From: Pseudomonadota bacterium
Lineage (GTDB): Bacteria > Campylobacterota > Campylobacteria > Campylobacterales > Sulfurimonadaceae
Assembly: GCA_043797085.1 (NCBI GenBank)
Contig: JAZDQA010000004.1
Coordinates: 96,001-160,000 of the forward strand
Length of the DNA: 64,000 nucleotides
Direction of reading: 5' to 3'
Shown: piece after piece, positions 1 through 64,000 of the stretch
Layout of the letters: every line of letters begins with the position of its first letter
How positions within the stretch are numbered: the first letter of the stretch is position 1
Position numbers and translations under genes: made by a program
Notes under the pieces: generated by a model
The model's input: the letters and a program-made list of their open reading frames with translations, nothing else
The model's database searches: none
Told to the model about the DNA's origin: nothing

Positions 1-1
1 A

Positions 2-601
2 TCAATAGCTGCTTTTATTTTCTTAATAGCATTAACAAATACGGCTTTTTCAGCTCCAAAAAACATTCATCTTAATGTGGGCATCAGTAATTTTAATTCT
101 GCTTCCTATACAAAAAAACTTCCTGTCTCAAAAAATACAATGGAATGCAATAGTGATGATGCAAAACAGTTTGTAGCGAGTATTTTTGAACGAGAGGGCA
201 ATACTCCGAGCTTTATCGGTGGCTATAAAATACTCAAAAAATCAGAGAATGTCAGCTACTGCTCTGTTTCATATAAAAATGCTGGAGATATTAGCAAACA
301 AACCTTTTGGATTATAAAAGAAGAGGATAAAATTTATTTTTATGATTATGAGTCTATGCCTGTCGCTTGCGACTGTGAAGAGGTACATGAATACATAAAA
401 GAAATAGCAGCGCGGAGAAAAATTACAATTGATGAACTTGGTGGCTTAGAGGAAAGTGAAACATTTAATGATACAACTTTATGCACCTTAGCCTACAAAG
501 CTTCTGATATGAATGATCTGGCTAAACTCAATTATTCTCTGTCACGGGATGAAGATTTCAACGTAGTTATGACAACTGAAGACAATGAGTTTGAAAATTA
601 A
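2..601 (+). CDS. Hypothetical exported protein, 5' end outside the window
   Basis: Frame is open from base 2 (SIAAFIFLIALTNTAFSAPK..., signal-peptide-like) into the ORF-track protein at 77; no family recognised. Confidence 0.6.
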   Translation, partial: SIAAFIFLIALTNTAFSAPKNIHLNVGISNFNSASYTKKLPVSKNTMECNSDDAKQFVASIFEREGNTPSFIGGYKILKKSENVSYCSVSYKNAGDISKQTFWIIKEEDKIYFYDYESMPVACDCEEVHEYIKEIAARRKITIDELGGLEESETFNDTTLCTLAYKASDMNDLAKLNYSLSRDEDFNVVMTTEDNEFEN

Positions 602-633
602 ACTATCGATAATATTTTATGAAAGAGGTATAC

Positions 634-1455
634 ATGACTCAATCAATTGAGATCATCTCATGGAACGTCAACGGCATCCGAGCCGTAGCCGAAAAGGGAG
701 CATTCGACTGGCTCGAAGAACGTCAGCCGCATATCCTCTGTCTCCAAGAGATCAAAGCCCTCCCGGAACAAATGCCGGATAATCTCTTCGCAAACCGCTA
801 TCCCAATATAAGTATTAACAGTGCTGTAAAAAAAGGGTATTCAGGAACATTGATCGCAAGTGACCTTGAACCTGTATATTCAGATACTTGTGCTGATATT
901 GATACCATGTGTGAAGGACGTATCGTCGAACATCATTATGGAGATATTGCTTTGTTCAATGTCTATTTTCCCAATGGACAAAAAGATGAAGAACGGCTCG
1001 CCTATAAACTGGAGTTTTATGACCGGTTCTTGGATTACTGTCAAAGCCTTCGAAGTGAGGGCAAAAAAATAATCATCTGTGGGGATGTCAACACAGCTCA
1101 CCGTCCTATTGATCTCAAAAATCCTAAATCGAATGAAAAGACATCGGGTTTCTTGCCGATTGAGCGTGCATGGATCGATAAGCTGATTGAGCATGGCTAC
1201 ATCGATACCTTCCGTCATATCCATGGAGATAAAGAGAATGAATACAGCTGGTGGTCGTATCGTTTTAGTGCACGCTCTAAAAACGTCGGATGGAGAATCG
1301 ATTACTTTTTTATCTCCGATGATTTAGCAGATTCTCTCGAAGACGCATTCATTCTTCAAGATATTACGGGATCGGATCATTGTCCGGTTGGAATACGGAT
1401 TAAGTTGATATATGAAAATCAGAACACTTTAGAGGAGGTAAAAACTCATGAATAA
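634..1455 (+). CDS. xth: Exodeoxyribonuclease III (AP endonuclease)
   Basis: SWNVNGIRA, LQEIK, GDVNTAH, YSWWSYR, GWRIDY, SDHCP motifs; start moved to ATG 634 after GAGG. Confidence 0.95.
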   Translation: MTQSIEIISWNVNGIRAVAEKGAFDWLEERQPHILCLQEIKALPEQMPDNLFANRYPNISINSAVKKGYSGTLIASDLEPVYSDTCADIDTMCEGRIVEHHYGDIALFNVYFPNGQKDEERLAYKLEFYDRFLDYCQSLRSEGKKIIICGDVNTAHRPIDLKNPKSNEKTSGFLPIERAWIDKLIEHGYIDTFRHIHGDKENEYSWWSYRFSARSKNVGWRIDYFFISDDLADSLEDAFILQDITGSDHCPVGIRIKLIYENQNTLEEVKTHE

Positions 1456-1987
1456 GGATAAAGCAGGCATTTTCTATATAACTTTTAGTTGCACGATATT
1501 TTCATTAAACCTTTATGCTAGTGATCTCAGTTCATTAGAACAAAAACAGTTTCTTGAAGCGCATAACCGATTCCGTAGTGAAGTACATGTTGGAGCGTTG
1601 ACATGGTCGGATGAGTTATCTCTTACTGCACAACAATGGGTTATAAAACTGCGTAATGAAAATCAGTGCAAACTGAAACACAGTGGTATACAGGGGATCG
1701 GTGAAAATTTATTTTGGGCAAGTCCTGTGTTTGTTTCCGATGGATCAACTTATCCGCAAAAAATTATACCCAATCAAGTCATCAGCGCATGGGGAGGCGA
1801 GAAGCAATATTATCATTATGAGAGCAATAAATGTGATGACAAGAAAACGTGTGGACACTATACCCAAGTTGTTTGGAAAGATAGTCAAAAAGTAGGGTGT
1901 GCAATGGTAGTATGTCCAGATAATGCTCAGATATGGAGTTGCAATTATTCACCAGCAGGCAATTACATTGGTCAGAAACCATATTAA
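1448..1987 (+). CDS. CAP (SCP/PR-1) domain secreted protein
   Basis: Signal peptide; HNRFR, GENLF, GHYTQVVW, CNYSPAGN motifs. Confidence 0.92.
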   Translation: MNKDKAGIFYITFSCTIFSLNLYASDLSSLEQKQFLEAHNRFRSEVHVGALTWSDELSLTAQQWVIKLRNENQCKLKHSGIQGIGENLFWASPVFVSDGSTYPQKIIPNQVISAWGGEKQYYHYESNKCDDKKTCGHYTQVVWKDSQKVGCAMVVCPDNAQIWSCNYSPAGNYIGQKPY

Positions 1988-2176
1988 ATAATTGTGTAAT
2001 AGTATTTGCTGTCGAGTGGCAATTAAGATTAGACTGGAAAATATTTATGGACATCATATTCAACTCAGCCAAATAGCATAGTATGATTACAATAAATATT
2101 CATACCAAATATGGTATGATTAAAACACTAATTCAACCCGTTTGAAAATAATCGATCCACAAAGGCAACACCTCAC

Positions 2177-3334
2177 ATGAAACGTTGGATATGGGAACAA
2201 GATGCTTATCCTCATTTTACCTATGATTTGAATACGCTTGAACAGTTGATTCAAGAGGTTTCACTGTCGCAAGGGTATCTGATCGCCATCACCCAAACGA
2301 TGGATCAAAACAATATCGCACAAAGACAACTCGAAGCGCTGATGAATGAAGCGATCAGCACCTCCGCAATCGAGGGAGAGATTCTCAATCGTGACAGTGT
2401 CAAAGCCTCTATCCAACGCAAGCTTGGGTTTACAGAGATAGACTCTTCAAAACGAGATATTTCGACCGATTATTTGATAGAAATACTTATCGATGCCAAT
2501 ACGAATTACGATCAAGATTTAACGCTTGAACGACTTTTTGGATGGCACAACGCTCTTTTTCCTCGTGGATATAGCGGTCTAAATAAGATCAACGTTGCCA
2601 CATTTAGAGGCGAAGAGGATATGGAGATTGTAGGCGGTGCCGCAGGAAAAGAGAAAACATTTTATCTAGCACCACCTAGAACGATGCTCGAAGAGGAGAT
2701 GAGTAGATATCTGCATTGGTTTAACGAAACGCCTGCAAGTTTGCTAAAGGCGTGTATCGCCCATCTATGGTTTGTTATTATTCACCCTTTTGATGATGGT
2801 AACGGTCGTATTGCCCGTGCCATCACCGATTTGGTTTTATCAAAAATAGAAAAATCGACCGTGTCGAGACTCTATTCGATGTCAAGTGCAATTAACAGTG
2901 ATCGCAAGGGGTATTACCGTGCGTTGGAACAGACAACGGGGTATGTCAGAAAAGAGACCAACCATATGAATATTACCATTTGGTGTAAATGGTTCCTCTC
3001 GACATTGAATACTGCATTGAGTGATACTAAAAAAAAGCTGGGATATATTGTCCAAAAAACGACGTTTTGGGATAAGTATAGAAATTATGATCTAAATCCA
3101 AGACAAACTAAAGTGCTTAATAAAATCCTCGATATGGGAGTTGAAAACTTTCAAGGCTCTTTGAGCAAAAAAAAATATATGACAATAGCAGACTCTGCAT
3201 CCACCACTGCCTCAAGAGATATTACACAGTTACTCGAAATAGGGTGTATCCGTCAAATTGAGGGGACGAATGGGAGAAATGTACGTTATGAGATTGTTTT
3301 TAGAACTGCTCCATGTGGTGTAGAGGAACAGTAG
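2177..3334 (+). CDS. Fic family protein (DUF4172-type N-terminus, C-terminal HTH)
   Basis: Fic motif HPFDDGNGRIAR; TSAIEGE inhibitory-type motif; WIWEQ..YPHF N-terminus; TASRDI HTH. Confidence 0.92.
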   Translation: MKRWIWEQDAYPHFTYDLNTLEQLIQEVSLSQGYLIAITQTMDQNNIAQRQLEALMNEAISTSAIEGEILNRDSVKASIQRKLGFTEIDSSKRDISTDYLIEILIDANTNYDQDLTLERLFGWHNALFPRGYSGLNKINVATFRGEEDMEIVGGAAGKEKTFYLAPPRTMLEEEMSRYLHWFNETPASLLKACIAHLWFVIIHPFDDGNGRIARAITDLVLSKIEKSTVSRLYSMSSAINSDRKGYYRALEQTTGYVRKETNHMNITIWCKWFLSTLNTALSDTKKKLGYIVQKTTFWDKYRNYDLNPRQTKVLNKILDMGVENFQGSLSKKKYMTIADSASTTASRDITQLLEIGCIRQIEGTNGRNVRYEIVFRTAPCGVEEQ

Positions 3335-3403
3335 ACAGACAGCAAGTCGGCTATAAACAAAAAATTTAAGGAGATCGTGTTTGTGTGATGCTGTCTGTCT
3401 ACT
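3330..3403. repeat. 15-bp perfect inverted repeat with 44-nt spacer
   Basis: AGTAGACAGACAGCA (3330-3344) / TGCTGTCTGTCTACT (3389-3403). Confidence 0.8.
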
Positions 3404-3429
3404 ATGCCCAAAAGGGCAGAGTGTCGAAA

Positions 3430-3729
3430 TTATTTAGCGATATAAGCGGCGATAGAAGTGATTTGAGCATCACTAAGCGTTGCTGCTTGTCCTTTCATGA
3501 CCGCTTTCATCGGTCCGCCGTAGGTTCCAGCTTTGTACCCTTTGAGTGCGGTGATAATACCTGCAGCTCCCATATCTTTTATGATTTTACTTTTCCCAAG
3601 TGCCACTTTTTCACCTGCGGCACCGTGACACGCTGCACATTTTTTGTACAAATCTGCACCTTCATCTGCCATAACACTAACACTGCCAAGCCCTAATAAG
3701 GCAACGAATACCAAAATACTTTTTTTCAT
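3430..3729 (-). CDS. Periplasmic monoheme cytochrome c553
   Basis: Signal peptide, CAACHG, YGGPMKAVM distal Met. Confidence 0.93.
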   Translation of the reverse strand: MKKSILVFVALLGLGSVSVMADEGADLYKKCAACHGAAGEKVALGKSKIIKDMGAAGIITALKGYKAGTYGGPMKAVMKGQAATLSDAQITSIAAYIAK

Positions 3730-3785
3730 AGTTAAACCCCTGGATAAAGATGTTAATATTATAAAAGATTATGAAATAAATTGCT

Positions 3786-3799
3786 TTGATGCAGGTCAA
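3786..3799 (-). promoter_or_regulatory. Fnr/Dnr-type box for cytochrome c553
   Basis: TTGATGCAGGTCAA, 22 bp from minus-strand TATAAT (3758-3763). Confidence 0.8.
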
Positions 3800-3805
3800 G
3801 AGCCG

Positions 3806-4471
3806 TTACGATCGTAGGGTTATATGCGGGGCTAGTCTTTCATAGTCAACACGACGATTTGATGATGAAAGGTTTCCTATCGTTTTCATTCCCCCTTGAA
3901 AAATCTGTACGTAATATTCGCGATTATATCCCCTACGCTTTAAGATCTTTGCCATGGTGATAATATCTTCTTCGTCTAGCAATTCTGGATGAAATGTTGT
4001 TCGTACTTCAAAATCAATGCCACTATGATGAAGTATTTTAAAACTCTCCCAAAAACGTTTTTCGCTTCCGCCACCGCAGATTTCCCCCATTTTTGCTTCA
4101 GGGGCTTTGTAGTCTAGGGCAATATAATCAATAAGTTTGTTGTCGATTAGCACTTTAATCACATCAGGACGCATACCGTTGGTGTCGAGTTTGATTTTAT
4201 ATCCCAGTGTTTTTATAGAACGACAAAAAGCCAGAAGATGAGGGTAGGTCGTGCATTCGCCGCCACTAAGTACGACGCCTTCCAGCAGTCCTTGGCGACG
4301 GCGTAAAAAAGCAAGCGCTTCCTCTTCATCTATATGTGCAGTACCGAATACAATATCAGGATTGTAGCAGTAAACGCATCGCAGATTGCACCCTGCAAAC
4401 CAAAAAATAGCCGCAGGAGTGTCGGGGAAATCGAGAAGGGTAAACGGGGTGATGTCGTAGAGTGCTTTCAT
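3806..4471 (-). CDS. nrdG: Anaerobic ribonucleotide reductase activating enzyme (radical SAM)
   Basis: GCNLRCVYCYNP, SGGE, DTNG; downstream of nrdD. Confidence 0.92.
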   Translation of the reverse strand: MKALYDITPFTLLDFPDTPAAIFWFAGCNLRCVYCYNPDIVFGTAHIDEEEALAFLRRRQGLLEGVVLSGGECTTYPHLLAFCRSIKTLGYKIKLDTNGMRPDVIKVLIDNKLIDYIALDYKAPEAKMGEICGGGSEKRFWESFKILHHSGIDFEVRTTFHPELLDEEDIITMAKILKRRGYNREYYVQIFQGGMKTIGNLSSSNRRVDYERLAPHITLRS

Positions 4472-4475
4472 GTTT

Positions 4476-4562
4476 CGTCATCCTCGGGCTTGACCCGGGG
4501 ATCCATCCCCTTTTTCATTCACAAAAATACTAAGCTGGATTCCCGCCTACGCGGGAATGACA
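4476..4562. repeat. Inverted pair of GTCAT-type REP-like palindromes
   Basis: CGTCATCCTCGGGCTTGACCCGGGGATCCA (4476-4505) and TGGATTCCCGCCTACGCGGGAATGACA (4536-4562); GC-rich hairpins in AT-rich DNA. Confidence 0.75.
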
Positions 4563-4587
4563 GAGTGCTATAGGAAATAATATCTTG

Positions 4588-4752
4588 CTAGCTGGCTTTT
4601 AAACACTCTTTAAAATACATTCGATCTTTATGCTCTTGTTTTTTTCCGATATTAAAACTCTCGACGGGGCGATGATACCCCATCACTCTTGTGTACACCA
4701 TACAACGTGTTCGTTTGCTTTCTTGGCTTTTCAGCACCATTTCTGTATTCAT
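4588..4752 (-). CDS. Stand-alone NrdD glycyl-radical domain (54 aa; not in ORF track)
   Basis: MNTEMVLKSQESKRTRCMVYTRVMGYHRPVESFNIGKKQEHKDRMYFKECLKAS*; RVxGY loop; ATGA overlap with nrdD stop; GGAGG RBS. Confidence 0.9.
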   Translation of the reverse strand: MNTEMVLKSQESKRTRCMVYTRVMGYHRPVESFNIGKKQEHKDRMYFKECLKAS

Positions 4753-6851
4753 GCAACCTCCTTGGATAAGATTAATTCGTCACATTTCGGGCAAAACTCA
4801 TGTTCGCCGTGTAGATAGCCGTGCATCGGACACACAGAAAAAAGCGGTGTGATGGTGATATAGGGCAATCGGTGATGAGTTAAGACATTTTTGACCATCC
4901 GTCTACATGCTTCGATGGTTCCGATGCGCTCACTCATATAGAGATGCAACACCGTTCCCCCTGTATATTTACACTGAAGTTCGTCTTGGAGTTCCAGTGC
5001 CTCAAAGGGGTCGTCGGTATAGGCAACTGGGATTTGGGAGCTGTTGGTGTAATAAATGTTGTCACCTTCTCCTGCTTGTAAAATGTCGGGATAACGTTTT
5101 TTATCCTCTTTGGCAAAACGATACGTCGTCCCCTCGGCGGGTGTTGCTTCCAGATTGTACAAATTACCGCTGCGCTCTTGATAACCTCGGATGATATTAC
5201 GCATTTTTTCTAAAATATCCAGTGAAAACTCCACTCCCCATGCAGTGGATAAATCCTCTGTATCACCGCTAAAATTACGAACCATTTCGTTCATCCCGTT
5301 GACTCCGATGGTGGAAAAATGGTTATTGAATCCTTTTAAATAGCGTGCAGTATAAGGATAAAGTCCCCGCTCGAACATCTCGTTTACAAAGACTCGCTTT
5401 TTCTCCAGCGTTGAATAGGCAATTTCCATTAGCACATCCAGTGCCTCAAAAAACCGATCTTTATCTCCCGTGTACAAATAGCCTAAGCGTGCCATATTGA
5501 TGGTAACGACGCCGATGCTTCCCGTCATTTCGGCACTGCCGAACAGTCCATTTCCACGCTTTAGAAGTTCTCGCAAATCAAGCTGTAAGCGACAGCACAT
5601 ACTGCGTACCGCTCCCGGTTTATATGCATTGGGGTTTTCTATTTTATTTCCATTTTCATCTTTTAGATATTGGCTGCCGATAAAGTTTTGAAAATAGCTC
5701 GAACCGATTTTGGCAGTGTTTTCGAACAAAATATCGGTGTTTTCACCGTACCAGTCGAAATCTTCGGTGATATTGACCGTGGGGATTGGGAACGTAAAGG
5801 GCTGTCCGCCACTGTCGCCCTCGGTCATAATCTCATAGTAGGCTTTGTTAATAACGTTCATCTCTGCTTGAAAGTCACCGTATGTCAGGGCTTCGAGAGA
5901 ATGTTTTCCTCTCTCAAATAACTTGCGTTGATGATGTGCGGTTGCACTGATTTGCGAAAAAAGATGGTGATCATTATAGGTGGGAATTTGCCCCGCTAAA
6001 TCCTCAGGAACAACCCAGTCGAGGGTAATATTCGTAAAAGGAGATTGTCCCCAGCGGGCTGGGACGTTGAGATTGTAGACAAAACTTCGTATCGCTTTTT
6101 TCACATCATCCGCACTCAAAGCATCGATAAATACATAAGGAGCCAAATAGGTATCGAATGAGCTAAATGCTTGAGCTCCTGCCCATTCGGATTGCAGTAT
6201 TCCTAAAAAATTTGCCATTTGTCCCAATGCTTCACGCAAATGACGGGGAGGTGCGCTCTCAACACGTCCTCGAACGCCGTTAAACCCTTCGTTGAGCAAT
6301 GCACGTAAACTCCATCCGGCACAATATCCCGTCAGACAATCAAGATCGTGGATATGGATATCACCATTGCGATGAGCCGCTCCCTCTTGGGGTGAGTAGA
6401 TGGTATCGAGCCAAAAGTTTGCAACTACTTTTCCTGCTAGATTGTTGATAAGTCCTGCATTGGAATATCCTGTATTGGCATTGGCATTGATGCGCCAGTC
6501 CGTTTTATAGATGTATTCCTGAACGCTTTGGGTGGAGTTTACGAATGTGGTGTCGGGTAATAAACCTGCGACGTGTTCACGCTGCATTTTGTGTAAAAAT
6601 CGGTAAGTGATAAACGATTTCATCACCGTAAACTCACCCGAATTATGGAGCTCTTCTTCGATGATGTCTTGAATCTCTTCTACATTCCAAAGAGGCTTGG
6701 TCTCTAATCTCTCTAAAAGACATTTTAGTGCGATTTGATTGTAGGGGCGTGAGACACTTTCAAACCCTTTTTTGATTGCATCTACAATCTTATAGAGATG
6801 AAAGAGTTCTGTTGATCCATCGCGTTTACAAACACGTCTAGCTACCCCCAT
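4749..6851 (-). CDS. nrdD: Class III (anaerobic) ribonucleoside-triphosphate reductase, catalytic chain lacking the Gly-radical tail
   Basis: N-terminal ATP cone, HIHDLD, SMCCRL finger loop, EATPAEG, C-terminal C..HGY...CPKC. Confidence 0.95.
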   Translation of the reverse strand: MGVARRVCKRDGSTELFHLYKIVDAIKKGFESVSRPYNQIALKCLLERLETKPLWNVEEIQDIIEEELHNSGEFTVMKSFITYRFLHKMQREHVAGLLPDTTFVNSTQSVQEYIYKTDWRINANANTGYSNAGLINNLAGKVVANFWLDTIYSPQEGAAHRNGDIHIHDLDCLTGYCAGWSLRALLNEGFNGVRGRVESAPPRHLREALGQMANFLGILQSEWAGAQAFSSFDTYLAPYVFIDALSADDVKKAIRSFVYNLNVPARWGQSPFTNITLDWVVPEDLAGQIPTYNDHHLFSQISATAHHQRKLFERGKHSLEALTYGDFQAEMNVINKAYYEIMTEGDSGGQPFTFPIPTVNITEDFDWYGENTDILFENTAKIGSSYFQNFIGSQYLKDENGNKIENPNAYKPGAVRSMCCRLQLDLRELLKRGNGLFGSAEMTGSIGVVTINMARLGYLYTGDKDRFFEALDVLMEIAYSTLEKKRVFVNEMFERGLYPYTARYLKGFNNHFSTIGVNGMNEMVRNFSGDTEDLSTAWGVEFSLDILEKMRNIIRGYQERSGNLYNLEATPAEGTTYRFAKEDKKRYPDILQAGEGDNIYYTNSSQIPVAYTDDPFEALELQDELQCKYTGGTVLHLYMSERIGTIEACRRMVKNVLTHHRLPYITITPLFSVCPMHGYLHGEHEFCPKCDELILSKEVA

Positions 6852-6936
6852 TGTTGTTCCTTTTTTTAGAATTTATATCCGGCTTAACGCCGTATTTTTA
6901 GATAGTTAATTGTAATGGATTTGGGGATTAATGTCT

Positions 6937-6950
6937 TTGACTTGGGTCAA
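6937..6950 (-). promoter_or_regulatory. Fnr/Dnr-type box for nrdD
   Basis: TTGACTTGGGTCAA, 22 bp from TACAAT (6909-6914). Confidence 0.82.
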
Positions 6951-7046
6951 TATATCGAAGAAATACGTTGATTTATAGTGAGATATAAAAAGAGTTTAAG
7001 TGCGCTGGAATGACGAGTTCCAGCACGAAAGTTTTAGTTAAGAAGA

Positions 7047-7068
7047 ATAAAAAAGGCCCGAAGGCCCT
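7047..7068 (-). terminator. Intrinsic terminator of the porin gene
   Basis: Minus strand AGGGCC-TTCG-GGCCTT followed by a T tract. Confidence 0.75.
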
Positions 7069-7080
7069 GAGGAGAAAGTA

Positions 7081-8424
7081 TTAGAATTTTAAAGAAGCGA
7101 TAACACGGAAAGTATCCGTAGTTTTGTCATTATTATCATTAGCTTTAACATCTTTATCAAACTGAGTATAGATAGCGGTTAAATCAACAGCTCCAACTTT
7201 TGTAGCTGCGGTAACATCCCATGCAGTAAAGTCTGTATTTTGAGTACTAAGACCTGCTACTAAACCTGCTGTTCCACCATTGTTACCAGTCTCTGCTTGT
7301 GCATAACTAGCTGACAATGCAACACCTGGAACCATCTTAGTAGAAGCACCGATTTTCCATGCATCTGTATCCGGTGCTGCTGCAATCTCGCCATCCATAT
7401 AGATACTACCTAAAGTAGTATACACACTTGATTTATCACCTGTTGCAACGTTCGCAAAACCTAAAGTACCGGCACTAACTGTTGAATATGCTGCATAAAG
7501 ATTTACACCTGCAATATCAACCGCAGCTTTAAGTGCAAATACATCAGTATTTCTATCAGCTGCACCTGTTCCAACATCTGGCATCATGCCTGCGTATTGA
7601 ACACCGATATTAACCATGTCGATAACTTTTGTGTCTGCTTGCAACCAGTATGCATCCGCAACTTGAACAACATCATAATACCATGCTTGTACAGTTGTAT
7701 TTGGAAGTGATTTATTGACAGCTGCAAATGCATACGCGCCATCGGTTGCGAATGTACTAAAAGTACCATCTTTTGCGACGGTTGTATTACGACCAGTTAC
7801 GAGAGGTCCTGCAGCATCTGGATCACCCAATAAACCAACACCATTATGCTTTCCAACCCATGCAGCTACCAACGTTGTATTAGGAAGGTCATTATTTAAC
7901 AATACTGCCGCTTCAAACGTGTTATCTACAACGTTCCATGTTTCTGTAAATGCAAGTGGAGTATTCAATGCTTGACGACCGATTTTAGCCGTAGTTTTTC
8001 CAGCAGTGTAAGCCAAATACGCTTCTTCTACCCATGCTTGGTCATTCAATGATGACATATCACCACCAACAGCTGTATTTTGATAATTTGTACCATCTGC
8101 ACCAACTTTAGCCGTTGTAGTCGATCCAACCAAATTATTTTCAAGACCAAGCGTAGAAATAGCTGTTACTTTTACCCCAGCGCTAAGATTTTGCAGCAAA
8201 TCAGCTGTAGCACCAACGCTTAATTTCACATCAGCGGATGAGTTAGCAGTATTGTCAAAAAAGCCTTGTGCAGCTGTTGCAGCAGGAACAGCTGTAGCTC
8301 CTCCAGAATACTCAGATGTCTGATACCAAAGCTTTGCCTCACCATTTACTTTTACGTTATCAATCGCGAACGCACTTGTTCCCAATGCCATTACGGCTAC
8401 TAGACTTAATTTTACGAGTTTCAT
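7081..8424 (-). CDS. Outer membrane porin (Campylobacterota MOMP/OprD-like)
   Basis: MKLVKLSL signal peptide, EAYL/KIGRQ.L.TP/FEAAVL motifs, C-terminal Phe. Confidence 0.88.
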   Translation of the reverse strand: MKLVKLSLVAVMALGTSAFAIDNVKVNGEAKLWYQTSEYSGGATAVPAATAAQGFFDNTANSSADVKLSVGATADLLQNLSAGVKVTAISTLGLENNLVGSTTTAKVGADGTNYQNTAVGGDMSSLNDQAWVEEAYLAYTAGKTTAKIGRQALNTPLAFTETWNVVDNTFEAAVLLNNDLPNTTLVAAWVGKHNGVGLLGDPDAAGPLVTGRNTTVAKDGTFSTFATDGAYAFAAVNKSLPNTTVQAWYYDVVQVADAYWLQADTKVIDMVNIGVQYAGMMPDVGTGAADRNTDVFALKAAVDIAGVNLYAAYSTVSAGTLGFANVATGDKSSVYTTLGSIYMDGEIAAAPDTDAWKIGASTKMVPGVALSASYAQAETGNNGGTAGLVAGLSTQNTDFTAWDVTAATKVGAVDLTAIYTQFDKDVKANDNNDKTTDTFRVIASLKF

Positions 8425-8498
8425 ATTTTTCCTTTAAGTTCAAGTTGATCTTTGAGAGATCAATGGTTTATTGTAAGACAAACAGATTCTGCATGTCA

Positions 8499-8512
8499 TT
8501 GACTTAGGTCAA
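8499..8512 (-). promoter_or_regulatory. Fnr/Dnr-type box for the porin
   Basis: TTGACTTAGGTCAA, 23 bp from TACAAT (8470-8475). Confidence 0.8.
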
Positions 8513-8521
8513 TAAGGTATT

Positions 8522-8884
8522 TTAAAATCGATCTTTGAGATCGCCGTTGTATTTAATATCGCGCTTTGTAGCGTTTTCATCGTTTAGCCACTCGGGTAAA
8601 GCGTCGCCTACTGCTTCAAGCTTATCACGCTCGGCATTGAGCTCATCTTCACTGTAAGCGAATGACATATCTGCAGAAATAATGTGATCCATAAACTGAA
8701 TTCTTGTAAGTTTTTGAATCTCTTCTTCGACGCCTTCACCTTCAATGGTGACAATAATGCGCCCTTTTTCATCGTGAAAATGATAATCACAAAAATCAGA
8801 AGATTTAAAAATTTCGACTACTTCTTCGGTAAAATTTGGGTTGGTTTGCACCACAATGCTTGAAATATTCACGGTATTCTCCAA
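8522..8884 (-). CDS. napD: NapA chaperone
   Basis: NISSIVV..GRIIVTIEG; last gene of the nap operon. Confidence 0.9.
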   Translation of the reverse strand: MENTVNISSIVVQTNPNFTEEVVEIFKSSDFCDYHFHDEKGRIIVTIEGEGVEEEIQKLTRIQFMDHIISADMSFAYSEDELNAERDKLEAVGDALPEWLNDENATKRDIKYNGDLKDRF

Positions 8885-9807
8885 TAATAAATTTTATTCT
8901 CTTCACCCGAACCGATTAGGGTATGCTCATCCAAAAAGATCAGCGAATCGTAAAGGGTTTCTCCCCCTTTTAATCGTGCGATTTTTCTTTGAGTGGCTAA
9001 ATCAAAAACTTGTAACTCATTTTCATCACCATCGGTATAAACCCCTTTGGATGCCGAAGGGCTAAGTCCGACTGCATAGACGAAAAAATCGGTTTCGATA
9101 AAATAACTCCCCTTTGGACGATAAACCCCGACACGACGATCATGCCCACCGCTGAGGATGGTGTTTTGTTGATAGGAGAGCCCATTGATTGCATCCAGGT
9201 TGAGCCCGCTGAGCGTTTTTATTTTTCGACCACTCATTGTCTCAATTTGTACAATTTCACCACTTTCATCCCCTACGGCTAAGAGTGATTTCTTAGGACT
9301 AAGTGCCATATCCCCAAACACTCCTCCACCGGCTTGTACTTGGTAGACGAGGGTTTGCTTGTTCAAATCCATAAGAACGATTGTATCACCAGAGAGTCCG
9401 AAGAGTAAATGACTTACATCAAGAAAACGAACTTTTTTAATCAATAGTCCTCTCGAATTATCAATAACTTTTAGCATCTTATTGTCGCGCCATAGATAAA
9501 CATTTCGAAAAGATTCACCACTCTCGGTCACGATAACCGTAGATGCTGCTAAATGATCGACAGAATAGATTTTTGGGGTAAAAACTTTGCCTAAAATGGA
9601 AACGTTTGGCGCAGTTATGGAACTGAGTTTATGTTTTGATACACTATCAAAAACATTCACAATTCCTGCATCTGTTGAGGTATAAATCTTGCCTTCTCGA
9701 ACTACCATGTCGCTGATTAACCCATCGGTTTTTAGTGTTGCAGAGTGGTTAATAACAGCTGCAACGCCAGTTATAAGAAGAAAAAATAAAAAAAATAATG
9801 TTTTCAT
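8869..9807 (-). CDS. napL: Periplasmic beta-propeller nitrate reductase accessory protein
   Basis: Signal peptide, WD40-like repeats, position between napF and napD. Confidence 0.85.
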   Translation of the reverse strand: MKTLFFLFFLLITGVAAVINHSATLKTDGLISDMVVREGKIYTSTDAGIVNVFDSVSKHKLSSITAPNVSILGKVFTPKIYSVDHLAASTVIVTESGESFRNVYLWRDNKMLKVIDNSRGLLIKKVRFLDVSHLLFGLSGDTIVLMDLNKQTLVYQVQAGGGVFGDMALSPKKSLLAVGDESGEIVQIETMSGRKIKTLSGLNLDAINGLSYQQNTILSGGHDRRVGVYRPKGSYFIETDFFVYAVGLSPSASKGVYTDGDENELQVFDLATQRKIARLKGGETLYDSLIFLDEHTLIGSGEENKIYYWRIP

Positions 9808-10280
9808 GCTACCATCTCAATCGCACCGCTGGGGCACACGCCGATACAATATCCACATCCCGTACATTTTTCAGGGAGGATAATCGGATGCAACATGCCT
9901 TTGAAAACAATTGCATTCTCCAAGCACGGCTCCTTGCAGGAAAAACAAATCGTCCCGTGATGGGACATGCAATTTAACATGGTGATTTTCGCATGGCCTT
10001 GTATGAAACGATTTGGATCATTTAGTACATTCGGAGTACATGCTTCGAGACATTTATGACAATCACTGCATCCTGTTGTTTTAAAATCCAAAAAAGGGAT
10101 TTTCTGATCATCAAGACGAATGATGTTCTCTTCACACGCAGTTGCACACATCGCTTCACATGTTTTACACGCTTCAAATGTTTCATTCAAAAGCGCGTAT
10201 GGAGGGCGAGTGGAAGATTTTACGTCATTAAAGAGTGCCGAAAGAGCACCAAAAAATCCTCCTCTTTTCGCCGTTTCCAT
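9804..10280 (-). CDS. napF: Ferredoxin-type protein
   Basis: RPPY plus several CxxCxxCxxxC motifs. Confidence 0.88.
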   Translation of the reverse strand: METAKRGGFFGALSALFNDVKSSTRPPYALLNETFEACKTCEAMCATACEENIIRLDDQKIPFLDFKTTGCSDCHKCLEACTPNVLNDPNRFIQGHAKITMLNCMSHHGTICFSCKEPCLENAIVFKGMLHPIILPEKCTGCGYCIGVCPSGAIEMVA

Positions 10281-10282
10281 GA

Positions 10283-10891
10283 CTATAGTCCGTTTCCGAC
10301 TTTGACACCGATGTCAAGTTCATCCATGAGATACGATGACTTTTTATGCTTTTGACCTTTTTTATCGGTATAGTCCGGTTTGAAACTGCTCTCTACTCGC
10401 AGTTTCCCTTGGGTTTGCGGTGCATGGCATTGGGTACAGTTGTAACGTCCTTGCCAGAGTTGACCATGCAAATCTTTTTTGATAATAACATCATTGCTTT
10501 CAGATTTGAAGTTATCATCTTCATCGGATTCTACCGCCGGTCTAAAGCTCGTGAAATGCGATTTTGGTATCGAAGTTGCCCCAACACTGGGAGCAATTTC
10601 AGGCATGTGACATCCCAGACACGCATTGTTATTTTTATCAATCTCGCCTAGACTGTCAATTTCATGAGGAATCATCGGCGGTGCATTGGTATACGCACGC
10701 GGAATTTTCTTTGACGTTCCGGGAGCTTCAGTGTGATAGTTAGTCCCATCTGGTTTAGCCGTGTCTTCTGTGTATAAATCAGCACTGCGCATCCCCAGCT
10801 GTGTTTCATCTATTGAGGTATTTCCAGCGTAAAGACCGCTAATAATCAGTGAAGCAGCAATGAAGCTGCTCATCATTTTTCTTGCTTTCAT
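10283..10891 (-). CDS. napB: Diheme cytochrome c subunit of nitrate reductase
   Basis: APPMIPH, CLGCH, CTQCHAPQ. Confidence 0.95.
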   Translation of the reverse strand: MKARKMMSSFIAASLIISGLYAGNTSIDETQLGMRSADLYTEDTAKPDGTNYHTEAPGTSKKIPRAYTNAPPMIPHEIDSLGEIDKNNNACLGCHMPEIAPSVGATSIPKSHFTSFRPAVESDEDDNFKSESNDVIIKKDLHGQLWQGRYNCTQCHAPQTQGKLRVESSFKPDYTDKKGQKHKKSSYLMDELDIGVKVGNGL

Positions 10892-11706
10892 TCTTCATCC
10901 TTTGGTTGTTTTGTGAAACTTCGGATCGAAAATCCGAGCGCGTCTTCTTGACAGACATCTACGCATCTGCCACAATTTGTGCACTCACCCATAAGTACAC
11001 TTTCACTGCTGCGATTGATCATATGAAGGACCTCTTTTTCAGGGCACACCGTGATGCAACTGCGACAATCGGTACATTTATCAGCATCATGAGAAACACG
11101 GATAAGGGAAAATTTCCCGATAAGCGAATACGTCGCGCCCAGTGGACACACATACCCGCACCATCCATTCTCATGTACCAGTAAATCAAACAAAAAGATC
11201 ACGACTAGCGCACCGCCGCCCATCCCCATACCGAAGATAAGTCCACGGTGAGCCATTGAAACAGGGCTGATAAGTTCAAACGCTGCTACTCCCATAAGAG
11301 CAGAAAGGATTAAACTCAAACCTAAAATCCAATAGCGTAATGATCGGCTCATATAAAATCGTTTCTGCACTTCAGAAAATTTCAAAGCTCGACGCAGCCA
11401 TGCCGCCGTATCGGTAATAATGTTGATAGGACACACCCAGCTGCAAAAGGCACGCCCACCGATAACACCATAGAAAAGTGTCACGATTAATGCACCGAGC
11501 AGTATATCCATCCCTAAACTTGCCCCCGTAACGGCAATTTGCATCACCGCATAGGGATCACTTAGGGGAATAACTCCCAACACAGAGGAAGTGCTGAGAT
11601 TACCTTGCAACATTTTCCATCCCCACACATTGGCTCCTATATAAAGAACCAAGAGTGTGATTTGTGTTAAACGACGGAGGATTAAATAGCGATAATTTTT
11701 CATCAT
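10888..11706 (-). CDS. napH: Quinol dehydrogenase membrane subunit
   Basis: LRRLTQ, GRAFCSWVCP, WCGYVCPLG, two 4Fe-4S motifs. Confidence 0.95.
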   Translation of the reverse strand: MMKNYRYLILRRLTQITLLVLYIGANVWGWKMLQGNLSTSSVLGVIPLSDPYAVMQIAVTGASLGMDILLGALIVTLFYGVIGGRAFCSWVCPINIITDTAAWLRRALKFSEVQKRFYMSRSLRYWILGLSLILSALMGVAAFELISPVSMAHRGLIFGMGMGGGALVVIFLFDLLVHENGWCGYVCPLGATYSLIGKFSLIRVSHDADKCTDCRSCITVCPEKEVLHMINRSSESVLMGECTNCGRCVDVCQEDALGFSIRSFTKQPKDEE

Positions 11707-12506
11707 AATCCTCCTTCGTCATTGAGTGAATCAAGCGCACTTTTTTCGCTTATCTTGGTTTTAGTGACCTCTATTGAGGCTCCTTCTAACCGTTTTTCGT
11801 CCGTTTTATCCCACCCTTTTATATAGTGGTCTCCCACTTTCCCCATGGCTAATGCTCTGGGGAAGATATGGATAGCGGCGATTTCAGTAACACATGCGTG
11901 CTCACACATCCCGCATCCTGTACACACTTCCGCATGCACAACAGGTTTTAAAAATGCATGCTTCCCCGTGCGTTCATTTTTGGACGTTTCGATGGTAATG
12001 GCTTCGCCTAAAAGCGGACACGCACGGTAGCACGCATCACACTGGATTCCCCACACGGCGATACACGAACTCTCATCGACCACCGCTAAACCCATACGCG
12101 ATTTATTGATGTCCAAAACGGCTTTGCTTTTCACATAGCTGCTTACGGAGGGTTCGTTCAATGCACCGCTAGGGCACACCGGTACACACGGAATATCCGT
12201 ACACATATAACAAGGTACAGATCGTGGGGTAAAAAACGGTGTCCCGATGGGGAGATTGTCCCCTGGACGCGCTAATATCAGAGTGTCATACGGACACGCT
12301 TCCACACACAAACCGCACTTGATACAGTTTTTGATAAACTCCGCTTCATCCAGCGCTCCCGGAGGGCGCAAAACCAGAGGCGCTGCTTTTACTTCACCCA
12401 CATAGGCACTCCAGACCAAAGCCCCCATCGCACTCAACCCAATTCCTCTCGCAATAGAGAGGAGAAAACGGCGACGATCATTAGGAGTTTTAGTACTCAT
12501 GGTCAT
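11703..12506 (-). CDS. napG: Quinol dehydrogenase periplasmic ferredoxin subunit
   Basis: Tat RRRFL, LRPPGA, four Fe-S motifs. Confidence 0.95.
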   Translation of the reverse strand: MTMSTKTPNDRRRFLLSIARGIGLSAMGALVWSAYVGEVKAAPLVLRPPGALDEAEFIKNCIKCGLCVEACPYDTLILARPGDNLPIGTPFFTPRSVPCYMCTDIPCVPVCPSGALNEPSVSSYVKSKAVLDINKSRMGLAVVDESSCIAVWGIQCDACYRACPLLGEAITIETSKNERTGKHAFLKPVVHAEVCTGCGMCEHACVTEIAAIHIFPRALAMGKVGDHYIKGWDKTDEKRLEGASIEVTKTKISEKSALDSLNDEGGL

Positions 12507-15295
12507 TACGCTTTATAGATTTTGACGGCACATTTTTTGTGGTCGATTTGTTTAGAAATCGGACACGTGTGATCCAAACATACTTTGTTGATAAATACTT
12601 TTTCATCAAACCATGGTACGAATACCAATCCTTTTGGAGGACGGTTACGACCACGAGTTTCGACGTGTGCTTTTACTTTACCACGGCGTGATTCTACCCA
12701 CACCATCTCGCCACGCTTCACTCCGCGCTTTTGTGCATCATCAGGGTGCATATAACACAATGCCTCCGGAACCGCACGATAAAGCTCAGGAACACGCATC
12801 GTCATGGTACCGCTGTGCCAATGCTCGAGTACACGACCGGTACAAAGCCAAATGTCATAGTTTTTATCAGGTACTTCGGTTGGTTCCATATACGGACGGA
12901 AAAAGATTTTGGCTTTGTTATCCAAATTCACTTTTGCACTGTTCGTAACCCCTTTAAGATTTCCGGTTGGAATGTCTTTGAACGCATGGCCGTAGAATGC
13001 GAATGCACCGTTGTTTGCTTTTTTCGCATACGGATCGTATTTCGCGTTGTAACGCCAGAACGTCTCTTTCCCATCGACAACCGGCCATTTTAGACCGCGT
13101 ACACGGTGATAGGTATCGAAATCGGCGTAGTCATGTCCATGCCCGTCACCAAATTTACGATACTCTTCCCAAAGATATTTTTGGATGAAGAAGCCATATC
13201 CTTTGAACGGTTTTCCATCGCTTCCGATAACATTACGTTTATCGCCTTCAACTTCAGAGTTTTGATAGCCTTTGCCCACTGGATCAGGCCATTTAAATGC
13301 TTTTGCCCGTGCATTGCCAAAAAGGACATCGTACAAGGTTGAGTTATCGTTGTATCCCATTGCTTTGGCTTTGCCCATAACGTCAGGTAATCCGCCATCC
13401 AGTCCTGGAATTTTTTGCGCTCCCCATACTTCTTTGATCGTAAAGCGTTTGGAAAGCTCTACAAACTGCCATGTATCGGACATCGAATCACCCATTGGAG
13501 TGACTTGCTGACGCCAGTGTTGTGTTCGGCGTTCTGCATTACCGTACGCTCCCCATTTCTCATACATCATCGCACTTGGTAAAATCAAATCGGATACTTT
13601 TGCTGAAATTCCCGGATAACCATCGGACGTTACGATAAAGTTGTCCATGTTTCGAGCTGCTTTAATCCAGTGATCTGCATTACCGGTATCTTGATACGGA
13701 TTACAAACACTGACCCATGCAAATTTCACCTTGCCATCTTCGAGATCACGGTGGATCTGAGTAAAGTGCGATCCTGCTTTTGGGTTAATCGTTCCATCAG
13801 GAATCGCCCAGATGCCTTCTGCCATTTTACGGTGAGCAGGGTTCATGACGACCATGTCCGCAGGAAGTCGGTGACTGAATGTTCCTACTTCACGAGCTGT
13901 TCCACACGCGGATGGTTGACCTGTGAGCGAGAATGCACCATTACCCGGTTTGGCTTGTTTACCCAGTAGGAAATGCACCATGTAAGCTTGTTCATTAACC
14001 CATGTTCCACGTGTATGCTGATTAAAGCCCATCGTCCAGAATGTCAAACATTTGCGTTTTTTCTCGATGTAAAGATCTGCCATTTTTTTAAGTTTTGCTT
14101 TGTAGCTTTCCATGCTCTCATCTGCATCACCTTTGGAAACGTGTGCAACATAATCGAGGGTATAGGGAGCAAGACCTTTTTTGAACTCTTCAAAGGTGAT
14201 TTTCCAATGTTTGTTCGCATCATTGGTATTTTTCATCTCCAGCGTATCGCCCTCTTTGTAGCCTAAATATCCAAGACTGACTCCCTCATCGGCAGTTAGA
14301 ACTTTAGATTTTTGTTTGGCTGCGGTATCGAGCTCTTTCGCCCCATATTTAGGGTGGTGAATGTCTTCGCGAAGCCCGTATCCGATGTCTACAGGACCGG
14401 TTGCAAATACGATATTTTTATCTAAGAACTCTTTGTCCATGGCTTCAGGATGATTGTACACAATCTCACGAGCGATGTAGTTCCAAATCGCCAAATCGGT
14501 ATTAGGCTTGAAGATGATTTCGACATCCGCTAGGTCCATCGTACGATGTTTGTAGGTCGATAGAACAACAACTTGTACTTTATCAGGATTACTAAGTTTA
14601 CGATCACTGACACGTGACCAGAGGATAGGGTGCATTTCCGCCATATTTGAACCAAACGCAACAATCGTTTCAGCAAGTTCAATGTCCTCATAACAGCCCG
14701 ATGGTTCATCCGCTCCAAAAACGTTCATGAATCCAGTAACAGCAGATGCCATACAAAGACGTGCATTAGGATCGATGTTGTTGGTACGGAATCCCGCTTT
14801 CATTAGCTTGAGTGCTGCGTGACCCTCCATCGCCGTTTGCTGACCTGAGCTGAACATCGCGATGCCGGTAGGTCCTTTTTCTTTGAGAGCTGATTTGATG
14901 TGTATTTCCATCTCATCAAAAGCACGTTTCCAGCTGACAGGTTTGAATTTGCCCTGCTTATCAAATTGGCCTTTATCGTTCATGCGCAATAACGGCTGAG
15001 TAAGACGATCCGCACCGTACATGATTTTGGCGTTAAAGTATCCTTTGATACAGTTAAGACCGCGATTAACCGGAGCCAATGGATCACCCTTGACTGCGAC
15101 GATACGATCGTCTTTGGTTGCCATCATGATACCGCATCCCGTTCCGCAAAAACGGCATGCCGCTTTATCCCAACGCCATCCTGCCTGACCCTGAGCTGAT
15201 GCTGCTTCGACTGAAGCAGGTACTGCCATTCCTATTGCTGTTGCGGCAGACGCTGCTGCTGCACTTTTTAAAAATTCTCTTCTATCCAATGACAT
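12506..15295 (-). CDS. napA: Periplasmic nitrate reductase catalytic subunit
   Basis: Tat [37 protein letters not shown]; start at ATG 15295 after an AAGGGGG RBS. Confidence 0.97.
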
Positions 15296-15416
15296 AAAAG
15301 CCCCCTTAGTGGAATCACTTGTTCGTTCCAAAATGGACGAACTCCTTAAGTTTTCCTGATGCTATGAAATAACTCATGCACTTCAAACATTATAAAGAAA
15401 TAGGAGAAAAAAGGTT

Positions 15417-15430
15417 TTGACTTAGGTCAA
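15417..15430 (-). promoter_or_regulatory. Fnr/Dnr-type box for the nap operon
   Basis: TTGACTTAGGTCAA, 22 bp from TATAAT (15389-15394). Confidence 0.85.
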
Positions 15431-15448
15431 GAAACGAAAAAATGCCGA

Positions 15449-16345
15449 TTAGGCATTTCGTATTTCGTTGGCTTTTTGGAGGTTGTTTTTAAGTTTTTTA
15501 AGACGCAGAGAGGTTTGGTGCAGTTCTTCGCTTACTTGGATCATTACATCTTCACTTTGTTCTAGCAGTTCTTCGGCTTCGGGGGTGGAACTCATGAGAC
15601 TGGCAGTTGCAGCTTCACTCTTCTCGACCGCATCCGTAGCACTTTGGAGCGCTTCTTCGACATTACGTAAAAAATACTCGATATGAGAGCAGGCAATATC
15701 GAGTTCGTTTCCACTATGGGTGAGATTTTCTTCACCGCTAATACTTTTTGAATGTTCTAGGAATTTTTCAAAATTGCGTTGTATCTGTAATGTTGTCCGC
15801 GCCATGTAGAGGATAATAGCAAAAGAGATGAGGGCAAGAGTAATTTGAATACGGTGCGCCAGTACTCGTTTTTCCATCATCGATTCTTCGTATTGGTTCA
15901 CTGCTTTGTCCATCAATGCCAGCGTTTGATCTCCATTCTCATAAATGGTTTTAAGATCATACAAGTTGTGATCCCCTTGTAAATAACGATCGATCAGTCC
16001 TCCCATGCGATTCCAATGTCTATGCACTTCCATCATGGTAATATCGATTTTTTCATTTTTAAAAGCATGATAGTCTGAAGTCGTTGCACTAAGCTGTTTA
16101 AAATTACGATCAAATTCTTCTCGTGCACTTTGCAGCCGCTCGTATGCTCCATCTTCATCCACCAACAGACGGTGTAGTTCCAAGACGGTACGCTGGGAGA
16201 GCATTCGCTGTTTTCCGGCTGTATTGATTACTTTGGCATCGAGTTTTTGAGATGAATTGAGCCAAATATCGACCATAATAATAGTAATAAGATTGATTGA
16301 GAGAATGAGAACGATCCAACGAATTTTAGTAGATATTGATTGCAT
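15449..16345 (-). CDS. Membrane protein with NarX/PilJ-type nitrate-sensing domain and no kinase/MCP output
   Basis: TM1, P-box-like AKVINTAGKQRMLSQR, TM2, short coiled-coil tail. Confidence 0.8.
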   Translation of the reverse strand: MQSISTKIRWIVLILSINLITIIMVDIWLNSSQKLDAKVINTAGKQRMLSQRTVLELHRLLVDEDGAYERLQSAREEFDRNFKQLSATTSDYHAFKNEKIDITMMEVHRHWNRMGGLIDRYLQGDHNLYDLKTIYENGDQTLALMDKAVNQYEESMMEKRVLAHRIQITLALISFAIILYMARTTLQIQRNFEKFLEHSKSISGEENLTHSGNELDIACSHIEYFLRNVEEALQSATDAVEKSEAATASLMSSTPEAEELLEQSEDVMIQVSEELHQTSLRLKKLKNNLQKANEIRNA

Positions 16346-16992
16346 TATAGCCCCTCCGTAAAATAGTGTGCTAACTCATCTCGTAAAAGAATGAGTGTTT
16401 TGTGATCTTCTTCGATGATAATGCCCTTACGGATAAATTTAGCCAATACACGCGAAAGGGTAGCTGGCTGAATATTAAGACGATAGGATATTTCTTGTTT
16501 TTTCAGACTGTTATAAAGATCAAGATTTCCGTGCAGCATTTTAGCAACTTTTGCAGTGACATCGTGCACCATTCCCATCGTTACCATACAATCGATCATT
16601 TGTTTTTGATTCGCGAGAAGATTCACCAATCGAATCAGTAACGTATTGTCATTTTTTACAACCTCATTAAAAGCTTTTAAATCACACGACATCACGCGGC
16701 TGTGGGAGAGAAACTCAACATTGCTAAAACAACTGATACGATCACAATCAAGTGAACCGATATTGGTCAGTAATGCTTGATCCTTTAAGGTATACAAAAA
16801 AACTTCGTTATCAAATCGATCCACTTTATAAAACTTCACTTCTCCCTCAAGGAGAAAATAAACACGATTAATATCATCATCTTCATACACTAAGATATCC
16901 GATGCTTCATAATTTTTTATTTTTGTATTAATGGATAATGGGGATAGTTTTTGCGGATCACATCCTTTAAAAAAATCAAGCTGTTCCAACAT
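16345..16992 (-). CDS. Crp/Fnr family transcriptional regulator
   Basis: cNMP-fold (YFLLEGEVK) and HTH IQPATLSRVL; start near 16992-16995 after AAGGA. Confidence 0.88.
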   Translation of the reverse strand: MLEQLDFFKGCDPQKLSPLSINTKIKNYEASDILVYEDDDINRVYFLLEGEVKFYKVDRFDNEVFLYTLKDQALLTNIGSLDCDRISCFSNVEFLSHSRVMSCDLKAFNEVVKNDNTLLIRLVNLLANQKQMIDCMVTMGMVHDVTAKVAKMLHGNLDLYNSLKKQEISYRLNIQPATLSRVLAKFIRKGIIIEEDHKTLILLRDELAHYFTEGL

Positions 16993-17055
16993 CAATGGAG
17001 TATTCCTTACGTAATAATCTATTTTAAATGATAACACACACCTCTATCATTCGAA

Positions 17056-17069
17056 TTGACATAAATCAA
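17056..17069 (+). promoter_or_regulatory. Fnr/Dnr-type box for moaA (divergent region with the Crp/Fnr gene)
   Basis: TTGACATAAATCAA, 22 bp from TACCAT (17092-17097). Confidence 0.78.
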
Positions 17070-17128
17070 GAACATCCATTTGAAGATAAGCTACCATAAG
17101 CCAAGTATAAATGAAGAAGGCTGACCCA

Positions 17129-18094
17129 ATGTTGATAGACAGTTTTAATCGTGAAGTCAATTATTTACGTGTATCCGTCACCGAGCGATGCAATTTCAGG
17201 TGTCGTTACTGCATGGCAGAAAAGCCCTTTAGCTGGGTGCCAAAAGAAAATCTTCTTAGTTACGAAGAGCTTTTTGCTTTTATCAAAATCAGTATTGACA
17301 GTGGTATTCGTAAAATCCGTATTACAGGCGGAGAGCCAACCACGAGAGAAAATCTCGATGAGTTGATTGCTATGATACACACCTATGCACCCGAAGTCGA
17401 TATCGGGCTTACTAGCAATGGTTTTTTACTTCCCGCAATGGCCCAAAGGCTCAAAAGGGCAGGGTTAAAACGGGTCAATATTTCACTTGACTCACTGGAA
17501 AAAGAGACATTGCATTATATCGCCCAAAAAGATGTTCTTGAATCCGTATTAAAAGGGATAGATGCCGCAATCGATGCCGGATTATCCGTCAAAATCAACA
17601 GCGTTATTTTGCGCGGAATCAATGATCACGAAATAGGGTCTTTGTTCGAATATGCCCAAAATATCGGTGCGCAAATACGTTACATCGAATACATGGAAAA
17701 CATTCATGCCTCCGATGGGATAAAAGGTCTTGCAAGCTATGAAATACTCTCAGAACTCTCTAAAACTCATTCATTCTCTCGTATCGTAAACGAAAAAAGC
17801 GGTCCCGCAAATTTGTATGAAACGTCCAAGGGATACCATTTCGGTACGATTGAACCCCATCGTCACGATTTTTGTGCAACCTGCGACCGTCTTCGTTTGA
17901 GTGCTGAGGGTGATTTGATCGGGTGTTTGTATTTCGAGGGGGCAAAAAACATCAAAGAAGCAATCCGTAACGGTGATACTCAAGAGGCTTATAAAATGTT
18001 AGCCGAAGTGGTCGATAACAAGCCCGAAAAAAATCTCTGGGGAATCGAAAACGTGGAAATTTCCTCGCGTGCGTTTTATCGAACGGGAGGATGA
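17129..18094 (+). CDS. moaA: GTP 3',8-cyclase (Moco biosynthesis)
   Basis: YLRVSVTERCNFRCRYCM, TGGEP, FCATCDRLRL, C-terminal GG. Confidence 0.96.
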   Translation: MLIDSFNREVNYLRVSVTERCNFRCRYCMAEKPFSWVPKENLLSYEELFAFIKISIDSGIRKIRITGGEPTTRENLDELIAMIHTYAPEVDIGLTSNGFLLPAMAQRLKRAGLKRVNISLDSLEKETLHYIAQKDVLESVLKGIDAAIDAGLSVKINSVILRGINDHEIGSLFEYAQNIGAQIRYIEYMENIHASDGIKGLASYEILSELSKTHSFSRIVNEKSGPANLYETSKGYHFGTIEPHRHDFCATCDRLRLSAEGDLIGCLYFEGAKNIKEAIRNGDTQEAYKMLAEVVDNKPEKNLWGIENVEISSRAFYRTGG

Positions 18095-18102
18095 AAGTTC
18101 CC

Positions 18103-18852
18103 TTATGCCTCCAGATAGTATCCAACTCCTGAAGCATTTTTGATGACATCTTCGGAAAGCTTTTTACGTAAACGCCAGACTAGAGTTCGCACACTATTGA
18201 CACTCACATATTCTTCTCCCCAAACATACGACATCGCGAGTTCAAAATCGACTGTACGTCCAAAATTAACAGCCAGTAATCGGATAAAAGCATTCTCTGT
18301 TTTACTCAAATAAATTTTTTGATTTTTATAAAAAGTCTCTCCCAGTGAAATGTCATGTCGATAATATTTTCCAAATTCGACAATAGGTTTATCGGAGCTT
18401 TTTTTAACAAAGAGAAGCTTTTCAAGATCCTCTTTGTTGTGTTTTAACTCATCGATATTGACGAATCTTTTTTGCTCTTCTTCGAAACGATACAGTGCCA
18501 TTTGGATTGTTGTGTGAAGATTGAGTGGTTCAAAAGGTTTGACTATATAGCCGTAAGGCTCTGTCTGCTTGGCATTTATAAGTGTATTACTTCCAGAATG
18601 GGCGGTGAGATAGATAAAAGGGAGCGGCATTTTAGTACGAATAAATTGCGCTATTTCTATTCCTTGCTTCTGGCCTTTTAGCTCTATGTCGATGAGTACG
18701 ATGTCAGGATAGTAAATTTTTAGTTTTTTTTGAGCACTTTGCTTATCATTAGCGACTGAGACTACCTTATATCCGAATGTCTCCAACGATAGGGTTAAGT
18801 TGAGAGCTGTAACATCATCATCTTCAACGATAAGTATTTTAATGGATGCCAC
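18103..18852 (-). CDS. Orphan response regulator (receiver + OmpR-type winged helix)
   Basis: ILIVEDD, LIDI, YLTA, KPF; VRTLVWRLRKKL...GVGY. Confidence 0.9.
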   Translation of the reverse strand: MASIKILIVEDDDVTALNLTLSLETFGYKVVSVANDKQSAQKKLKIYYPDIVLIDIELKGQKQGIEIAQFIRTKMPLPFIYLTAHSGSNTLINAKQTEPYGYIVKPFEPLNLHTTIQMALYRFEEEQKRFVNIDELKHNKEDLEKLLFVKKSSDKPIVEFGKYYRHDISLGETFYKNQKIYLSKTENAFIRLLAVNFGRTVDFELAMSYVWGEEYVSVNSVRTLVWRLRKKLSEDVIKNASGVGYYLEA

Positions 18853-18933
18853 AGGACTCCTTTATAATTTTTAGTGACTGTTCTGATGGCTAGAAAGATT
18901 CAAACATAATAGCAAATGCCTAAGAGATAGTAT

Positions 18934-18947
18934 TTGATATAGATCAA
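18934..18947 (-). promoter_or_regulatory. Fnr/Dnr-type box for the response regulator
   Basis: TTGATATAGATCAA, 22 bp from TATTAT (18906-18911). Confidence 0.75.
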
Positions 18948-18950
18948 AGT

Positions 18951-20705
18951 TTAGAGCTCCCAATATTTCTTGCTAGTCATTAATTTCTTGATTTGCGGAG
19001 AAAGGTTTTGATCGGCTTGCCCAATCGTCCAAAGTTTTTTACTCAAAGAGCGTATAGCATTTTCAAAATTATTGTCAATCAGAGATAAAAAGGATTCGCC
19101 GGAAAAAGACTCTTCCAACAACTTTCTTTCTGCGTCAAAACGACAAAAAGCAATTTTGTAAAAATGGGTATTATCCAAACTGTGCAACATCATTTTTGAC
19201 CCTGTATCAAGTTTCGCCAAAAACCATAACGCACAAAACTCCTCTGAATAATGGTTGAGGACGTGGGTAGAAAAGTCTTCAAAGCTCTCCTGTTCACTGG
19301 CTTCATACTCATCGATAATCATCTCGATAACATTACCGATGTGTTCGATGGGAACCATCGTAAAAAGCTCTCTTCCCACACTGATCCCATTCGAGTGTTG
19401 TGCTCCAAAATAGATGCGTGCGGCTTTATCAACCTCTCCAAAACTGCTCGTACGCAATCCTATCAGCCCAATATCGCAGTGCTGATGTCTTCCACATCCT
19501 TTGGCACAGCCTGAAACACCCACTTGGATACGATGCTTTTGAATTTTATCCAGAGGCAATAAAAGTGCTTCATTTTTTAAATCCCAAAACGAAAATGGGC
19601 AATAACTGCTCCCTGCACACACAATTACTGTGGCGCTTTTGGGGAGATTTTCAAAAGGGGATGTTTTTTCAAAAAGCCCTAAAATGACAATATTTTGCTG
19701 GGTAGTGAGTCGCACTTCTGCTTCGTTTATATGGGCAAAAGTGGCGATTCGTGTAAGCTCATCGGGTGTTACACGTCCAAAATCACTCTCATAGCAAAAA
19801 GCATAGCTCCCGTCTTGAAGTTTTTCACTCTTCGAAAATTTTCTTTTTTCCAGTATCAGCGTCCCTGCAGTTTGCCACGTTTTTTGATACTCTTGTGCAA
19901 TGTATTCTTTAAACATTTCGATGCCGATCGTCTCAAGGAGATAAAAAAGACGTATTTGTGAGCGTGTCGTTCGTAACCCATGTTTGTTAAATGCCTCGAT
20001 AAAAGCACTAAAAAAAACTACGACTTCATCCGTGAGCAAGAATATATTGGCACAGCGGGCTATCTCAGTATTTTTGCCGCCCATATAGACGTTAAATCCG
20101 AAAATTTTATCTTTTTGTGCCAATCCAAAATAGAGATCATTAGCAAAAAATGAGGTAACATTCGCTCGATTTCCAGAAATACCGGTTGAAATTCTCCGTG
20201 GTAACATCCCAATTTGACGAGGAATTTTGAGGATAGTCTGTTCCATTTTCACAATAAGGGGATATGCCTCAATCTCGCAGGTTTCACCCAGACCGTCATA
20301 CACATCCGTCACGATATTTCGAACATTATCGCCAAACGTCTGCCATGTGGTGATTCCTGTTGCGTTAATTTGATGAAAAACACTCAATACGTTCTCGCTG
20401 GTAAGTCCATGCAGTTGTATTCCTGCACGTGCGGTCAGGATGATGTCAAGAGAATGAGACTTTGCAATGTGCGCAATGGAGTGAAGTTGTTGAACAGTTA
20501 TACGACCTGCCGTGATGCGCAAACGAAGAGTAAAATCTTCTTCATTCAGAGGGTTATTAAAAATACCAAAATCTTGAAGATAAAAAATGTCGGCTTCACT
20601 GAGTGCACTAAAATCAAGAGTTTCAATTTGCGGATAATAGTCATACGGAATCATTTTCGCTTTGTAGCGTTCCCGTTTATTCAGCTTTTTTTCGACAATA
20701 CTCAT
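18951..20705 (-). CDS. Siroheme nitrite/sulfite reductase (NirA/Sir-like)
   Basis: LRLRITAG, DNVRNI, RLTTQQN, CAGSSYC and SGCAKGCG cluster ligands. Confidence 0.85.
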   Translation of the reverse strand: MSIVEKKLNKRERYKAKMIPYDYYPQIETLDFSALSEADIFYLQDFGIFNNPLNEEDFTLRLRITAGRITVQQLHSIAHIAKSHSLDIILTARAGIQLHGLTSENVLSVFHQINATGITTWQTFGDNVRNIVTDVYDGLGETCEIEAYPLIVKMEQTILKIPRQIGMLPRRISTGISGNRANVTSFFANDLYFGLAQKDKIFGFNVYMGGKNTEIARCANIFLLTDEVVVFFSAFIEAFNKHGLRTTRSQIRLFYLLETIGIEMFKEYIAQEYQKTWQTAGTLILEKRKFSKSEKLQDGSYAFCYESDFGRVTPDELTRIATFAHINEAEVRLTTQQNIVILGLFEKTSPFENLPKSATVIVCAGSSYCPFSFWDLKNEALLLPLDKIQKHRIQVGVSGCAKGCGRHQHCDIGLIGLRTSSFGEVDKAARIYFGAQHSNGISVGRELFTMVPIEHIGNVIEMIIDEYEASEQESFEDFSTHVLNHYSEEFCALWFLAKLDTGSKMMLHSLDNTHFYKIAFCRFDAERKLLEESFSGESFLSLIDNNFENAIRSLSKKLWTIGQADQNLSPQIKKLMTSKKYWEL

Positions 20706-20782
20706 GCTTTTTTCTTACACAAAAAGTTCATAGAACCCCGATTTGTTTTGTCGTATTTTAGTTGAATTTAGGGGGAGAACTA

Positions 20783-20796
20783 TTGATGTAAGTCAA
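20783..20796 (-). promoter_or_regulatory. Fnr/Dnr-type box for the siroheme reductase
   Basis: TTGATGTAAGTCAA, 22 bp from TAAAAT (20755-20760). Confidence 0.78.
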
Positions 20797-20900
20797 TAAT
20801 GTCGAATTAGAAAGTAGGGAATAAAAATATGACAAGCAGAAAACAGTATAATCATAAAAGTAGGAGTTATTCATCTGAATTTTTTAAATGGAGGTTTGGT

Positions 20901-21881
20901 TTGAGATATTTATTTATATTTTTACTTTCTATATTGCCATTGTATTCTCAAATATTTTCTGTCGCAATTGACAATGATTATCTGTTTGCTTCAGATGATC
21001 ATTATACGGGCGGAATGCAAGTGGGGTGGATTTCAGACACCTATGATGATAATATTTCAAATTTATATGTTTCATCTATGAAGGATATGGTCTCATTTTT
21101 AAAGATAGCTGATTTTGAGGGGAAACATCAAAATGGATCTATCAACCTTCAGGAAATAATCATAACACCTAGAAATCTTTCTGAGGATAAACCCCTCTAT
21201 AATGATGTACCTTACGCAGGTGTTCTGTTGGCGAATTTTTCATATTTTTTATGGGAAACATCAATATTTGAGGAGTATAAAATCTCATTAGGAGCAGTTG
21301 GTTCCTATTCCGGCGCACAAGAATTACAACATGCTGTTCATAAGATTATTGATAATACAGACGCAAAGGGATGGGATAATCAAATCGCAGACAAGGTGCT
21401 TCTGCAAGCAGGGTATATAAAAGGTATTCGGCAATATGAAAAGAGCTTCTCTGGCGGAATGGGTTTTGACTGGTTCAATAACTACTTTTTTGATTTAGGC
21501 ACTGTTTATACGGGAGCAGGGTTCGGGAGTATTGTTCGTTATGGATACAATATGCCGAAAAGTTTTCCTCAAACGGGCAGTTTGCTAAACAGTTCACAAA
21601 ATGACCAGTTAAACCTCGATACGTATGATAAAAACTGGGGCTGGAGTTTAAATGCAGGTGTTGCGGTGGATGGTGTCGGATATTCATATCTCTATGAAGA
21701 AGCAAAACGGCGTGGGTATGAGTTCGATCGTTTTCGGATTATTCCCAGAGGGCAGCTTGGTATCGATTTTTATAAAAGAGATTTACATCTCTCTGTAGAG
21801 CTTTTTCCTTTTGGTCCGACAACAAGCAGTTTTAGATCGAATAGTTTTGGACGCATAGCGTTGACGTGGCAGATCAAATAA
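20901..21881 (+). CDS. Lipid A deacylase LpxR family (DUF2219) outer-membrane protein
   Basis: DND..DDHYTGG, D.PYAG, LQHAVH..GWDNQ motifs; probable TTG start after GGAGG. Confidence 0.82.
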   Translation: MRYLFIFLLSILPLYSQIFSVAIDNDYLFASDDHYTGGMQVGWISDTYDDNISNLYVSSMKDMVSFLKIADFEGKHQNGSINLQEIIITPRNLSEDKPLYNDVPYAGVLLANFSYFLWETSIFEEYKISLGAVGSYSGAQELQHAVHKIIDNTDAKGWDNQIADKVLLQAGYIKGIRQYEKSFSGGMGFDWFNNYFFDLGTVYTGAGFGSIVRYGYNMPKSFPQTGSLLNSSQNDQLNLDTYDKNWGWSLNAGVAVDGVGYSYLYEEAKRRGYEFDRFRIIPRGQLGIDFYKRDLHLSVELFPFGPTTSSFRSNSFGRIALTWQIK

Positions 21882-21892
21882 ATCATAAATGA

Positions 21893-22330
21893 CTACTTTT
21901 TTAAAAGCGAAGGAGCTGCAACTCCCAATGCGATAGCGGCTAAAATAAAGCCTGTTTTAGCGGCATAAAAAGTTGCCTGAGCCAAAAGCTCATACGAAGG
22001 AACCGGTGCGGAAACAAAATCGAGTAATGCAATAATAGTTTTAAATGCAAAAATCCCGGGAACCATCGGGATAACAGATGCAATGGTGATGATTTGATGC
22101 GGCTCTTTATAAATATTCGCAAAAACTTTTCCGATTGAACCGATAACTATCGCACCAAGCAAGGTGGCTAACTCAACACCGATACCGCTTTGTACCAGCA
22201 TACTTTTTACGGCAAAGCCGATTATCGCGGTGATGGCTACAAAAATGAGAAATCTTTTGGGTACGTTAAAGATAACGGCGAATCCCAGTGCCGCCAATGC
22301 TGCGAACAATGCTTCATAGGGAATAATCAT
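21893..22330 (-). CDS. Threonine/serine exporter small subunit (ThrE_2/YjjB-like)
   Basis: FAVIFNVP, IPMVPG, multiple TMs. Confidence 0.85.
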   Translation of the reverse strand: MIIPYEALFAALAALGFAVIFNVPKRFLIFVAITAIIGFAVKSMLVQSGIGVELATLLGAIVIGSIGKVFANIYKEPHQIITIASVIPMVPGIFAFKTIIALLDFVSAPVPSYELLAQATFYAAKTGFILAAIALGVAAPSLLKK

Positions 22331-23106
22331 ACGATGCTTCCTAGTAGTTTTAATCCAAGTGCAATGCCAAAAACGATTGCAAACGAGATCAAAAGTCCAT
22401 GAAGACCTCTCGCTAGTCCACTTAGATAATGTCCTTTTATGATGTCCTCAAACGTGTTTATAAGTTGTACTCCGGGTACTAGAAACAATACCGAAGAAGC
22501 CAATGCAATGTTCGTGTCCTCCAACACGCCAAGAGATGAAAAAAGTCCAACACAGACTGTAGCCAGAAGAGATGCCAGGGTTATACTCAGGAGAGGATTG
22601 AACTCTTTAGCGTCTAATGTTTTTCTGAGTGACGCAGCCAAGAATGTAGCGATAAAAGCTGTTGCAAATTCTGCTGTCGTTCCTTTAAAAAGTGCTGCAA
22701 ATGAGGCACAAGCGAGAGCAGCTGCAAAAACCTTTTGATACCCGGTAAATTGCTGATTTTGCGAGATTAGGTTTTTCGTCTGCTTTAATACATCCACAGG
22801 ACTGCACGCAGAACATACATTTTTTGTCAGCTTATAAATCTCGGACAGTCTTTGCATATCGGGTTTAAGCGTCCCTATGTGGACCATTTTGGTACGAAAT
22901 TCATTCCCGCTGACCAGTGTCATGGCAATGGTCTGCGGTAAAACAGAGAGATTGACTTTATCGCAGCCAAACGTCTGTACAAGTCTGGAAAGTGTCTCTT
23001 CTACAATACATATTTCAGCCCCGGATTCCAGCATCGTCTTGCCTACTAGAAGTGAAGCATCGGCGATTTGTTTGAGTTCTTCAATGCTCAGCTCTTTTTT
23101 TCCCAT
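22327..23106 (-). CDS. Threonine/serine exporter (ThrE/YjjP-like)
   Basis: LESGAE..VEET, LFLVPG..LIN...D...G..SG.AR. Confidence 0.87.
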   Translation of the reverse strand: MGKKELSIEELKQIADASLLVGKTMLESGAEICIVEETLSRLVQTFGCDKVNLSVLPQTIAMTLVSGNEFRTKMVHIGTLKPDMQRLSEIYKLTKNVCSACSPVDVLKQTKNLISQNQQFTGYQKVFAAALACASFAALFKGTTAEFATAFIATFLAASLRKTLDAKEFNPLLSITLASLLATVCVGLFSSLGVLEDTNIALASSVLFLVPGVQLINTFEDIIKGHYLSGLARGLHGLLISFAIVFGIALGLKLLGSIV

Positions 23107-23144
23107 ACAACTACCTTTGGCTTTCAATCAAATACAACCATAGT

Positions 23145-24518
23145 TTACAGCTGCATTGCTAAGTTGACGTTTTCGGCAGCTTTTACGAGAGGATACGATG
23201 TTGGCGCGGAAGTCAGCAGTGGCTGGGTTGCGATTTGCAGGGACAGAAGCGAAAAGACCGTCATCTTAGATTCGATCACCAAACCGATGAGATTGATCAT
23301 CTCTCCACTCTCCACTCCTCCGATGATTTGCCCGCCGATAATCTGACCGCTGTGACGCATAGCGACGAGTTTAACCGATTGTTTCGTTGCGCCCGGAATC
23401 GAAGCAGGGTGACGATTCATCCCCTGAAATGTTCCGGTGACAATATCAATACAGGCACATTTTGCCTGATCTTCCGTCAATCCGGCAGATGAGAATACGG
23501 TATCACCAATAACGGTCGAAAAGATCGCAATCGTGCCATTAAAGCCTTTTAGATACTCAAGCTTATAAAGCGAATTTCCAGCCGTACGACCTTCCGCTGC
23601 TGAAGTGGAGGCGAGCATCACTTTAGAAGGTTCACGGGTGATGAACTCGCGTCTAGCAGCACAGTCACCGACCGCAAAAATATCCTTGTTCGCCGTGCGC
23701 ATATACTCATCGACCCAAATACCGCCGTATCGTGCCAGCTTCAATCCTGCATCATGAGCCAAAGATGTGTTGGGTTTGTAGCCCGTTGCAAGAATGATCA
23801 CTTCTGAGTCAATCACTCTGCCACTGCACAGTTGAACACCCGTAGCTCGTTCGCCATTGTCTACGATGGTATCGACATAATCTCCCATCTCGAGAGCGAT
23901 TCCTGCATTACGAATAATGGCTTCCGCTTCGTGTGCAAGTTCTACGTCAAAAGCGGCTTTAAGGACTTGGGTGCTTCCCCCGATAATGGTCACTTTTTTA
24001 CCGGACAAGGCGAGTTCCATCCCCATTTCGATTCCGATGAATCCACTCCCTACAATGGTGATCGTCTGCTTATCTTCGATATACGTTTTGAGCTCATCAA
24101 TCAGGATTTTATTTTTAGGGATTGTAAAAACCCCCTTTAAATGGGTGGCACTTTCAAGGGCGGAATGGACAAAAGGTGTTGAACCTGTTGCAAATATCAA
24201 TTTATCAAAGGTAATCGCATGATGATCGCTGTAGGCAGTTTTTTCTTTTATATCTACTTTTTCGACTTTTGCGATGAGTCCTTTGATCCCCATCTTCATC
24301 CCTTGCTCGCAGGAGGAAATATTTTTTTCACTGCTTCCCAGCGTCGGTCCGAAAATATAAGGGATAGCGCAAGGGACGAGTTGTTGCTCATATTCGCGAA
24401 TGACTAAAATTTCTTTGTCAGGATAGTTGTTTTTTGCGGTCATTGCTGCAACACCGCCTGCAGGACCCCCGCCTATAATCAGGACATCGCACGTTATCGT
24501 TTCTAATTTTAGTTCCAT
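23145..24518 (-). CDS. FAD-dependent CoA-disulfide reductase/NADH oxidase family protein
   Basis: GGGPAG, single Cys (VPCAIPY), ATGS, GSGFIG, FAVGDC, dimerisation domain. Confidence 0.88.
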   Translation of the reverse strand: MELKLETITCDVLIIGGGPAGGVAAMTAKNNYPDKEILVIREYEQQLVPCAIPYIFGPTLGSSEKNISSCEQGMKMGIKGLIAKVEKVDIKEKTAYSDHHAITFDKLIFATGSTPFVHSALESATHLKGVFTIPKNKILIDELKTYIEDKQTITIVGSGFIGIEMGMELALSGKKVTIIGGSTQVLKAAFDVELAHEAEAIIRNAGIALEMGDYVDTIVDNGERATGVQLCSGRVIDSEVIILATGYKPNTSLAHDAGLKLARYGGIWVDEYMRTANKDIFAVGDCAARREFITREPSKVMLASTSAAEGRTAGNSLYKLEYLKGFNGTIAIFSTVIGDTVFSSAGLTEDQAKCACIDIVTGTFQGMNRHPASIPGATKQSVKLVAMRHSGQIIGGQIIGGVESGEMINLIGLVIESKMTVFSLLSLQIATQPLLTSAPTSYPLVKAAENVNLAMQL

Positions 24519-26344
24519 AGTGTCTCTTTTTTTAAAAGTTGTCGATTTTTTTTGGATACCGTGTGCATGTCATGGAGAATGCGTTTGAGAACATCGATTG
24601 TATCAATCGCAAACGCTCCCTTGTTGAGCATCACACACTCTGCACGCCCTGCCATCGCTGCGTCGGTCACTTCGGCACGACTGGGAAGATTGTTTTTCAT
24701 CTTACTTTCCAACACCTGTGTTGCCCAAATAACAGGTAAATGAGCCGCATCACAAATATCGAGCAGGGCTTCTTGAATATACGCCATATTCTCAAACCCA
24801 ACCTCGATAGCCAAATCCCCGCGAGCGATCATGACACCGCTTTTTTCCCACGTAAGGAGTTGTTTGATGATTTCAGGTGTATTGGTGATTGCCTGTCGGG
24901 TTTCTATTTTGGCAATTATACCGACATCGGTGCGATTGTTTTTGGCAAGAAGCATTTGAAGATCACGTATATCCGCACTGCTTTGGCAAAAGGAGAGACT
25001 CAGACTATCGGCAAAATCGAGAACTGCAAGGGCATTGGCATTGTCGACTTCGGTTAGTGCCGAAATTTGAATATTGGTATCCGGAAAATTAATCCCTTTT
25101 TCTTCTTTTAGCAAAGTCCCTCCCGCTTTTGAAATATCAACACGGCAGAGTATCGCGTCACCTTGATTCTCGATAACACTTAAGCCTATTTTTCCATCAT
25201 CTATGAAAACTTTTTCCCCCGCTTGGATCGTGCGGATTATCCCTTTGACGGTACAGCTGATAAGGGCTGGAATCAAATTTTTGTTTTCATCCAGCTGTGC
25301 AGATTTCCCTTCGATCTCCTTTTCGGTGATGGTGAGATGATCCCCGATAAAAAGGCGTATAGGATCTTTTTGATTTTGAATATTGTGTACCTTACCCTCA
25401 TGGCCGTCGCATCTGAGTTTGGTTTTTTTATCGATAAAAACTTTTTTATTAATGGTTCCCCGTGCATATGTTTCATCGATATGACTCAACAAAATGATCG
25501 CTTTTTTCTGGTTCACATCAACGATTTTTATGGACTTATTAAGCCTGAGTTTTTTGAAAAATTTTCCATCGACTGCTATTTGAGCGGAAATCTTTTCCAT
25601 TGTGACTTCATCAGTACATTCTCTCTTTGTAGCAGCATCGCCGTGATAAATGAAAATTTCTTTTTCTTGTTTATTGCTTCCGATTTCAAGAGGGATTTCA
25701 ACGTCACTTATTTTTCCGGTTCTAATTTTTGGACCGGCGAGATCGACAAAAATTTTGATTTTTTCAGATGCCTGAAGATGCTCATTGATTGAGATGATCA
25801 CATCCGACATTGCTTTCCATACCTGAATCGAATCATGTGCCGTATTGATTCGAAATACACTCACTCCAGCTTCTGCGAGTTGATGGATTAAAAGACCGTT
25901 GTTTTCTGCCGCATTGGAGGGAAGGGTTACCATTACGGTGGTAATTTGGTGACTGAGCTTGGAGCTTGCTTTTCCTCCAAAAATGGCTTTACTGTTTTTT
26001 GACGCGATTGTAATCGCCTCTGTGATTGAAAGATGATGAAATTCTGCCATGAGCTCTGGGCTGATTTGTTCACGTCCCAGTGAACTGCTAAGTTGATCAT
26101 AAAGGCTATCAACGCTTGCGGCGACATGGGCAAACGATCTCCCAAGTGAGGAAAGTGAGAGCGAAAAAAGTTTTTCTTGCAGTTGGGTTTGATCTTTTTT
26201 TCGTAAGAGCATATACTGATTTAGATTCAATAAGCTCTGTGACCTTGGGTACTCACTGTTCACTTCATCGCGTGCTGCCAGTAGATATTTTCGGAGGATT
26301 TCGATATCTCCGAGTGCAGATTCCATCACAAATTGATCCAGCAT
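24509..26344 (-). CDS. pyk: Pyruvate kinase (long form)
   Basis: RINTAH, DLAGPKIRTG, AKIET, MIARGDLAIE, WATQVLE, PSRAEVTD, VMLNKG. Confidence 0.88.
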   Translation of the reverse strand: MLDQFVMESALGDIEILRKYLLAARDEVNSEYPRSQSLLNLNQYMLLRKKDQTQLQEKLFSLSLSSLGRSFAHVAASVDSLYDQLSSSLGREQISPELMAEFHHLSITEAITIASKNSKAIFGGKASSKLSHQITTVMVTLPSNAAENNGLLIHQLAEAGVSVFRINTAHDSIQVWKAMSDVIISINEHLQASEKIKIFVDLAGPKIRTGKISDVEIPLEIGSNKQEKEIFIYHGDAATKRECTDEVTMEKISAQIAVDGKFFKKLRLNKSIKIVDVNQKKAIILLSHIDETYARGTINKKVFIDKKTKLRCDGHEGKVHNIQNQKDPIRLFIGDHLTITEKEIEGKSAQLDENKNLIPALISCTVKGIIRTIQAGEKVFIDDGKIGLSVIENQGDAILCRVDISKAGGTLLKEEKGINFPDTNIQISALTEVDNANALAVLDFADSLSLSFCQSSADIRDLQMLLAKNNRTDVGIIAKIETRQAITNTPEIIKQLLTWEKSGVMIARGDLAIEVGFENMAYIQEALLDICDAAHLPVIWATQVLESKMKNNLPSRAEVTDAAMAGRAECVMLNKGAFAIDTIDVLKRILHDMHTVSKKNRQLLKKETLWN

Positions 26345-26395
26345 AGTCGCTCCTTGGTATGGCCTTGCACCATTGACTATCATAATTATGGATGA

Positions 26396-26433
26396 AAACG
26401 ATTACATGGCGATTACTCTATGCCGTAAATCGT
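26396..26433 (-). terminator. Probable intrinsic terminator after rrf2
   Basis: Minus strand imperfect hairpin ACGATT..GGC/GCC..AATCGT followed by TTT; a second hairpin at about 26434-26463. Confidence 0.5.
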
Positions 26434-26464
26434 AACCAGATTCGAACACGGTTCTAGTTTGGTA

Positions 26465-26878
26465 TTATAATTTAGTCTCTTGATCTTGCAATAGTGAAGC
26501 CAATGTCGTAACGGTAAGCATCTCTTCGATCATCGCTTTTGGTGGGGCCCATTGACCGTGCAAAGCGCAAGGGTTGGACGCATCACATTTTTCAAATCCC
26601 AAAATACATCGATCCGATTCGAGAGGTTCGCCAATCGCTTCCAATATGTCAGATAAATGGATGAAATCGGCAGCTTTTGCCAAGCTAATTCCACCTTCAC
26701 GACCACGAGAGGAGTTTACTAACCCTTTTTTGACGAGATCGGTCACCATTTTAGTAAGGTATTTATAGGGTAGATTTAATGCTTGATGAAGTTCGTTAAC
26801 CGAATGAGTGGTTTCATTATGGCGATGAAGGTAGGTAAGGACGCGAATGGCGTATTCGGCGGTTTTTGAAAAATGCAT
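26465..26878 (-). CDS. Rrf2 family Fe-S transcriptional regulator
   Basis: YAIR, SSRGREGG..LA, C-x6-C-x5-C-x2-H ligands. Confidence 0.92.
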   Translation of the reverse strand: MHFSKTAEYAIRVLTYLHRHNETTHSVNELHQALNLPYKYLTKMVTDLVKKGLVNSSRGREGGISLAKAADFIHLSDILEAIGEPLESDRCILGFEKCDASNPCALHGQWAPPKAMIEEMLTVTTLASLLQDQETKL

Positions 26879-26934
26879 CTATTATCCTTCTTTAGCAGTA
26901 TTATACAATTTTTTAGGCGTTGAGGATGAGCAGA

Positions 26935-27198
26935 TTAGGGTGTAGTGAGGGGTAAATAATACGCCACCGCGATCAAAAAGAGAATAAGTATTAACCAAAG
27001 CGTTGGTATGACTCGGTATTTAAACTGAACTTCTTTTAAACCCATAAAATAATCACTTATCAATTGCCCTTTTAACAATGTGCTTAGTAATAAAATACCC
27101 ACCAAAAGCGTATTGATTAGTTTTAAATATCCTAATAAAAAAGCAAAAAGAGACAATACTATTAAAATAATCCAAATACGTTCTGCAATCTTTTTCAT
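26935..27198 (-). CDS. Small membrane protein, COX IV/NorF-like
   Basis: Three hydrophobic segments, KGQLISDYFMGL motif; follows norE. Confidence 0.75.
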   Translation of the reverse strand: MKKIAERIWIILIVLSLFAFLLGYLKLINTLLVGILLLSTLLKGQLISDYFMGLKEVQFKYRVIPTLWLILILFLIAVAYYLPLTTP

Positions 27199-27209
27199 TG
27201 TCACCATTC

Positions 27210-27809
27210 CTACCGCAGGATATAAACTAAAGGGAAAAGGACAATCCACAGTAAATCCACTAAATGCCAATAAAGTGCGCCTGTTTCAAGCCCTCTGCAA
27301 TTCTCAGGACTGTAGCCATGAATTTTTGTTTTTCGGTAAAGATTGAATAAAATAATGACACCCAAAGAGACGTGCATAAAATGAAACATCGTTAACAGCA
27401 GATAAAACATAAAAAATGTATTGGTACTGAGGGTAATTCCCTGCGCAAAGAAATGAGAAAACTCAGTGAACTTTAAAACGAGAAACAGAATCCCTAAAAG
27501 CATCGCAGCTAAAAGCCATTTTGAAGCAATGATACTTGATTCATAAGCATTGCTTTGAGCCATGTTTTTGATTTTTTGAACCGCTTTGACGATAAAAAAA
27601 CTGCTTGTAATTAAAATAAGTGTATTTATAAATCCGATACTTTGGTTGAGTAAAAGTTGAGAATCATTAAACATTTGCAGATTGACTCTACGTGAAAAAG
27701 CGTATCCTGTAAACAATAACCCAAACGTCAGTAACTCCACGTAGACGATGATCCAAATGGCAAAATCACCCGGTGGATAGGGCTCTTTTTGTGAAAGAAT
27801 TTTAGACAT
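27210..27809 (-). CDS. norE: COX III-like NO reductase accessory protein
   Basis: PGD..IW, NTLILITSS, FHFMHV, YWHLVDLLW. Confidence 0.85.
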   Translation of the reverse strand: MSKILSQKEPYPPGDFAIWIIVYVELLTFGLLFTGYAFSRRVNLQMFNDSQLLLNQSIGFINTLILITSSFFIVKAVQKIKNMAQSNAYESSIIASKWLLAAMLLGILFLVLKFTEFSHFFAQGITLSTNTFFMFYLLLTMFHFMHVSLGVIILFNLYRKTKIHGYSPENCRGLETGALYWHLVDLLWIVLFPLVYILR

Positions 27810-28593
27810 GTAAGCTTTTGGTAAAATGGAGTGATATTAGCTTTTCAAGCACGTCTAGGACATCCTCTTCATCACTGAGCGATTCGACAATCGAATGCAT
27901 ACACGCTTGATAAGGGTCAAAACCTTTTGTGATTAATTTACCTGCATAAATGAGTAATCGTGTTGATACCGCTTCTTGAATATCGCTGTCGCTTAGTCGG
28001 CGGATTTCACCGGCTATATCGACAAGCTTTTGGGCTGTAGTACTTTCTACTCCACTTTCTTTAATAATGATTTCTTTTTCTATTTCAGGTTTTGGATAAT
28101 CAAAACTCAGTGAAATAAAGCGTTGTTTGGTACTGGGTTTCATCCCTTTTAATACATTCTGATACCCTGGATTGTACGATACTACGAGCATAAAATCAGG
28201 ATGGGCAGTGATGACTTCACCGGTACGATCAATCGGTAAAACTCGACGATAATCGGCAAGAGAATGTAGTACTACCGTCGTATCTTTTCGCGCTTCGATA
28301 ATCTCATCGAGATAGCAAATGCCCCCGTTACGCACCGCCTTTGTCAATGGTCCGTCTTGCCAATACGTGCCGTTTTCATCGATAAGGTGACGACCGACCA
28401 AATCGGCGGCACTGAGATCATCATGACAAACGACAGTATAAACATCGCGATCCAGCTCTTCCCCCATCGCTTCGACAAACCGTGTTTTTCCGCATCCTGT
28501 CGGTCCTTTGATTAATATAGGGAGGTTCATCCCCGCAGCCGCTTTGAAAAGCTCAACTTCGTTACCTTGGGGTAAATAGTACGTTTTTGACAT
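27802..28593 (-). CDS. norQ: MoxR-type AAA+ ATPase (NorQ/NirQ/CbbQ)
   Basis: GPTGCGKTRF, YLDE, SYNPGYQ, STRLL. Confidence 0.93.
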   Translation of the reverse strand: MSKTYYLPQGNEVELFKAAAGMNLPILIKGPTGCGKTRFVEAMGEELDRDVYTVVCHDDLSAADLVGRHLIDENGTYWQDGPLTKAVRNGGICYLDEIIEARKDTTVVLHSLADYRRVLPIDRTGEVITAHPDFMLVVSYNPGYQNVLKGMKPSTKQRFISLSFDYPKPEIEKEIIIKESGVESTTAQKLVDIAGEIRRLSDSDIQEAVSTRLLIYAGKLITKGFDPYQACMHSIVESLSDEEDVLDVLEKLISLHFTKSLHV

Positions 28594-28605
28594 AATGGTT
28601 CTCCT

Positions 28606-30371
28606 TTATTTGGTTAAATTCATATAGATTTCGGGTAAAACTTTTGGGAGTTTTTTGGCATCACGGATCACGGCGTATGAGTTTCTACCGAAAAGATAGG
28701 GGAGGTACTCTTTCGCATCGATATCGATCGTGATACAAAACGGAGTGATTCCCTTTTTCTTTACTTCTTCAATCGCTTTTTTCGTATCTTCGATCCCATA
28801 GCGCCCATCGTAGCGATCGACATCATTGGGTTTCCCGTCACTTAGAATCAGCAGGAGCTTATTGGCGCTTTGTTGTTTTTCTAAAATCTTGGCACTTTCG
28901 CGTATTCCAGCCCCCATGCGGGTGTAATACCCAGGTTTGATGGCATGAATACGTCCTCGAACGTTGTCACTGTAGGCTTCTTTAAAATTTTTGATGATGT
29001 GAAAGTTGACTTTGGTATTTTTGATCGATGAAAAGGTATAGATGGCAAATCGATCTTGAAGACGGTGCAGGGATTCGGAAAATACCATCAATGCATCTTG
29101 GATCATGTCGATGACACGTATCTCTTGCGTGATCCCAGCCTCCGTAGAGAGGGAAACATCCGCTAAAATCAATGTTGACATATCGCGCATCTTTCGCTCA
29201 AAGGTTTGAAAAAATCGCTGTGGATGGTTTGAACGATTTTGATGCCCTTTGTAATCGATCCACGACTCGATATTGATCTCATCGCCATAGGGGAGATTGT
29301 CTCTTTTGATCCGATCCAGTTCCATCAAATCAAGTTCACTTTGAATACGGCGCATCATTTTTTGCAGTCGTTTGGGTAATTCGATGGGCTGTGTGTGGAG
29401 CGAAATAATGGGTTTTATACAGACATAGTTTTTGAGATAGACCTCTTTTTTATAGTCCCACTCATCGATAAAATGCCCTTTGCCCAGAGGATATTCTTCA
29501 ACACTGTTAGCCGAAATATCCAAATCCATTTTGATTCGTGCAGAGAGATTAGCATCTTTTTGACCCAGCGTTATCTCTTCTAAATCTTCGGCATTGTAAA
29601 GAGCATCTTCATCAAAACTGTCATTTTCCTGCCGATCAACTCGCACTTGTTCCATCAGACTCATTATCGATTCAGGTAAAAAGAGCAGAAGTCCATCGGT
29701 CTCTTTTTTATCCTCGATTTGTTCGGTTTTTTTCTTCATCTGCAAGGTTTCACTCGTCCGAGGCTCGTCATTTTGTCGGAGAACTTCTTCTTCATCACCG
29801 CTATCTAGGAGTTTATTCGAAGTAGAGAGTGAGGGGTAAATCCATAATAGATTGGGATAATTATCTGCTGATGAGCCTTCGATGGAAGGTTCAATTGTGG
29901 ATAATTCAGGATAGTGTTCGCGTAAATAGTGATGTGCATACGTATAAAATTCATGAAATCCAATATACTTTTCGATGAGACCATTGAGTGCATTGGTATT
30001 TTCTTCAGTCCTGTTTTTACGTTTGATATTCACGTTTGCAAGCATGGCGATCAACCAATAATAGTGCATCTCATTGTGCGCTTTCAGGGGAAAATACGCC
30101 AAAGTTGCAGGAAGGTAAATTCCTTTCTCATCTTGCCATGCAAGGAAAAAAGTTTTACCGGTTCCTGAAAATTTTTCGAGCAGTGTTCGTGAGGTTTTAA
30201 TCGATCGTTTGTCGGTAACATGAAGTTCTTTACCCTTTTCACCTCCTAGGAGGTGATAAAAGATTTTTAACCCTTTGGCAATGTCCGTAAAAACAACCTC
30301 TTCTTCTTTAAAAAGACGAGATGCTTTTTTCGTGACATAATGATCCCAAAATTTACCGACTTTTTCATCCA

Positions 30372-30372
<1 letters not shown>
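28606..30372 (-). CDS. norD: NO reductase activation protein (VWA)
   Basis: EWDY, DVSLST MIDAS, YYTRMG, SDGKPND. Confidence 0.93.
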
Positions 30373-31763
<1,391 letters not shown>

Positions 31764-32210
31764 TTATCCTTTGATATTTGGCGGCCACTCTTGATTGTTG
31801 ACACGAGATGTCCAAATCAAAAAGTCTGCAAGATTAGTCACTTGTTCAGGTGTTAAATGAAACTGAGGCATTTTTCTTCTATGTGGTATATCCATCGGCT
31901 GTGCCGCCATCCATCCGGCAAGATAAGTTTTGAATACTTCTTCATCGCCTCCGCCTAAACGTTGGAATGCGTTTCCAAGTTCCGGAGCATAATAAGCACC
32001 TTCACCCATAATCGTATGACAACCAACACAATTGTTGTTTTCCCATACTTTTTTTCCAAGAGTAACAGATGCAGTAATCTTGTCATCATGACTTAATTTC
32101 GGGATTTGCTTAACGGTATCAAAGGTAAGCCCGGTAAATACCAAAATGGCAAAAAGACCTCCGCCAAAGTAAATATTTCTGGCCATATTTTTAGTAATAC
32201 GTTCAGACAT
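31764..32210 (-). CDS. norC: Nitric oxide reductase cytochrome c subunit
   Basis: ARNIYFGG TM, CVGCHTIMGEGAYYAPEL, MPQF, WPPN. Confidence 0.96.
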   Translation of the reverse strand: MSERITKNMARNIYFGGGLFAILVFTGLTFDTVKQIPKLSHDDKITASVTLGKKVWENNNCVGCHTIMGEGAYYAPELGNAFQRLGGGDEEVFKTYLAGWMAAQPMDIPHRRKMPQFHLTPEQVTNLADFLIWTSRVNNQEWPPNIKG

Positions 32211-32221
32211 TTTAACTCCTA

Positions 32222-32295
32222 TTTTTAATTCCACCATAGGGTAGTAATTGTAATATTAGCGGAATAGTTTTTAATTCTACCTTTAAGTAGTAATT
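32222..32295. promoter_or_regulatory. Two copies of a 28-bp pseudo-palindromic operator over the norC promoter
   Basis: 32222-32249 and 32268-32295 are 23/28 identical; minus-strand TACAAT at 32247-32252. Confidence 0.7.
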
Positions 32296-32409
32296 AAATG
32301 AACGGTTGTTTATAGGAAAGCTATTAAAAGGGATTAAAAACTCAATAGTGTGAAGAAAATAGTGGGGATTTATATTCGTTATGTCAGTTTTAAGGAAAAA
32401 AAGGTGAGT

Positions 32410-32434
32410 AAAATCCCTCGGAAGAAGGAGGGAT
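32410..32434 (-). terminator. Intrinsic terminator after nirS
   Basis: ATCCCTC-N8-GAGGGAT followed by TTT on the minus strand. Confidence 0.65.
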
Positions 32435-32466
32435 AGTAATAATAATTTTTTTATATTTTCTATACG

Positions 32467-34107
32467 TTACGCACCTGGAAGATCCATGCGGTGCTCAATA
32501 GAATAAGTAAATGTTGGTGTTGTTAGCCCAGTAATTTGGGTAATGTATTCACCTGTTTTTGCGTCAAATACTAATATTCGTCCACATGTCCAATCCGAAA
32601 CATACGTATGCTCCCCATGAGCAGCAGGTTCTCCATGCAGTAATCGAGGGACAATAAGTTCGCCTTTTTCATTTTTTACGGCACCAATATTCCATTCTTT
32701 TATCACTTTGAGATTGTTCGGATCGATGAGCTGCACTTTGCCCTCTTTAGTCGCTTGGATAATGCGTCCGACCATCAACGTTTCTTTGTTGACTAGATGG
32801 ATTTTATTATAATTGTCTTCTCCGCCGATAACGTTGTCCGCCCAAAGAAAAGGTGTATGTTCATTGGTTCCGATAAATAGTCCGCCGCCGGCTGTTTTGG
32901 TGTGTTTTAATACATGCCATTGGTTGTCCCAAACGGTTACATCGCCTACATTCATGTTGACCGTTGCATGAAGCTGTTTACCTAATTTTTCATTGTACCA
33001 GCTTGAACCTTGTCCAGGATGCGGCTTGCTTCCCGGTCCGGTATAGACTTTATCTGTTAATGTTTTGGTTTTAAAGTCTACTATCCCCATGACATCACTT
33101 CCTTGAGAAGCTATCATGTAGTAGCGTCCTACCTCTTCTCCCTCATTCAAGAAGGCATCGTGTAAGATTTTACCGATTTTAGGAATATCTCCGACGATAG
33201 GGAAATCAGGCTTACTGTAATCGACGATATAGACGTGTCCTGCATCTTTAAGTGCAAATGCAATATATGGACCGTATGGAGTGTCGGCGATCGATGCAAC
33301 ACGAGAGGAGCCGATTTTGCCATCCATGTCTTCGACTTGATCGGTCGCATAGACTTTCAACGGTTTAAGTGTCATAGCATCCAAAAGTACGGCACCGCCT
33401 GGAACATAGTTACCCGCCATGAGATAGCGACCATCGGGCGTACAAGCAAGTCCGCGACTGTCGCTGCCGACACGGATTTTAGCGATCATTGGTTGTCCTG
33501 GGGCATTTAGATCAAACATATTGACCCATCCGTCACGACTGATGTTATACACGTAGCGAGGGATACGTTTATTGACTACGGTTACGTGAGTCGCGAAACC
33601 TGAGCTGTGTTTGGAGAGGACTTTGTTTGTTGTACCGTCAATAAATCCTACTTTTGAGGCATCCCGCTCGGTAAAGACCACGATATCCTGTACGCTTTTT
33701 ACGTCCGTTGGTTTCGGATATTTTTTGTACAATTCTTCACGGTCTTGGAGGATTTGATGTGTAGCAACAACATCTTCCATGGTGAGTTTCGTTAACTGTT
33801 TTGCTTCATATTTTAAGAGATATTGCACCATTTTATCTGCATCATCACTGGTGAACGTACTCTTAAAATCAGGCATTGCAGTACCGGCTCTTCCGTTAAG
33901 TATCGTATCTCTCAGAAAATAATCTCCTTTTTTACCAATGGCTTTTGGGTCAAGAGAACTTCCTACACCACCTTCGTGATTGGGGCCATGACACCCTTGA
34001 CACTCTTTGTCAAACATTTTTGCGACGTCCATTTTCGAATCGCCAGCCATTAGTGGAAGGGTTATAAAAAGAGCGCTCGCCAGGGTTGCTCCAAGAATCT
34101 TTTTCAT
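32467..34107 (-). CDS. nirS: Cytochrome cd1 nitrite reductase
   Basis: Signal peptide, CQGCHG...GTAMP c domain; d1 propeller with ATH, LHD and KPHPG histidines. Confidence 0.9.
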   Translation of the reverse strand: MKKILGATLASALFITLPLMAGDSKMDVAKMFDKECQGCHGPNHEGGVGSSLDPKAIGKKGDYFLRDTILNGRAGTAMPDFKSTFTSDDADKMVQYLLKYEAKQLTKLTMEDVVATHQILQDREELYKKYPKPTDVKSVQDIVVFTERDASKVGFIDGTTNKVLSKHSSGFATHVTVVNKRIPRYVYNISRDGWVNMFDLNAPGQPMIAKIRVGSDSRGLACTPDGRYLMAGNYVPGGAVLLDAMTLKPLKVYATDQVEDMDGKIGSSRVASIADTPYGPYIAFALKDAGHVYIVDYSKPDFPIVGDIPKIGKILHDAFLNEGEEVGRYYMIASQGSDVMGIVDFKTKTLTDKVYTGPGSKPHPGQGSSWYNEKLGKQLHATVNMNVGDVTVWDNQWHVLKHTKTAGGGLFIGTNEHTPFLWADNVIGGEDNYNKIHLVNKETLMVGRIIQATKEGKVQLIDPNNLKVIKEWNIGAVKNEKGELIVPRLLHGEPAAHGEHTYVSDWTCGRILVFDAKTGEYITQITGLTTPTFTYSIEHRMDLPGA

Positions 34108-34207
34108 TCGTTACTCCTTGCATTTGTAAAATATGGATAGGGCATAGTTCGTAAAGCTTTATGGATCCTACTTGAGTTAGTGTACTTGAAAAGGGGAGGC
34201 AGCTTCA

Positions 34208-34221
34208 TTGATATAAATCAA
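34208..34221 (-). promoter_or_regulatory. Fnr/Dnr-type box for nirS
   Basis: TTGATATAAATCAA, 23 bp from TACACT (34179-34184). Confidence 0.82.
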
Positions 34222-34235
34222 ATTTTTTAAAGTTT

Positions 34236-34877
34236 TTAAGAAAAAAGTTCTTTTAGTCCCTCTCGATTCAAGATGGTGAAATTTTTCCCCTCATCACTGA
34301 TGAGTCCGAGAATCTTGATTTTTTTGAAAGAGCGTGAGAGTGTTTCGGGGGTAAGTCCTAAAATCGTTGCAATCTTATGTCTCTTGGTTGAATCGGAAAT
34401 ATCTCCATTTTCATATAAGAATTTAGCCACACGGGAGGTTGCATCCAGTGCTAACCGTGTGGTAATAATATCTTCGAGGTATTTGAGCTTTTGAGTCAGC
34501 GATTTTATCAATTCAAAGGATACGGTAGGATTTTTTAGAAAATCACGCTCAAAAATAGGATAATCGATTTCCAAAATACTTCCATCCGTTTGAAATTCTG
34601 CGGTTGCCGGGAATGGAATATGGTGAAGATTGGCCATTTCTGCTACTAACGAAACGGGATAAAAATAGTGCAGTACGATTTCGTTTTCTTTCATATCTGT
34701 TTTGTAGCCTTTGAGGACACCGTCTAGTAATATATAAAGTTTATCCGAATGAGTCCCCTCATAAAAGAGGATCTCACCATTATTAAAGGATCGTAGTTTT
34801 ACGATAGAGGCTAAATGAATTAAATCTGTTTCGCTCAGATGTGAAAAAAGAAAAATACTTTTTAATCGGTTCACCAT
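34236..34877 (-). CDS. Crp/Fnr family regulator (Dnr/NssR-like, no Fnr cysteines)
   Basis: LFYEG, AEMANL..IPFPATA, recognition helix TPETLSR; ATG overlaps the TonB receptor stop (TAATG). Confidence 0.92.
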   Translation of the reverse strand: MVNRLKSIFLFSHLSETDLIHLASIVKLRSFNNGEILFYEGTHSDKLYILLDGVLKGYKTDMKENEIVLHYFYPVSLVAEMANLHHIPFPATAEFQTDGSILEIDYPIFERDFLKNPTVSFELIKSLTQKLKYLEDIITTRLALDATSRVAKFLYENGDISDSTKRHKIATILGLTPETLSRSFKKIKILGLISDEGKNFTILNREGLKELFS

Positions 34878-37060
34878 TAAAGTTTCAAATTGGTTTGTAG
34901 ATACCATGATCGTCCTTCTGCTTTTTCATAACTGTAATACTCTTTGTTCATAAGATTGCTAATCGCAAGATTGATATCAATGTTTTTGTTGATTCTGTAT
35001 CCGATCTTCGTATTGACGATTCCGGCAGCATCCAAGGAGCCGTAGACATTAGAGACACTATCGCTATTATCGGAATTATTGTAAATTTTGGATTGATAGG
35101 CATAGTTAATCAGACCATAAAATTGATGATTATCATAGGTGAGAGTTGCATTGGCCATATCTCTTGGAATGCCGGTGAACTGTTTATCAACGGATGCTGG
35201 ATCGCTCTCATTTTCTAAAACTTTTGTATAGGATTTCGTATAATTGGTGTTGAGGGTAAAATCATAGTCAAGCGGCTGAATGTACGATAATTCATACCCC
35301 TGAGAGCGTGCTTTTCCAACGTTTGTTCTTTCATAATAACTTTTTCCGGCAATGATAACAGGCGTTTTAGTGGAGATCATATCTTCGATTGTGGTATGAA
35401 ACCAATACGCTTTAAAAAGACCGTTTAAGACTGTTTTTTTCTCTATCCCCACATCATACGATTCGCTGTACTCCGGTTTTAGATTCGGATTCGACACATA
35501 AACTCTATTTAATGCTGCAATTTCATACGTTCGATAAAGATTGACCGGATCAGGAGCTCTGAAAGCTTGCCCCCAGGATGCTTTGATCATCGTGTCGTCT
35601 GTTGCTTTATAGTTGAGAGATATTTTTGGGGAAAAATTATTTTTGTGTTGGGTAGAATAGGTTTGATTGAGCGTTGTATTGGACATATTGATATCAGAAA
35701 CATATCCATCATAGCTGGTCCATGTTTCGAATCGGGCCCCGATATTGGCTGATAGACTATCGGTTAGTTTACTTTGCAGCTCTGCAAAAGCCGCTAATAT
35801 TTGCTCTTTCCCACCTGAGCTCGCGGTCCTATTTGTTTTGGTGTCTTCATTTTTCCAATCGCTCATATTGAAGGTATCGGAAACGGATACATTATTTTTA
35901 TATTCACTTCCCAGTAAAAGAAGAGAACTTCCGATAGGTTTTTGCCACGTTGCATGGAGCATAGCGTTTTTGACATCTCTTGGGGTAAAAGTACCAACTC
36001 CGCCTGTGCGTGTCGCCGATGTACCTGCAGTGGTATACCAATCTTCTACAGACAAGTATGAATAGCGGATATCCAACTCGGAATCCGAAAAAGTATGTCC
36101 GTAATCAAGGATAGTGAGATCACTGTTCAGCTCACTGGAACCTTGTAAAAATTTAGATTCTTTTAGTCCTGCATAGGTATAGACAGTATTTCCAGAAGCA
36201 TTACTAATAAATGATTCAGGATCATTGTAGTGCACATCATAATGGGATTTTCGATACGAAGCACTCAGGGTGTCTTTGGCCGTTGGTGTATAGAGCAGTT
36301 TGGTTGAAAGATCATATTTGTGAACACCACGATCACCTGCATTTCCGACAATATATTGTGTCCCTCCGGTGGGAGAAGGCTCCGTGATGTATCCGCTAAT
36401 CGTACCGGGAGGCTTTGTGGTAATGGCAACAAAATCGGATTTATATCCATCAGTACTTAACGCGCCATAGCTGACTTTGAATTTTAAAGTATCAATGATC
36501 TTATCCGCAGCCGATACATAGACCTTGGTCAAATTAGCCTGCGCTTCACCGTCATTAAATGCATCTCCGTACCCGATAGAGGCTTTGTACTCAGGCTCAT
36601 TTGGCATTTTGGTAATATAATTGATGACACCGCCTATAGCACTGCTGCCATAAAGGCTCGAAAATGGTCCCCGAATCACTTCAACCCGTTCTAAATCTTC
36701 AGGCTGAATAGAATAGGGCATCGAAGCCGTACTCGTATAGCTGGTATTCATTGGAATTCCATCGAGTAGTATCATCGTACGTGATTGATCCGGAATCCCT
36801 CGAAGCACAACCGTAGGATTGACATCTGATAATCCCCTATGTTGAATAACTGTAACTCCCTCAAGTGTTTTTACAGTCTCTTTTAGATTGGCTCTTGGTA
36901 ACATTCCAATAGCTTCTTGTGTAACAACACTGACGCTTCCGGGAGCATCTTCGAGAGTTGTTTCTGTCTTGGTTGCGGTAACAATGATAGGATCTAAGGA
37001 AACTCCATCCGCAATTAAATAGGTTGTGACGACCAAAAAAAGTAGTATCTTTTTTTTCAT
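34877..37060 (-). CDS. TonB-dependent outer-membrane receptor
   Basis: Signal peptide, DPIIVTAT TonB box, plug (RG...ILLDG, IEVIRGP-like motif, SSLYGSSAIGGVIN), NPNLKPE, NL.NKEY. Confidence 0.95.
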   Translation of the reverse strand: MKKKILLFLVVTTYLIADGVSLDPIIVTATKTETTLEDAPGSVSVVTQEAIGMLPRANLKETVKTLEGVTVIQHRGLSDVNPTVVLRGIPDQSRTMILLDGIPMNTSYTSTASMPYSIQPEDLERVEVIRGPFSSLYGSSAIGGVINYITKMPNEPEYKASIGYGDAFNDGEAQANLTKVYVSAADKIIDTLKFKVSYGALSTDGYKSDFVAITTKPPGTISGYITEPSPTGGTQYIVGNAGDRGVHKYDLSTKLLYTPTAKDTLSASYRKSHYDVHYNDPESFISNASGNTVYTYAGLKESKFLQGSSELNSDLTILDYGHTFSDSELDIRYSYLSVEDWYTTAGTSATRTGGVGTFTPRDVKNAMLHATWQKPIGSSLLLLGSEYKNNVSVSDTFNMSDWKNEDTKTNRTASSGGKEQILAAFAELQSKLTDSLSANIGARFETWTSYDGYVSDINMSNTTLNQTYSTQHKNNFSPKISLNYKATDDTMIKASWGQAFRAPDPVNLYRTYEIAALNRVYVSNPNLKPEYSESYDVGIEKKTVLNGLFKAYWFHTTIEDMISTKTPVIIAGKSYYERTNVGKARSQGYELSYIQPLDYDFTLNTNYTKSYTKVLENESDPASVDKQFTGIPRDMANATLTYDNHQFYGLINYAYQSKIYNNSDNSDSVSNVYGSLDAAGIVNTKIGYRINKNIDINLAISNLMNKEYYSYEKAEGRSWYLQTNLKL

Positions 37061-37181
37061 ATTAACTCCTATTTCAGGGATTTTTTAATCTATACTACTC
37101 AAATTAAGCCTTTAGGAGCGGAAAGAGGAAATTAGTTACGTAAAGAATAGGTAATTGTAAAGAGTTTGAAGAATAAAGTCT

Positions 37182-37195
37182 TTGATATAAGTCAA
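37182..37195 (-). promoter_or_regulatory. Fnr/Dnr-type box for the TonB receptor-regulator operon
   Basis: TTGATATAAGTCAA, 22 bp from TACAAT (37154-37159). Confidence 0.82.
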
Positions 37196-37396
37196 TTGCG
37201 AAAAGTTACGATCGTCCTTTTGAATAAAAGGCAAAATCTTAGGGGTGATACCGCCACCCACCTATTCAAGATAATATATATTATGTTAATCAATAAAATA
37301 CTTTTCCTCCATATGATATGTTTTATAAACAAAATCATTAAAAAATCATTCGTGAAATATAAAATGTCTCCGTACAAAAATACCAAGGAGTCTATT

Positions 37397-37816
37397 ATGT
37401 TAATTGCAAAATACAGCCCTCTAGCTGATTATATGAAGTTTAATTCACTTTTAAGTGAATTTGATAATAAAGAGTCTACTTTAAGTGGATTTAAACCTGT
37501 AGTAAATACGCGTGAAGGCGAATTTGCTTACCATGTAGATGCTGATCTGCCCGGTGTAAAAAAAGAAGATATAAAAGTCAATGTTAACGGCAATATGATC
37601 ACAATTTCAGGTGAACGACATGATAAAAATGAGACGGATGAGAAAGGTTATCACCGTATTGAGACTTCTTTTGGAAAATTTGAACGCAGTTTTACCCTTC
37701 CAGAAGGTGTTGATGTTGAAAACATTACGGCATCCAACAAAGATGGAGTATTGGAAGTAATCATTCCAAAACTCAAAAGTGAGACTGAGAAAGTCAAAAA
37801 AATTGAAGTAAAATAG
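37397..37816 (+). CDS. Hsp20/alpha-crystallin small heat shock protein
   Basis: ADLPGVKKEDI, ISGER, FGKFERSFTLP, DGVLEV; start ATG 37397 after AAGGAG. Confidence 0.95.
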   Translation: MLIAKYSPLADYMKFNSLLSEFDNKESTLSGFKPVVNTREGEFAYHVDADLPGVKKEDIKVNVNGNMITISGERHDKNETDEKGYHRIETSFGKFERSFTLPEGVDVENITASNKDGVLEVIIPKLKSETEKVKKIEVK

Positions 37817-37962
37817 ACGTTATCGTGGAATTTTCTCGTGTTAGAGTATGAGACTATTCCGCAACAACTGATGTTACACATTTAGTAATTTTTTGAACAT
37901 TCAACTCTAACATAAGGAATAATGTATTTTATTTTTCAAAAAGTTACAAAGGAGTTATTGAT

Positions 37963-39441
37963 ATGAAAACAATCGTTATCCCTGAAAAAAACGATTTTGT
38001 AACTTTTGAAAGTAACGTTAGAGCATGGTTAAATAATGCAACTGATGACGTATCAGCAGTAAATAATGATCTTAACTCTGCTAATAAATACAAAAACTGC
38101 CTCTTTGAAAATGGTACGGTTATCGGTCGTACCAATGTTGATCTCACGTGTGAAATGGTCACAAAATTAGCCGAATCTTTTGGTTCGATTCTTCCTGTAG
38201 GATCTACTGTCTATGTTTCACGAGATTATCATAAAAGTTCAAGGATGTTGAAGCGTGCTTTTTTAGGCGGTTTGCTTTCGACTGGGATTAATGTCTTTGA
38301 TTTAAAACTCACCTCCCCTGCTGTTATGTGCTTTAGTTTGGCGAAAAACGATCACATCGTTTCCGGAGTGCATTTTGAGCAATCCTTTGAGTGCCAGTGC
38401 AGTACTCAAATCGATTTTTTTACGGACGAAGGTCTCAAGATCGATACCGGCAAAGAAAAAGCAATAGAGCGTATTTTTTTTAGAGAAAATTTTTTAAGAG
38501 TAAACTATACGGATATCGGTGAAATATACGAAAACGGCTATCTTGACAATAGCTATATCAGCCATTTTCTCGAAAGTCTCGACATCTTAGCCATCAAACA
38601 AAAAAAATTTCATCTTGCCATTGATTTGTTGCATGGAACAGCATCCTCCATTTTCCCAGCTATTTTACATGAACTGGACGTTGATTCAGTGATACTAAAT
38701 GCCTATCATAATGATAAAAAACTGACCGAACTTCCCAATCAGCTCCTAAAATCCAAACGAGAACTGTCTAAGATCATTATCGGTATGAAATTGAACTTGG
38801 GTCTTATAATATACCCGGATTTCAAAACACTTGATATTGTTTGTAATACTGGAATTATTTTGGAGCGTTACATTGCTTTATTCGTTTTTTTGGAGCTCTT
38901 AAATCGTGACGGTCATAAAAAAAGAGTTTTATTGCCTACATGGGCTCCTGACTTTATGGATCATCGTTTTCAAAATATAAGCATTGACCGCTTAAAAATC
39001 AGCAATCTAAAAGGAGCTGAACTGCAACAATACGATTTCATCGCAACAACGGAAGCTAACTATTTATTTAGTGAGTTTAGCTTTCATTTTGATTCGCTTT
39101 TTTCCAGTATGAAACTAATCGAGATGCTCAGCCGTGAGAGTGCATTTATCAGTGATATTGCAATGAGTTTCGAACCTTTCTATTATTTTGAAACCAAAAT
39201 AGCATGCGAGAACAGGCTAAAAGGTAAGATGATGCGTAAGTTGTTGGAAGACAGTCTGGATAAAAAAAATACCAATGGTGACGGAATCAAAATATGCATG
39301 AATGAAAAAGATTGGATTGTGATCATTCCCGATCAAAACAGTGACACCCTCCGTTTCTATATCCAAGCGTCAACAACAAAAGCCGGTGAAAAAATTCTCA
39401 AAGAATATACGAAAAAAATCAAACATTGGCTAGACGAATAA
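37963..39441 (+). CDS. Phosphohexomutase (PMM/PGM)-fold protein with degenerate active site
   Basis: VSRDY..SSRMLK.A..GLLSTG domain I, DLLHG, DGIKI domain IV; no SHNP or DxDxDR motif. Confidence 0.75.
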   Translation: MKTIVIPEKNDFVTFESNVRAWLNNATDDVSAVNNDLNSANKYKNCLFENGTVIGRTNVDLTCEMVTKLAESFGSILPVGSTVYVSRDYHKSSRMLKRAFLGGLLSTGINVFDLKLTSPAVMCFSLAKNDHIVSGVHFEQSFECQCSTQIDFFTDEGLKIDTGKEKAIERIFFRENFLRVNYTDIGEIYENGYLDNSYISHFLESLDILAIKQKKFHLAIDLLHGTASSIFPAILHELDVDSVILNAYHNDKKLTELPNQLLKSKRELSKIIIGMKLNLGLIIYPDFKTLDIVCNTGIILERYIALFVFLELLNRDGHKKRVLLPTWAPDFMDHRFQNISIDRLKISNLKGAELQQYDFIATTEANYLFSEFSFHFDSLFSSMKLIEMLSRESAFISDIAMSFEPFYYFETKIACENRLKGKMMRKLLEDSLDKKNTNGDGIKICMNEKDWIVIIPDQNSDTLRFYIQASTTKAGEKILKEYTKKIKHWLDE

Positions 39442-39537
39442 GCCTGTGTTCCTAATTATATCGGAGCTCAATTACGTATTATTTCTAAAACAGTGTACAA
39501 TCCTATTTTTACTCCATCAATCAAAGAAGGATAGTGT

Positions 39538-39906
39538 ATGCCATTTACTCCACAGCAGCGTCTAATAATCAAAGAATCGAGTGAAATTTATCGTCAGGAG
39601 ATAGAGCATATCAATGATTTAATTGATAAAGAGTCTGATAATGATCGATGTGACCAACTCTATTTACTTCGTGCGCTCTCTACTATTGAACATGGAAACC
39701 GTATCGGATTGTTCACGAATGAAGAGGGAAGTGAAGAGTTTTTTGAAGCAATGGCAAAGGAAGTAAACCTCTATTTCCCGCATAAAAATGATTCAGAGCT
39801 GTTTGATGATATCACTGTTTTAGAAGAATATGTGAAAAAAAGCTTCTTTGACAACCCTGCAAAAGAAAAAGATATTCTATTAAAGCTGTTAGGGATATCC
39901 CTATAG
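39538..39906 (+). CDS. Hypothetical protein
   Basis: 122-aa ORF with GAAGGA RBS and upstream TACAAT. Confidence 0.7.
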   Translation: MPFTPQQRLIIKESSEIYRQEIEHINDLIDKESDNDRCDQLYLLRALSTIEHGNRIGLFTNEEGSEEFFEAMAKEVNLYFPHKNDSELFDDITVLEEYVKKSFFDNPAKEKDILLKLLGISL

Positions 39907-39909
39907 CTT

Positions 39910-41595
39910 TTAAATGGCAGAAATTTTATATCTAGAAAGTTCTCTTCCTTTGGTATCGATCACATGAACCGCACACGCCAAACATGGATCAAACGAATGA
40001 ATCACCCGTAATACTTCCAACGGACGTTGGGCATCTGCGAGCTTTATTCCGATAAGCGATTCTTCATACACACCTCGCTGTCCCATAGCATCTCGCGGTG
40101 ATGCATTCCATGTCGTTGGTGCTACGACTTGATAGTTCGCGACTTTTGCATCTTCAATTCGTACAAAATGACCCAAGACACCTCTGGGAACTTCAAAAAT
40201 CCCTGCACCTTTGGATACACTTGGCAAGGCTTCAAAAACATACTTTGTCCATGTTTCTTCATCATAATATTTGATGTTTTCGATTAAATCGCTCATAAAA
40301 TCAAAAAGATAATCGCAGCATATCTGCGCTTCGACGGCACGCGCCGCATTGCGTCCGATGGTTGTCGAAAAATCGATCAGAGTCATTCCCGTATCTTTCA
40401 TAAAACGATCCATATAGGGTTTAATCACTTTAGAGTTTTTCACCACGCCCACGATCATGCGAGCAACAGGACCTACTTCCATCACTTTTCCGCCATAGCG
40501 AGGAGCTTTTACCCAGCTATATTTCCCCTCACTTTTGAGCGTTCCATCCTCATTCAAATCGGTATAAAACGGGACACTCTCTTGATCGTATGGCGAGCTT
40601 GGAAGAGCATCTTCATACCAAGATCGGGATGCTTCTTCTGTGATTTTAGACGGATCAAAAGGTTCTATCGCATCAAAGTAATGCCCTGTAACGACACCAC
40701 TTTCAAAAAGCTGTTCTTTTGAAGCAAATTGATACCCGCCGCAGCACATAAAGTTTCCGCTTCCGCGCCCTTCACCCATTTTGATCGATTCTTCGTATGC
40801 TTTTACCATCATCTTCATGTCAGGTATATACGCACGCTCCAAGAAATCACGCGTCTCTTTGATCAGAAACATAAAATCATTGAGCCGTTGAGGGTTGAGC
40901 ATGTCCACAACACTGGTAACGCCTCCAACAACTAGATTTTGAGGGTGCGGAGTTTTTCCGGCGAAAATAGCGATGGCTTTGGAAATGTCATGCTGAATCC
41001 GAAGCGCTTCGAGATAATGGTTCATATGGACCAAATTTTCTTCAGGAGTCAGCCGATAGCTCTCATGTCCCCAATAACCATTAGCAAAGAGTCCTAACCG
41101 CCCTGCTTTGACGAAACTGTTCAGCTTCTCTTTGACGCTTTCCAAATGCCCCTCAGAGTTTCGATAAGGGCGTTCGTGATACTGTTGTGCACTCTTGACC
41201 GCTTTAGAACAATCCGCCGTTAAGGCACTCGTAATATCCACAAAATCAAGTGAATGAAGATGATAATAGTGAATAATATGATCTTGGACAAAAAGAGAAA
41301 GAGAGACAAGATTACGGACAATCTCGGCATTTTGAGGTATCGTAAGCCCATAGGCATCCTCAACAGCACTGATTGAGGCACGGTAATGAACGTTAGTACA
41401 AACACCGCAAATACGCTGCGCGATAAGCCCTGCATCTCTTGGATCACGTCCTTGTAGAATAATCTCTATACCGCGAAACAGCTGTCCGGATGCCCATGCA
41501 TCGGTAACAATATTTTCATCATTCACTTCTACTTCTATACGTAAATGCCCTTCAATACGAGTGATAGGATCGATAACGATTTTACGGTTACTCAT
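39910..41595 (-). CDS. [NiFe]-hydrogenase large subunit, group-1-like
   Basis: DPITRIEGH, L1 QRICGVCTNVH, L2 SFDPCLACAVH plus cleavable tail; start ATG 41595 overlaps the upstream stop. Confidence 0.95.
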   Translation of the reverse strand: MSNRKIVIDPITRIEGHLRIEVEVNDENIVTDAWASGQLFRGIEIILQGRDPRDAGLIAQRICGVCTNVHYRASISAVEDAYGLTIPQNAEIVRNLVSLSLFVQDHIIHYYHLHSLDFVDITSALTADCSKAVKSAQQYHERPYRNSEGHLESVKEKLNSFVKAGRLGLFANGYWGHESYRLTPEENLVHMNHYLEALRIQHDISKAIAIFAGKTPHPQNLVVGGVTSVVDMLNPQRLNDFMFLIKETRDFLERAYIPDMKMMVKAYEESIKMGEGRGSGNFMCCGGYQFASKEQLFESGVVTGHYFDAIEPFDPSKITEEASRSWYEDALPSSPYDQESVPFYTDLNEDGTLKSEGKYSWVKAPRYGGKVMEVGPVARMIVGVVKNSKVIKPYMDRFMKDTGMTLIDFSTTIGRNAARAVEAQICCDYLFDFMSDLIENIKYYDEETWTKYVFEALPSVSKGAGIFEVPRGVLGHFVRIEDAKVANYQVVAPTTWNASPRDAMGQRGVYEESLIGIKLADAQRPLEVLRVIHSFDPCLACAVHVIDTKGRELSRYKISAI

Positions 41596-44014
41596 GCGGT
41601 TCCTTTGGAAGTGGTCGATTATTGGCATATTCGTCAAACGCGATCTTACCCGCACCGCAGGCAAAACATCCATGACCTGCTTGTACCGGCCAGCTAGTTC
41701 CCTCATTAAACTTTACTTGTGGGCAGTTCATTTGGGCATACGGTCCTTTGCATCCCATTTGAAACAAACACCACCCTTTTTTTGCCCCTTCATCCCCCCA
41801 TTCGAGGACAAACTCACCCAAATCAAAATGTCCGCGCCGTTCGCAGTTATCATGAACTAAAAAACCATACGCCCACTCAGGACGATTTTTGGCATCCAGT
41901 TTTGGAAATTCGTCAAACATCATAAAATGAAGCAATGTTCCTACAATATTGATTGGATTAACCGGACATCCGGGGAGATTGATAATGTCTTTTCGCCCCA
42001 GTGCTTCTGAAACTCCAACAGCACCGGTCGGATTAGGTGCGGCAGCTACGACACCGCCATCATACGCACACGATCCCACGGCGATGACAGCTGCCGCATC
42101 TTTTGCAACACGTTGAAGCAGTGCATGTCCTGTTTCCCCTTTTGGACCGATACGTAAATATTTTCCATCCAGACCAAGCGGTACTGCTCCCTCGACAATC
42201 AAGATGTATTTACCTTTGTCATATTTGATAATATTATCAAGCACGTTTTCCGATTCTTCACCCGATCCAGCCATTAGTAGCTCATGGTAATCAAGCGAAA
42301 TGTATTTAAGAATCAAATCATCGATTTTCGGATGAGATGATTTGATAAACCCTTCTGAATTTCCACTGCAATCAGAGAGTTCCAACCAGATGATAGGGAT
42401 TTTATTGAGCTGCGCAACCCCCTCTTTCACCACCTCTTCGAAATCAGGATGCAAATGCATCGTCGCCGTAATCATCGAAACCCATTGGTTATATTCTCGG
42501 CTCATATCAAAAGAAGCGATTGCTTCTTCAAGATTTTCGGCACTGAGCTGATTTTTAGGATGGATGGTATTGTATTTATTGATCCGTGCACGAACACGTT
42601 CCAGCTCCGCTTCTTTAAGCTTATTTTCTCGTTCCTCTCTAAGTCGTACAGCTTCTTCATGATTTACTGGCGTAGCCGCGATCAAAGCAGAAATATCTTG
42701 CTTGCAACGACCGCATACACGACCTGCATTGGTATACGGTTTAAGTTCGATAAATGAAGTAATAGCATTGAGCTTGATAATTTCAATGAGATCTTCTTCA
42801 TAAGCACTCTCACAACTGCAAACCAAACGACCCTTTGTGCTATTGAGACGATTTGAGTAAAAGTACGCCGGATCAATTGTCTCATTTTTTTCCATTAATT
42901 TCTTGAGATGGATCAAATCAATATTGGTATTAATACCGATAAAGCGCTGGAGGTGATCATGATTGATGATGTATTGATCGATTCGATTTTTATGGGTGAT
43001 GAGGATGGTTTCGTTCTCTGAATCTTTAGGATTATAATTTGGGGAACGCACATCAGCAAAAAGAAATGAACCCACTTTTAGCCCATCAATAGACACCGTT
43101 TGCTCAAAAGTTTTTCTTTCTAGCCCCAACAATGTGTTAATAGCAACATCAGCTTGCAATGTACATTCTTTTACTCGTCCGGCAATAAATCCATTTTTAC
43201 GCAATTGTGCTGCTTCACCGACACAATAAATATCAGGATTAGAGGTACGCATTGTGTCGTCTACTAAAATACCTTTGTCACAATCGAGCACTCCACGGGC
43301 GAAAGAGACATTAGGATCAATCCCTGCTCCAAAAATAAGAAAAAGATTGTCAATCGTTCTATGACGCGTTTGGATTTCAGTGATTTCATTTTTATTAACT
43401 TTTTTACTGACTATCTCATCATTAAAATCGATTCGTATTCGTGGATCTTGTTCGAAAATTCCTCGTAGCAGTGCAATCCCCTCTCGACTTAAATCCGATG
43501 AATAAAGATGCTCTTTTCGAGCAAGTAAAGTAATTGATTCTGGGAATGGACTGCGCATCAGTGTATCAAGAAGTTCCAGCCCGATAGGTCCAACTCCCAC
43601 TATCACGATATTCTTTCCGATTATTCCTTGCTCTATTTTTGTACACTCTTTTTCACTTCGAAACGTCGATGCATTCTTGATTCCCTGAATATCAAAAGGT
43701 GCTTTAGGCTGAGATCCGGTTGCAATTATGAGTTTATCATAGGAAAATGCTGCATGTTCACTTAAAATACGTTTGGTTGAGACATCAATACCGACAATTG
43801 CCTGATTGAGTTCCAAACGTACTTTAGGATCAAGATCAAGGGTAATCGACTCAACGCATTGGCTTTTTTCCACAAGAGCGCAAAGATGAATTCGGTCATA
43901 CGGAGAATGAGATTCCTCAGATACAATCAGAACCTCACACGAACGATCCTTTTGCAATAACGTGTTAGCAAGATATACAGCAGATATTCCACCGCCTACA
44001 ATCACAATCCGCAT
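41588..44014 (-). CDS. Fusion of NirB-like FAD/NAD(P)H oxidoreductase, BFD [2Fe-2S] domain and [NiFe]-hydrogenase small subunit
   Basis: GGGISA, ATGS, GVGPIG, YCVGE; CSC...CGRC; WLELSDCSGN, VEGAVP, GSCA, LPGCP, HDNC, GWCLFQMGCKGP, HGCFAC. Confidence 0.92.
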   Translation of the reverse strand: MRIVIVGGGISAVYLANTLLQKDRSCEVLIVSEESHSPYDRIHLCALVEKSQCVESITLDLDPKVRLELNQAIVGIDVSTKRILSEHAAFSYDKLIIATGSQPKAPFDIQGIKNASTFRSEKECTKIEQGIIGKNIVIVGVGPIGLELLDTLMRSPFPESITLLARKEHLYSSDLSREGIALLRGIFEQDPRIRIDFNDEIVSKKVNKNEITEIQTRHRTIDNLFLIFGAGIDPNVSFARGVLDCDKGILVDDTMRTSNPDIYCVGEAAQLRKNGFIAGRVKECTLQADVAINTLLGLERKTFEQTVSIDGLKVGSFLFADVRSPNYNPKDSENETILITHKNRIDQYIINHDHLQRFIGINTNIDLIHLKKLMEKNETIDPAYFYSNRLNSTKGRLVCSCESAYEEDLIEIIKLNAITSFIELKPYTNAGRVCGRCKQDISALIAATPVNHEEAVRLREERENKLKEAELERVRARINKYNTIHPKNQLSAENLEEAIASFDMSREYNQWVSMITATMHLHPDFEEVVKEGVAQLNKIPIIWLELSDCSGNSEGFIKSSHPKIDDLILKYISLDYHELLMAGSGEESENVLDNIIKYDKGKYILIVEGAVPLGLDGKYLRIGPKGETGHALLQRVAKDAAAVIAVGSCAYDGGVVAAAPNPTGAVGVSEALGRKDIINLPGCPVNPINIVGTLLHFMMFDEFPKLDAKNRPEWAYGFLVHDNCERRGHFDLGEFVLEWGDEGAKKGWCLFQMGCKGPYAQMNCPQVKFNEGTSWPVQAGHGCFACGAGKIAFDEYANNRPLPKEPHE

Positions 44015-44102
44015 TCTTTATCCTTGTTATGAACTCTTCACTATTATGCCACATCAATGATAAGTCACGATAAAATAAACACCAATTAGTTATACTTTCA
44101 GT

Positions 44103-44309
44103 ATGGAATCAACTAAAGAGCAACTTATCAGCGATATTCAAAATTTACTGAACCGTTACGACGGATTAAAACCAACAACAATAAATCCAAATCTTTTGCA
44201 ATTTATGGACAAACCAACTCTTCTGCAAATCATTAACTCCGTGTTAAAGCAGCAAGAAAACGCAAATGAAGACAATGTTGAGTGGTTACAACAATTTAAA
44301 ACGATATAA
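44103..44309 (+). CDS. Small hypothetical protein
   Basis: 68-aa ORF occupying an intergenic gap, with upstream TATACT. Confidence 0.6.
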   Translation: MESTKEQLISDIQNLLNRYDGLKPTTINPNLLQFMDKPTLLQIINSVLKQQENANEDNVEWLQQFKTI

Positions 44310-44417
44310 TTTTCTTTTTTAATATTGTTAATAACTGTTTTAGAATATAATTACACTGTAAATTACAATGACATTTTTTAACATGTTGTTGAATATCATA
44401 TTTTAGGAGCCTTACCT

Positions 44418-44963
44418 ATGTCTAATATTGACTTGATCCAACTTACAGAACAAACCAAAAAACTTACAGCAATGGTTGTAGAAGACGAAGTGGTAGCCAA
44501 TGACCTTCTAAGTTCTACGTTTAAAAACTTTTTTGCAGATGTAACATCTGCTTATAATGGTGCAGAAGCTTTACGTGTATACGAAAAAATGAATCCGGAC
44601 ATCGTATTTGTTGACATTATCATGCCAGAAATTGATGGTATCGAACTTTCTCGCCGTATTCGTGCGATCAATCCATCACAAATCATTATCGTTATTTCAG
44701 CAAGTAATGATATTCAAAAGATTTCAGAATCAATCGAAGTTGGTGTAAACAGCTTTATCCAAAAGCCAATCGATACTAAAAAAATTCTTGAAATGCTTCA
44801 CAATATCGTTTCCCTTATCTCTAAGCGTAAGAAAATAGAAACAAAAACATTTTCAATCTCATTGCCATTAGATGTATATGAATTGGTAGATGACAATGCA
44901 AAAGCAGAGAGTATCTCTAAAAATGCTGTTATCATCCGTGCATTGCGTTCATTTTACAACTAA
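44418..44963 (+). CDS. Response regulator with C-terminal ribbon-helix-helix-like domain
   Basis: VVEDE, VDIIMP..DG, ISA, KP; tail TFSISLPLDVYELVD..AKAESISKNAVIIRALR. Confidence 0.85.
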   Translation: MSNIDLIQLTEQTKKLTAMVVEDEVVANDLLSSTFKNFFADVTSAYNGAEALRVYEKMNPDIVFVDIIMPEIDGIELSRRIRAINPSQIIIVISASNDIQKISESIEVGVNSFIQKPIDTKKILEMLHNIVSLISKRKKIETKTFSISLPLDVYELVDDNAKAESISKNAVIIRALRSFYN

Positions 44964-44980
44964 ATTTTCCTAAGTTTTAG

Positions 44981-45004
44981 ATCATAATGGATTTCCATTA
45001 TGAT
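44981..45004 (+). terminator. Hairpin after the response regulator
   Basis: ATCATAATGG-ATTT-CCATTATGAT followed by a T-rich tract. Confidence 0.6.
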
Positions 45005-45066
45005 TTAGCTTTTTTTCAGCTTTTTATCACTATAATTTCGGCTCAGGAATTAATTCCTACAAAAGT

Positions 45067-45141
45067 GGCTCCATCATCTAATGGTTAGGATTTCAGATTT
45101 TCATTCTGGTCATAGGGGTTCAAATCCCCTTGGAGTCACCA
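45067..45141 (+). tRNA. tRNA-Glu(TTC)
   Basis: GGCTCCA/TGGAGTC acceptor stem, TCAGA-TT-TTC-AT-TCTGG anticodon arm, GGTTCAAATCC T arm, encoded CCA; TATAAT at 45031. Confidence 0.96.
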
Positions 45142-45189
45142 TAACACTTTCCCTACACAACGTACTTTCAACCACTTTAAGCTTTATTG

Positions 45190-45215
45190 GGTCTCCGCTT
45201 GGGTCTCCACTTTTT
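45190..45215 (+). repeat. Paired GGTCTCC repeats, candidate integrase arm sites (left)
   Basis: GGTCTCC at 45190 and 45202 (12-bp period); GGTCTCCACTTTTT also occurs at 50445. Confidence 0.65.
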
Positions 45216-45238
45216 TCTTTAAGTTTTCATTATTAACC

Positions 45239-45499
45239 CTATCCTATTTGATTTTTTGCTATCAACTTATTCACTTCTACGATCTTATAAAAGAGTTTTC
45301 CTCCGAATTTATAATATGGTATTTCATTATTCATCCTCATTTTTGCCAATGTCGATTTATTGAATGCGAAAAGGCTAATTAATTCAGCCTCCGTTGCAAA
45401 CTCTTTTTCAGGTTGTATCAGTGCTTTTAACTGCTCCATTATTTTGTTCTGAAACACCACTAAGTCACTTTTAGTAATCAGGTCAATTGTTGCCATCAC
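45239..45499 (-). CDS. Excisionase-like HTH protein
   Basis: 86 aa; KSTLAKMR..NEIPYYKFGGKLFY, Xis/HTH_17-like. Confidence 0.8.
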   Translation of the reverse strand: MMATIDLITKSDLVVFQNKIMEQLKALIQPEKEFATEAELISLFAFNKSTLAKMRMNNEIPYYKFGGKLFYKIVEVNKLIAKNQIG

Positions 45500-45508
45500 C
45501 CTGCTCCA

Positions 45509-46822
45509 TTAAAATACAATCTCTTCAGATATATCACGTTTTTCTATTTCGTCCCGAATATCTTGCAAATGTTTAAACGCATTGTCATATGCCATAAACG
45601 GCTCTTCCATTTCACTTTCCATGAAACGCAAATGTTCTAGTAACTCATAGTCAGTTAGCATCTCTAATCTTGGAAATCTATAGGGAGCAAGATATTGTTT
45701 ATAAATAAGCTTGTAGCTAAACTTAAACTCTTTTTTCTTAAGACGCTCTAACTCAGATTGTACTTTTCCATAAAACTGTTCATCAAGAATAACACCATCA
45801 ATATCACATCGTCTATTAAATGCTAAAAAATCTTTGATTGCTTCTGTTTCAGAATATGTTCTAATTTTTCGTTTCAGCCGATGAAGCGGTAAGTCTAATT
45901 GTAAAAAATTCTCAAGCGCGTAGCTCTCTTTTAAGTAAGTCCATAATGGCAGTGTTGTAGCACGGTTCTTATTATTTGAATTTTTCTCATTCTCCGTAAT
46001 ACTGGAAAGATCAACTAAACGTAAAGCATCCATACAGTCTCTAAAGAGCGCATCGGCTTGTTTAAATAAATCGTCAATCGTATTAATGCCATACACTCGA
46101 AGCAAATGCTCGCGATGCATCTCAAACTCAAGATTAAACACCGTTTTTCTTATTTCAAAGCCATTATTTAAGAAATGTTCCCACATCATTTCGTATTTAT
46201 CCGTACGTTCCAGCTCTAAGCTTTTATTGTACATTCGTAAAAGAAACGGCTTTTTTCCAATATAAAGAGTTTGCATTCCATATTTGGACGCAATTTCTTT
46301 AGAAATCGTTTGGTAAATACGTTTACGCGTCACAAACATTTCTTTTGTGATCCATGAAAAATCATCTTGAACAAAGATATTCAAATCCGCACGGGTTATC
46401 GGCTTAAGTCCAGTTATAAAACCATCAAGTAAGTCATCAATAAGTTTCACGATTGCTTTAATGCCAAAAGTATAAATACCTTTCGCGTTTAGCTGAACTT
46501 GAATATTGTGAAGGTTCTTATTTTTAGTTGGGTCTTTGAAAGCAATACGAAAAAGCGAATCTGAATGTTTTAACCAATAAAACCCTTGATCTTTACCTGA
46601 AAAAACTAGCTGTTGTTCATTGATCGTGATTGATATGTCAGAATATTTATACATCGTATTATTCTTTTCAAGTTGTGACTTCTTCTCTTCAATCTGATCG
46701 ATTATGTCTAAAAAAAGATCGTCATAGTATGAATTAGTTTGATAAAAATAGTAGAGAGTATCAATCCCACTAATTGTTTTTGGTAAATGTGTTAATTTGA
46801 GTTCACTATTGAGATTAAGCAT
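45509..46822 (-). CDS. Rolling-circle replication initiation protein (Rep_trans-like)
   Basis: SGIDTLY, ITRADLNI, TLYIGK, LRMYNK, NLEFEM motifs in the order expected for Rep_trans. Confidence 0.75.
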   Translation of the reverse strand: MLNLNSELKLTHLPKTISGIDTLYYFYQTNSYYDDLFLDIIDQIEEKKSQLEKNNTMYKYSDISITINEQQLVFSGKDQGFYWLKHSDSLFRIAFKDPTKNKNLHNIQVQLNAKGIYTFGIKAIVKLIDDLLDGFITGLKPITRADLNIFVQDDFSWITKEMFVTRKRIYQTISKEIASKYGMQTLYIGKKPFLLRMYNKSLELERTDKYEMMWEHFLNNGFEIRKTVFNLEFEMHREHLLRVYGINTIDDLFKQADALFRDCMDALRLVDLSSITENEKNSNNKNRATTLPLWTYLKESYALENFLQLDLPLHRLKRKIRTYSETEAIKDFLAFNRRCDIDGVILDEQFYGKVQSELERLKKKEFKFSYKLIYKQYLAPYRFPRLEMLTDYELLEHLRFMESEMEEPFMAYDNAFKHLQDIRDEIEKRDISEEIVF

Positions 46823-46861
46823 CTGATGTCCTTATTTTGTATTATGTATGATGTTTAGATA

Positions 46862-47331
46862 GGAGTGTTACTAGAACGCTCCCAACAAGATCGAAATTAA
46901 TCGATCACAGCCCGAACCTGCGAAAATATTTTCTAAATGTTTAAACAGTGAAATAGTAGTTTTTTTTGAGATTGTCGGGAATAGCGACATTTTGCTGTTT
47001 GAAAGTACCTTGTTGTGGGAGCTATAGAGGGCTCATTGTCGCTATTAGCGACATATCGATTATTTAGACAGAGAAAAATTGGTGCAAGTGTTTGGCGCTT
47101 CGGCCAGCGAATAGCCTTATTTGACGCATAAAGTTGTATTAAAGGGTTTCGCCTACGGCGAGGCTCTGGAAGAAGAAGTATTACGTTGTGGCGAAGAGGC
47201 TTAATCGGCCTAAGTCACCGCGTCTCGGGACAGAGTCCCACGCGGTTTGGCTTGGTCAGGCCTTAGCTAGTGTTACGTTTGGTGTACGCGCGTTTGCGCT
47301 TCCGCATATCGGGTCAGGGGGAATATCCCCC
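46862..47331. other. Candidate replication origin region (hairpins and palindromic repeats)
   Basis: Hairpins at 46862-46882, 47207-47262 and 47317-47331; 20-bp repeats at 46971 and 47035. Confidence 0.55.
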
Positions 47332-47417
47332 GCAGACAGCCCCCTCATAAATGAAAAACCTAATATAAGATATCTTAGTTATACTACTTACAAAATATAT
47401 TTTTAGGAAAAAGCATT

Positions 47418-48392
47418 ATGAATTTACCTGCTACTGATTTAACACAAGGTGATTATAAATGTTACCTAGCTGTCATGGATGCAAAAACTGTCTATGAACA
47501 TTCAATTGTATCAAGAGCAGTTGATGATCCTGACAAAGGTTATCAAAGACACTTAGATGAGAAACGGGCAAAAGATATTGCGAATTATTTAGATGATGGT
47601 AATGTCATTCCAGGTTGTATAATTCTTAGTGCTCAAGAATCGGCAAAACTGACTTTTGAGAATGCTAGTATTACTTTTGATGATACTGCAAGTGACGCTT
47701 TTTTTGTTATTGACGGTCAACATAGGCTGTATGGTTCACACATGGCAACTACAGATATAAATTTACCTGTGTACATCTTTCAAGGTTTAGAGATCCAAGA
47801 AGAAATTCAATTGTTTTTAGATGTAAATTCAAAACAAAAAGGTGTGCCAAAAACACTTCGAATAGCTTTGACAAAATTTTTAAATGAACCAGAATCTATC
47901 GAACAAATTCGTCTTGAACTATTTAATAAATTAAATACAGATCCTGAATCACCCTTATTTAACCGATTAAGTAGCTCAACATCTGTTGCAGGAAAATTAT
48001 CACAAGTACCTTTTCAAGATGCGATCAACCCCGTATTAGAAACAAATGTTATGAAAGCATTAGAGTTCGATAAAAAATATATACTCCTTGTAAATATTTT
48101 AAATGCAGCTTCAGATATTCTTACTGAAACATTAGGTGATTCAAAAAGGCTTACCACTACAGTCTTCTTTATTTCACTATTTAAAAACTTTGAATTAATA
48201 TGTAACTTTGCATTAATGTCAGGAGGATATAAATATGAAAACTTTCAAGGGGCAATCCAGCCACTTAAATATATCGATTTTGAAGGCTATGCAGGTACAG
48301 GAAGTGCAGCAAATAAACTAATGACAGATGCAATGAGACAACTCATAGAAAGTCATTATCATAAATTAAATAATGTCGATAACTTATTTTAA
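47418..48392 (+). CDS. DGQHR-domain (DndB-like) protein
   Basis: GYQR.LD..R...IA.YL, IDGQHR, LFLDVN..QK.V. Confidence 0.9.
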   Translation: MNLPATDLTQGDYKCYLAVMDAKTVYEHSIVSRAVDDPDKGYQRHLDEKRAKDIANYLDDGNVIPGCIILSAQESAKLTFENASITFDDTASDAFFVIDGQHRLYGSHMATTDINLPVYIFQGLEIQEEIQLFLDVNSKQKGVPKTLRIALTKFLNEPESIEQIRLELFNKLNTDPESPLFNRLSSSTSVAGKLSQVPFQDAINPVLETNVMKALEFDKKYILLVNILNAASDILTETLGDSKRLTTTVFFISLFKNFELICNFALMSGGYKYENFQGAIQPLKYIDFEGYAGTGSAANKLMTDAMRQLIESHYHKLNNVDNLF

Positions 48393-48395
48393 TAT

Positions 48396-49283
48396 ATGCC
48401 AATTATTGCGTTTAAAGAAAGCATATCTGCTTATCTAAAGGAAATTGACTACAAAGCAGAAACGTATAATTTTTCACCTCTGCATACATTCAAAAATAGT
48501 CTTTTGACAGATCCAAATGTAGCCGTAAACATTTACGCAAAGAATGCATTTTATGTTCAAATCAATACTAATGATTTTAACGAAATTTTAACGAATACAT
48601 TTTATTATAACTACTCAAGATTCCAAGAACAAACTAAACAAATAGAATATTTAAAAGTCTCGACAAGTTCTGCTTGGCTTTTAACAACTATCTATTATGC
48701 ATGTTTTTTTGCTGCTAATGAAATAACAAATTTACATGGGGTATACAATTTAACACTTACAGAAGATGATAAAAAAAAATTGATTCCTAGGAATACATCG
48801 AATCAAGATAGCTTAGTTAGAGATTTCTTAACAAAGGGGCCAACCCACTTTGAAGGAAAAGCGAAGGCAATAGCAGATAATAACACTATACAAATTCATT
48901 TTTTTAGTGGAGGGGGGAAACCGCATGAATTAACATGGAATAATTTGAAAAAAGTTCTGTCATATGGTAGCCGTGCAAGTGAAAACCGCCTTAAGCAACT
49001 CACTCGAATAAAAAATATTTTATCAAATATACAGCAATGGAAAAGACCAAATCAAATCCGTAATGAATGGAATTATTCTAAACCGGAGTTATATCTTGAT
49101 GATGGAAATAGACATAAAGATACGATAATTAATTTCCTTGACAATTTTCAAAGTATAAATAGATGGGCAGCAAGAACATCTAGCAAACGCACAAATATTG
49201 ATGATGATGTTATTAGTATACTTTTTTTATTTGAAATACTCAAAAATACACTTGAAGAATACAAACTAAATATATTAAACTGA
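48396..49283 (+). CDS. Hypothetical protein, possible divergent HEPN fold
   Basis: YYACFFAA helix, G.KPH, RNEWNY; 3 bp after the DGQHR gene; AT-rich. Confidence 0.65.
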   Translation: MPIIAFKESISAYLKEIDYKAETYNFSPLHTFKNSLLTDPNVAVNIYAKNAFYVQINTNDFNEILTNTFYYNYSRFQEQTKQIEYLKVSTSSAWLLTTIYYACFFAANEITNLHGVYNLTLTEDDKKKLIPRNTSNQDSLVRDFLTKGPTHFEGKAKAIADNNTIQIHFFSGGGKPHELTWNNLKKVLSYGSRASENRLKQLTRIKNILSNIQQWKRPNQIRNEWNYSKPELYLDDGNRHKDTIINFLDNFQSINRWAARTSSKRTNIDDDVISILFLFEILKNTLEEYKLNILN

Positions 49284-49296
49284 TTATCAAAAACTT

Positions 49297-50418
49297 TTAG
49301 CTCAGTAAATTCTTTGACACCTCCTGCATCATCCCACTAGACTCTTTTCGTTGAAGCGACAAATATTGCTTAACGGTATTAGTATCTGTATGCCCTAAAA
49401 GTGATGAAAGGTGAATCGCATCAACTCCTTGGCTAGAGAGTGCCGACACGGCAAGATTACGCATCCAGTGATAGCCAAACTCTTCAATCCCTGAATCGGT
49501 ACGGATAGAGTAGATATGCTCTCGTATATCGGTGTATTGTCCACCACCGCGAGGAGATTTAAACACCAAGCCCTCTTTACCAGTATATTTGGCAATTTCC
49601 AATAATGCTATTTTTATATCATCTGAAAGGGTAAATTCTAAATCTATTCCTATTTTGCTTTGCTCTCTTGGAATAATGAAAGTCTTATTTTTCAGATCAA
49701 CATTTTCCCATGTAAGAGAAAGGACTTCATTTCGTCGCCGTCCGTAGAATCCAAATAAAAAGATTGCGCGCATAGTTGGATTGTTTTTATAGACGGAGAG
49801 AATACTCTTATAAACTTTTTTATATTTCTCAACGGCGTTATGGATCACTCTTTTTTCTTCCACCATTTTACGAGTAACGCGGTGACTTTTTTTAATGGGG
49901 GATACTTGGATGGATTCATCTTCAATTGCAAGTTCAAATAGAGGGTGCAGGACTTCCGTTAATCTTTTTTGTGATCGCTTGGATAGGTGAGATACGTTTG
50001 CGCCGATAGTGGTCAAATCTGATGACTTAACCGCTGATATTTCTTTATCACCAATAATCGGTTTGATGTATTTGGTGAAATAGCCTTTGAGTTTATATTT
50101 GTGGTCTTCAGACCAGTTGTTGCGTTTAATTTCAAGAAGACGATCAAAATAATCACTTACACTCAAATGAGGACTGGCGGAACTTGATTTATGTGATGCT
50201 TGCGATAACTCCATAATGTATTCATCAAGTACACGGCGAGCCAGTTCAATGTTTCGCCCTTTGGTGTTTCCATCAACCGTAAATGTTTTACGATAGCGTT
50301 TCTGATTGACTCGAAACTCCATAACGAACTTACTATCATTGTCCTTATGAATCTTTAAATTAGGGACTTCATTCCCTTTATAGCTCACTTGTACGTAGTC
50401 CTTTATGTAAGTTCCCAT
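49297..50418 (-). CDS. int: Tyrosine recombinase/integrase
   Basis: GRRRNEVLSL.W, SK, HWMR, LLGHTD...Y catalytic motifs; adjacent to attR. Confidence 0.93.
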   Translation of the reverse strand: MGTYIKDYVQVSYKGNEVPNLKIHKDNDSKFVMEFRVNQKRYRKTFTVDGNTKGRNIELARRVLDEYIMELSQASHKSSSASPHLSVSDYFDRLLEIKRNNWSEDHKYKLKGYFTKYIKPIIGDKEISAVKSSDLTTIGANVSHLSKRSQKRLTEVLHPLFELAIEDESIQVSPIKKSHRVTRKMVEEKRVIHNAVEKYKKVYKSILSVYKNNPTMRAIFLFGFYGRRRNEVLSLTWENVDLKNKTFIIPREQSKIGIDLEFTLSDDIKIALLEIAKYTGKEGLVFKSPRGGGQYTDIREHIYSIRTDSGIEEFGYHWMRNLAVSALSSQGVDAIHLSSLLGHTDTNTVKQYLSLQRKESSGMMQEVSKNLLS

Positions 50419-50432
50419 TTTAATCCCCTTGT

Positions 50433-50458
50433 GGTCTCCATAAAGGTCTCCACTTTTT
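50433..50458 (+). repeat. Paired GGTCTCC repeats, candidate integrase arm sites (right)
   Basis: GGTCTCC at 50433 and 50445, same 12-bp period as the left pair. Confidence 0.65.
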
Positions 50459-50555
50459 AGATATACGATGGTATCCATATCTATTTAAAGAGCTGTTTAA
50501 GTCCCAATATTAGGGAAATTAATCATAAGGAATCGATAGAAATCAGAGTCAACAC

Positions 50556-50580
50556 GGTTCAAATCCCCTTGGAGTCACCA
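50556..50580 (+). repeat. attR: duplicated 3' end of tRNA-Glu
   Basis: Identical to 45117-45141. Confidence 0.95.
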
Positions 50581-50656
50581 CTTCCTCTCAAAAAATCAAT
50601 CCCTTTTAAACTCTTTTCTGCTAAAATTGCACCTATAATTTACCTTAGGAACTTTA

Positions 50657-51955
50657 ATGCTTCGTTTTGCCCCTAGCCCTACCGGAGATATGCACATTGG
50701 CAATCTTCGAGTCGCTTTATTTAACTATATTATGTCCAGAAAACGCGATGAACCACTTTTAGTTCGTATCGAAGATACCGATAAAGAACGCAATATTCCT
50801 GGAAAAGAGGATGAGATACTCGCCATTCTTGCTTTGTTTAAAATCGAACATCAAGAACATCAGCTTCAAAGTAACAATCTCCGTTTTCATCGTGCGATGG
50901 CACTTCAGCTTTTACATGACAAAAAAGCATTTAATTGTTTTTGTACGCCAGAAACACTCGAAGCAAAACGTGAAGCTAGCAAAGAGAATAAAATCGCATA
51001 CCGTTATGACGGTGCATGTGAGAATCTGCACGCAGAACAAGTCATCGACAATCCTCTCCCTTTTACGATCCGAATTAAAAAACCTTCTGATTCCATCACT
51101 GTTCGCGATATTATCAAAGGAGAGTCTACTTTTGCCCCCAATGATATTGACAGTTTTATCATCATGCGTGCCGATAAATACCCAACCTATAATTTTGCGT
51201 GTGCCGTAGATGATATGCTTTCGGATGTTTCACTGATTATCCGTGGAGAAGATCATCTCAGTAATACACCCAAACAAATCGCCATTCAAAAAGCCCTCGG
51301 ATATGATAGAACAATAGAGTACGCTCATCTGCCTATTATTTTAGGTAACGAGGGTAAAAAAATGTCGAAGCGTGATGATGCATCAAGTGTAAAATGGCTT
51401 CTTGAAGAGGGCTTTTTACCTGAAGCTATTACCAATTATCTTATTTTAATGGGCAATAAAACACCGCTTGAAATCTTTTCACTCGAAGAAGCGATTAAGT
51501 GGTTTGATTTAGAGACGATTTCAAAATCTCCTGCCTATTTCGATATTGATAAACTCAAATTTATTAACCGTGAACACTTAAAAGGTCTTGATCCTAAAGA
51601 GCTTTCACGTTACGTAGGGTTTGCTGATGAAGAGATCGGACGGCTTGCCAAAATATTTTTAGAAGAGGTAAGTACACTCAAAGAGCTGCGTGAAAAGATC
51701 AGTGCTATTTTCGCTCCTAAAATTGTTCCGGACGAGTACAAAGAGGGATTCGATGTTTTACGTGATTTAACGATAAAAGCACCTCATTTTGATGATTATG
51801 ACTCCTATAAGAACTATTTGATGAGTCATTCAGGATTAAAAGGAAAAGCACTCTTTAAACCACTTCGAATTTTGATAGGCGGGGCAGAACATGGTCCTGA
51901 GCTTAATGATCTTTATATGCATCTCAAAAATTATCTCAAAGAGGTTGTCAAATGA
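50657..51955 (+). CDS. gltX: Glutamate--tRNA ligase (GluRS2-type)
   Basis: [23 protein letters not shown]; gltX-yggT-slt order as in Helicobacter/Campylobacter. Confidence 0.95.
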
Positions 51956-52239
51956 TGGGGAATATTGTTTCAGGTTTAGGCGGAATCGTTCATTCACTGC
52001 TTACCGTTTATATTTGGATTGTTATTATTGGCGCACTTCTCTCATGGGTACGTCCTGATCCTTACAATCCTATCGTTCAGGTTCTTTATCGTCTCACTGA
52101 GCCTGCCTATCGCCTCGTACGTCGTCTGATGCCAACCGTATTTAACGGATTGGACTTGGCACCTTTGATCTTAATTATTACACTTCAAGTTCTTGATGTA
52201 ATATTGGTTAATATCATCAACTCATTGGTTCTTGGATGA
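51952..52239 (+). CDS. yggT: YggT family membrane protein
   Basis: [26 protein letters not shown]. Confidence 0.93.
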
Positions 52240-53894
52240 AGCGTTCTTTTTTACTAACGCTTCTGCTTGTTAGTTCAAGCTGGGGAGTTACTCTTGATGA
52301 AATCAATGACAAACCGGCGTCACGACAAAAGAATTTTTTGATTTGGCAATTTTTGCATCAGGACATTAATGCATCTCAAGCCAGTGAAGCCTTTTATCAA
52401 GTGGAAAATGTCAATGAGCGTTTTTTATTCGATTATTCCGCTAAAACCGATGAACCTGAGATCAAGTACACCACCGATTGTCTTCAAAAAAAGGCCTGTA
52501 ATCTTCCCTTTATTGAACAAGATGACTGCTTGATGTTGGCACTGACTCCGTTAAAAGCGACTGCTTTAAAAAATGAAGAGCGTGAAGCTATATCAAGTCG
52601 TCTAAACAATCGCTTTGGCAACATCCAATGGCTGCTTACCCTGAATCAAGAGAGTTTTTACTCCAATATTGATAATCTTCAAAATGAAAATACCCTCTTT
52701 CGTCTTGCCGGTGGACAATTTCGCTATGCTCATTTCAACCACACTGTAACACCTGAAGTACTCAATGCATTAGTGCAAAGTCCTGCTTTTTCCCAAATCG
52801 TTTTTTTAACGGTCACCGATCCAAAAATGGATCAACTGCAGCAATCTCTTTCTGCTGTACCCGTAGGCACCTATGAACCGCGAACGAATTTCTTTTTGGC
52901 TATGAATGCCATTAAATATGGAAATATGGCGAATGCATTAGAACATCTAAAAGTCGCCAAAAAAGGCTATTACGCCTCTATTGACAAAGATAAATGCCTT
53001 TTTTGGCTTTATAAAATAACTCAAGACAGCGCCTATTTAACAGAACTTTCAGAGAGTTTAGACATCAATATGTATGCTCTTTATGCCCGTGAGCTTCTTA
53101 ACTTGCCAACGGAAAATTATTTTATTACACTGCCAACAACCCCTAATCCCAACAGTATCATAGGTATCGATCCGTTTGAATGGAGAGAGTTTTCTCAAGA
53201 AATCATGGCGTCAAAACCTGAGACCCTTGCACCTCTTATCGATCGATGTGATGGTGAAGACTCTATCGCTATTCAAGGCTATGTTCTTGAACGTACCTAC
53301 GAACCTTATATCCATAATTTCACCATGGCATACGATCGGTATATGACATCCCTGACCAATGATCAAAAAGCACTTCTTTATGCACTTATGCGCCAAGAAA
53401 CACGTTTTGTTCCAGGATTAATTTCACGTTCTTTTGCTCTTGGATTAATGCAAATTATGCCATTTAATGTCGATACAATCAGTAAAGTTCATCTTCTTAA
53501 GCCCAGCAATTATTTCGATATGCTAAAACCTGAGTACAGCATCGCATACTCCATTTCTCATCTCAAACATTTGACGGATAAATATTACAATCCTATCTTG
53601 GTTGCGTATGGCTACAACGCAGGATTTGGATCGACAAAACGTCTTCTAACCGACGGAAGCGGTCGATTTTTACCGGGAACGTATGAACCCTTTTTGAGCA
53701 TGGAACTTATGGGAAATGATGAAAATAGAGAATACGGCAAAAAAGTGCTCGCCAATTATGTTATTTATAAAAAGATACTCGGAGAGGAAGTGAAAATCAC
53801 TTCCCTTTTTGATAACTTAGCGCAACCTTCCCAGTCTGATTATTTTCGAGCAGAAGCGTTAAAGTCACAGCAGGTACTGAGTCAAATCGAATAA
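52236..53894 (+). CDS. slt: Soluble lytic transglycosylase
   Basis: YALMRQETRF, ALGLMQIMP, YGYNAG, ENREYGKKV. Confidence 0.9.
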   Translation: MKRSFLLTLLLVSSSWGVTLDEINDKPASRQKNFLIWQFLHQDINASQASEAFYQVENVNERFLFDYSAKTDEPEIKYTTDCLQKKACNLPFIEQDDCLMLALTPLKATALKNEEREAISSRLNNRFGNIQWLLTLNQESFYSNIDNLQNENTLFRLAGGQFRYAHFNHTVTPEVLNALVQSPAFSQIVFLTVTDPKMDQLQQSLSAVPVGTYEPRTNFFLAMNAIKYGNMANALEHLKVAKKGYYASIDKDKCLFWLYKITQDSAYLTELSESLDINMYALYARELLNLPTENYFITLPTTPNPNSIIGIDPFEWREFSQEIMASKPETLAPLIDRCDGEDSIAIQGYVLERTYEPYIHNFTMAYDRYMTSLTNDQKALLYALMRQETRFVPGLISRSFALGLMQIMPFNVDTISKVHLLKPSNYFDMLKPEYSIAYSISHLKHLTDKYYNPILVAYGYNAGFGSTKRLLTDGSGRFLPGTYEPFLSMELMGNDENREYGKKVLANYVIYKKILGEEVKITSLFDNLAQPSQSDYFRAEALKSQQVLSQIE

Positions 53895-54288
53895 AATAAT
53901 ATTTATTCCAGTTGTTTTGAACCGGTATCAATGCACGTCTTGGATCGCTCTCTTTGAGTTCTTCAAGAAGTGTTGGTTTTTGCCCATTCAATGTTAGTGC
54001 ATATCCATGCGCGTATAAATCCCATTTTTTCAAATCACGACTATCCTGTTCAAAATAAACCGCACCAACAAAATACTCCCCATCATTATAGGTTTGTGGA
54101 TAAACCGGATTGAGATAAATAGCTGAAAGAAGAGCTTTGGTCTCAAAAGATTGAACAATAGCTCCCGTACGTAACTGCTCAACAGAGCGTTCATGTGCCT
54201 CATCCATTTTAAAAAGATCAAACGTACCTTTTTGTGCACACCCGCTAAAACCTATTAATGCAATCATTGCTATAGATAAAAATCTCAT
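53797..54288 (-). CDS. Hypothetical lipoprotein
   Basis: Lipobox FSGC; GGAG RBS; 3' end overlaps slt. Confidence 0.8.
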   Translation of the reverse strand: MRFLSIAMIALIGFSGCAQKGTFDLFKMDEAHERSVEQLRTGAIVQSFETKALLSAIYLNPVYPQTYNDGEYFVGAVYFEQDSRDLKKWDLYAHGYALTLNGQKPTLLEELKESDPRRALIPVQNNWNKYYFIRFDSVPAVTLTLLLENNQTGKVALSYQKGK

Positions 54289-54383
54289 ATTACTCCTTAA
54301 ATGGTGTTCTTCTTCGTCATCTTAACAAAATTTCAATGATAGTTGACTATAATTGTATATATATAACTATATGAGGCTTATTT

Positions 54384-54890
54384 TTGAAAAAACGTTTAGC
54401 GGTTGCATTTACCGGTCCTTCTAATAGCGGTAAAACTACATTGATTTTAAAAGTAGCACGTAAATTGATTCATGAACACGGCTTAGACGTTGCCATTATC
54501 AAAAATGACCCGAAAGATAAAGCTCAGTTTGATGTTCCGGGAAAAGATAGCTATAAGTTTAGCGACACAGGGGCAGAAGTAGTAGTAACCTCCCCTACTC
54601 GTACCACCTATTTTTCACATCGACATAAAGAACTGGATGAAATTGTTGCCATGTTCACGGATTTTGATGTATTGCTTGTGGAAGGACTTAAAAATCTTCC
54701 ACTTCCTCGTATCAGTATTTTTAGAAACGTAATTGATACAGACTACTTTCCCTACATGAACGCATTGGCTATTGACGAATCGGTCAGCATCGGTGATTAT
54801 GATTTACCCGATACCGTCGATGTACTGGATTTAAACAACGCAGACAACGTTATCGAATGGATATTAAACAACGCAAAGGTATTAAAATGA
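54384..54890 (+). CDS. mobB: Molybdopterin-guanine dinucleotide biosynthesis protein B
   Basis: [24 protein letters not shown]. Confidence 0.92.
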
Positions 54891-55729
54891 AAGAAATTTT
54901 AGAAGCTATTGAACGCAGCGCTATTCGTATTAAAAGAGCTATTGATGTCAAAGACATAGGTTATTCACAAGAACAAAACAGTTCAGGCGAAACGCAATTA
55001 CAATTGGATATTCAAAGTGATTTGATTATCGAAGAAGAGCTTAGTCATGTAGCTTCGGTACACACCATTGCCAGTGAGGAAAAAGAATTACCGATGCTTT
55101 TAAACGAAGCAGGTCGTTATTTCATTGCCTTTGATCCTCTTGACGGTTCTTCTCTTGTGGATGTAAATCTCAGTGTTGGTTCGATTTTTGGAATCTATGA
55201 GGGCGAGTTTATCGGAAGTAAATTGCTCGCTTCATGCTACGTCGTTTATGGTCCCCGTGTCGAGCTTGTGTTTGCATACGAAGGGACAGTTAAACTTTAT
55301 CTTCTCCAAGAAGGCGAATTTGAATATGTCAAAGAGATCCACTTGGGTGAAAAAGGGAAAATCAATGCTCCCGGTGGAACGCAACAGTTTTGGGCACCGT
55401 ATCACAAAGAAATGATCGATTCATTCTTTGCTCAAGGCTACCGTTTGCGTTATTCAGGTGGGATGGTTCCTGACTTGCACCAAATACTTCTTAAAGGGGG
55501 CGGATTGTTCAGCTATCCGGGTGCAGCCGATAAACCGGAGGGAAAATTACGTCAATTATTTGAAGTATTTCCTTTTGCATTGATCTTTGAAATGGCGGGC
55601 GGACAAGCGGTCGATGGAAATATCCGAGTACTTGACAAAGTCACGGCACATATTCACGATACTTCTCCTTGCTTTTTCGGATCAAAACATGAAATTGCAG
55701 TAGTTTTGGATGTTTATGGACGAAACTAA
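54887..55729 (+). CDS. fbp: Class 1 fructose-1,6-bisphosphatase
   Basis: [28 protein letters not shown]. Confidence 0.95.
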
Positions 55730-55910
55730 CAGTGTCTATGAAGGTCGGCTTGATGATGCCAAGCAGTTGCTTGTCGAGTGTCAAATCTCTAAAACACTCG
55801 AAAGCTGTCTAAATTGTTCTGAACTGATAGGGTGTACGATTCGAACACAGTATGTTCGTGCAGTATACGAGAGTATGTCCAAAGGCGAAATCGGCGGATT
55901 TGATTTTTAA
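55716..55910 (+). CDS. Small Cys-rich hypothetical protein
   Basis: CQ...SC.NC...[19 protein letters not shown], between fbp and metG. Confidence 0.75.
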
Positions 55911-55982
55911 CCGATGTTGCGCACATATTGCACAATGTGTGTAAGGTAATTTTTAGGAAAACGATAAAAAAATGAAGGATTC

Positions 55983-57944
55983 TTGCAAGTGAAAAATTAT
56001 ATTACAACCCCTATTTATTATGTTAACGGTGAAGCCCATATCGGTCATGCCTATACGACGTTTATCGCGGATACACTTGCGCGTCATTCTCGCCTTTTGG
56101 GAAATGAAACCTATTTATTAACCGGAACCGATGAACACGGTCAAAAAATCGAAGAAGCCGCAAAAAAACTGGATAAACCTACCCAGCAATTTGCTGATGA
56201 GATCAGTACAACGTTTAAAAACCTATGGGATAGTTTTGATATTAGTTACGATCAATTTATCCGAACGACCGATGAGAAGCATAAGCGCGGAGTTCAAGCC
56301 GCTTTTCTTAAAATGGTTGAAAAAGGGGATATTTATAAAGATTTTTATGAGGGAAATTACTGTGTAAGCTGTGAAACCTTCTTCCCTGAATCGCAACTCA
56401 TGGAGGGTGGATGCTGTCCGGATTGCGGACGTGCTACTACCATTTTAAAAGAAGAGAGCTATTTCTTCAAACTGTCAAAATACGAACAGCCATTACTAGA
56501 GTATTATGAGGCTCATAGCGATTTTATCCTCCCGAAATCACGTAAAAATGAAGTTATAAGCTTCGTCAAAGGTGGATTGCACGATCTCTCTGTCACTCGT
56601 ACAAGTTTTAATTGGGGCGTTCATCTCCCTGAATCTCTCAATGATCCTAAGCATGTTATGTATGTCTGGCTCGATGCTTTGATGAATTACGTTACCGCAC
56701 TGGGATATGGCAACGATGAAGAAAATATGGATTTTTGGCCAGCTACAACCCAGCTCGTAGGAAAAGACATCTTGCGTTTTCATGCTATCTACTGGCCGGC
56801 ATTTTTGATGAGCTTGGATTTACCGCTTCCAAAACATATCGGTGCTCACGGTTGGTGGACACGCGATGGTGAAAAAATGTCAAAATCCAAAGGAAACGTT
56901 GTTGATCCCATCGAAGTGGCAAAACATTATGGCGTTGAAAACTTCCGCTATTTCATGATGAGAGAAGTTCCTTTCGGACAAGACGGTGATTTTTCACAAC
57001 GCGCACTTATTGACCGTATGAATTCGGACCTTAGTAATGATTTGGGTAATCTTCTTAACCGTGTTATTGGAATGTCTGAAAAATATTCTGATTTTCTGAT
57101 TGATAGCGTAGATGTTTTGAAATATCATTCCAAAGAAATAGACGATGCCCATGTCATTATCAATTCTCTCGAAGAGTACATGAAAGATTTACAGCTTCAC
57201 CGATATCTTGAAGAACTATGGAAAGTTTTCACCATTGGGAACAAAGCGATTGAAGAACATGCTCCATGGGTCAAAATCAAAGAGGGGCGCACCGATGAAG
57301 CACTGGCTACCGTTGCTTTAGTTGCGAACTTGTTAGCCAAAGCATCAATGATGCTGCACTCCATTATGCCACACACTACAGCTACCGTTGCGGATGCGCT
57401 AGGGTTTGAAATCAATACCGCCAGCTACAATGATTTGATTCTAAACAAAGCGCTTCTTAAAACCTTTACAATTAAAAAAATTCCTCCCCTCTTCCCTCGT
57501 GTCGATGAACCGTTGATGGATGAAGCACCCAAAGCGATGATGCAAGCAGAGCCTGTTGCGGCGGCAGTTGTTACAGTGAAAATAGAAGAAAAAAAGGTAA
57601 GTACAGTTCCAGAAGAGGGACTTATCACCATCGATCAATTTTTCCAAACATCGTTAAAAATCGGCACCGTAATCGAAGCCCAAGAAGTACCAAAAAGCTC
57701 AAAACTTCTCCGTCTTCAAGTCGATTTGGGTGAAGATGTACCACGTCAGATTGTTGCAGGGATAAAAGAATATTACAGCGCAGAATCTCTCGTAGGGACA
57801 CAAGTGTGTGTTGTTGCTAACCTCAAACCTGCCAAACTCATGGGACTGCTCTCTGAGGGGATGCTACTCGCTGCGAAAGATGCTGATGGTCTTTCTCTTA
57901 TCCGCCCCGAAAAACTACGTGCCATTGGAAGCTCTATTGGATGA
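55983..57944 (+). CDS. metG: Methionine--tRNA ligase
   Basis: HIGH, GTDEHG, Zn knuckle, KMSKS, C-terminal Trbp111 domain. Confidence 0.97.
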   Translation: MQVKNYITTPIYYVNGEAHIGHAYTTFIADTLARHSRLLGNETYLLTGTDEHGQKIEEAAKKLDKPTQQFADEISTTFKNLWDSFDISYDQFIRTTDEKHKRGVQAAFLKMVEKGDIYKDFYEGNYCVSCETFFPESQLMEGGCCPDCGRATTILKEESYFFKLSKYEQPLLEYYEAHSDFILPKSRKNEVISFVKGGLHDLSVTRTSFNWGVHLPESLNDPKHVMYVWLDALMNYVTALGYGNDEENMDFWPATTQLVGKDILRFHAIYWPAFLMSLDLPLPKHIGAHGWWTRDGEKMSKSKGNVVDPIEVAKHYGVENFRYFMMREVPFGQDGDFSQRALIDRMNSDLSNDLGNLLNRVIGMSEKYSDFLIDSVDVLKYHSKEIDDAHVIINSLEEYMKDLQLHRYLEELWKVFTIGNKAIEEHAPWVKIKEGRTDEALATVALVANLLAKASMMLHSIMPHTTATVADALGFEINTASYNDLILNKALLKTFTIKKIPPLFPRVDEPLMDEAPKAMMQAEPVAAAVVTVKIEEKKVSTVPEEGLITIDQFFQTSLKIGTVIEAQEVPKSSKLLRLQVDLGEDVPRQIVAGIKEYYSAESLVGTQVCVVANLKPAKLMGLLSEGMLLAAKDADGLSLIRPEKLRAIGSSIG

Positions 57945-58945
57945 GACTTGAAAACATTCTCGCACTGACCAAAGGGACTCTTCACAGTGACCCTAATATC
58001 AGTCTTTTTGAAACCATTGCTTTTGAAGTTTCAAAAGTAAAGCGAGGATCACTTTTTGTTGCCTACAATCCTGCCGATATTCCTGAAGCTCTGAGTTGCG
58101 GTGCGTACGGAATACTTTTTGATAAACCAACCCAAACGGGCGATCGTGAAGTAGCATGGATCAAAGTTGAAAAGATCGATGATGCACTTAAGCGATTGTT
58201 GCGTTTTTATTTGCTCGAAAAAGATCTGCAAGTGTATGCATGCGATCCCATAACCTTGCATCTTGCTCATGCTGTCTCAACCCCCGGAAATTTTTGTTCC
58301 GTAGAGGGTTCAATGGGTCAGGTTTGGGAGAAGCTATGGCCATTAGAAAAAAAATCCATCGTACTGTATTCCCCTGCTCTTACCGACTCTGAAATATTTA
58401 TCGAAACCAATCAGCTAATACGTGCGCAAGAAACCACCATCACGATTATTGAGCAAACGTTATTTGAAACCTCATTTATCCATCACGATACTTTTTATGA
58501 GCGTCAGATGCTTTCACCGTTTTTCATTCCTTACCTCGAACATCTTCTCTTTTTTTACACTTTTATGCGCATACCGTTTCAGCTCAAAAGCTTTAGTAAA
58601 ATGGGACACTTCAATCCCGTTTTTACCAATAGACGTTTAGAAATAAAAGAATTTGGCAGCAGTGATCGAGTTGTAATATTTGAGCCGTTGCTTGAGCTTA
58701 TTGATGAGCAGATTGATTTTTTACGCGAACAGGCATCGTGGTCAAAAATACTTTATATTTTACCTGATTCAATGAAATCAAGCCTGACCATCGGAATTGA
58801 AAATATTTTATTTTACGGATATCCGGAAGAGATTCTTGCTTTGTTACAAACCAATTCGTTTCATTTTGCCCTAGTTGCAGGAGCGGATAAGAGCATATTA
58901 AATCCTCCCCGCTCTTCCATGCGACAATTGGAACTTGATTTTTAA
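57941..58945 (+). CDS. Conserved hypothetical protein (Mur-ligase-like N-terminus)
   Basis: 334-aa ORF coupled to metG; VKRGSLFVA..A..GAYGI. Confidence 0.65.
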   Translation: MRLENILALTKGTLHSDPNISLFETIAFEVSKVKRGSLFVAYNPADIPEALSCGAYGILFDKPTQTGDREVAWIKVEKIDDALKRLLRFYLLEKDLQVYACDPITLHLAHAVSTPGNFCSVEGSMGQVWEKLWPLEKKSIVLYSPALTDSEIFIETNQLIRAQETTITIIEQTLFETSFIHHDTFYERQMLSPFFIPYLEHLLFFYTFMRIPFQLKSFSKMGHFNPVFTNRRLEIKEFGSSDRVVIFEPLLELIDEQIDFLREQASWSKILYILPDSMKSSLTIGIENILFYGYPEEILALLQTNSFHFALVAGADKSILNPPRSSMRQLELDF

Positions 58946-59595
58946 TTTATCCGTATTTCTTTTAATTCACTTCGTAATTTTTTTTCATTTTCTAGAATGC
59001 TTCTTACAAAAGCATGAAATTCTTTTGAGTGATTCATGTGTTTCAAATGTGCCAATTCATGCACGATAATGTAATCAATATGCTCGTATGATAGCTGCAT
59101 CATGAGGGTATTAAAAGTTACTATCCCTAAACTATTACAACTTCCCCATCGTCGCCGCAGTCGCTTATAACGTATTTCACTTGGGTGCAAGTTCATCTTC
59201 TTAGCATAATAATTGATACGCGAAGGAAGGGTTAGAATTGCTTCATTTTTATAAAATTGATGGTAATATTTTTCAATATTAATACTATTTTCATCTTTTT
59301 TAAGCTTTATATTCAAAAATTCAAAAGAATCTACGTTCATAATATCTCCGCGAAAACGGATGCTTGTTCCTAAAATATGAGCGTATGAAGAACGTTTTTC
59401 AATTGAAATGAGTTTAGAATTAATCCACTCCTCTTTTTCTTTTAGCAGGTTGCGAATTCGTTTGATATCTTTAAGCGGTGTTCGCACTCGAACGCACCCA
59501 TCGTGAGTGATGGTGATATAGGTATTGCGATTGCGCGGTGAAAAAAGGACACTAACCTCTGAGGTTAGTGCATTAAAGGTATTCGATGGGGTCAT
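58942..59595 (-). CDS. YgjP/M48-like (SprT-like) zinc metalloprotein
   Basis: [21 protein letters not shown]. Confidence 0.88.
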
Positions 59596-60238
59596 TGACA
59601 CCTGCACGCTCAAAGCCTCGAAGACGTAAACGACAGCTATCACATACCCCGCATGCTTTATCCTCGCTTTGATAACAACTCCACGTCAAATGCAACGGCA
59701 CATTCAGCTTGATCGCCTCTTGAACGATTTGAGATTTCTGTAAATGGACTAATGGCATTTCGATGGTAATATTCGTTGTCTCTTTTGTCCCTAAATTGGC
59801 TGTATGTTGAAATGATTGGATAAAAGTATCACGACAATCCGGATACCCGCTGCTGTCTTCCTCAACTACCCCTATTGCGATGGCGGAACACCCCTCTTTT
59901 TCAGCAATAGCTGTTGCAATGGAGAGAAAAATACCGTTACGAAAAGGGACATAAGTAATAGGAACACCCGCTTCTACCCCTGTAACTGGCACATCAATGC
60001 TATGGTCGGTTAATGCTGATGCACCGATAGTTTTGAAAAAATCCAAATCAATTTCATATTTTTCACTCACTCCCAAATCGGTACAAACAGCACGATAGGA
60101 TTCCAGTTCTTTGGATACTGTTCGTTGACCGTAATTAAAGTGCAGTGAGATAATCTCGTAACCGCGTGAGCGCATAATGTAAGCAACCAAAGTTGAATCC
60201 ATACCACCGCTCATAATACAAAGTGCTTTTTTAGTCAT
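59573..60238 (-). CDS. queC: 7-cyano-7-deazaguanine synthase
   Basis: SGGMDS, YVPFRN, YPDCR, SCY...CGVCDSC. Confidence 0.96.
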
Positions 60239-60292
60239 AAATTTCCCTTTGATGAGATTGTACCAAGGGGAGCCTTATGCTACAATGCGTTT

Positions 60293-60712
60293 ATGATAGA
60301 TTTAGATAACAGAACCGATAAAAATTATAATTTTGCTCTATTGGAGCAAATTGCCGATACGCTTAGTGTCCGTGAAATTGAGCTTATTCTCACCGATAAT
60401 GATGAAATAGCCCAAATCAACCGTGAATTTCGAGGCATTGATAAAGCCACGGATGTGCTTAGTTTTCCCAGCGATCCCTTTCCTAATGCACCTCTTGGGA
60501 GTATCATTATCAGTGTAGACAAAGTCCAAAGTGTTGCTAAAGAGATTGGGCATACCCCTGATAACGAGATTGCCTTGCTCTTTATCCACGGAATGCTTCA
60601 TCTACTCGGATACGACCATGAAGTCGATAGCGGAGAAATGCGTGAACGCGAAAGAGAACTTGTCAACGAATTTAATTTACCGTTGAGCCTGATTGTTCGG
60701 ACGCAGGGATAA
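60293..60712 (+). CDS. ybeY: rRNA maturation endoribonuclease
   Basis: TDVLSF, HGMLHLLGYDH. Confidence 0.95.
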   Translation: MIDLDNRTDKNYNFALLEQIADTLSVREIELILTDNDEIAQINREFRGIDKATDVLSFPSDPFPNAPLGSIIISVDKVQSVAKEIGHTPDNEIALLFIHGMLHLLGYDHEVDSGEMRERERELVNEFNLPLSLIVRTQG

Positions 60713-62513
60713 TCTTTTCCGGTTGACCCAGCTTGACGTAACCTAACTCCAGTAATTTATTATAAATCCCCGAAACAATAGTTCCGGCAGCCTCTCCGCC
60801 GTGTCCCCCGTGTTCAATCAAGACCGTTACAATAAACTGAGGATTATCGGCAGGACCATAGGTGGTAAACCACGCATGGGAACGTTTTAAATACTCCATA
60901 TTCTTTTCACTTAGACGATTTTTAACGCTTTGCCCTATCCCTGTCGTTTGCGCTGTACCTGTTTTTCCTGCGATTGGAAAACGTGTCGAGATAAATGCCT
61001 TGGCGGTTCCTCCTTTGTCATTACAAACAGCTCTCATGGCACTTTGAATGATGGGAAGATTTTTTTTCTCCAATGGGGACAATACATCTTTAGGTTTTGG
61101 ATCAACAATGCTTGACCCAATCTTGTACGCGATATGCGGCTTAGGAAGTTTACCCGTTGCCATCAAAGCAGTATATTGCGCTATTTGCATAGGGGTCGTC
61201 AAAACATCCCCTTGCCCAATGGCAGTATTAAGGGTTTCACCACGATACCATGGCTGTTTAAATTTCTCTATTTTCCATTGTCTGTTTGGAATCGTTCCTA
61301 TAAATTCATTCGGAAGATCGATGGACGTTTTAACCCCCAGACCCATTCGCATCAACCCCGAACTCATCTTTTCTATCCCTAAGTTTAGACTCCCCTTGTA
61401 GAAATAATCATCACAACTTTGGGTAATCGCTTTATGAATCGTAACATCTCCATGACCATGTTGATTCCAGCAACGAAATGACCGATTTCCCAAACGAAAA
61501 GATCCCGTACAATTTACACCAAAATTTTCATTCATTACACCTGAAGTAATATAAAGAAGTCCCAATCCGGTTTTAATCGTTGAACCGGGCGGATATAATC
61601 CGTTTACAACTTTATTCGTAAACGGTGCATCAACACTGTTAATAAGGTAGTTCCATTGAGCGGTACTTACTCCCTCAACAAATCCATTAAGATCGTACTC
61701 CGGATAACTTCCAGCTGCATAAAGCGCCCCTTTTGTATCCATAACAATAATGGCACCAACATTGCCCTTAAAAGCCTCTGCAATATACTGCTGAAGACGC
61801 ATATCAATATTGAGGAGAAGATTACGATTCTCTTTGGTTGCACTGCGCCCGAGCTCTTCAATTTCAACATTATGCGCATTAACTTTAATCCGCCGTTCCC
61901 CTGCTTCACCTTGGAGATAAGTATTGTAATATTTTTCAATTCCGGTTTTTCCAACATGCCCTAAGAGTTGTAAAAGTGCGTTATTCTCGACCTCTTTTTG
62001 GTTTGCCTTTGCCACATATCCAATCAGATGGGATGCCGTTTTTCCATAAGGATAAAGTCGTTTTGGTGATGGCGATATTTTAATCGTCTCACGCAAATTC
62101 ATCAGTGCATAGAGAGGTATCATTGTTTCATGAGGGACAAATTCAACAACATCAATAAAATTATGATTGTAATAGGAATCTTCTTGCTTATACGCTTTGG
62201 CAATTTTTTTCGCATCAAGAGAGGGAATCATAGAAAGTAAATAATTAATCTCTTGATTCAGAAGATGAATATCCTTGCCTTTTGTTAAATGTGGAGCAAG
62301 TGAAATTTTAAATCCAAGTTCATTAATAGCAATAGGTTCCAGATTGCGATCTAAAATCTCTCCGCGAACCGGCGGTGAAAGCTCTGCTTTGATACTGTTG
62401 TTTTGAGAGAGCATTTCATAATGTTCATTGGATTGAACCGCTAAATCAAACACCCGAACAATGAGTGAGATCCAAGCCAGTATAAAAAAGCCAATTAATA
62501 ATTTTACTTTCAT
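60672..62513 (-). CDS. mrdA: Penicillin-binding protein 2
   Basis: N-terminal TM, RGEILDRN, PGSTIK (SxxK), SCD, KTGTAQ. Confidence 0.95.
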   Translation of the reverse strand: MKVKLLIGFFILAWISLIVRVFDLAVQSNEHYEMLSQNNSIKAELSPPVRGEILDRNLEPIAINELGFKISLAPHLTKGKDIHLLNQEINYLLSMIPSLDAKKIAKAYKQEDSYYNHNFIDVVEFVPHETMIPLYALMNLRETIKISPSPKRLYPYGKTASHLIGYVAKANQKEVENNALLQLLGHVGKTGIEKYYNTYLQGEAGERRIKVNAHNVEIEELGRSATKENRNLLLNIDMRLQQYIAEAFKGNVGAIIVMDTKGALYAAGSYPEYDLNGFVEGVSTAQWNYLINSVDAPFTNKVVNGLYPPGSTIKTGLGLLYITSGVMNENFGVNCTGSFRLGNRSFRCWNQHGHGDVTIHKAITQSCDDYFYKGSLNLGIEKMSSGLMRMGLGVKTSIDLPNEFIGTIPNRQWKIEKFKQPWYRGETLNTAIGQGDVLTTPMQIAQYTALMATGKLPKPHIAYKIGSSIVDPKPKDVLSPLEKKNLPIIQSAMRAVCNDKGGTAKAFISTRFPIAGKTGTAQTTGIGQSVKNRLSEKNMEYLKRSHAWFTTYGPADNPQFIVTVLIEHGGHGGEAAGTIVSGIYNKLLELGYVKLGQPEKIIPASEQSGSTVN

Positions 62514-62965
62514 CAGAACATCGCAATCAAGGCAAATTCAATTGCCATATATAAAAAAGTATGCCACTCAAATGCGGGTAAAGCGAGAAGAAAAATACCA
62601 TTAATCATCGTAATAAACACCCAAAAAAGAAGATAGCTAGCAGCCACAAAAAGAGCTTTAATGCACAGTTTACATCGCATGGTTTGCTCAAGATATGGAA
62701 GAGCATAATGACTCAAAAGAATAAAAAAAAGTATTGAACTTCCAAACCAGTATCCTTTTTCGGCCTCAATAATCAACAGCATAAGTGAAAAAATTATAAG
62801 AGAATAAAGATCATGACGCTGCAGAGAACGATAGAATAAATAACCTACCAATGCCAACATAGGGGGCAAAAACAGATAAATACTGCTAAGTGAACTGTAA
62901 ATACCAAAAACAACAACCCATAAAAGGCTGCTTAGAGCGTTTTGATAAGTGATACTTCGTTGCAT
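62513..62965 (-). CDS. Membrane protein (MreD-like position)
   Basis: Polytopic hydrophobic ORF directly upstream of mrdA. Confidence 0.65.
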   Translation of the reverse strand: MQRSITYQNALSSLLWVVVFGIYSSLSSIYLFLPPMLALVGYLFYRSLQRHDLYSLIIFSLMLLIIEAEKGYWFGSSILFFILLSHYALPYLEQTMRCKLCIKALFVAASYLLFWVFITMINGIFLLALPAFEWHTFLYMAIEFALIAMF

Positions 62966-63396
62966 ATCGGAAAATGTTTGCATTTAATGCAGTCAGCCCA
63001 AATTTTATGTTCGGGGATGGTCTCTTTGGGGATTTCTACAAATCCGAGACGTTCAAAAAAGGTTCGTTGATAGGTAAGCGCCAATACTTCACGAAGTCCT
63101 AAAAGATTTCCTTCATCGCATACTTTGGCTACCAAAGTACTTCCGATGTTTTGCCCGCGATAACTGCTGTCAATAATCATAGAACGAATTTCAGCAAGAT
63201 TAGGCGAATGAATATGAAGCGCACAGAATCCTACTAATTTATCACCATCCATTGCCAAAGTATACGAACGTATGTTGGTAGCTATTTCATCATCACTTCG
63301 ATATAAAATAACGCCGCTTTGGATTTCTGGCTCTACAAGGTTTTGCATGGCTGGAATATCCAATAATGAGGCTTTTTTATACGTAATCTGACTCAC
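62932..63396 (-). CDS. GNAT acetyltransferase (short ArgA-like)
   Basis: AEIRS, RGQNIG, FFERLGF, KIWADC..C. Confidence 0.85.
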   Translation of the reverse strand: MSQITYKKASLLDIPAMQNLVEPEIQSGVILYRSDDEIATNIRSYTLAMDGDKLVGFCALHIHSPNLAEIRSMIIDSSYRGQNIGSTLVAKVCDEGNLLGLREVLALTYQRTFFERLGFVEIPKETIPEHKIWADCIKCKHFPICNEVSLIKTL

Positions 63397-64000
63397 TCAC
63401 TGCTACCTTTTAACATCCCATAAAGGACGGAAACAATTTTATCAACGCCCTTGCGCTTACTGTTGGAAATCATCAATGCATCCGGAAATCGATTCTTAAG
63501 TACTGAAAGTTCTTTTTGATTTAATTTGTCAATCTTCGTATACACTTGGAGAATATACTGATCTTCCGTACAAATCTCACTGAGATACTGTGCTACCGAG
63601 GCATCGATCTCTAAATCCGGATGACGGCAATCGATGAGATGAACAAATACACGTATTTGCTTACGTTCCGAAATAAAATTCGTCAGATTGCTTTCCCAAT
63701 CGCTTTTTAAGCTTTTTGCTACTTTGGCATATCCAAAACCGGGAAGATCCACCAAAATTGCACGGTTCTTTTCCCCAGATTCCCGATCCATAAAAATAAC
63801 GTCAAAATAATTGATAAGACGTGTTTTACCCGGCGTTGAGGATACTTTCGCAAGCGATTTTCTCTGTGTTAATGTATTAAGAAGTGAACTTTTCCCCGTA
63901 TTGGAACGTGCCATGAAAGCGATTTCATTTTGAAATTCATTTTCGGGAGCCAAACGGATAGTAGGCGCAGAGGTAAGAAAGGCTGATTCAATAATTTCAA
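63393..64000 (-). CDS. engB: Ribosome biogenesis GTPase EngB/YihA, 5' end outside the window
   Basis: RSNTGKSS, PGKT, DLPGFG, TKID; frame open to the window end (..FLTSAP..). Confidence 0.93.
   Translation of the reverse strand, partial: EIIESAFLTSAPTIRLAPENEFQNEIAFMARSNTGKSSLLNTLTQRKSLAKVSSTPGKTRLINYFDVIFMDRESGEKNRAILVDLPGFGYAKVAKSLKSDWESNLTNFISERKQIRVFVHLIDCRHPDLEIDASVAQYLSEICTEDQYILQVYTKIDKLNQKELSVLKNRFPDALMISNSKRKGVDKIVSVLYGMLKGSSE

What the first reader, a model, noticed from the sequence alone, without database searches (positions are those of the whole stretch)
32467..37195. nirS without heme d1 synthesis genes but with a co-regulated TonB receptor: possible heme d1 scavenging
Seen: an intact NirS (c-heme motif plus d1-site histidines) next to norCB, with no nirE/F/J/N/DLGH anywhere in the ~34-kb denitrification cluster. 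Immediately upstream is a TonB receptor translationally coupled to a Dnr/NssR-like regulator and preceded by the same box and spacing as nirS and napA. Established: NirS requires heme d1, whose synthesis genes normally cluster with nirS; TonB receptors import tetrapyrroles; NirS is periplasmic, so outer-membrane import alone could suffice. Inference: cofactor cross-feeding, with the cell importing d1 made by other denitrifiers. Generic heme/iron uptake is the simpler alternative.
Basis: partly seen in the sequence, partly recalled or inferred. Interest (0 to 1): 0.78.

Follow-up and report, generated by a model that had tools for sequence, protein, structure and literature searches.

The report
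Nitrite reductase with candidate cofactor importer
A group of groundwater sulfur bacteria keeps a working-looking cd1 nitrite reductase gene but has lost every gene for making its special haem d1 cofactor, and always carries an outer-membrane import receptor welded to that gene, which suggests they take the cofactor from neighbouring microbes.

Summary
The window is from a Sulfuricurvum MAG (95.9% complete). It encodes TonB-dependent receptor (TBDR)-dnr-nirS-norCBDQ on one strand. The genome has no nirJ, nirF/N, nirDLGH or nirC.

In all 353 genomes of the family, the receptor's orthologue occurs in 11 genomes of three genera. It always sits as TBDR-dnr-nirS. All 11 lack NirJ, NirF and NirDLGH.

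In the genus (66 genomes), 9 nirS genomes have the receptor and no d1 genes. Three have d1 genes and no receptor. The 54 genomes without nirS have neither.

NirS is under strong purifying selection (dN/dS 0.02-0.04). Its haem ligands are unchanged from a sister that makes its own d1. The nearest outgroup receptor sits in a haem-type ABC/CobN import operon. A second, unrelated receptor clade sits beside nirS in Burkholderiales-type contigs.

Best reading, about 0.6: haem d1, or a late precursor, is imported into the periplasm. The ligand is not shown.

Five paper searches found no description of d1 uptake. An earlier scan note (e1-5139832) describes a similar receptor-nirS pair on other DNA.

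The parts
34877..37060 (-). TonB-dependent outer-membrane receptor, 727 aa. Signal peptide and a TonB-box-like LDPIIVTAT are read by eye. FRAP and NPNL boxes are present, with no His between them. This is the proposed importer of haem d1 or a late precursor.
   Evidence: Plug 87.5 bits and barrel 183.4 bits. Best NCBIfam model is TIGR01785 TonB-hemin, 205 bits, under its cut-off of 316.85. AF2 model pLDDT 84.7, a 22-strand-type TBDR fold. Orthologues occur only next to dnr-nirS. dN/dS 0.10-0.16.
34236..34907 (-). CRP/FNR-family regulator without any cysteine, Dnr/NssR-like by context. Its start overlaps the receptor's stop.
   Evidence: cNMP_binding plus HTH_Crp_2. Sequence. TAATG or 31-nt overlap. 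It lies between receptor and nirS in all 11 genomes.
32467..34107 (-). Cytochrome cd1 nitrite reductase NirS, 546 aa. It has the c-haem CQGCH motif, the proximal His174 and the distal His316 and His363.
   Evidence: PF02239 209 bits. PDB alignments to NirS and NirN. Key residues are invariant in all 32 family NirS compared. dN/dS 0.019-0.044 within the clade.
34208..34221 (.). FNR/Dnr-type palindromic box about 114 nt before the nirS start.
   Evidence: A box in the same place in 8 of 9 receptor-clade genomes examined, and in G141.
37182..37195 (.). FNR/Dnr-type box about 135 nt before the receptor start, in the region shared with a divergent hsp20 ORF.
   Evidence: Found upstream of the receptor in only 3 of 8 genomes examined (G000, G129, G135).
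27802..32237 (-). norC, norB, norD and norQ (cNOR and its maturation genes), directly downstream of nirS. They take the place that nirC-nirJ-nirF-nirE-nirDLGH holds in the congener G141.
   Evidence: Pfam. Synteny comparison with G141 locus L011.

Best explanation
This is a portable three-gene module, TBDR-dnr-nirS, that lets a cell run a cd1 nitrite reductase without making haem d1.

Shown:
- The lineage has lost nirC, nirJ, nirF, nirE and nirDLGH, which follow nirS in its relatives.
- It keeps nirS under strong constraint, with an unchanged cofactor site.
- It always carries one particular receptor in the same transcription unit as the regulator, just upstream of nirS.

Inferred mechanism:
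- Under anoxia or NO, the Dnr-type regulator switches on nirS and, at least in this genome, the receptor-regulator operon.
- The receptor, energised by TonB-ExbBD, binds haem d1 or a late precursor such as dihydro-haem d1. The source would be neighbouring cd1 denitrifiers.
- The receptor releases the cofactor into the periplasm.
- There the Sec-exported NirS, already carrying its c-haem, takes it up non-covalently on His174.
- No inner-membrane importer is needed, which fits the lack of a binding protein or ABC genes beside the receptor.
- The adjacent cNOR then removes the NO.
For: 1. Loss of the pathway.
- Own genome.
- The other 10 receptor genomes.
- Positive controls G141, G534 and G537 carry nirJ, nirF and nirDLGH next to nirS.

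2. Distribution.
- Genus, 66 genomes: 9 are nirS+/TBDR+/NirJ-/NirF-, 3 are nirS+/TBDR-/NirJ+/NirF+, and 54 are nirS-/TBDR-/NirJ-.
- Family sample, 151 genomes: 56 have nirS and 50 of these have NirJ. Of the 6 without NirJ, 5 have the receptor; the sixth is a contig-edge fragment in an 80%-complete genome.
- Whole family, 353 genomes: 11 have the receptor, in 3 genera, and all show TBDR-dnr-nirS.

3. NirS is kept and unchanged.
- dN/dS is 0.019-0.044 at dS 0.16-1.7.
- C36, C39, H40, M78, R148, H174, H316 and H363 are invariant in 32 of 32 sequences.
- The clade differs from 22 other family NirS at 22 positions. The d1-making sister G141 shares 21 of them.

4. Co-inheritance. The NirS and receptor trees show the same split, Sulfuricurvum versus G043 plus G602. 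The latter two lie in other genera, so the module moved as a unit.

5. Receptor ancestry. The best family model is the haem receptor model. The nearest outgroup (45% identity, G472) sits with Peripla_BP_2, FecCD, an ABC ATPase and a CobN-like protein, in a genome without nirS. The nirS-linked clade has none of these beside it, and the own genome has no CobN homologue.

6. Convergence. A separate receptor clade, 26% identical and of Burkholderiales type, lies beside canonical nirS in the 5 of its 6 loci that hold sequence on that side. There are no nirJ, nirF, nirE or nirDLGH hits within those loci.

7. One groundwater metatranscriptome library holds contigs 100% identical to both nirS and the receptor.

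8. Established knowledge: the last d1 steps and the insertion into NirS happen in the periplasm (PMC13168839, introduction read).
Against: - No ligand is shown. The receptor scores under the cut-off of every curated receptor family. It lacks the His between the FRAP and NPNL boxes that I recall as typical of haem receptors. The fold search does not separate it from siderophore, B12, PQQ or haem receptors.
- The association rests on few events. There are one or two origins on the NirS tree (a single clade is not rejected, AU p 0.145) plus transfers, so the 11 genomes are not independent.
- Those with record titles shown are metagenome-assembled. No culture or activity data exist here.
- The Dnr-type box upstream of the receptor is missing in 5 of 8 genomes examined. 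Four of these have a structured leader instead, so co-regulation with nirS is not general.
- Two sister receptor clades, known only from metagenome proteins, have unknown gene context.
- A 45%-identical relative exists without any nirS.
- Free haem d1 in nature is not documented in any paper I saw.
- The RNA contigs could come from contaminating DNA.
- NirF is reported as essential in model organisms. If it is also needed for insertion, its loss would argue against a functional NirS.
Confidence: 0.6

Rival explanations
1. The receptor is an ordinary haem or iron importer that feeds the iron-rich denitrification enzymes. It sits beside nirS only by shared anaerobic regulation or by history. How NirS gets its cofactor, if it does, is a separate matter.
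For: The best family model is the haem/haemoglobin receptor model. The nearest outgroup lies in a haem-type ABC/CobN import operon; HmuS is a CobN-like haem dechelatase (PMC12583661, abstract). A source database names relatives 'iron complex outermembrane receptor protein'. The association could stem from only one or two events.
Against: The receptor is absent from all 54 nirS-negative congeners and from the 3 congeners that make d1. An iron receptor would not be expected to follow that line. No binding protein or ABC importer lies beside it. There is no CobN/HmuS homologue in the genome. The genome has two ferrochelatase genes, so it is not a haem auxotroph on that count. The promoter carries an FNR/Dnr-type box, and I saw no Fur-like box by eye. 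A second receptor clade became linked to nirS independently.
Confidence: 0.2
2. NirS in this clade no longer needs classical haem d1. It either binds another tetrapyrrole the cell can make, such as a siroheme-derived molecule or protohaem, or d1 is made by unknown, unrelated enzymes. The receptor would be irrelevant to it.
For: The genome keeps siroheme-branch genes: two cobA/cysG methylases and a sirC-like gene. NirS is as close to NirN as to NirS of model organisms (8e-41 against 2e-38). The whole family lacks NirN.
Against: The cofactor-site residues are invariant. The clade's NirS differs from that of the d1-making sister G141 at only one clade-specific position, K227R. No candidate replacement genes travel with the module. 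No siroheme decarboxylase domain is found in any of the 11 genomes.
Confidence: 0.1
3. nirS here is a decaying or moonlighting relic after loss of the d1 genes, or the missing genes are an artefact of binning and assembly.
For: Those with record titles shown are MAGs. Two are only 81% and 91% complete.
Against: dN/dS is 0.02-0.04 with synonymous sites near saturation, as low as for norB. All reading frames are intact. In relatives the d1 genes directly follow nirS, whereas here nirS is contiguous with nor or nnrS on long contigs. Eleven genomes, six of them 99-100% complete, miss the same genes.
Confidence: 0.05

Closest known systems
PqqU (YncD), the TonB-dependent PQQ importer of E. coli and other non-producers
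   Same: A bacterium that cannot make a redox cofactor imports it across the outer membrane only. It loads a periplasm-facing apo-enzyme (abstracts of PMC12124388 and bioRxiv 10.1101/2022.06.07.495086, seen in listing). This is the same logic proposed here. PqqU is among the top structural matches, but no better than other receptors (9c4o).
   Different: The ligand and the client enzyme differ. The PqqU family model scores 106 bits against a cut-off of 1200, so the receptor is not a member. Here the receptor is fused into one gene string with the client enzyme and its regulator.
Haem receptors PhuR / ShuA / ChuA / HemR (NCBIfam TIGR01785)
   Same: This is the best-scoring curated family. FRAP and NPNL boxes are present (read). 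The ligand is an iron tetrapyrrole.
   Different: The score of 205 bits is under the cut-off of 316.85. There is no His between the two boxes. There are no haem ABC importer or haem-degrading genes alongside. The receptor is linked to a Dnr-type regulator rather than to iron control.
hmu-like operons: receptor, binding protein, FecCD, ABC ATPase and CobN-like HmuS dechelatase
   Same: These are the nearest relatives of the receptor outside the nirS-linked clade: G472 at 45% identity, and metagenome loci at 32-37%.
   Different: Those import the ligand into the cytoplasm and occur without nirS. The nirS-linked clade has shed all inner-membrane and chelatase parts.
Canonical nirS-nirC-nirJ-nirF-nirE-nirDLGH cluster of the same family (for example congener G141)
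   Same: NirS is 82% identical, with the same regulator family, the same FNR-type box before nirS and the same nor genes nearby.
   Different: All six d1-related genes are present there and no receptor orthologue. In the window the receptor is present and all six are absent.
BtuB and corrinoid salvage
   Same: A receptor-mediated uptake of a complex tetrapyrrole that many users cannot synthesise, creating cross-feeding (general knowledge, recalled).
   Different: TIGR01779 scores 135 bits against a cut-off of 600. B12 goes on to the cytoplasm through BtuCDF. No cobalamin riboswitch is found.

Membership tests
Cytochrome cd1 nitrite reductase (NirS) | N-terminal c-type cytochrome domain with CXXCH, plus an eight-bladed d1 propeller domain | tested here: met
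   PF13442 42.7 bits and PF02239 209 bits. CQGCH at residues 36-40.
Cytochrome cd1 nitrite reductase (NirS) | Proximal His ligand and two distal active-site His of the d1 pocket | tested here: met
   His174, His316 and His363 align with His200, His345 and His388 of Paracoccus cd1. NirN has Asp at the middle position in the same alignment. All three are invariant in 32 of 32 family NirS.
Cytochrome cd1 nitrite reductase (NirS) | Accompanying haem d1 biosynthesis genes (nirDLGH, nirJ, nirF, nirC, nirE, with or without nirN) | tested here: not met
   None is found in the own genome or in the 10 other genomes with the module. This is the anomaly under study. It does not bear on the protein's family membership.
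Cytochrome cd1 nitrite reductase (NirS) | Nitrite reduction to NO with bound haem d1 | not testable with these tools
   Needs enzyme assay and spectroscopy.
TonB-dependent transporter | N-terminal plug plus 22-strand barrel, and a TonB system in the genome | tested here: met
   PF07715 and PF00593. AF2 model pLDDT 84.7, and Foldseek E 1e-46 to Cir, PfeA, PqqU and PhuR. Four TonB_C matches in the genome. The TonB box is read by eye only.
Haem/haemoglobin receptor subfamily (TIGR01785) | Score over the curated cut-off | tested here: not met
   205.3 bits against 316.85. It is the best hit but under the threshold.
Haem/haemoglobin receptor subfamily (TIGR01785) | FRAP and NPNL boxes with a conserved His between them (feature recalled from the literature, not from a call) | tested here: inconclusive
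   AFRAPD and SNPNLKPE are present, and the 20 residues between them hold no His (sequence).
BtuB / PqqU / siderophore receptors | Score over the curated cut-off of TIGR01779, NF041535, TIGR01783 or NF007478 | tested here: not met
   135 of 600, 106 of 1200, 132 of 223.5 and 128 of 745 bits.
Dnr/NNR/NssR-type CRP-FNR regulator | cNMP-binding-like sensor plus a CRP-type HTH, without the FNR cysteine cluster | tested here: met
   PF00027 and PF13545. No cysteine in the 223 aa. NO or haem sensing itself is not testable here.

The most novel reading that the evidence does not exclude
Haem d1 is a shared good in anoxic communities. At least two unrelated lineages, Sulfuricurvum-type Campylobacterota and Burkholderiales-type bacteria, have each recruited a haem-type TonB receptor to nirS. 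They dropped d1 synthesis and became cofactor 'pirates'. Their denitrification then depends on d1-producing neighbours, and the three-gene module spreads horizontally because it needs no biosynthetic baggage. If so, the presence of nirS would no longer predict autonomous nitrite reduction.
Probability: 0.4. Interest if true: 0.88.

Novelty: new variant of a known kind. Interest (0 to 1): 0.8.

Why it matters
Haem d1 is made only for NirS, by a costly dedicated pathway. No paper found in five full-text searches describes its uptake, salvage or auxotrophy (listings only).

If the module imports d1, denitrification by these abundant groundwater sulfur oxidisers would be a community trait tied to other cd1 denitrifiers.

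nirS counts in metagenomes would overstate the number of self-sufficient nitrite reducers.

A minimal, transferable nitrite-reductase cassette would exist.

The module also offers a handle on an open question: how d1-type tetrapyrroles cross membranes and enter NirS without NirF.

It is directly testable with d1 feeding, receptor binding assays and receptor mutants.

Tried and rejected
- Rfam. No family matched around the module or in five related loci. There is therefore no cobalamin or other known riboswitch.
- Structure. The AF2 model is good, but Foldseek ranks Cir, PfeA, PqqU, PhuR, BtuB and ChuA almost equally. The fold gives no clue to the ligand.
- Metagenome scan. The patterns chosen were generic plug motifs, so the 80 loci kept are distant relatives (37% identity or less). 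The 41-53% sister clades seen were not recovered and their gene context stays unknown.
- The genome search on metagenome loci L059-L065. The records are not held and were not searched. I could not ask whether the Burkholderiales-type contigs lack nirJ beyond the 6 kb on each side.
- Order-wide scan, 401 genomes. It sampled only 38 genomes of the family and found one outgroup, G472.
- Sequencing runs. X4 and X6 cover the whole stretch but may be DNA. X19, a lake metatranscriptome, has nirS-like contigs at about 95% identity and none on the receptor. Contigs cannot show level, strand or a joint transcript. Parts without cover mean nothing.
- ISME Commun 2024 NirS phylogeny (PMC10999283). Term search only; it says nothing on d1 gene co-occurrence.
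- Paper searches. 'heme d1' with TonB, with scaveng plus nirS, with auxotroph, with Sulfuricurvum plus nirS, and nirS/nirJ/nirF/Campylobacterota gave no report of d1 uptake. I read listings only, and subscription journals are not covered.
- Assembly artefact and relic gene: considered and rejected (see rivals).
- Copper receptor of the NosA/OprC type: considered from memory. It is not among the 25 listed family hits, and OprC ranks 40th in the fold search.

Full report
**What is there.**
The stretch 32467-37195 holds three minus-strand genes.
- A TonB-dependent receptor (TBDR), 34877-37060, 727 aa, with Plug and barrel domains.
- A cysteine-free CRP/FNR-family regulator, 34236-34907.
- nirS, 32467-34107, 546 aa, with a c-type cytochrome domain and the Cytochrom_D1 propeller at 209 bits.

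norC, norB, norD and norQ follow directly at 27802-32237. A napAGHBFLD operon of the Campylobacterota type lies at 8522-15331.

The receptor's stop and the regulator's start overlap, as TAATG if the regulator starts at its second Met, or by 31 nt otherwise.

NirS aligns with solved NirN (8e-41) and with Paracoccus and Pseudomonas cd1 (2e-38, 1e-33). In the printed alignment its His174, His316 and His363 stand at His200, His345 and His388 of the Paracoccus enzyme. NirN has Asp at the middle one.

Record titles of near-identical loci name the organism Sulfuricurvum; all of those records are MAGs.

**The d1 genes are missing from the genome, not only from the cluster.**
The assembly has 2.40 Mb in 14 contigs and is 95.86% complete.
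- It holds one Cytochrom_D1 match, nirS itself, so no NirF or NirN.
- Nothing NirJ-like scores over 45 bits. True NirJ of the family scores 219-392 bits, the low end being contig-edge fragments.
- There is no AsnC_trans_reg2 domain, which marks the NirDLGH decarboxylase.

A congener, G141, shows the family's normal layout: nirS, nirC (a small cytochrome c), nirJ, nirF, nirE, a fused nirDLGH-type gene, and a sirC-like gene.

tblastn of these seven proteins against the own genome gave:
- nothing for nirC, nirF or nirDLGH;
- only weak radical-SAM hits for nirJ;
- hits of nirE and sirC to general siroheme-branch genes on other contigs (the two methylases also).

The cell can therefore probably make siroheme, but nothing beyond it on the d1 branch.

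By the current pathway (PMC13168839, introduction read):
- NirDLGH and NirJ act in the cytoplasm;
- NirF with NirC make the keto groups in the periplasm;
- NirN finishes the cofactor, and insertion into NirS is periplasmic.

**Phylogenetic profile.**
In a sample of 151 genomes of the family:
- 56 have nirS, and 50 of those have NirJ, nearly always within 3 kb of nirS.
- Six have nirS but no NirJ. One (G034) is an 80%-complete assembly with nirS cut by a contig end.
- The other five (G000, G129, G135, G139, G043) are exactly the five genomes that hold an orthologue of the receptor at 47% identity or more.

Searching every genome of the genus (66) gave a clean three-way split.
- Nine have nirS, the receptor, no NirJ and no NirF.
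- Three (G141, G534, G537) have nirS, NirJ and NirF and no receptor.
- Fifty-four have none of these.

Searching all 353 genomes of the family found the receptor in 11: the nine Sulfuricurvum, G043 in a second genus, and G602 in a third.

In all 11 the order is receptor, regulator, nirS on one strand, while the flanks differ: nor, nnrS, nrdDG, rrf2.

NirJ, NirF and the NirDLGH domain were sought in all 11 and not found. The three congeners with d1 genes served as positive controls.

Completeness of the 11 ranges from 81 to 100%, and six are 99-100% complete.

**NirS is maintained and unchanged.**
- Within the receptor clade, nirS has dN/dS 0.019-0.044, with dS from 0.16 to 1.7.
- This is as constrained as norB (0.031-0.079). 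The receptor is at 0.098-0.159.
- In an alignment of 32 family NirS, the c-haem motif, Met78, Arg148 and the three histidines are invariant.
- The nine clade members compared there agree with each other and differ from 22 other family NirS at 22 positions. G141, which makes its own d1, shares 21 of them. Only K227R is special to the clade.

I read this as the same cofactor site serving the same cofactor.

**Evolution of the module.**
The NirS tree of 36 rows has a 14-member clade (100/100) on a long stem. It contains:
- the nine Sulfuricurvum receptor genomes (100/100);
- G043 plus G602 (95/87);
- the three d1-gene congeners.

The best tree needs two changes of state. A single clade of receptor genomes is not rejected (AU p 0.145).

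The receptor tree of 54 rows puts all nirS-linked Campylobacterota receptors in one clade (SH-aLRT 100). It has the same inner split as the NirS tree, so receptor and nirS were inherited and transferred together.

G043 and G602 sit in other genera, whose usual nirS is only 63-65% identical to this one. That points to horizontal spread of the three-gene unit without any d1 genes.

The events are few, so the 11 genomes are not 11 independent observations.

**Where the receptor comes from.**
- Its best curated family is the haem/haemoglobin receptor model, 205 bits and under the 316.85 cut-off. B12, PqqU and siderophore models score far under theirs.
- It has the FRAP and NPNL boxes that I recall as marks of haem receptors, but no His between them.
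- The nearest relative outside the clade in genomes, G472 at 45% identity in another family of the order, lies in a genome with no nirS.
- There it is followed by a Peripla_BP_2 protein, a FecCD permease, an ABC ATPase and a 1250-aa CobN-like protein.
- Five metagenome relatives at 32-37% identity show the same partners.
- Such operons resemble hmu, whose CobN-like HmuS strips iron from haem (PMC12583661, abstract).

The nirS-linked clade has none of these partners beside it. The own genome has no CobN homologue, and only one FecCD system, on another contig.

A receptor without an inner-membrane route fits a periplasmic destination. The genome has four TonB_C matches and two ferrochelatase genes.

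**A second, independent link.**
Among the 80 distant loci from the metagenome scan, six belong to one high-GC receptor clade, 56-71% identical to each other and 26% identical to ours.
- The five that have sequence on that side all carry a canonical nirS (PF02239 511 bits), divergently adjacent.
- In two of them a Dnr-type regulator and a Chalcone_3 protein are also present.
- tblastn with the Campylobacterota nirJ, nirF, nirE and nirDLGH proteins found nothing within these loci.

In the receptor tree this clade is separated from ours by well-supported branches. Its relatives number at least 181 protein clusters, named Burkholderiales or Betaproteobacteria where named.

I could not check whole genomes for d1 genes there.

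I did not verify that it is the same clade; a sequence look-up found no match.

**Regulation and expression.**
- The palindrome TTGAYNNNNRTCAA occurs 10 times in the window against 0.76 expected. It lies before nirS, the receptor, napA, nrdD and others.
- Before nirS it is kept in 8 of 9 clade genomes examined, and in G141.
- Before the receptor it is found in only 3 of 8.
- G139, G152, G153 and G154 instead share a leader with a 15-bp stem and a second hairpin over the ribosome site (-32 kcal/mol, z -6.3). It has no Rfam match.

One groundwater metatranscriptome library holds three contigs 100% identical to the stretch, one in nirS and two in the receptor. This is compatible with expression but is not proof of it.

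**Verdict.**
The anomaly is real.

The most likely mechanism is receptor-mediated uptake of haem d1, or of dihydro-haem d1, into the periplasm to load apo-NirS. My estimate is about 0.6.

The closest working analogue is PqqU, which supplies external PQQ to a periplasmic dehydrogenase in non-producers. The receptor is not a member of that family.

The rivals are generic haem or iron uptake (0.2), an altered cofactor or an unknown pathway (0.1), and a relic gene or artefact (0.05).

The ligand, the activity of NirS and the availability of d1 outside cells remain to be shown at the bench.

Noticed in passing
L018:7890-8003 (+); likewise L019, L020, L009; remnant in window about 37076-37100 (-): Four related genomes have a conserved structured leader before the receptor gene instead of the FNR-type box. 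It has a 15-bp stem enclosing about 40 nt, then a hairpin covering the ribosome-binding site (-32.1 kcal/mol, z -6.3). It has no Rfam match. The window keeps only its 5' half. It could be a riboswitch-like or attenuator element.
   Followed up: partly
L059:8302-8928 and L064:8318-8947: In the high-GC (Burkholderiales-type) nirS-receptor loci, a Chalcone_3 (PF16036) protein of about 208 aa directly follows the receptor. Its role is unknown. It might be a periplasmic ligand-binding partner.
   Followed up: no
L044:8797-19032 (G472): The closest outgroup receptor heads an operon with Peripla_BP_2, FecCD, two ABC ATPases, an ABC-2 permease and a 1250-aa CobN-like protein, next to hydE/G/F-type [FeFe]-hydrogenase maturases. 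It is hmu-like, and earlier scan notes suspected nickel or haem as ligand.
   Followed up: partly
window 3786-27920 (eight further boxes): FNR-type boxes also precede nrdD (6937), a porin-like 447-aa ORF after napD (8499), napA (15417), moaA and a second CRP gene (17056), a NirA-like ferredoxin-nitrite/sulfite reductase (18934, 20783), and a site inside norQ before COX3/COX4-like genes (27907). Together they look like one large anaerobic regulon island.
   Followed up: no
window 18951-20705 (-): A 584-aa NIR_SIR protein, closest to ferredoxin-nitrite reductase NirA (204 bits, under its cut-off). It is a siroheme enzyme and explains why the siroheme branch is kept while the d1 branch is lost.
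   Followed up: no
family-wide: Family members with d1 genes have only nirS and nirF as Cytochrom_D1 proteins. No NirN-like third copy was seen. The last step of d1 synthesis (acrylate formation) may therefore be absent or done differently in this family.
   Followed up: no
window 39910-44014 (-): A two-gene [NiFe]-hydrogenase whose small subunit is fused to a flavoprotein. Earlier notes of this scan already cover it (e1-7797541, e1-5275673).
   Followed up: no

Follow-up and report, generated by a model that had tools for sequence, protein, structure and literature searches.

A two-gene group-1 [NiFe]-hydrogenase with a fused flavoprotein is a candidate cytoplasmic H2:NADP+ oxidoreductase of Campylobacterota

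Two adjacent genes of a Sulfuricurvum-type bacterium, in the 64,000-nucleotide stretch of DNA analysed here (the window), encode a [NiFe]-hydrogenase whose small subunit is fused to a flavoprotein and a [2Fe-2S] domain. We propose that this two-subunit enzyme is cytoplasmic, that it derives from a Tat-exported group-1b uptake hydrogenase and that it reduces NADP+ (less likely NAD+) with H2, a reading to which we give a probability of about 0.55; of the functions considered, H2:NADP+ oxidoreductase is the most likely. In the proposed mechanism the Ni-Fe site in the large subunit would cleave H2, and the electrons would travel along the three FeS clusters of the small subunit, reach FAD by way of the fused BFD [2Fe-2S] cluster and finally reduce NADP+ or, with lower likelihood, NAD+. 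We expect the reaction to be reversible. An autotroph that oxidises sulfur and hydrogen would gain NADPH from it directly at the expense of H2, sparing reverse electron flow.

The fused gene is the open reading frame at 41588-44014 on the minus strand, the translation of which is an 808-residue protein consisting of a flavoprotein, a BFD domain, a linker and a [NiFe] small-subunit domain (ORF and Pfam). An AAGGA ribosome-binding site lies about 10 nt upstream of its ATG. The large-subunit gene (39910-41595, minus strand, 561 residues) begins at an ATG that gives an 8-bp overlap with the end of the small-subunit gene. This start was preferred to a longer reading frame from 41706, which was rejected as an upstream artefact. 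The original prediction had described the fusion, its FAD, NAD(P) and BFD motifs and the overlapping large-subunit gene, all of which were recovered from the reading frames, Pfam matches and motif positions. It was also correct that the fused protein has no N-terminal twin-arginine signal (RRxFxK) and no C-terminal anchor, and that no cytochrome b (no PF01292), HybA/HybB or protease gene adjoins the pair among its Pfam-annotated window neighbours. By these features the enzyme does not qualify as a respiratory group-1 hydrogenase of the periplasmic, membrane-linked kind. A 181-residue response regulator (44418-44963, plus strand; window annotation by Pfam) is divergent from the fused gene. It adjoins the fused gene also in the close relative L013 and in none of the other loci (10 scanned), and its membership of the system is putative. 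Contigs from one RNA library match the window at 100% identity over 40360-42088 and 42093-44037, which is most of both genes, and are patchy elsewhere; the RNA run is possibly from the same sample as the assembly and DNA carry-over is possible.

The N-terminal ferredoxin-reductase-like FAD/NAD(P)H module (residues 1-390; 42845-44014, minus strand) was delimited by Pfam PF07992, TIGR02374 and Foldseek. Pyr_redox_2 matches residues 1-269 (E 6.8e-36), with the FAD site GGGISA at residues 7-12 and the NAD(P) site GVGPIG at 140-145. The BFD-like [2Fe-2S] domain (PF04324, E 1e-8) occupies residues 397-446 (42677-42826, minus strand) and carries CSC at 399-401 and CGRC at 434-437. In an alignment of 163 fused sequences the FAD glycines are kept in 162, the remaining one being a gap, G140 and G142 are invariant, and each of the BFD cysteines (Cys399, 401, 434 and 437) is present in all 163. 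The domain order and motifs are those of the N-terminal FAD/NAD(P)H plus BFD module of NirB/NasB, and the nirB profile TIGR02374 matches residues 1-451. The protein is not NirB itself: it scores 136 bits where the cut-off is 578, aligns only as far as profile position 471 of 794 and has no sirohaem/nitrite reductase domain. Foldseek matched the module to putidaredoxin reductase, BphA4 and TodA (TMt 0.81-0.83), and the fold match to the NAD(P)H:ferredoxin/rubredoxin reductases putidaredoxin reductase, BphA4, NorW and P. furiosus 1xhc is TMt 0.81-0.86. The module is similar to the NirB N-terminus and to reductases that link NAD(P)H to [2Fe-2S] proteins by electron transfer.

Cys45, which stands beside the flavin site, is invariant (163/163), whereas E. 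coli NirB and NorW have Ser at that place. The H2:NADP+ model does not account for its role. An alternative is that electrons from H2 pass through FAD and Cys45 to a sulfur compound, a disulfide or persulfide, or O2, in which case this would be a cytoplasmic 'sulfhydrogenase'-like or protective enzyme with NAD(P)H as second donor or regulator. The hosts are sulfur bacteria, and CoA-disulfide/persulfide reductases, NADH oxidases and peroxidases belong to the same fold family. Nevertheless we consider this acceptor unlikely: the best sequence and fold matches of the module are ferredoxin/rubredoxin reductases and NirB, single-Cys enzymes mostly match only from about residue 65-80, and the NAD(P) site is fully conserved.

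For the H2:NADP+ reading, the nucleotide site carries what appears to be an NADPH-type fingerprint, a finding new in this analysis, which would make NADP+ a likelier acceptor than NAD+. Arg166 is present in 162 of the 163 sequences, and the end of beta-2 reads ARKEH, aligned to VRKH of the NADPH-dependent E. coli glutathione reductase. The acidic, NADH-type residue found there in E. coli NirB, NorW and Lpd is missing from the fused protein. According to PMC5817062, the VRKH residues are those mutated to switch glutathione reductase to NAD. Position 145 (G in 95 and A in 67 of the 163) does not discriminate between NADP and NAD.

The small-subunit FeS domain (residues 536-808; 41588-42409, minus strand; delimited by motifs and conservation) lacks the C-terminal membrane anchor. 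Pfam places Oxidored_q6 at residues 549-696 (E 8e-27) and NiFe_hyd_SSU_C at 716-788 (E 1e-25). The proximal ligands are C549, N552, C649 and C683, and two further sets comprise His721 with C724, C749 and C755, and C764, C783 and C786; the assignment of these ligands to proximal, medial and distal clusters is the customary one. All are invariant in the 163 fused sequences. The description of the small subunit as complete needs one correction: the domain is not quite canonical, with Asn552 in place of the second cysteine in the proximal CxxC pair and the other 11 of the 12 canonical positions retained. Hansen and Perner 2016 read an Asn at this position as possibly poor FeS binding. CxGN is also found in the 10 of 13 Tat-bearing small subunits of 406-427 residues that the motif pattern matched (the other three were not captured). 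Ordinary Tat-exported small subunits of the phylum have this odd motif as well, a point also new here. The AlphaFold2 model that had been suggested as a check was confident for the flavoprotein module (pLDDT mostly >90) but not for the arrangement of the domains, with pLDDT mostly <50 in the small-subunit domain and a pTM of 0.58. Note that such a model is unsuited to gauging the distance from the distal cluster through BFD to FAD.

Between the BFD and small-subunit domains lies a long helical linker that runs into a fossil Tat signal peptide (residues 452-535; 42410-42661, minus strand; BLASTP and model), recognised here for the first time. The model has a helix at residues 452-484. The BLASTP alignment with the Tat-exported small subunit of the same genome begins at residue 473 of the fused protein and residue 34 of the exported precursor, and the homology extends into the signal peptide. 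Residues 505-523 (nt 42446-42502) read SREYNQWVSMITATMHLHP versus RREFMKWASATTAMLMLPP in the exported protein, such that RREFMKW of the latter aligns with SREYNQW (residues 505-511) some 500 residues inside the fused protein. The twin-arginine positions have R in only 4 and 68 of the 163 fused sequences. In contrast, RRxFxK is present in all 19 non-fused small subunits of at least 360 residues in the sample (two E. coli references included); the three group-2-like small subunits of 294-301 residues are without it. Aligned with the 412-residue exported paralogue, the fused protein stops at the equivalent of residue 360, whereas the paralogue continues for about 50 residues that include a hydrophobic tail. 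Cytochrome b (PF01292) or HybA was found in none of 10 related loci scanned. Because the internal twin-arginine motif is decayed and there is neither a C-terminal anchor nor a cytochrome b/HybA partner, the enzyme is probably cytoplasmic.

The large subunit is of group-1 type. It matches PF00374 with 660 bits and has an N-terminal CxxC and a C-terminal DPCxxCxxH, the Ni-Fe cysteine pairs being C63/C66 and C538/C541 (motifs RICGVC and DPCLACAVH). The best solved relatives are group-1 enzymes (417-485 bits) led by D. vulgaris Miyazaki F 1h2a (484.7 bits), and residue 544 of the query is where the mature chains end. Matches to group-3 chains cover no more than the first 115-137 residues of the query, and the enzyme does not class with groups 3b/3d. 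In the phylogeny, for which the only outside references were E. coli 1c and 1d, the large-subunit partners of the fused genes form a single separate clade on a long stem (SH-aLRT 100, length 0.5); the group 1b label for this type comes from Hansen and Perner 2016 and Gonnella 2019. Together with the fossil Tat signal, this monophyly supports the earlier idea of a respiratory group-1 enzyme that became cytoplasmic and nicotinamide-linked.

A 17-residue C-terminal extension follows His544 and implies maturation by an endopeptidase. The genome encodes a single hypABCDEF set elsewhere, with the hyp genes and two HycI-type proteases on contig C7, and we expect that this set and one of the two endopeptidases would mature the large subunit. 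Its intact Cys pairs, the extension and these genes predict that the large subunit is matured and catalytic. A PF00374 search gave three large-subunit genes in the genome (five matches), none of group-3 type as judged by length and context.

Contig C7 also carries the genome's own Tat-exported, cytochrome-b-linked group-1b HydABC, which is 49% (small subunit) and 47% (large subunit) identical to the window enzyme. The window enzyme shares with HydABC of Campylobacterota the CxGN proximal motif and the kind of large-subunit extension, but has lost the twin arginines, membrane anchor and cytochrome b partner and gained about 470 N-terminal residues. Groups 3b/3d (Hox/SH, sulfhydrogenase) share the proposed overall reaction, H2 plus NAD(P)+ in the cytoplasm, although they belong to another catalytic lineage and use separate diaphorase subunits rather than a fused FAD reductase of ferredoxin-reductase/NirB type.

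The fusion is not an assembly chimera, since all four domains are kept in 120 of 120 database relatives among the matches listed and it occurs in 27 of the 401 Campylobacterota genomes sampled. These include 18 of 34 genomes of the same family and 4 of 4 of the same genus (G000 not counted), and the 163 fused sequences span 52-94% identity. The fused proteins of Hydrogenovibrio and Thiomicrorhabdus loci are 57-61% identical over their full length (57% in Hydrogenovibrio sp. SC-1 and a Hydrogenovibrio MAG), and the one fused clade includes their large subunits. From these loci, rather than from XCL-2's own sequence, we judge the window genes to be orthologues of the gammaproteobacterial ones. 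In the gammaproteobacteria Hydrogenovibrio and Thiomicrorhabdus the pair lies in a complete hypBCDEA-SSU-LSU-protease-hypF operon, whereas in the window the two genes stand alone, with their maturation genes on another contig.

The design is already known from genome papers. In Scott 2006 (PMC1635747), the same fusion in Thiomicrospira crunogena XCL-2 was taken to be cytoplasmic and to pass electrons from H2 to NAD(H) directly, with no separate diaphorase, so the novelty that the original prediction implied for both architecture and function does not stand. In the 'hydrogenase gene cluster I' of Hydrogenovibrio (Thiomicrospira) crunogenus XCL-2 and SP-41 (Tcr2037/Tcr2038; Scott 2006, Hansen & Perner 2016, Gonnella 2019), as here, the small subunit has about 810 residues and a pyridine nucleotide-disulfide oxidoreductase domain at its N-terminus, the Tat motif is absent and cytochrome b is missing; the large subunit of that cluster was classed as group 1b. 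Sulfuricurvum kujiense is among the carriers given by Hansen and Perner 2016. Our literature searches found no biochemical characterisation or H2-dependent NAD(P)+ assay of the fused enzyme in print; as far as they reach, it is true that no enzyme of this architecture has been characterised.

The enzyme might instead run mainly in reverse, with H2 production from surplus NAD(P)H serving as a redox valve under acceptor scarcity, a direction feasible at low H2 pressure. Scott 2006 (PMC1635747) offered this alternative for XCL-2. That strain, whose only hydrogenase is of the fused type, does not consume H2 and shows no activity in either membrane or soluble fraction (Hansen and Perner 2016). This negative result is the sole physiological evidence published and also weighs against the H2:NADP+ reading. 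We think a mainly reversed direction improbable, as the catalytic core has its origin among uptake-type group-1 enzymes, H2-uptake clusters are present in the carriers, which are lithoautotrophs, and no fermentation genes are linked to the pair in the 10 loci scanned.

The inactivity of XCL-2, the ligand Asn552, the response regulator here and in L013 and the lack of an adjacent large subunit in 2 of 55 loci (L030 and L047) could also reflect an H2/redox sensor or a decaying paralogue with little or no catalysis. This is less probable again, given that every cofactor ligand is invariant across the 163 sequences and that RNA-library contigs cover both genes. Moreover, the large subunit keeps the protease-dependent extension, unlike the genome's 435-residue sensory-type one, dedicated proteases and hyp genes share the operon in three relatives, and the response regulator is not conserved beyond close kin. 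Least likely is a respiratory uptake enzyme that still works at the membrane or across it, either through hitch-hiking export or by docking to another complex such as the group-4/complex-I-like modules. Genes of this kind occur at a distance of no more than 8 kb in 3 of 10 loci (L030, L069 and L074) but not in the window of this genome; the protein has no Tat motif, anchor or cytochrome b, and in the periplasm an FAD/NAD(P)H module would find no substrate. Membrane-bound activity in strains with this large-subunit type (Hansen and Perner 2016) is explained in SP-41 by a second, group-1d Tat/cytochrome-b cluster (Gonnella 2019).

If the H2:NADP+ reaction is real, two structural genes and a standard maturation set would turn H2 into NADPH. 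Sulfur bacteria of vents and groundwater could in this way need less reverse electron flow whenever H2 is available, and the enzyme would offer a compact candidate for H2-driven NADPH regeneration. At slightly below even odds, we hold the wider proposal that this working two-polypeptide enzyme represents a soluble, NADPH-forming class arisen inside group 1, independently of group 3, when a NirB-like reductase became joined to a periplasmic uptake enzyme at its Tat signal, and that it then spread from Campylobacterota to Hydrogenovibrio and Thiomicrorhabdus. Gene surveys class the fused enzyme among ordinary uptake hydrogenases (group 1b or 'HupSL'), and its share of H2 metabolism may therefore be misread. 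The NADPH-type fingerprint, fossil Tat signal and common CxGN motif are additions open to bench testing, and the RNA-library contigs over most of both genes are likewise new here.

The fused small-subunit gene occupies window positions 41588-44014 on the minus strand and encodes 808 residues. Its partner, the 561-aa large subunit on the same strand, starts at the ATG at 41595, the start that agrees with all relatives (the longest ORF begins at 41706), and this ATG overlaps the small-subunit stop codon by 8 bp (ATGAGTAA). Pfam placed Pyr_redox_2 at residues 1-269 of the fused protein, Fer2_BFD at 397-446, Oxidored_q6 at 549-696 and NiFe_hyd_SSU_C at 716-788, and the NCBIfam hydA small-subunit match covers residues 505-788; the large subunit scored 660 bits against PF00374. 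The NCBIfam NirB profile covers residues 1-451 at 136 bits, versus a cut-off of 578. The match ends ahead of the sirohaem domain. The cofactor and cluster motifs quoted in the original prediction all lie in the 808-aa protein where it placed them, and Pfam annotation of the window neighbours bore out the lack of an adjacent gene for cytochrome b, HybA/B or a protease. The architecture it described stands.

The fusion recurs in relatives. All 120 matches listed from a search of 5.8 billion proteins bear the same four families; 118 of the 120 are 790-840 aa, identities are 65-92%, and source names include Sulfuricurvum, Campylobacterales and Campylobacterota. Among the best 150 matches in a protein library grouped at 50% identity, P0123 (53% identity) was the sole other full-length cluster, which makes the family a compact one. 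Species-representative genomes, when scanned, yielded 582 relatives; 79 loci were kept, 55 of them with a full-length fused ORF. By record title the carriers are Sulfuricurvum, Sulfurimonas, Sulfurovum, Arcobacter, Aliarcobacter and Hydrogenimonas, together with the gammaproteobacterial Thiomicrorhabdus and Hydrogenovibrio. Of these 55, 53 have the large subunit directly downstream, 48 of them as an intact ORF and five by tblastn. A census of 401 sampled Campylobacterota genomes, with residues 1-530 of the fused protein as query and E ≤ 1e-60, found the fused form in 27 genomes (that of the window included) and in 10 of 63 genera. Leaving the window's genome aside, 18 of 34 genomes of its family and 4 of 4 of its genus carry it, in open frames of 806-924 aa save one truncated at a contig end. 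An assembly chimera is ruled out by the same architecture in the listed relatives, the related loci and the sampled genomes. The fused hydrogenase is real and conserved. Note that at two metagenome-assembled loci, L030 (10463-12965) and L047 (3647-5570), no large subunit follows the fused gene; its place is taken by defence-type genes, namely NTP_transf_2, Fic and AbiEii at one locus and, at the second, a STAND NTPase with TPR repeats. Locus L027, on a contig labeled Candidatus Izemoplasmatales, has the fused as well as the Tat-type hydrogenase of Campylobacterota, and the tree described below places it with Sulfuricurvum; its label is probably a binning error.

Residue conservation was read from 163 distinct fused sequences (that of the window, 52 from the loci and 110 database proteins), selected by length and by the motifs GNSE and HDNCERR, which biases N552, H721 and C724; both motifs are held by all 119 full-length proteins among the 120 listed matches. 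No sequence of the set departs from G140, G142, E147, the four BFD cysteines or any of the FeS ligands in the small-subunit domain. G7 and G9 occur in 162 of the 163, the remaining one having a gap there, and Arg166 also in 162 of 163. Annotated E. coli enzymes were aligned with the fused protein, whose second NAD(P)-fold strand ends LLARKEH. At the discriminating position the NADH/NAD-linked NirB, NorW and Lpd carry E, D and E, respectively, whereas the NADPH-linked glutathione reductase reads LFVRKHA at the position of LLARKEH. The best solved match has ARG where the fused protein has ARK. BphA4 mutants at E175, T176 and Q177 were reportedly made for a shift from NADH to NADPH use. A review (PMC5817062) names V197E, R198M, K199F, H200D and R204P as some of the substitutions by which glutathione reductase was switched to NAD, and gives the rule that NAD enzymes have an acidic residue at this strand-end position. 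The E. coli comparison and that rule suggest that the fused family bears an NADPH-type fingerprint, which would refine the "NADH" of the 2006 paper considered next.

Scott et al. (2006; PMC1635747), in the passages dealing with this enzyme, describe a two-domain small subunit in Hydrogenovibrio crunogenus XCL-2 with FAD and NADH sites and without a twin-arginine leader, and propose direct cytoplasmic coupling of H2 to NAD(H) without diaphorase subunits, or a reductant sink. We propose that the fused enzyme would act as a cytoplasmic H2:NADP+ oxidoreductase, the mechanism that we consider most likely, at a probability of roughly 0.55. The first rival keeps the same chemistry and reverses its physiological direction. 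A second rival replaces the nicotinamide by another acceptor reached via Cys45. This cysteine is present in 163 of 163 fused sequences, and E. coli NirB and NorW have Ser at its position.

An AlphaFold2 model of the full 808-aa protein, built from a 92-row alignment, gave a confident flavoprotein module and a long helix at residues 452-484. The small-subunit domain was mostly below pLDDT 50 and the pTM was 0.58, so cluster-to-FAD distances cannot be read from the model. Foldseek on the whole model matched the flavoprotein module alone: residues 1 to ~400 resemble putidaredoxin reductase, BphA4, TodA and rubredoxin reductases (TMt 0.81-0.86).

A third rival assigns the protein a non-catalytic role. 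The sections of Hansen and Perner (2016; PMC4744846) on this hydrogenase give the small-subunit length as 813 aa, state that cytochrome b is missing, report XCL-2 fractions all without activity, and see in the non-canonical FeS motifs a defect that may impair the enzyme's clusters. Aligned with E. coli Hyd-2, the proximal C..C pair becomes C549..N552 in the fused protein. In the sample, 10 small subunits of 406-427 aa with a Tat signal share this CxGN, the window genome's own included, as does one more Tat-bearing frame, that of L084 (360 aa, with an N-terminal region shorter by ~50 residues). Three further Tat-bearing subunits were not read, as the pattern caught the signal peptide instead. 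CxxC occurs in four subunits of 381-397 aa, which read CTGC, and in both E. coli small subunits. The occurrence of the motif in Tat-bearing small subunits argues that CxGN is a lineage trait and does not signal decay of the fused form. Tat-exported, cytochrome-b-linked Campylobacterota small subunits with C-x-G-N lie at L010 6953-8191, on contig C7 of the window's genome, and at L027, L078, L081 and L084-L089.

The small-subunit domain is 49% identical to the genome's own Tat-exported small subunit, a 412-aa protein with RREFMK whose gene clusters on C7 with those of a 591-aa large subunit and a cytochrome b; identity between this large subunit and that of the window is 47%. The alignment begins at residue 473 of the fused protein and residue 34 of the exported precursor, and the homology therefore spans the signal peptide. 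Within it RREFMKWASATTAMLMLPP of the fused protein aligns with SREYNQWVSMITATMHLHP of the precursor, a match that marks the linker as a fossil Tat signal. At the twin-arginine positions R is found in just 4 and 68 of the 163 fused sequences, and the subsequent N, W and S are near-invariant. This relic lends support to the respiratory-to-cytoplasmic conversion of the original prediction, a reasonable reconstruction. Residual membrane linkage is the last rival. The exported C7 subunit extends ~50 residues, hydrophobic tail included, past the end of the fused protein, and no cytochrome b was found in any of ten scanned loci (72 ORFs nearest the hydrogenase, of 129).

A quick maximum-likelihood tree was built from 56 large subunits: 38 fused partners, 13 Tat-type partners, three that pair with 381-aa subunits and, as outgroup, E. 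coli HyaB and HybC. Twenty-two further fused-type matches, partial or near-duplicate, were omitted, a choice that preceded any look at the outcome, as were one duplicate Tat-type sequence, one partial and two group-2-like. The fused-gene partners form one clade (SH-aLRT 100, stem 0.5) in which Hydrogenovibrio and Thiomicrorhabdus are nested among Campylobacterota, and the large subunits of the 381-384-aa-type hydrogenases are its sister group (SH-aLRT 87). As the tree holds no 1a, 1b or 1e references, the 1b label rests on the papers and on the best solved match of the large subunit, the D. vulgaris Miyazaki F enzyme. The pertinent text of Gonnella et al. (2019; PMC6501319) classes the enzyme as 1b and ascribes the membrane activity of strain SP-41 to a second cluster. 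The Sulfuricurvum-type loci L011, L022, L023 and L064 also encode, a few kb away from the fused pair, a second hydrogenase whose Tat small subunit is 381-384 aa long.

The novelty claimed in the original prediction does not hold: architecture and inference were already published, with this genus named. No biochemical study of the fused enzyme was found in the full-text literature, a scope outside which most subscription journals fall and where one may exist. The fused hydrogenase is an uncharacterised enzyme type and a worthwhile bench target.

The fused hydrogenase is probably expressed. X1, a groundwater metatranscriptome run, holds 90% of sampled words, and its contigs span 40360-42088, crossing the gene junction, and 42093-44037 with zero mismatches. 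A one-base insertion in an X1 contig at 41776, within a run of seven T, was taken as a contig error. The deepest X1 contig (61.8) spans 44273-45016. When the 16-kb stretch is divided into 30 bins, 7 are without cover. This cover fits in situ transcription; contigs are no proof of a transcript, and DNA carry-over is possible. The run may come from the sample behind the assembly. X6 and X7, from the same study, gave zero cover, and X2 gave only short, diverged pieces, thus representing a relative rather than this strain. A promoter scan returned 13 sites versus 12.8 expected; terminator-like sites numbered 11 versus 3.5 expected and are located within coding sequence.

The large subunit runs on for 17 residues beyond His544, the end point of mature solved chains. 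Three genes of the genome match PF00374: that of the window, the membrane-bound one, and a 435-aa group-2-like one ending at His. Contig C7 carries a single hypABCDEF set together with another HypF-like gene and genes for two HycI-type proteases. At L010 10843-15135 the HypF-like genes are in tandem, the first (640 aa) comprising no more than the zinc-finger and a portion of the C-terminal domain, and the two proteases are likewise in tandem. Pairing either protease with the fused enzyme failed: protease 1 is nearer the Hydrogenovibrio operon protease (40% versus 33% identity), which is too weak. The group-2-like pair (L010 3896-6074; a 294-aa small subunit without Tat motif and the 435-aa large subunit) is immediately upstream of the membrane-bound cluster; it is preceded by a TetR-family gene and followed by a pentapeptide-repeat gene. 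Among related loci, those of Thiomicrorhabdus and Hydrogenovibrio have the pair flanked by hyp genes and a protease, Sulfurimonas crateris has a protease gene after the pair, and group-4/complex-I-like genes are near the pair in 3 of the 10 scanned loci.

In the window, the 400 bp that separate the hydrogenase from the response-regulator gene contain a 68-aa ORF without Pfam match (44103-44309, plus strand). Beyond it, 45067-50478 holds a tRNA-Glu, then a low-GC stretch (0.33) with an HTH gene, a 437-aa no-family protein, a DndB-like gene, a 295-aa no-family protein and a phage-type integrase; it looks like an integrated island adjoining, and excluding, the hydrogenase. Horizontal arrival with this island is unlikely, since the island lies beyond the tRNA-Glu and the hydrogenase outside it. 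The minus strand encodes a NirS-type cytochrome cd1 nitrite reductase at 32467-34107, by a Crp-family regulator and a TonB-dependent receptor.

Follow-up and report, generated by a model that had tools for sequence, protein, structure and literature searches.

The window, that is, the whole stretch of 64,000 nucleotides analysed here, harbors a compact cassette of ~1.9 kb in which two genes are arranged in an operon-like layout on the forward strand, the TAA stop codon of gene 1 (48390-48392) being separated by a gap of 3 bp from the ATG of gene 2 at position 48396 (Table 1). Both open reading frames lie where the initial annotation had placed them, and the pair is as AT-rich as had been stated, with a GC content of 0.309 versus 0.346 for the element in which it resides and 0.404 for the remainder of the window. 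The further claim that the cassette possesses its own promoter holds in one part only: the -10-like hexamer TATACT is present upstream of gene 1, but a sigma-70 consensus scan lists no promoter at this candidate position. A relationship between gene 1 and gene 2 themselves was considered and rejected (hhalign probability 0.4%).

Table 1. Features of the two-gene cassette and of the integrative element that carries it (positions in the window).
Feature	Position	Strand	Description or basis
Gene 1	47418-48392	+	324-aa DGQHR (ParB/Srx-fold) protein
Gene 2	48396-49283	+	295-aa partner protein, family without a name
TATACT, -10-like hexamer	47380-47385	+	32 nt 5' of gene 1 ATG; from sequence
AGGA	47405-47408	+	Upstream of gene 1; from sequence
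GC-rich, hairpin-rich stretch	47085-47350	+	266 nt, GC 0.541 vs 0.346 for element
Palindrome of 17-20 nt, two copies	46971-46990, 47035-47054	.	Repeat search
tRNA-Glu (UUC), integration target	45067-45141	+	ARAGORN; Rfam tRNA 57.3 bits
attL, 25-nt direct repeat = tRNA 3' end	45117-45141	.	Perfect match to 50556-50580
attR, second 25-nt repeat copy	50556-50580	.	Perfect match to 45117-45141
86-aa HTH_17 protein, excisionase/AlpA-like, backbone	45239-45499	-	Pfam HTH_17, phrog_25262
437-aa replication-initiator-like protein, backbone	45509-46822	-	tblastn to Bacillus plasmids
393-aa tyrosine integrase, backbone	49297-50478	-	Pfam Phage_integrase 54.9 bits; phrog_1 E 3.8e-34

The pair is carried by an integrative element of 5,439 bp inserted at tRNA-Glu and bounded by 25-nt direct repeats. 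The element bears all the marks of integration at a tRNA: the target gene itself, direct repeats on both sides and a tyrosine integrase. The 86-aa backbone protein matches phrog_25262 (E 2.5e-6) and, below the cut-off, Pfam HTH_17 (E 4.9e-4). The 437-aa rep-like protein has zero matches in Pfam, NCBIfam, PADLOC and PHROGs; tblastn relates it to a Bacillus-plasmid protein annotated as 'replication initiation factor' (27% identity, 73% of length, E 8e-10), and the rep-HTH-integrase order is also seen around this Bacillus relative. The integrase, HTH_17 and rep-like genes all lie on the reverse strand and the pair thus runs opposite to the backbone, as first described. Its description as the sole cargo of the element stands insofar as there are no other non-backbone genes, but it overlooked the 266-nt GC-rich stretch. 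The palindrome that occurs in two copies may be operator- or iteron-like. The reported lack of dnd and dpd partners was upheld, as PADLOC found none among the 48 further ORFs of at least 150 aa in the window. A QueC-like gene (59576-60238) is located 10 kb off, outside the element.

The GC-rich stretch adjoins the pair directly on its upstream side and is a candidate for an ncRNA, a leader or an origin. Folded as RNA, positions 47090-47345 reach -98.3 kcal/mol on the forward strand (z -2.16; 1 of 200 shuffles as good) and -79.4 kcal/mol on the reverse strand (z -0.88). A rolling-circle single-strand origin, which the neighboring rep-like gene had brought into consideration, was rejected since the DNA folds give it no support, the stretch being ordinary when folded as DNA (z -1.06 and -0.27). 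A scan of 44000-51000 assigned the stretch to no Rfam family at E<=1, Rfam over 46823-47417 yielded nothing better than E 4-7.6, and blastn returned zero matches in plasmids or phages. The stretch is also missing upstream of the pair in L001, one of the related loci described below, where the gap is 18 bp.

The identification of gene 1 as a DGQHR protein is borne out by scores above the curated cut-offs for both TIGR03187 (127.2 bits; cut-off 58.85) and Pfam DndB, PF14072 (53.4 bits; cut-off 29.1). According to PMC4619093, the signature motifs of the DGQHR family are a QR pair, the DGQHR pentapeptide and FxxxN. Among 59 relatives, no variation is seen at the gene 1 positions G41, Q43, R44, D99, G100, Q101, H102, R103 and F133, and almost none at N137; across 10 pair loci N137 is invariant, as are all other residues of the three motifs. 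The only PADLOC match of gene 1 is to DpdB; it is partial and lies far under the equivalog cut-off.

Gene 2 has zero family matches in Pfam, NCBIfam, PADLOC and PHROGs. Its family comprises 118 representative relatives or clusters with lengths of 87-340 aa, none of them a fusion of gene 1 and gene 2; the closest relatives (P0002-P0005) share 56-64% identity, and a wider word-indexed protein search with the 98-sequence gene 2 profile retrieved no additional relatives. The alignment of 98 sequences reveals W94, Y100, Y101, H177, W181, R222, N223, N226 and Y227 as invariant, together with the further aromatics W225 and W257, and contains no invariant acidic residue. The strings YYACFFAA, GKPH and RNEWNY, which had been singled out in gene 2, are indeed present and fall on invariant positions, namely Y100 and Y101, H177, and R222, N223, N226 and Y227. 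The conserved site is polar and aromatic and holds no invariant acidic residue. Such a composition would be less expected of a metal-dependent DNase than of a metal-independent phosphodiesterase (e.g., an RNase) or of a pocket that binds nucleobases. The AlphaFold (AF2) model of gene 2 has a pLDDT of 96.4, and Foldseek gives it 0 matches at E<=0.001 in PDB or BFVD; an earlier model (pLDDT 82) likewise retrieved nothing at E<=0.001 in PDB. The PDB sequence matches obtained with a 7-sequence profile (best E 0.25) and with the 98-sequence profile (poxvirus uracil-DNA glycosylases, E 0.29-0.5) were rejected as noise.

The proposal that gene 2 is a HEPN protein was not supported. The HEPN catalytic motif is Rx4-6H; gene 2 displays no Rx4-6H, no profile match and no significant fold match, and RN...Y, with Tyr at the HEPN His position, is found in 93 of 93 full-length members, an RN...H string occurring anywhere in 5 of these 93. 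A scan of 98 members at E<=1 gave no family with matches to three or more of them, and HEPN is absent among the 25 families listed of 43. The nearest named cluster of gene 2 in the ESM Atlas is 55% HEPN_AbiV (score 0.76), which is a lead only, and the non-significant Foldseek matches to the gene 2 model include HEPN-containing chains (E 0.24-1.3, TM 0.11-0.16), namely those of Roquin (4z30/4z31/4qik/4qil) and of Csx1-Crn2 (8y7f/8y7g/8y6z). The HEPN domain of Roquin is described as interrupted by an inserted domain (PMC4614863). Gene 2 resembles the HEPN abortive-infection RNases of the AbiV type in having R-N-x-x-x-(aromatic or His) at a helix start and in lacking acidic catalytic residues, whereas it differs from HEPN RNases in carrying Tyr for the defining His and in having no significant match to solved HEPN structures.

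The two genes are, as had been surmised, co-conserved as a unit. Eight related genome loci were collected with a 9-sequence alignment as query, six of which carry an intact DGQHR gene directly 5' of the gene-2 relative (in Sulfurovaceae, Phenylobacterium and Acidobacteriota) while the other two are decayed; in L006, an intact gene-2 ORF adjoins a degraded gene 1. Every plasmid record with a gene-2 match (19 of 19; 15 from Providencia and 4 from Burkholderia glumae) also has an adjacent gene 1 by coordinates, the adjacency being borne out by annotation as well in 2 records, and the sole phage match is the Pseudomonas filamentous phage PfAC19, in which the pair lies beside the phage's repressor. 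A more distant pair on an Acinetobacter plasmid comes after a methyltransferase and a NotI-family endonuclease, and its partner matches the gene-2 family HMM at 3.8e-21. For the partner in an Acinetobacter prophage (L016), no link to the gene-2 family could be established (hhalign probability 0.15%); its H...W and IRN...Y strings do align with gene 2. Across 10 loci the intergenic gap of the pair ranges from -29 to +12 nt, and the pairwise identities of gene 1 track those of gene 2 (Pearson 0.89 for 45 non-independent pairs). The distribution of the pair spans Campylobacterota, Alpha-, Beta- and Gammaproteobacteria, and Acidobacteriota.

The surroundings of the pair are also defence-like, in keeping with what had been anticipated: neighbors from PADLOC families (E<=1e-4) occur in 6 of the 8 genome loci, a tally without background control, and include Shedu-like SduA, KAP NTPase (PifA/QatA-like), SNF2 (ZorD/DpdE-like), PD-Lambda-5_A-like and PDC-S05 proteins, restriction-modification genes being frequent as well. 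A PIN toxin gene adjoins the pair in L001 and BrnTA is near it in L013. Housekeeping genes flank some loci, as with homoserine dehydrogenase (L001) and UvrB (L002), and the chromosomal loci L001, L002 and L005 have no mobile-element genes nearby. The accessory genomes of other Pf phages are reported to contain Gabija, Kiwa, retron, Avs and similar systems (PMC11878078).

A complex of the two proteins was predicted with a score of 0.57 (runs 0.56, 0.69 and 0.57), the best of 3 controls scoring 0.00; the prediction used custom alignments, with a contact agreement between runs of at least 0% and a partner pLDDT of at least 81. Of 157 solved complexes, 116 attain the mark set for this score, as do 2 of 215 mismatched pairs, and the scores past the mark that do not exceed 0.60 comprise 18 of the 157 solved complexes and both passing mismatches. 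The model thus lends weak support to a contact between gene 1 and gene 2.

The cassette is distinct from Dazbog, Dnd and Dpd, and our literature searches found no name for it. Like Dazbog (DzbA/DzbB), it consists of two genes of which the first encodes a ParB/Srx fold and the second no well-understood domain; for Dazbog, abortive infection has been proposed, with phage DNA methylation as the trigger (bioRxiv 10.1101/2022.08.27.505566, PMC10952713). In the portions of the Dazbog literature available to us, however, the first gene carries DUF262/PF03235 with a DGQQR-type motif, not DGQHR, in contrast to the DGQHR/PF14072 of gene 1, and the earlier attribution of a DGQHR domain to this system was imprecise. 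Gene 1 scores 14 bits against GmrSD_N (E 0.055; cut-off 33.2 bits). A check for Dazbog with PADLOC-DB version 2.0.0, which presumably includes DzbA/DzbB models, gave zero matches for either gene at E<=0.1, and neither gene matched a complete PADLOC system. With DndB and DpdB, gene 1 shares TIGR03187/PF14072, a similar size and a ParB-fold domain followed by a helical region; yet it reaches only 60 bits against the DpdB model NF041060 (equivalog cut-off 300) and 73.6 against DGQHR_dnd_1 (cut-off 450), has no match to DndB TIGR03233, and has as its conserved neighbor the gene-2 family instead of dndACDE or dpd genes. The combination of a ParB-fold NTPase sensor with an effector, split or fused, is likewise encountered in GmrSD, SspE, BrxU and TgvAB, and the two-gene forms of DUF262 + DUF1524 type IV restriction are reported to require both genes (PMC4619093, PMC10952713, PMC11014532). 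Unlike the GmrSD type, both genes of the pair lack DUF1524/His-Me finger (Pfam), which is also not among the families listed for 98 gene-2 relatives, gene 2 has no invariant acidic residue, and none of the 118 relatives is a fused form. Menshen (NsnABC) and PD-T4-2 resemble the pair in that a ParB-fold/DUF262 protein without DUF1524 is described together with variable effectors (PMC12065111), but Menshen comprises three genes with an ABC-type ATPase, whereas the pair has no such ATPase and no PADLOC match.

The pair is best read as a ParB-type NTP switch or sensor joined to a putative effector of an undescribed family, and hence as a candidate anti-phage/anti-MGE module. We give about even credence to the prediction that it is a self-contained anti-phage and/or anti-plasmid conflict module that mobile elements carry along as cargo. 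Gene 1 would act as the sensor or switch, its DGQHR ParB/Srx-fold domain binding NTP and DNA, an ability that we infer from characterized relatives, namely DndB and DpdB as well as the DUF262 domains present in GmrSD and SspE; in the latter two systems, DUF262 ParB-fold domains are described as sensing in an NTP-dependent manner and switching on the nuclease linked to them. Gene 2, whose role is suggested by residue chemistry, would be the effector partner, bound and controlled by gene 1, and the sensing of invader DNA would release it, whereupon either the infection or the host cell would be stopped. NTP switching, complex formation, effector chemistry and the defence phenotype are what we infer for the pair, and the model originally put forward, a nucleotide sensor plus an RNase effector acting by abortive infection, is reasonable but unproven. 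Counting against the defence reading are the facts that the characterized DGQHR proteins DndB and DpdB serve DNA-modification machines and not effectors, that 2 of the 8 genome copies are decayed and that the complex score falls in the weak range. A bolder extension, which we regard as rather doubtful, is that the gene-2 family has a new fold and consists of metal-independent enzymes that target nucleic acids, or of modified-base readers, switched on by a DGQHR NTPase, the pair being a widespread two-gene immunity system borne by filamentous phages, plasmids and tRNA-integrating elements.

The kinship of gene 1 with DNA-modification proteins makes it necessary to ask whether the pair might instead be a minimal modification module, with gene 2 modifying or exchanging bases and being loaded by the DGQHR ATPase, as in DpdB-DpdA, so as to mark or protect the DNA of the element. 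This we deem improbable. The ATPase activity of DpdB is reported to drive DpdA-dependent preQ0 insertion (PMC12839542), DndB accompanies DndACDE, the next-best models for gene 1 are of DndB and DpdB type, a methyltransferase gene lies immediately 5' of the pair in two distant loci, and the invariant aromatics of gene 2 (W94, Y100, Y101, W181, W225, Y227 and W257) would suit base flipping or stacking; on the other hand, gene 2 is unlike TGT, methyltransferase, glycosylase or other modification enzymes, its glycosylase matches lying at E 0.29-0.5, no cofactor-binding motif was recognized in it, and the pair has no restriction partner in the window and most loci. We attach a similarly low likelihood to a toxin-antitoxin-like addiction module, in which one of the proteins would be toxic and be neutralized by the other. 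It would chiefly stabilize its plasmid, prophage or island, and any phage defence would be incidental. Such a role might be expected of a tightly coupled pair found on plasmids, a filamentous prophage and an integrative element, with toxin-antitoxin neighbors in L001 (PIN) and L013 (BrnTA) and a weakly supported predicted contact (0.57 versus 0.00 for the best control). Nevertheless, the two proteins, of 324 and 295 aa, are bigger than is usual in classical type II pairs, the intact NTP-binding signature of gene 1 is not that of a simple antitoxin fold, and the intact gene 2 beside a degraded gene 1 in L006 speaks against gene 2 as an unrestrained toxin, provided that this copy is still functional.

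More improbable still would be a housekeeping function for the mobile element, in which a ParB-like DNA-binding regulator and an accessory factor would serve partition, replication control or silencing. ParB-fold 'orphans' are described as common on mobile elements (bioRxiv 10.1101/2025.10.10.680097), DndB itself has been described as a transcriptional repressor, and a repressor adjoins the pair in PfAC19 and in the Acinetobacter prophage. Yet the pair is found in L001, L002 and L005, which are chromosomal and devoid of mobile-element genes in the vicinity, the Providencia plasmids come with a ParA and a ParB of their own, and the invariant polar residues of gene 2 resemble an active or ligand site, not a structural adaptor.

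In bacterial immunity, the ParB/Srx-fold NTPase is increasingly recognized as a sensor that recurs from system to system, as illustrated by GmrSD, SspE, BrxU, Dazbog, Menshen and TgvAB, and the DGQHR branch has so far been known solely as an accessory of Dnd/Dpd modification. As a conflict module, the pair would be the stand-alone system of that branch, and gene 2 would add to it a partner with a confidently predicted fold that has no significant match among solved structures. If the bolder extension, which places gene 2 among nucleic-acid enzymes or modified-base readers, were true, the methyltransferase-led pairs of some lineages would represent a new kind of restriction-modification unit. 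Since the pair is compact and widespread, and is present on a Pseudomonas aeruginosa Pf prophage and on Providencia plasmids, it is easy to test, and its relevance would extend to phage-host and plasmid-host conflict in environmental and clinical bacteria alike.

The gene pair under study, a DGQHR gene (gene 1) followed by a partner gene (gene 2), is carried by an integrative element at tRNA-Glu, and since the tRNA-Glu repeats enclose both the plus-strand pair and three minus-strand backbone genes, the initial annotation was correct in describing a two-gene cargo that faces against a mobile-element backbone. A gap of 3 bp separates the TAA of gene 1 from the ATG of gene 2, and the GC content of the pair, 0.309, is the lowest of the region (element 0.346, remaining window 0.404). 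That the pair is the sole cargo holds as far as genes are concerned, but a 266-nt stretch of 54% GC (47085-47350), set amid 31-35% GC and separating the rep-like gene from the pair, lies directly upstream too; similarly, the TATACT hexamer credited to the pair as its own promoter is present (47380-47385, with AGGA at 47405-47408), but it is a candidate promoter only, because a sigma-70 consensus scan makes no call there.

Features of the integrative element and of the gene pair that it carries (positions in the window)
Feature	Position	Strand	Remarks
tRNA-Glu(UUC)	45067-45141		
Direct repeat, 25 nt, perfect	45117-45141 and 50556-50580		first copy is the tRNA 3'-terminal 25 nt; copies 5,439 bp apart
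HTH_17 excisionase-like protein	45239-45499	-	86 aa; backbone
Replication-initiator-like protein	45509-46822	-	437 aa; backbone
Gene 1 ORF	47418-48392	+	324 aa
Gene 2 ORF	48396-49283	+	295 aa
Tyrosine integrase	49297-50478	-	393 aa; backbone

The replication-initiator-like protein has no family match in the libraries searched; it matches, with 27% identity across 73% of its length (E 8e-10), a Bacillus-plasmid protein annotated as 'replication initiation factor', whose gene likewise adjoins an HTH gene and an integrase. Several perfect hairpins lie within the GC-rich stretch, and its plus strand (47090-47345) folds as RNA at -98.3 kcal/mol (z -2.16; 1 of 200 shuffles was equally good), compared to -79.4 kcal/mol (z -0.88) for the minus strand. 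The stretch matched no Rfam family and nothing in the plasmid and phage collections, and the Sulfurovaceae locus discussed below lacks it upstream of the pair; it could serve the element as a leader, a small RNA or part of the origin. Next to it, in the divergent region that separates it from the rep-like gene, a near-perfect palindrome of 17-20 nt occurs in two copies 64 bp apart (46971-46990 and 47035-47054), which look like operators or iterons. A 44-nt repeat, 70% identical, has one copy just inside the left attachment site (45172-45215) and the other close to the right one, at the 5' end of the integrase gene (50415-50458); both copies hold two GGTCTCC-like units and could be integrase arm-type sites. 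Outside the element, a 181-aa response-regulator receiver protein (44418-44963), with a C-terminal ribbon-helix-helix match that is weak and under the cut-off (E 0.0099), is encoded just upstream of the tRNA-Glu target, and far away a 385-aa Fic-domain protein (2177-3331) matches PADLOC SoFic (E 4.5e-37).

The assignment of gene 1 to the DGQHR family is borne out by TIGR03187 (127.2 bits, cut-off 58.85) and by Pfam DndB (53.4 bits), PADLOC returning only a partial DpdB match. Alignment with 58 relatives leaves G41, Q43, R44, D99, G100, Q101, H102, R103 and F133 invariant and N137 nearly so; these residues correspond to the QR, DGQHR and FxxxN motifs of the ParB/sulfiredoxin-fold domain, as described in the available text of PMC4619093. 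At least 200 relatives are found at E<=1e-10, nearly all of 320-340 aa, and the named ones are labelled 'DGQHR domain-containing protein' or 'DndB'.

The two genes are conserved as a unit. Relatives of gene 2 occur at eight loci of the genome collection (L001 to L008), and in 6 of the 8 an ORF that passes TIGR03187 (91-159 bits) lies directly upstream, which upholds the co-conservation of the pair; these intact loci include a Sulfurovaceae MAG (L001), Phenylobacterium deserti, Terracidiphilus and two Vicinamibacterales. The other two are decayed, L004 (5225-6150) retaining just the C-terminal part of the DGQHR gene plus a broken gene 2, and L006 (5062-5781) a degraded gene 1 beside an intact gene-2 ORF. 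On plasmids, all 19 records matched by gene 2 in tblastn (15 from Providencia, 4 from Burkholderia glumae) are the 19 best matches of gene 1, at adjacent coordinates, and both plasmid records examined annotate a 'DGQHR domain-containing protein' followed by a 'hypothetical protein'. Among phages, the sole gene-2 match is in PfAC19, a filamentous phage of Pseudomonas, in which the pair adjoins a repressor and an excisionase. In ten loci where both genes are intact, the gap between them ranges from -29 to +12 nt. Pairwise identity in gene 1 tracks that in gene 2 (Pearson 0.89 and Spearman 0.69 for 45 pairs, which are not independent), and in 41 of the 45 comparisons gene 1 is the better conserved; that gene 2 diverges more quickly would suit either an effector facing counter-defence pressure or a specificity subunit. 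Five metagenomic relatives of gene 1 have longest contigs equal in size to those of gene-2 relatives (4994, 4413, 2187, 2566 and 146874), which is consistent with synteny and is not proof of it.

More distant arrangements vary in the partner. A 10-kb Acinetobacter plasmid carries in a tight row (427-4303) a methyltransferase, a NotI-family endonuclease, a DGQHR protein and a partner that matches the gene-2 family HMM at 3.8e-21. In an Acinetobacter prophage (2093-4888), cI and a methyltransferase precede a DGQHR protein and a 294-aa protein with no significant relationship to gene 2, although its H...W and IRN...Y strings align with it. The methyltransferase before the DGQHR gene in both, with the endonuclease between them in the plasmid, hints at a link to DNA methylation in that branch. 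The DGQHR partner on a Leptospira plasmid resembles gene 2 at the YY helix only (hhalign 74%, 35 columns), and a Sinorhizobium plasmid, with a longer DGQHR protein and then a GIY-YIG nuclease, shows a different architecture.

Gene 2 itself matched nothing in Pfam, NCBIfam, PADLOC or PHROGs, even at permissive thresholds. When 1.84 billion representative proteins were searched exhaustively with HMMER, 118 relatives emerged at E<=0.001, including 84 at E<=1e-10; because the 118 span 87-340 aa, no fused form of the two genes is seen among them. The alignment of 98 sequences, comprising 7 close relatives and 91 further HMMER matches (26 others, each <270 aa, were omitted), has W94, Y100, Y101, H177, W181, R222, N223, N226 and Y227 invariant and P218, W225 and W257 nearly invariant; in 93 representatives of at least 260 aa, RN..NY and H...W are each present in 93 and YY..[FY] in 92. 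Since no acidic residue is invariant across the alignment and H, R, N, N and Y are, metal-independent phosphoryl transfer would fit these sequences better than a metal-dependent DNase. The AlphaFold2 model built on the same alignment (pLDDT 96.4, pTM 0.93) combines helices with two beta-hairpins; neither in the PDB, where the best TM was about 0.2, nor in BFVD did Foldseek return a match at E<=0.001, and sequence-profile searches of the PDB gave no significant match. We therefore rate gene 2 as a member of an undescribed family without detectable structural relatives.

The HEPN assignment initially made for gene 2 is not shown by its motif, profiles or solved structures. HEPN domains are defined by the motif Rx4-6H, which gene 2 lacks because a Tyr occupies the His position; a Pfam scan of the 98 members gave no consistent match, with HEPN absent among the families listed, and no solved HEPN structure matches the model significantly. 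Three leads weakly sustain the idea: the R-N-x-x-x-aromatic string begins a short helix (218-228, in the AlphaFold2 model); the nearest named ESM Atlas cluster, a lead only, is 55% HEPN_AbiV (score 0.76); and the top non-significant Foldseek rows include HEPN-containing chains of Roquin (4z30/4z31/4qik/4qil, E 0.24-0.6) and Csx1-Crn2 chains (E 0.7-1.3). The Roquin HEPN bundle is interrupted by an inserted domain, according to the available text of PMC4614863, and in the model a beta-rich insert (116-171) would interrupt the gene-2 helical core in that fashion. A derived HEPN-like RNase is a possible, rather doubtful identity for gene 2.

Structure prediction of the two proteins together scored 0.57 (runs 0.56, 0.69 and 0.57), the best of three controls reaching 0.00, with contact agreement between runs of at least 0% and partner pLDDT of at least 81. 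Of 157 solved complexes 116 reach the mark for this score, as do 2 of 215 mismatches, a calibration that is only rough because custom alignments were used; scores up to 0.60 hold just 18 of the 157, plus both mismatches that passed. The predictor by itself gives weak support; because conserved, translationally coupled adjacency is a strong prior, we read the score as mild support for a predicted complex.

Neighbours of PADLOC families (within 6 kb, E<=1e-4) accompany the pair at 6 of the 8 genome loci, a raw tally with no background rate: a Shedu-like DUF4263 protein 310 bp downstream (L006), a PifA/QatA-like KAP NTPase (L004), SNF2 helicases (ZorD/DpdE-like) with PD-Lambda-5_A- or PDC-M38A-like proteins (L003, L007, L008) and a PDC-S05 protein (L001) are found. 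Other neighbours are a PIN toxin gene (L001), a DUF559 gene (L002) and an IS91 transposase with an integrase (L008). In the three Acidobacteriota loci (L003 6683-11652, L007 666-4773, L008 632-2221) several proteins of 340-530 aa lie by the pair beside the helicases, their PD-Lambda-5_A or PDC-M38A matches being weak; the L007 genes share a single strand with gaps of at most 13 nt and one 1-nt overlap, and could form a larger composite system. On the Providencia plasmid NZ_CP120529.1 (3768-8264), the pair is wedged between umuD and umuC, normally a single operon, and the plasmid further carries an AbiH-family gene and psiA. The Pf phage accessory genome is a site of Gabija, Kiwa, retron, IetAS, Avs and ShosTA, and the available text of PMC11878078 lists PfAC19 solely with 'TA; PfsE', the pair therefore having gone unrecognised there.

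As to how the pair might work, the available descriptions of GmrSD, SspE and BrxU have a ParB-fold DUF262 domain detect modified DNA, NTP binding or hydrolysis activating a linked nuclease, and Dazbog is described as two genes, the first with DUF262, that become toxic once a phage cytosine methylase is expressed. In the best-supported model, which is drawn by analogy with these systems, gene 1, its nucleotide-site motifs intact, would be a DNA/NTP-dependent sensor or switch, and the gene-2 protein would be an effector that gene 1 restrains. A DpdA/DpdB-like modification module is a rival reading, favored by the fact that DGQHR proteins are, in the sources available, otherwise known from modification systems. 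The pair is not itself a Dnd or Dpd system: gene 1 scores far under the equivalog cut-offs (73.6 versus 450 for the DndB type, 60 versus 300 for the DpdB type) and none of the partners is present, the initial remark on absent dnd and dpd genes standing, as 0 of the 48 other window ORFs of at least 150 aa match Dnd or Dpd models. A plain addiction module and a function in maintaining the element are further rivals to a sensor with its effector.

Comparison with the defence catalogue (PADLOC-DB 2.0.0) and the literature places the pair outside named systems. Dazbog, suggested at the outset as a check, does not accommodate it, the pair failing both the DUF262 and the PADLOC test; it is not of the GmrSD type because DUF1524 is missing, and the ABC ATPase of Menshen is absent. 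Among the papers listed in literature searches, and in one supplementary file of PMC13069673, none was found to name or test the pair, and PMC4619093 is the only relevant paper among the matches listed for PF14072/TIGR03187, the remaining titles dealing with apicomplexan parasites. The pair would resemble ParB-fold sensor-plus-effector systems in its working while being a member of none, and because it fits no known system in the catalogue and no paper was found that names it, we rate it as a candidate system, close in kind to the known ParB-fold systems and with a partner protein from an undescribed family.
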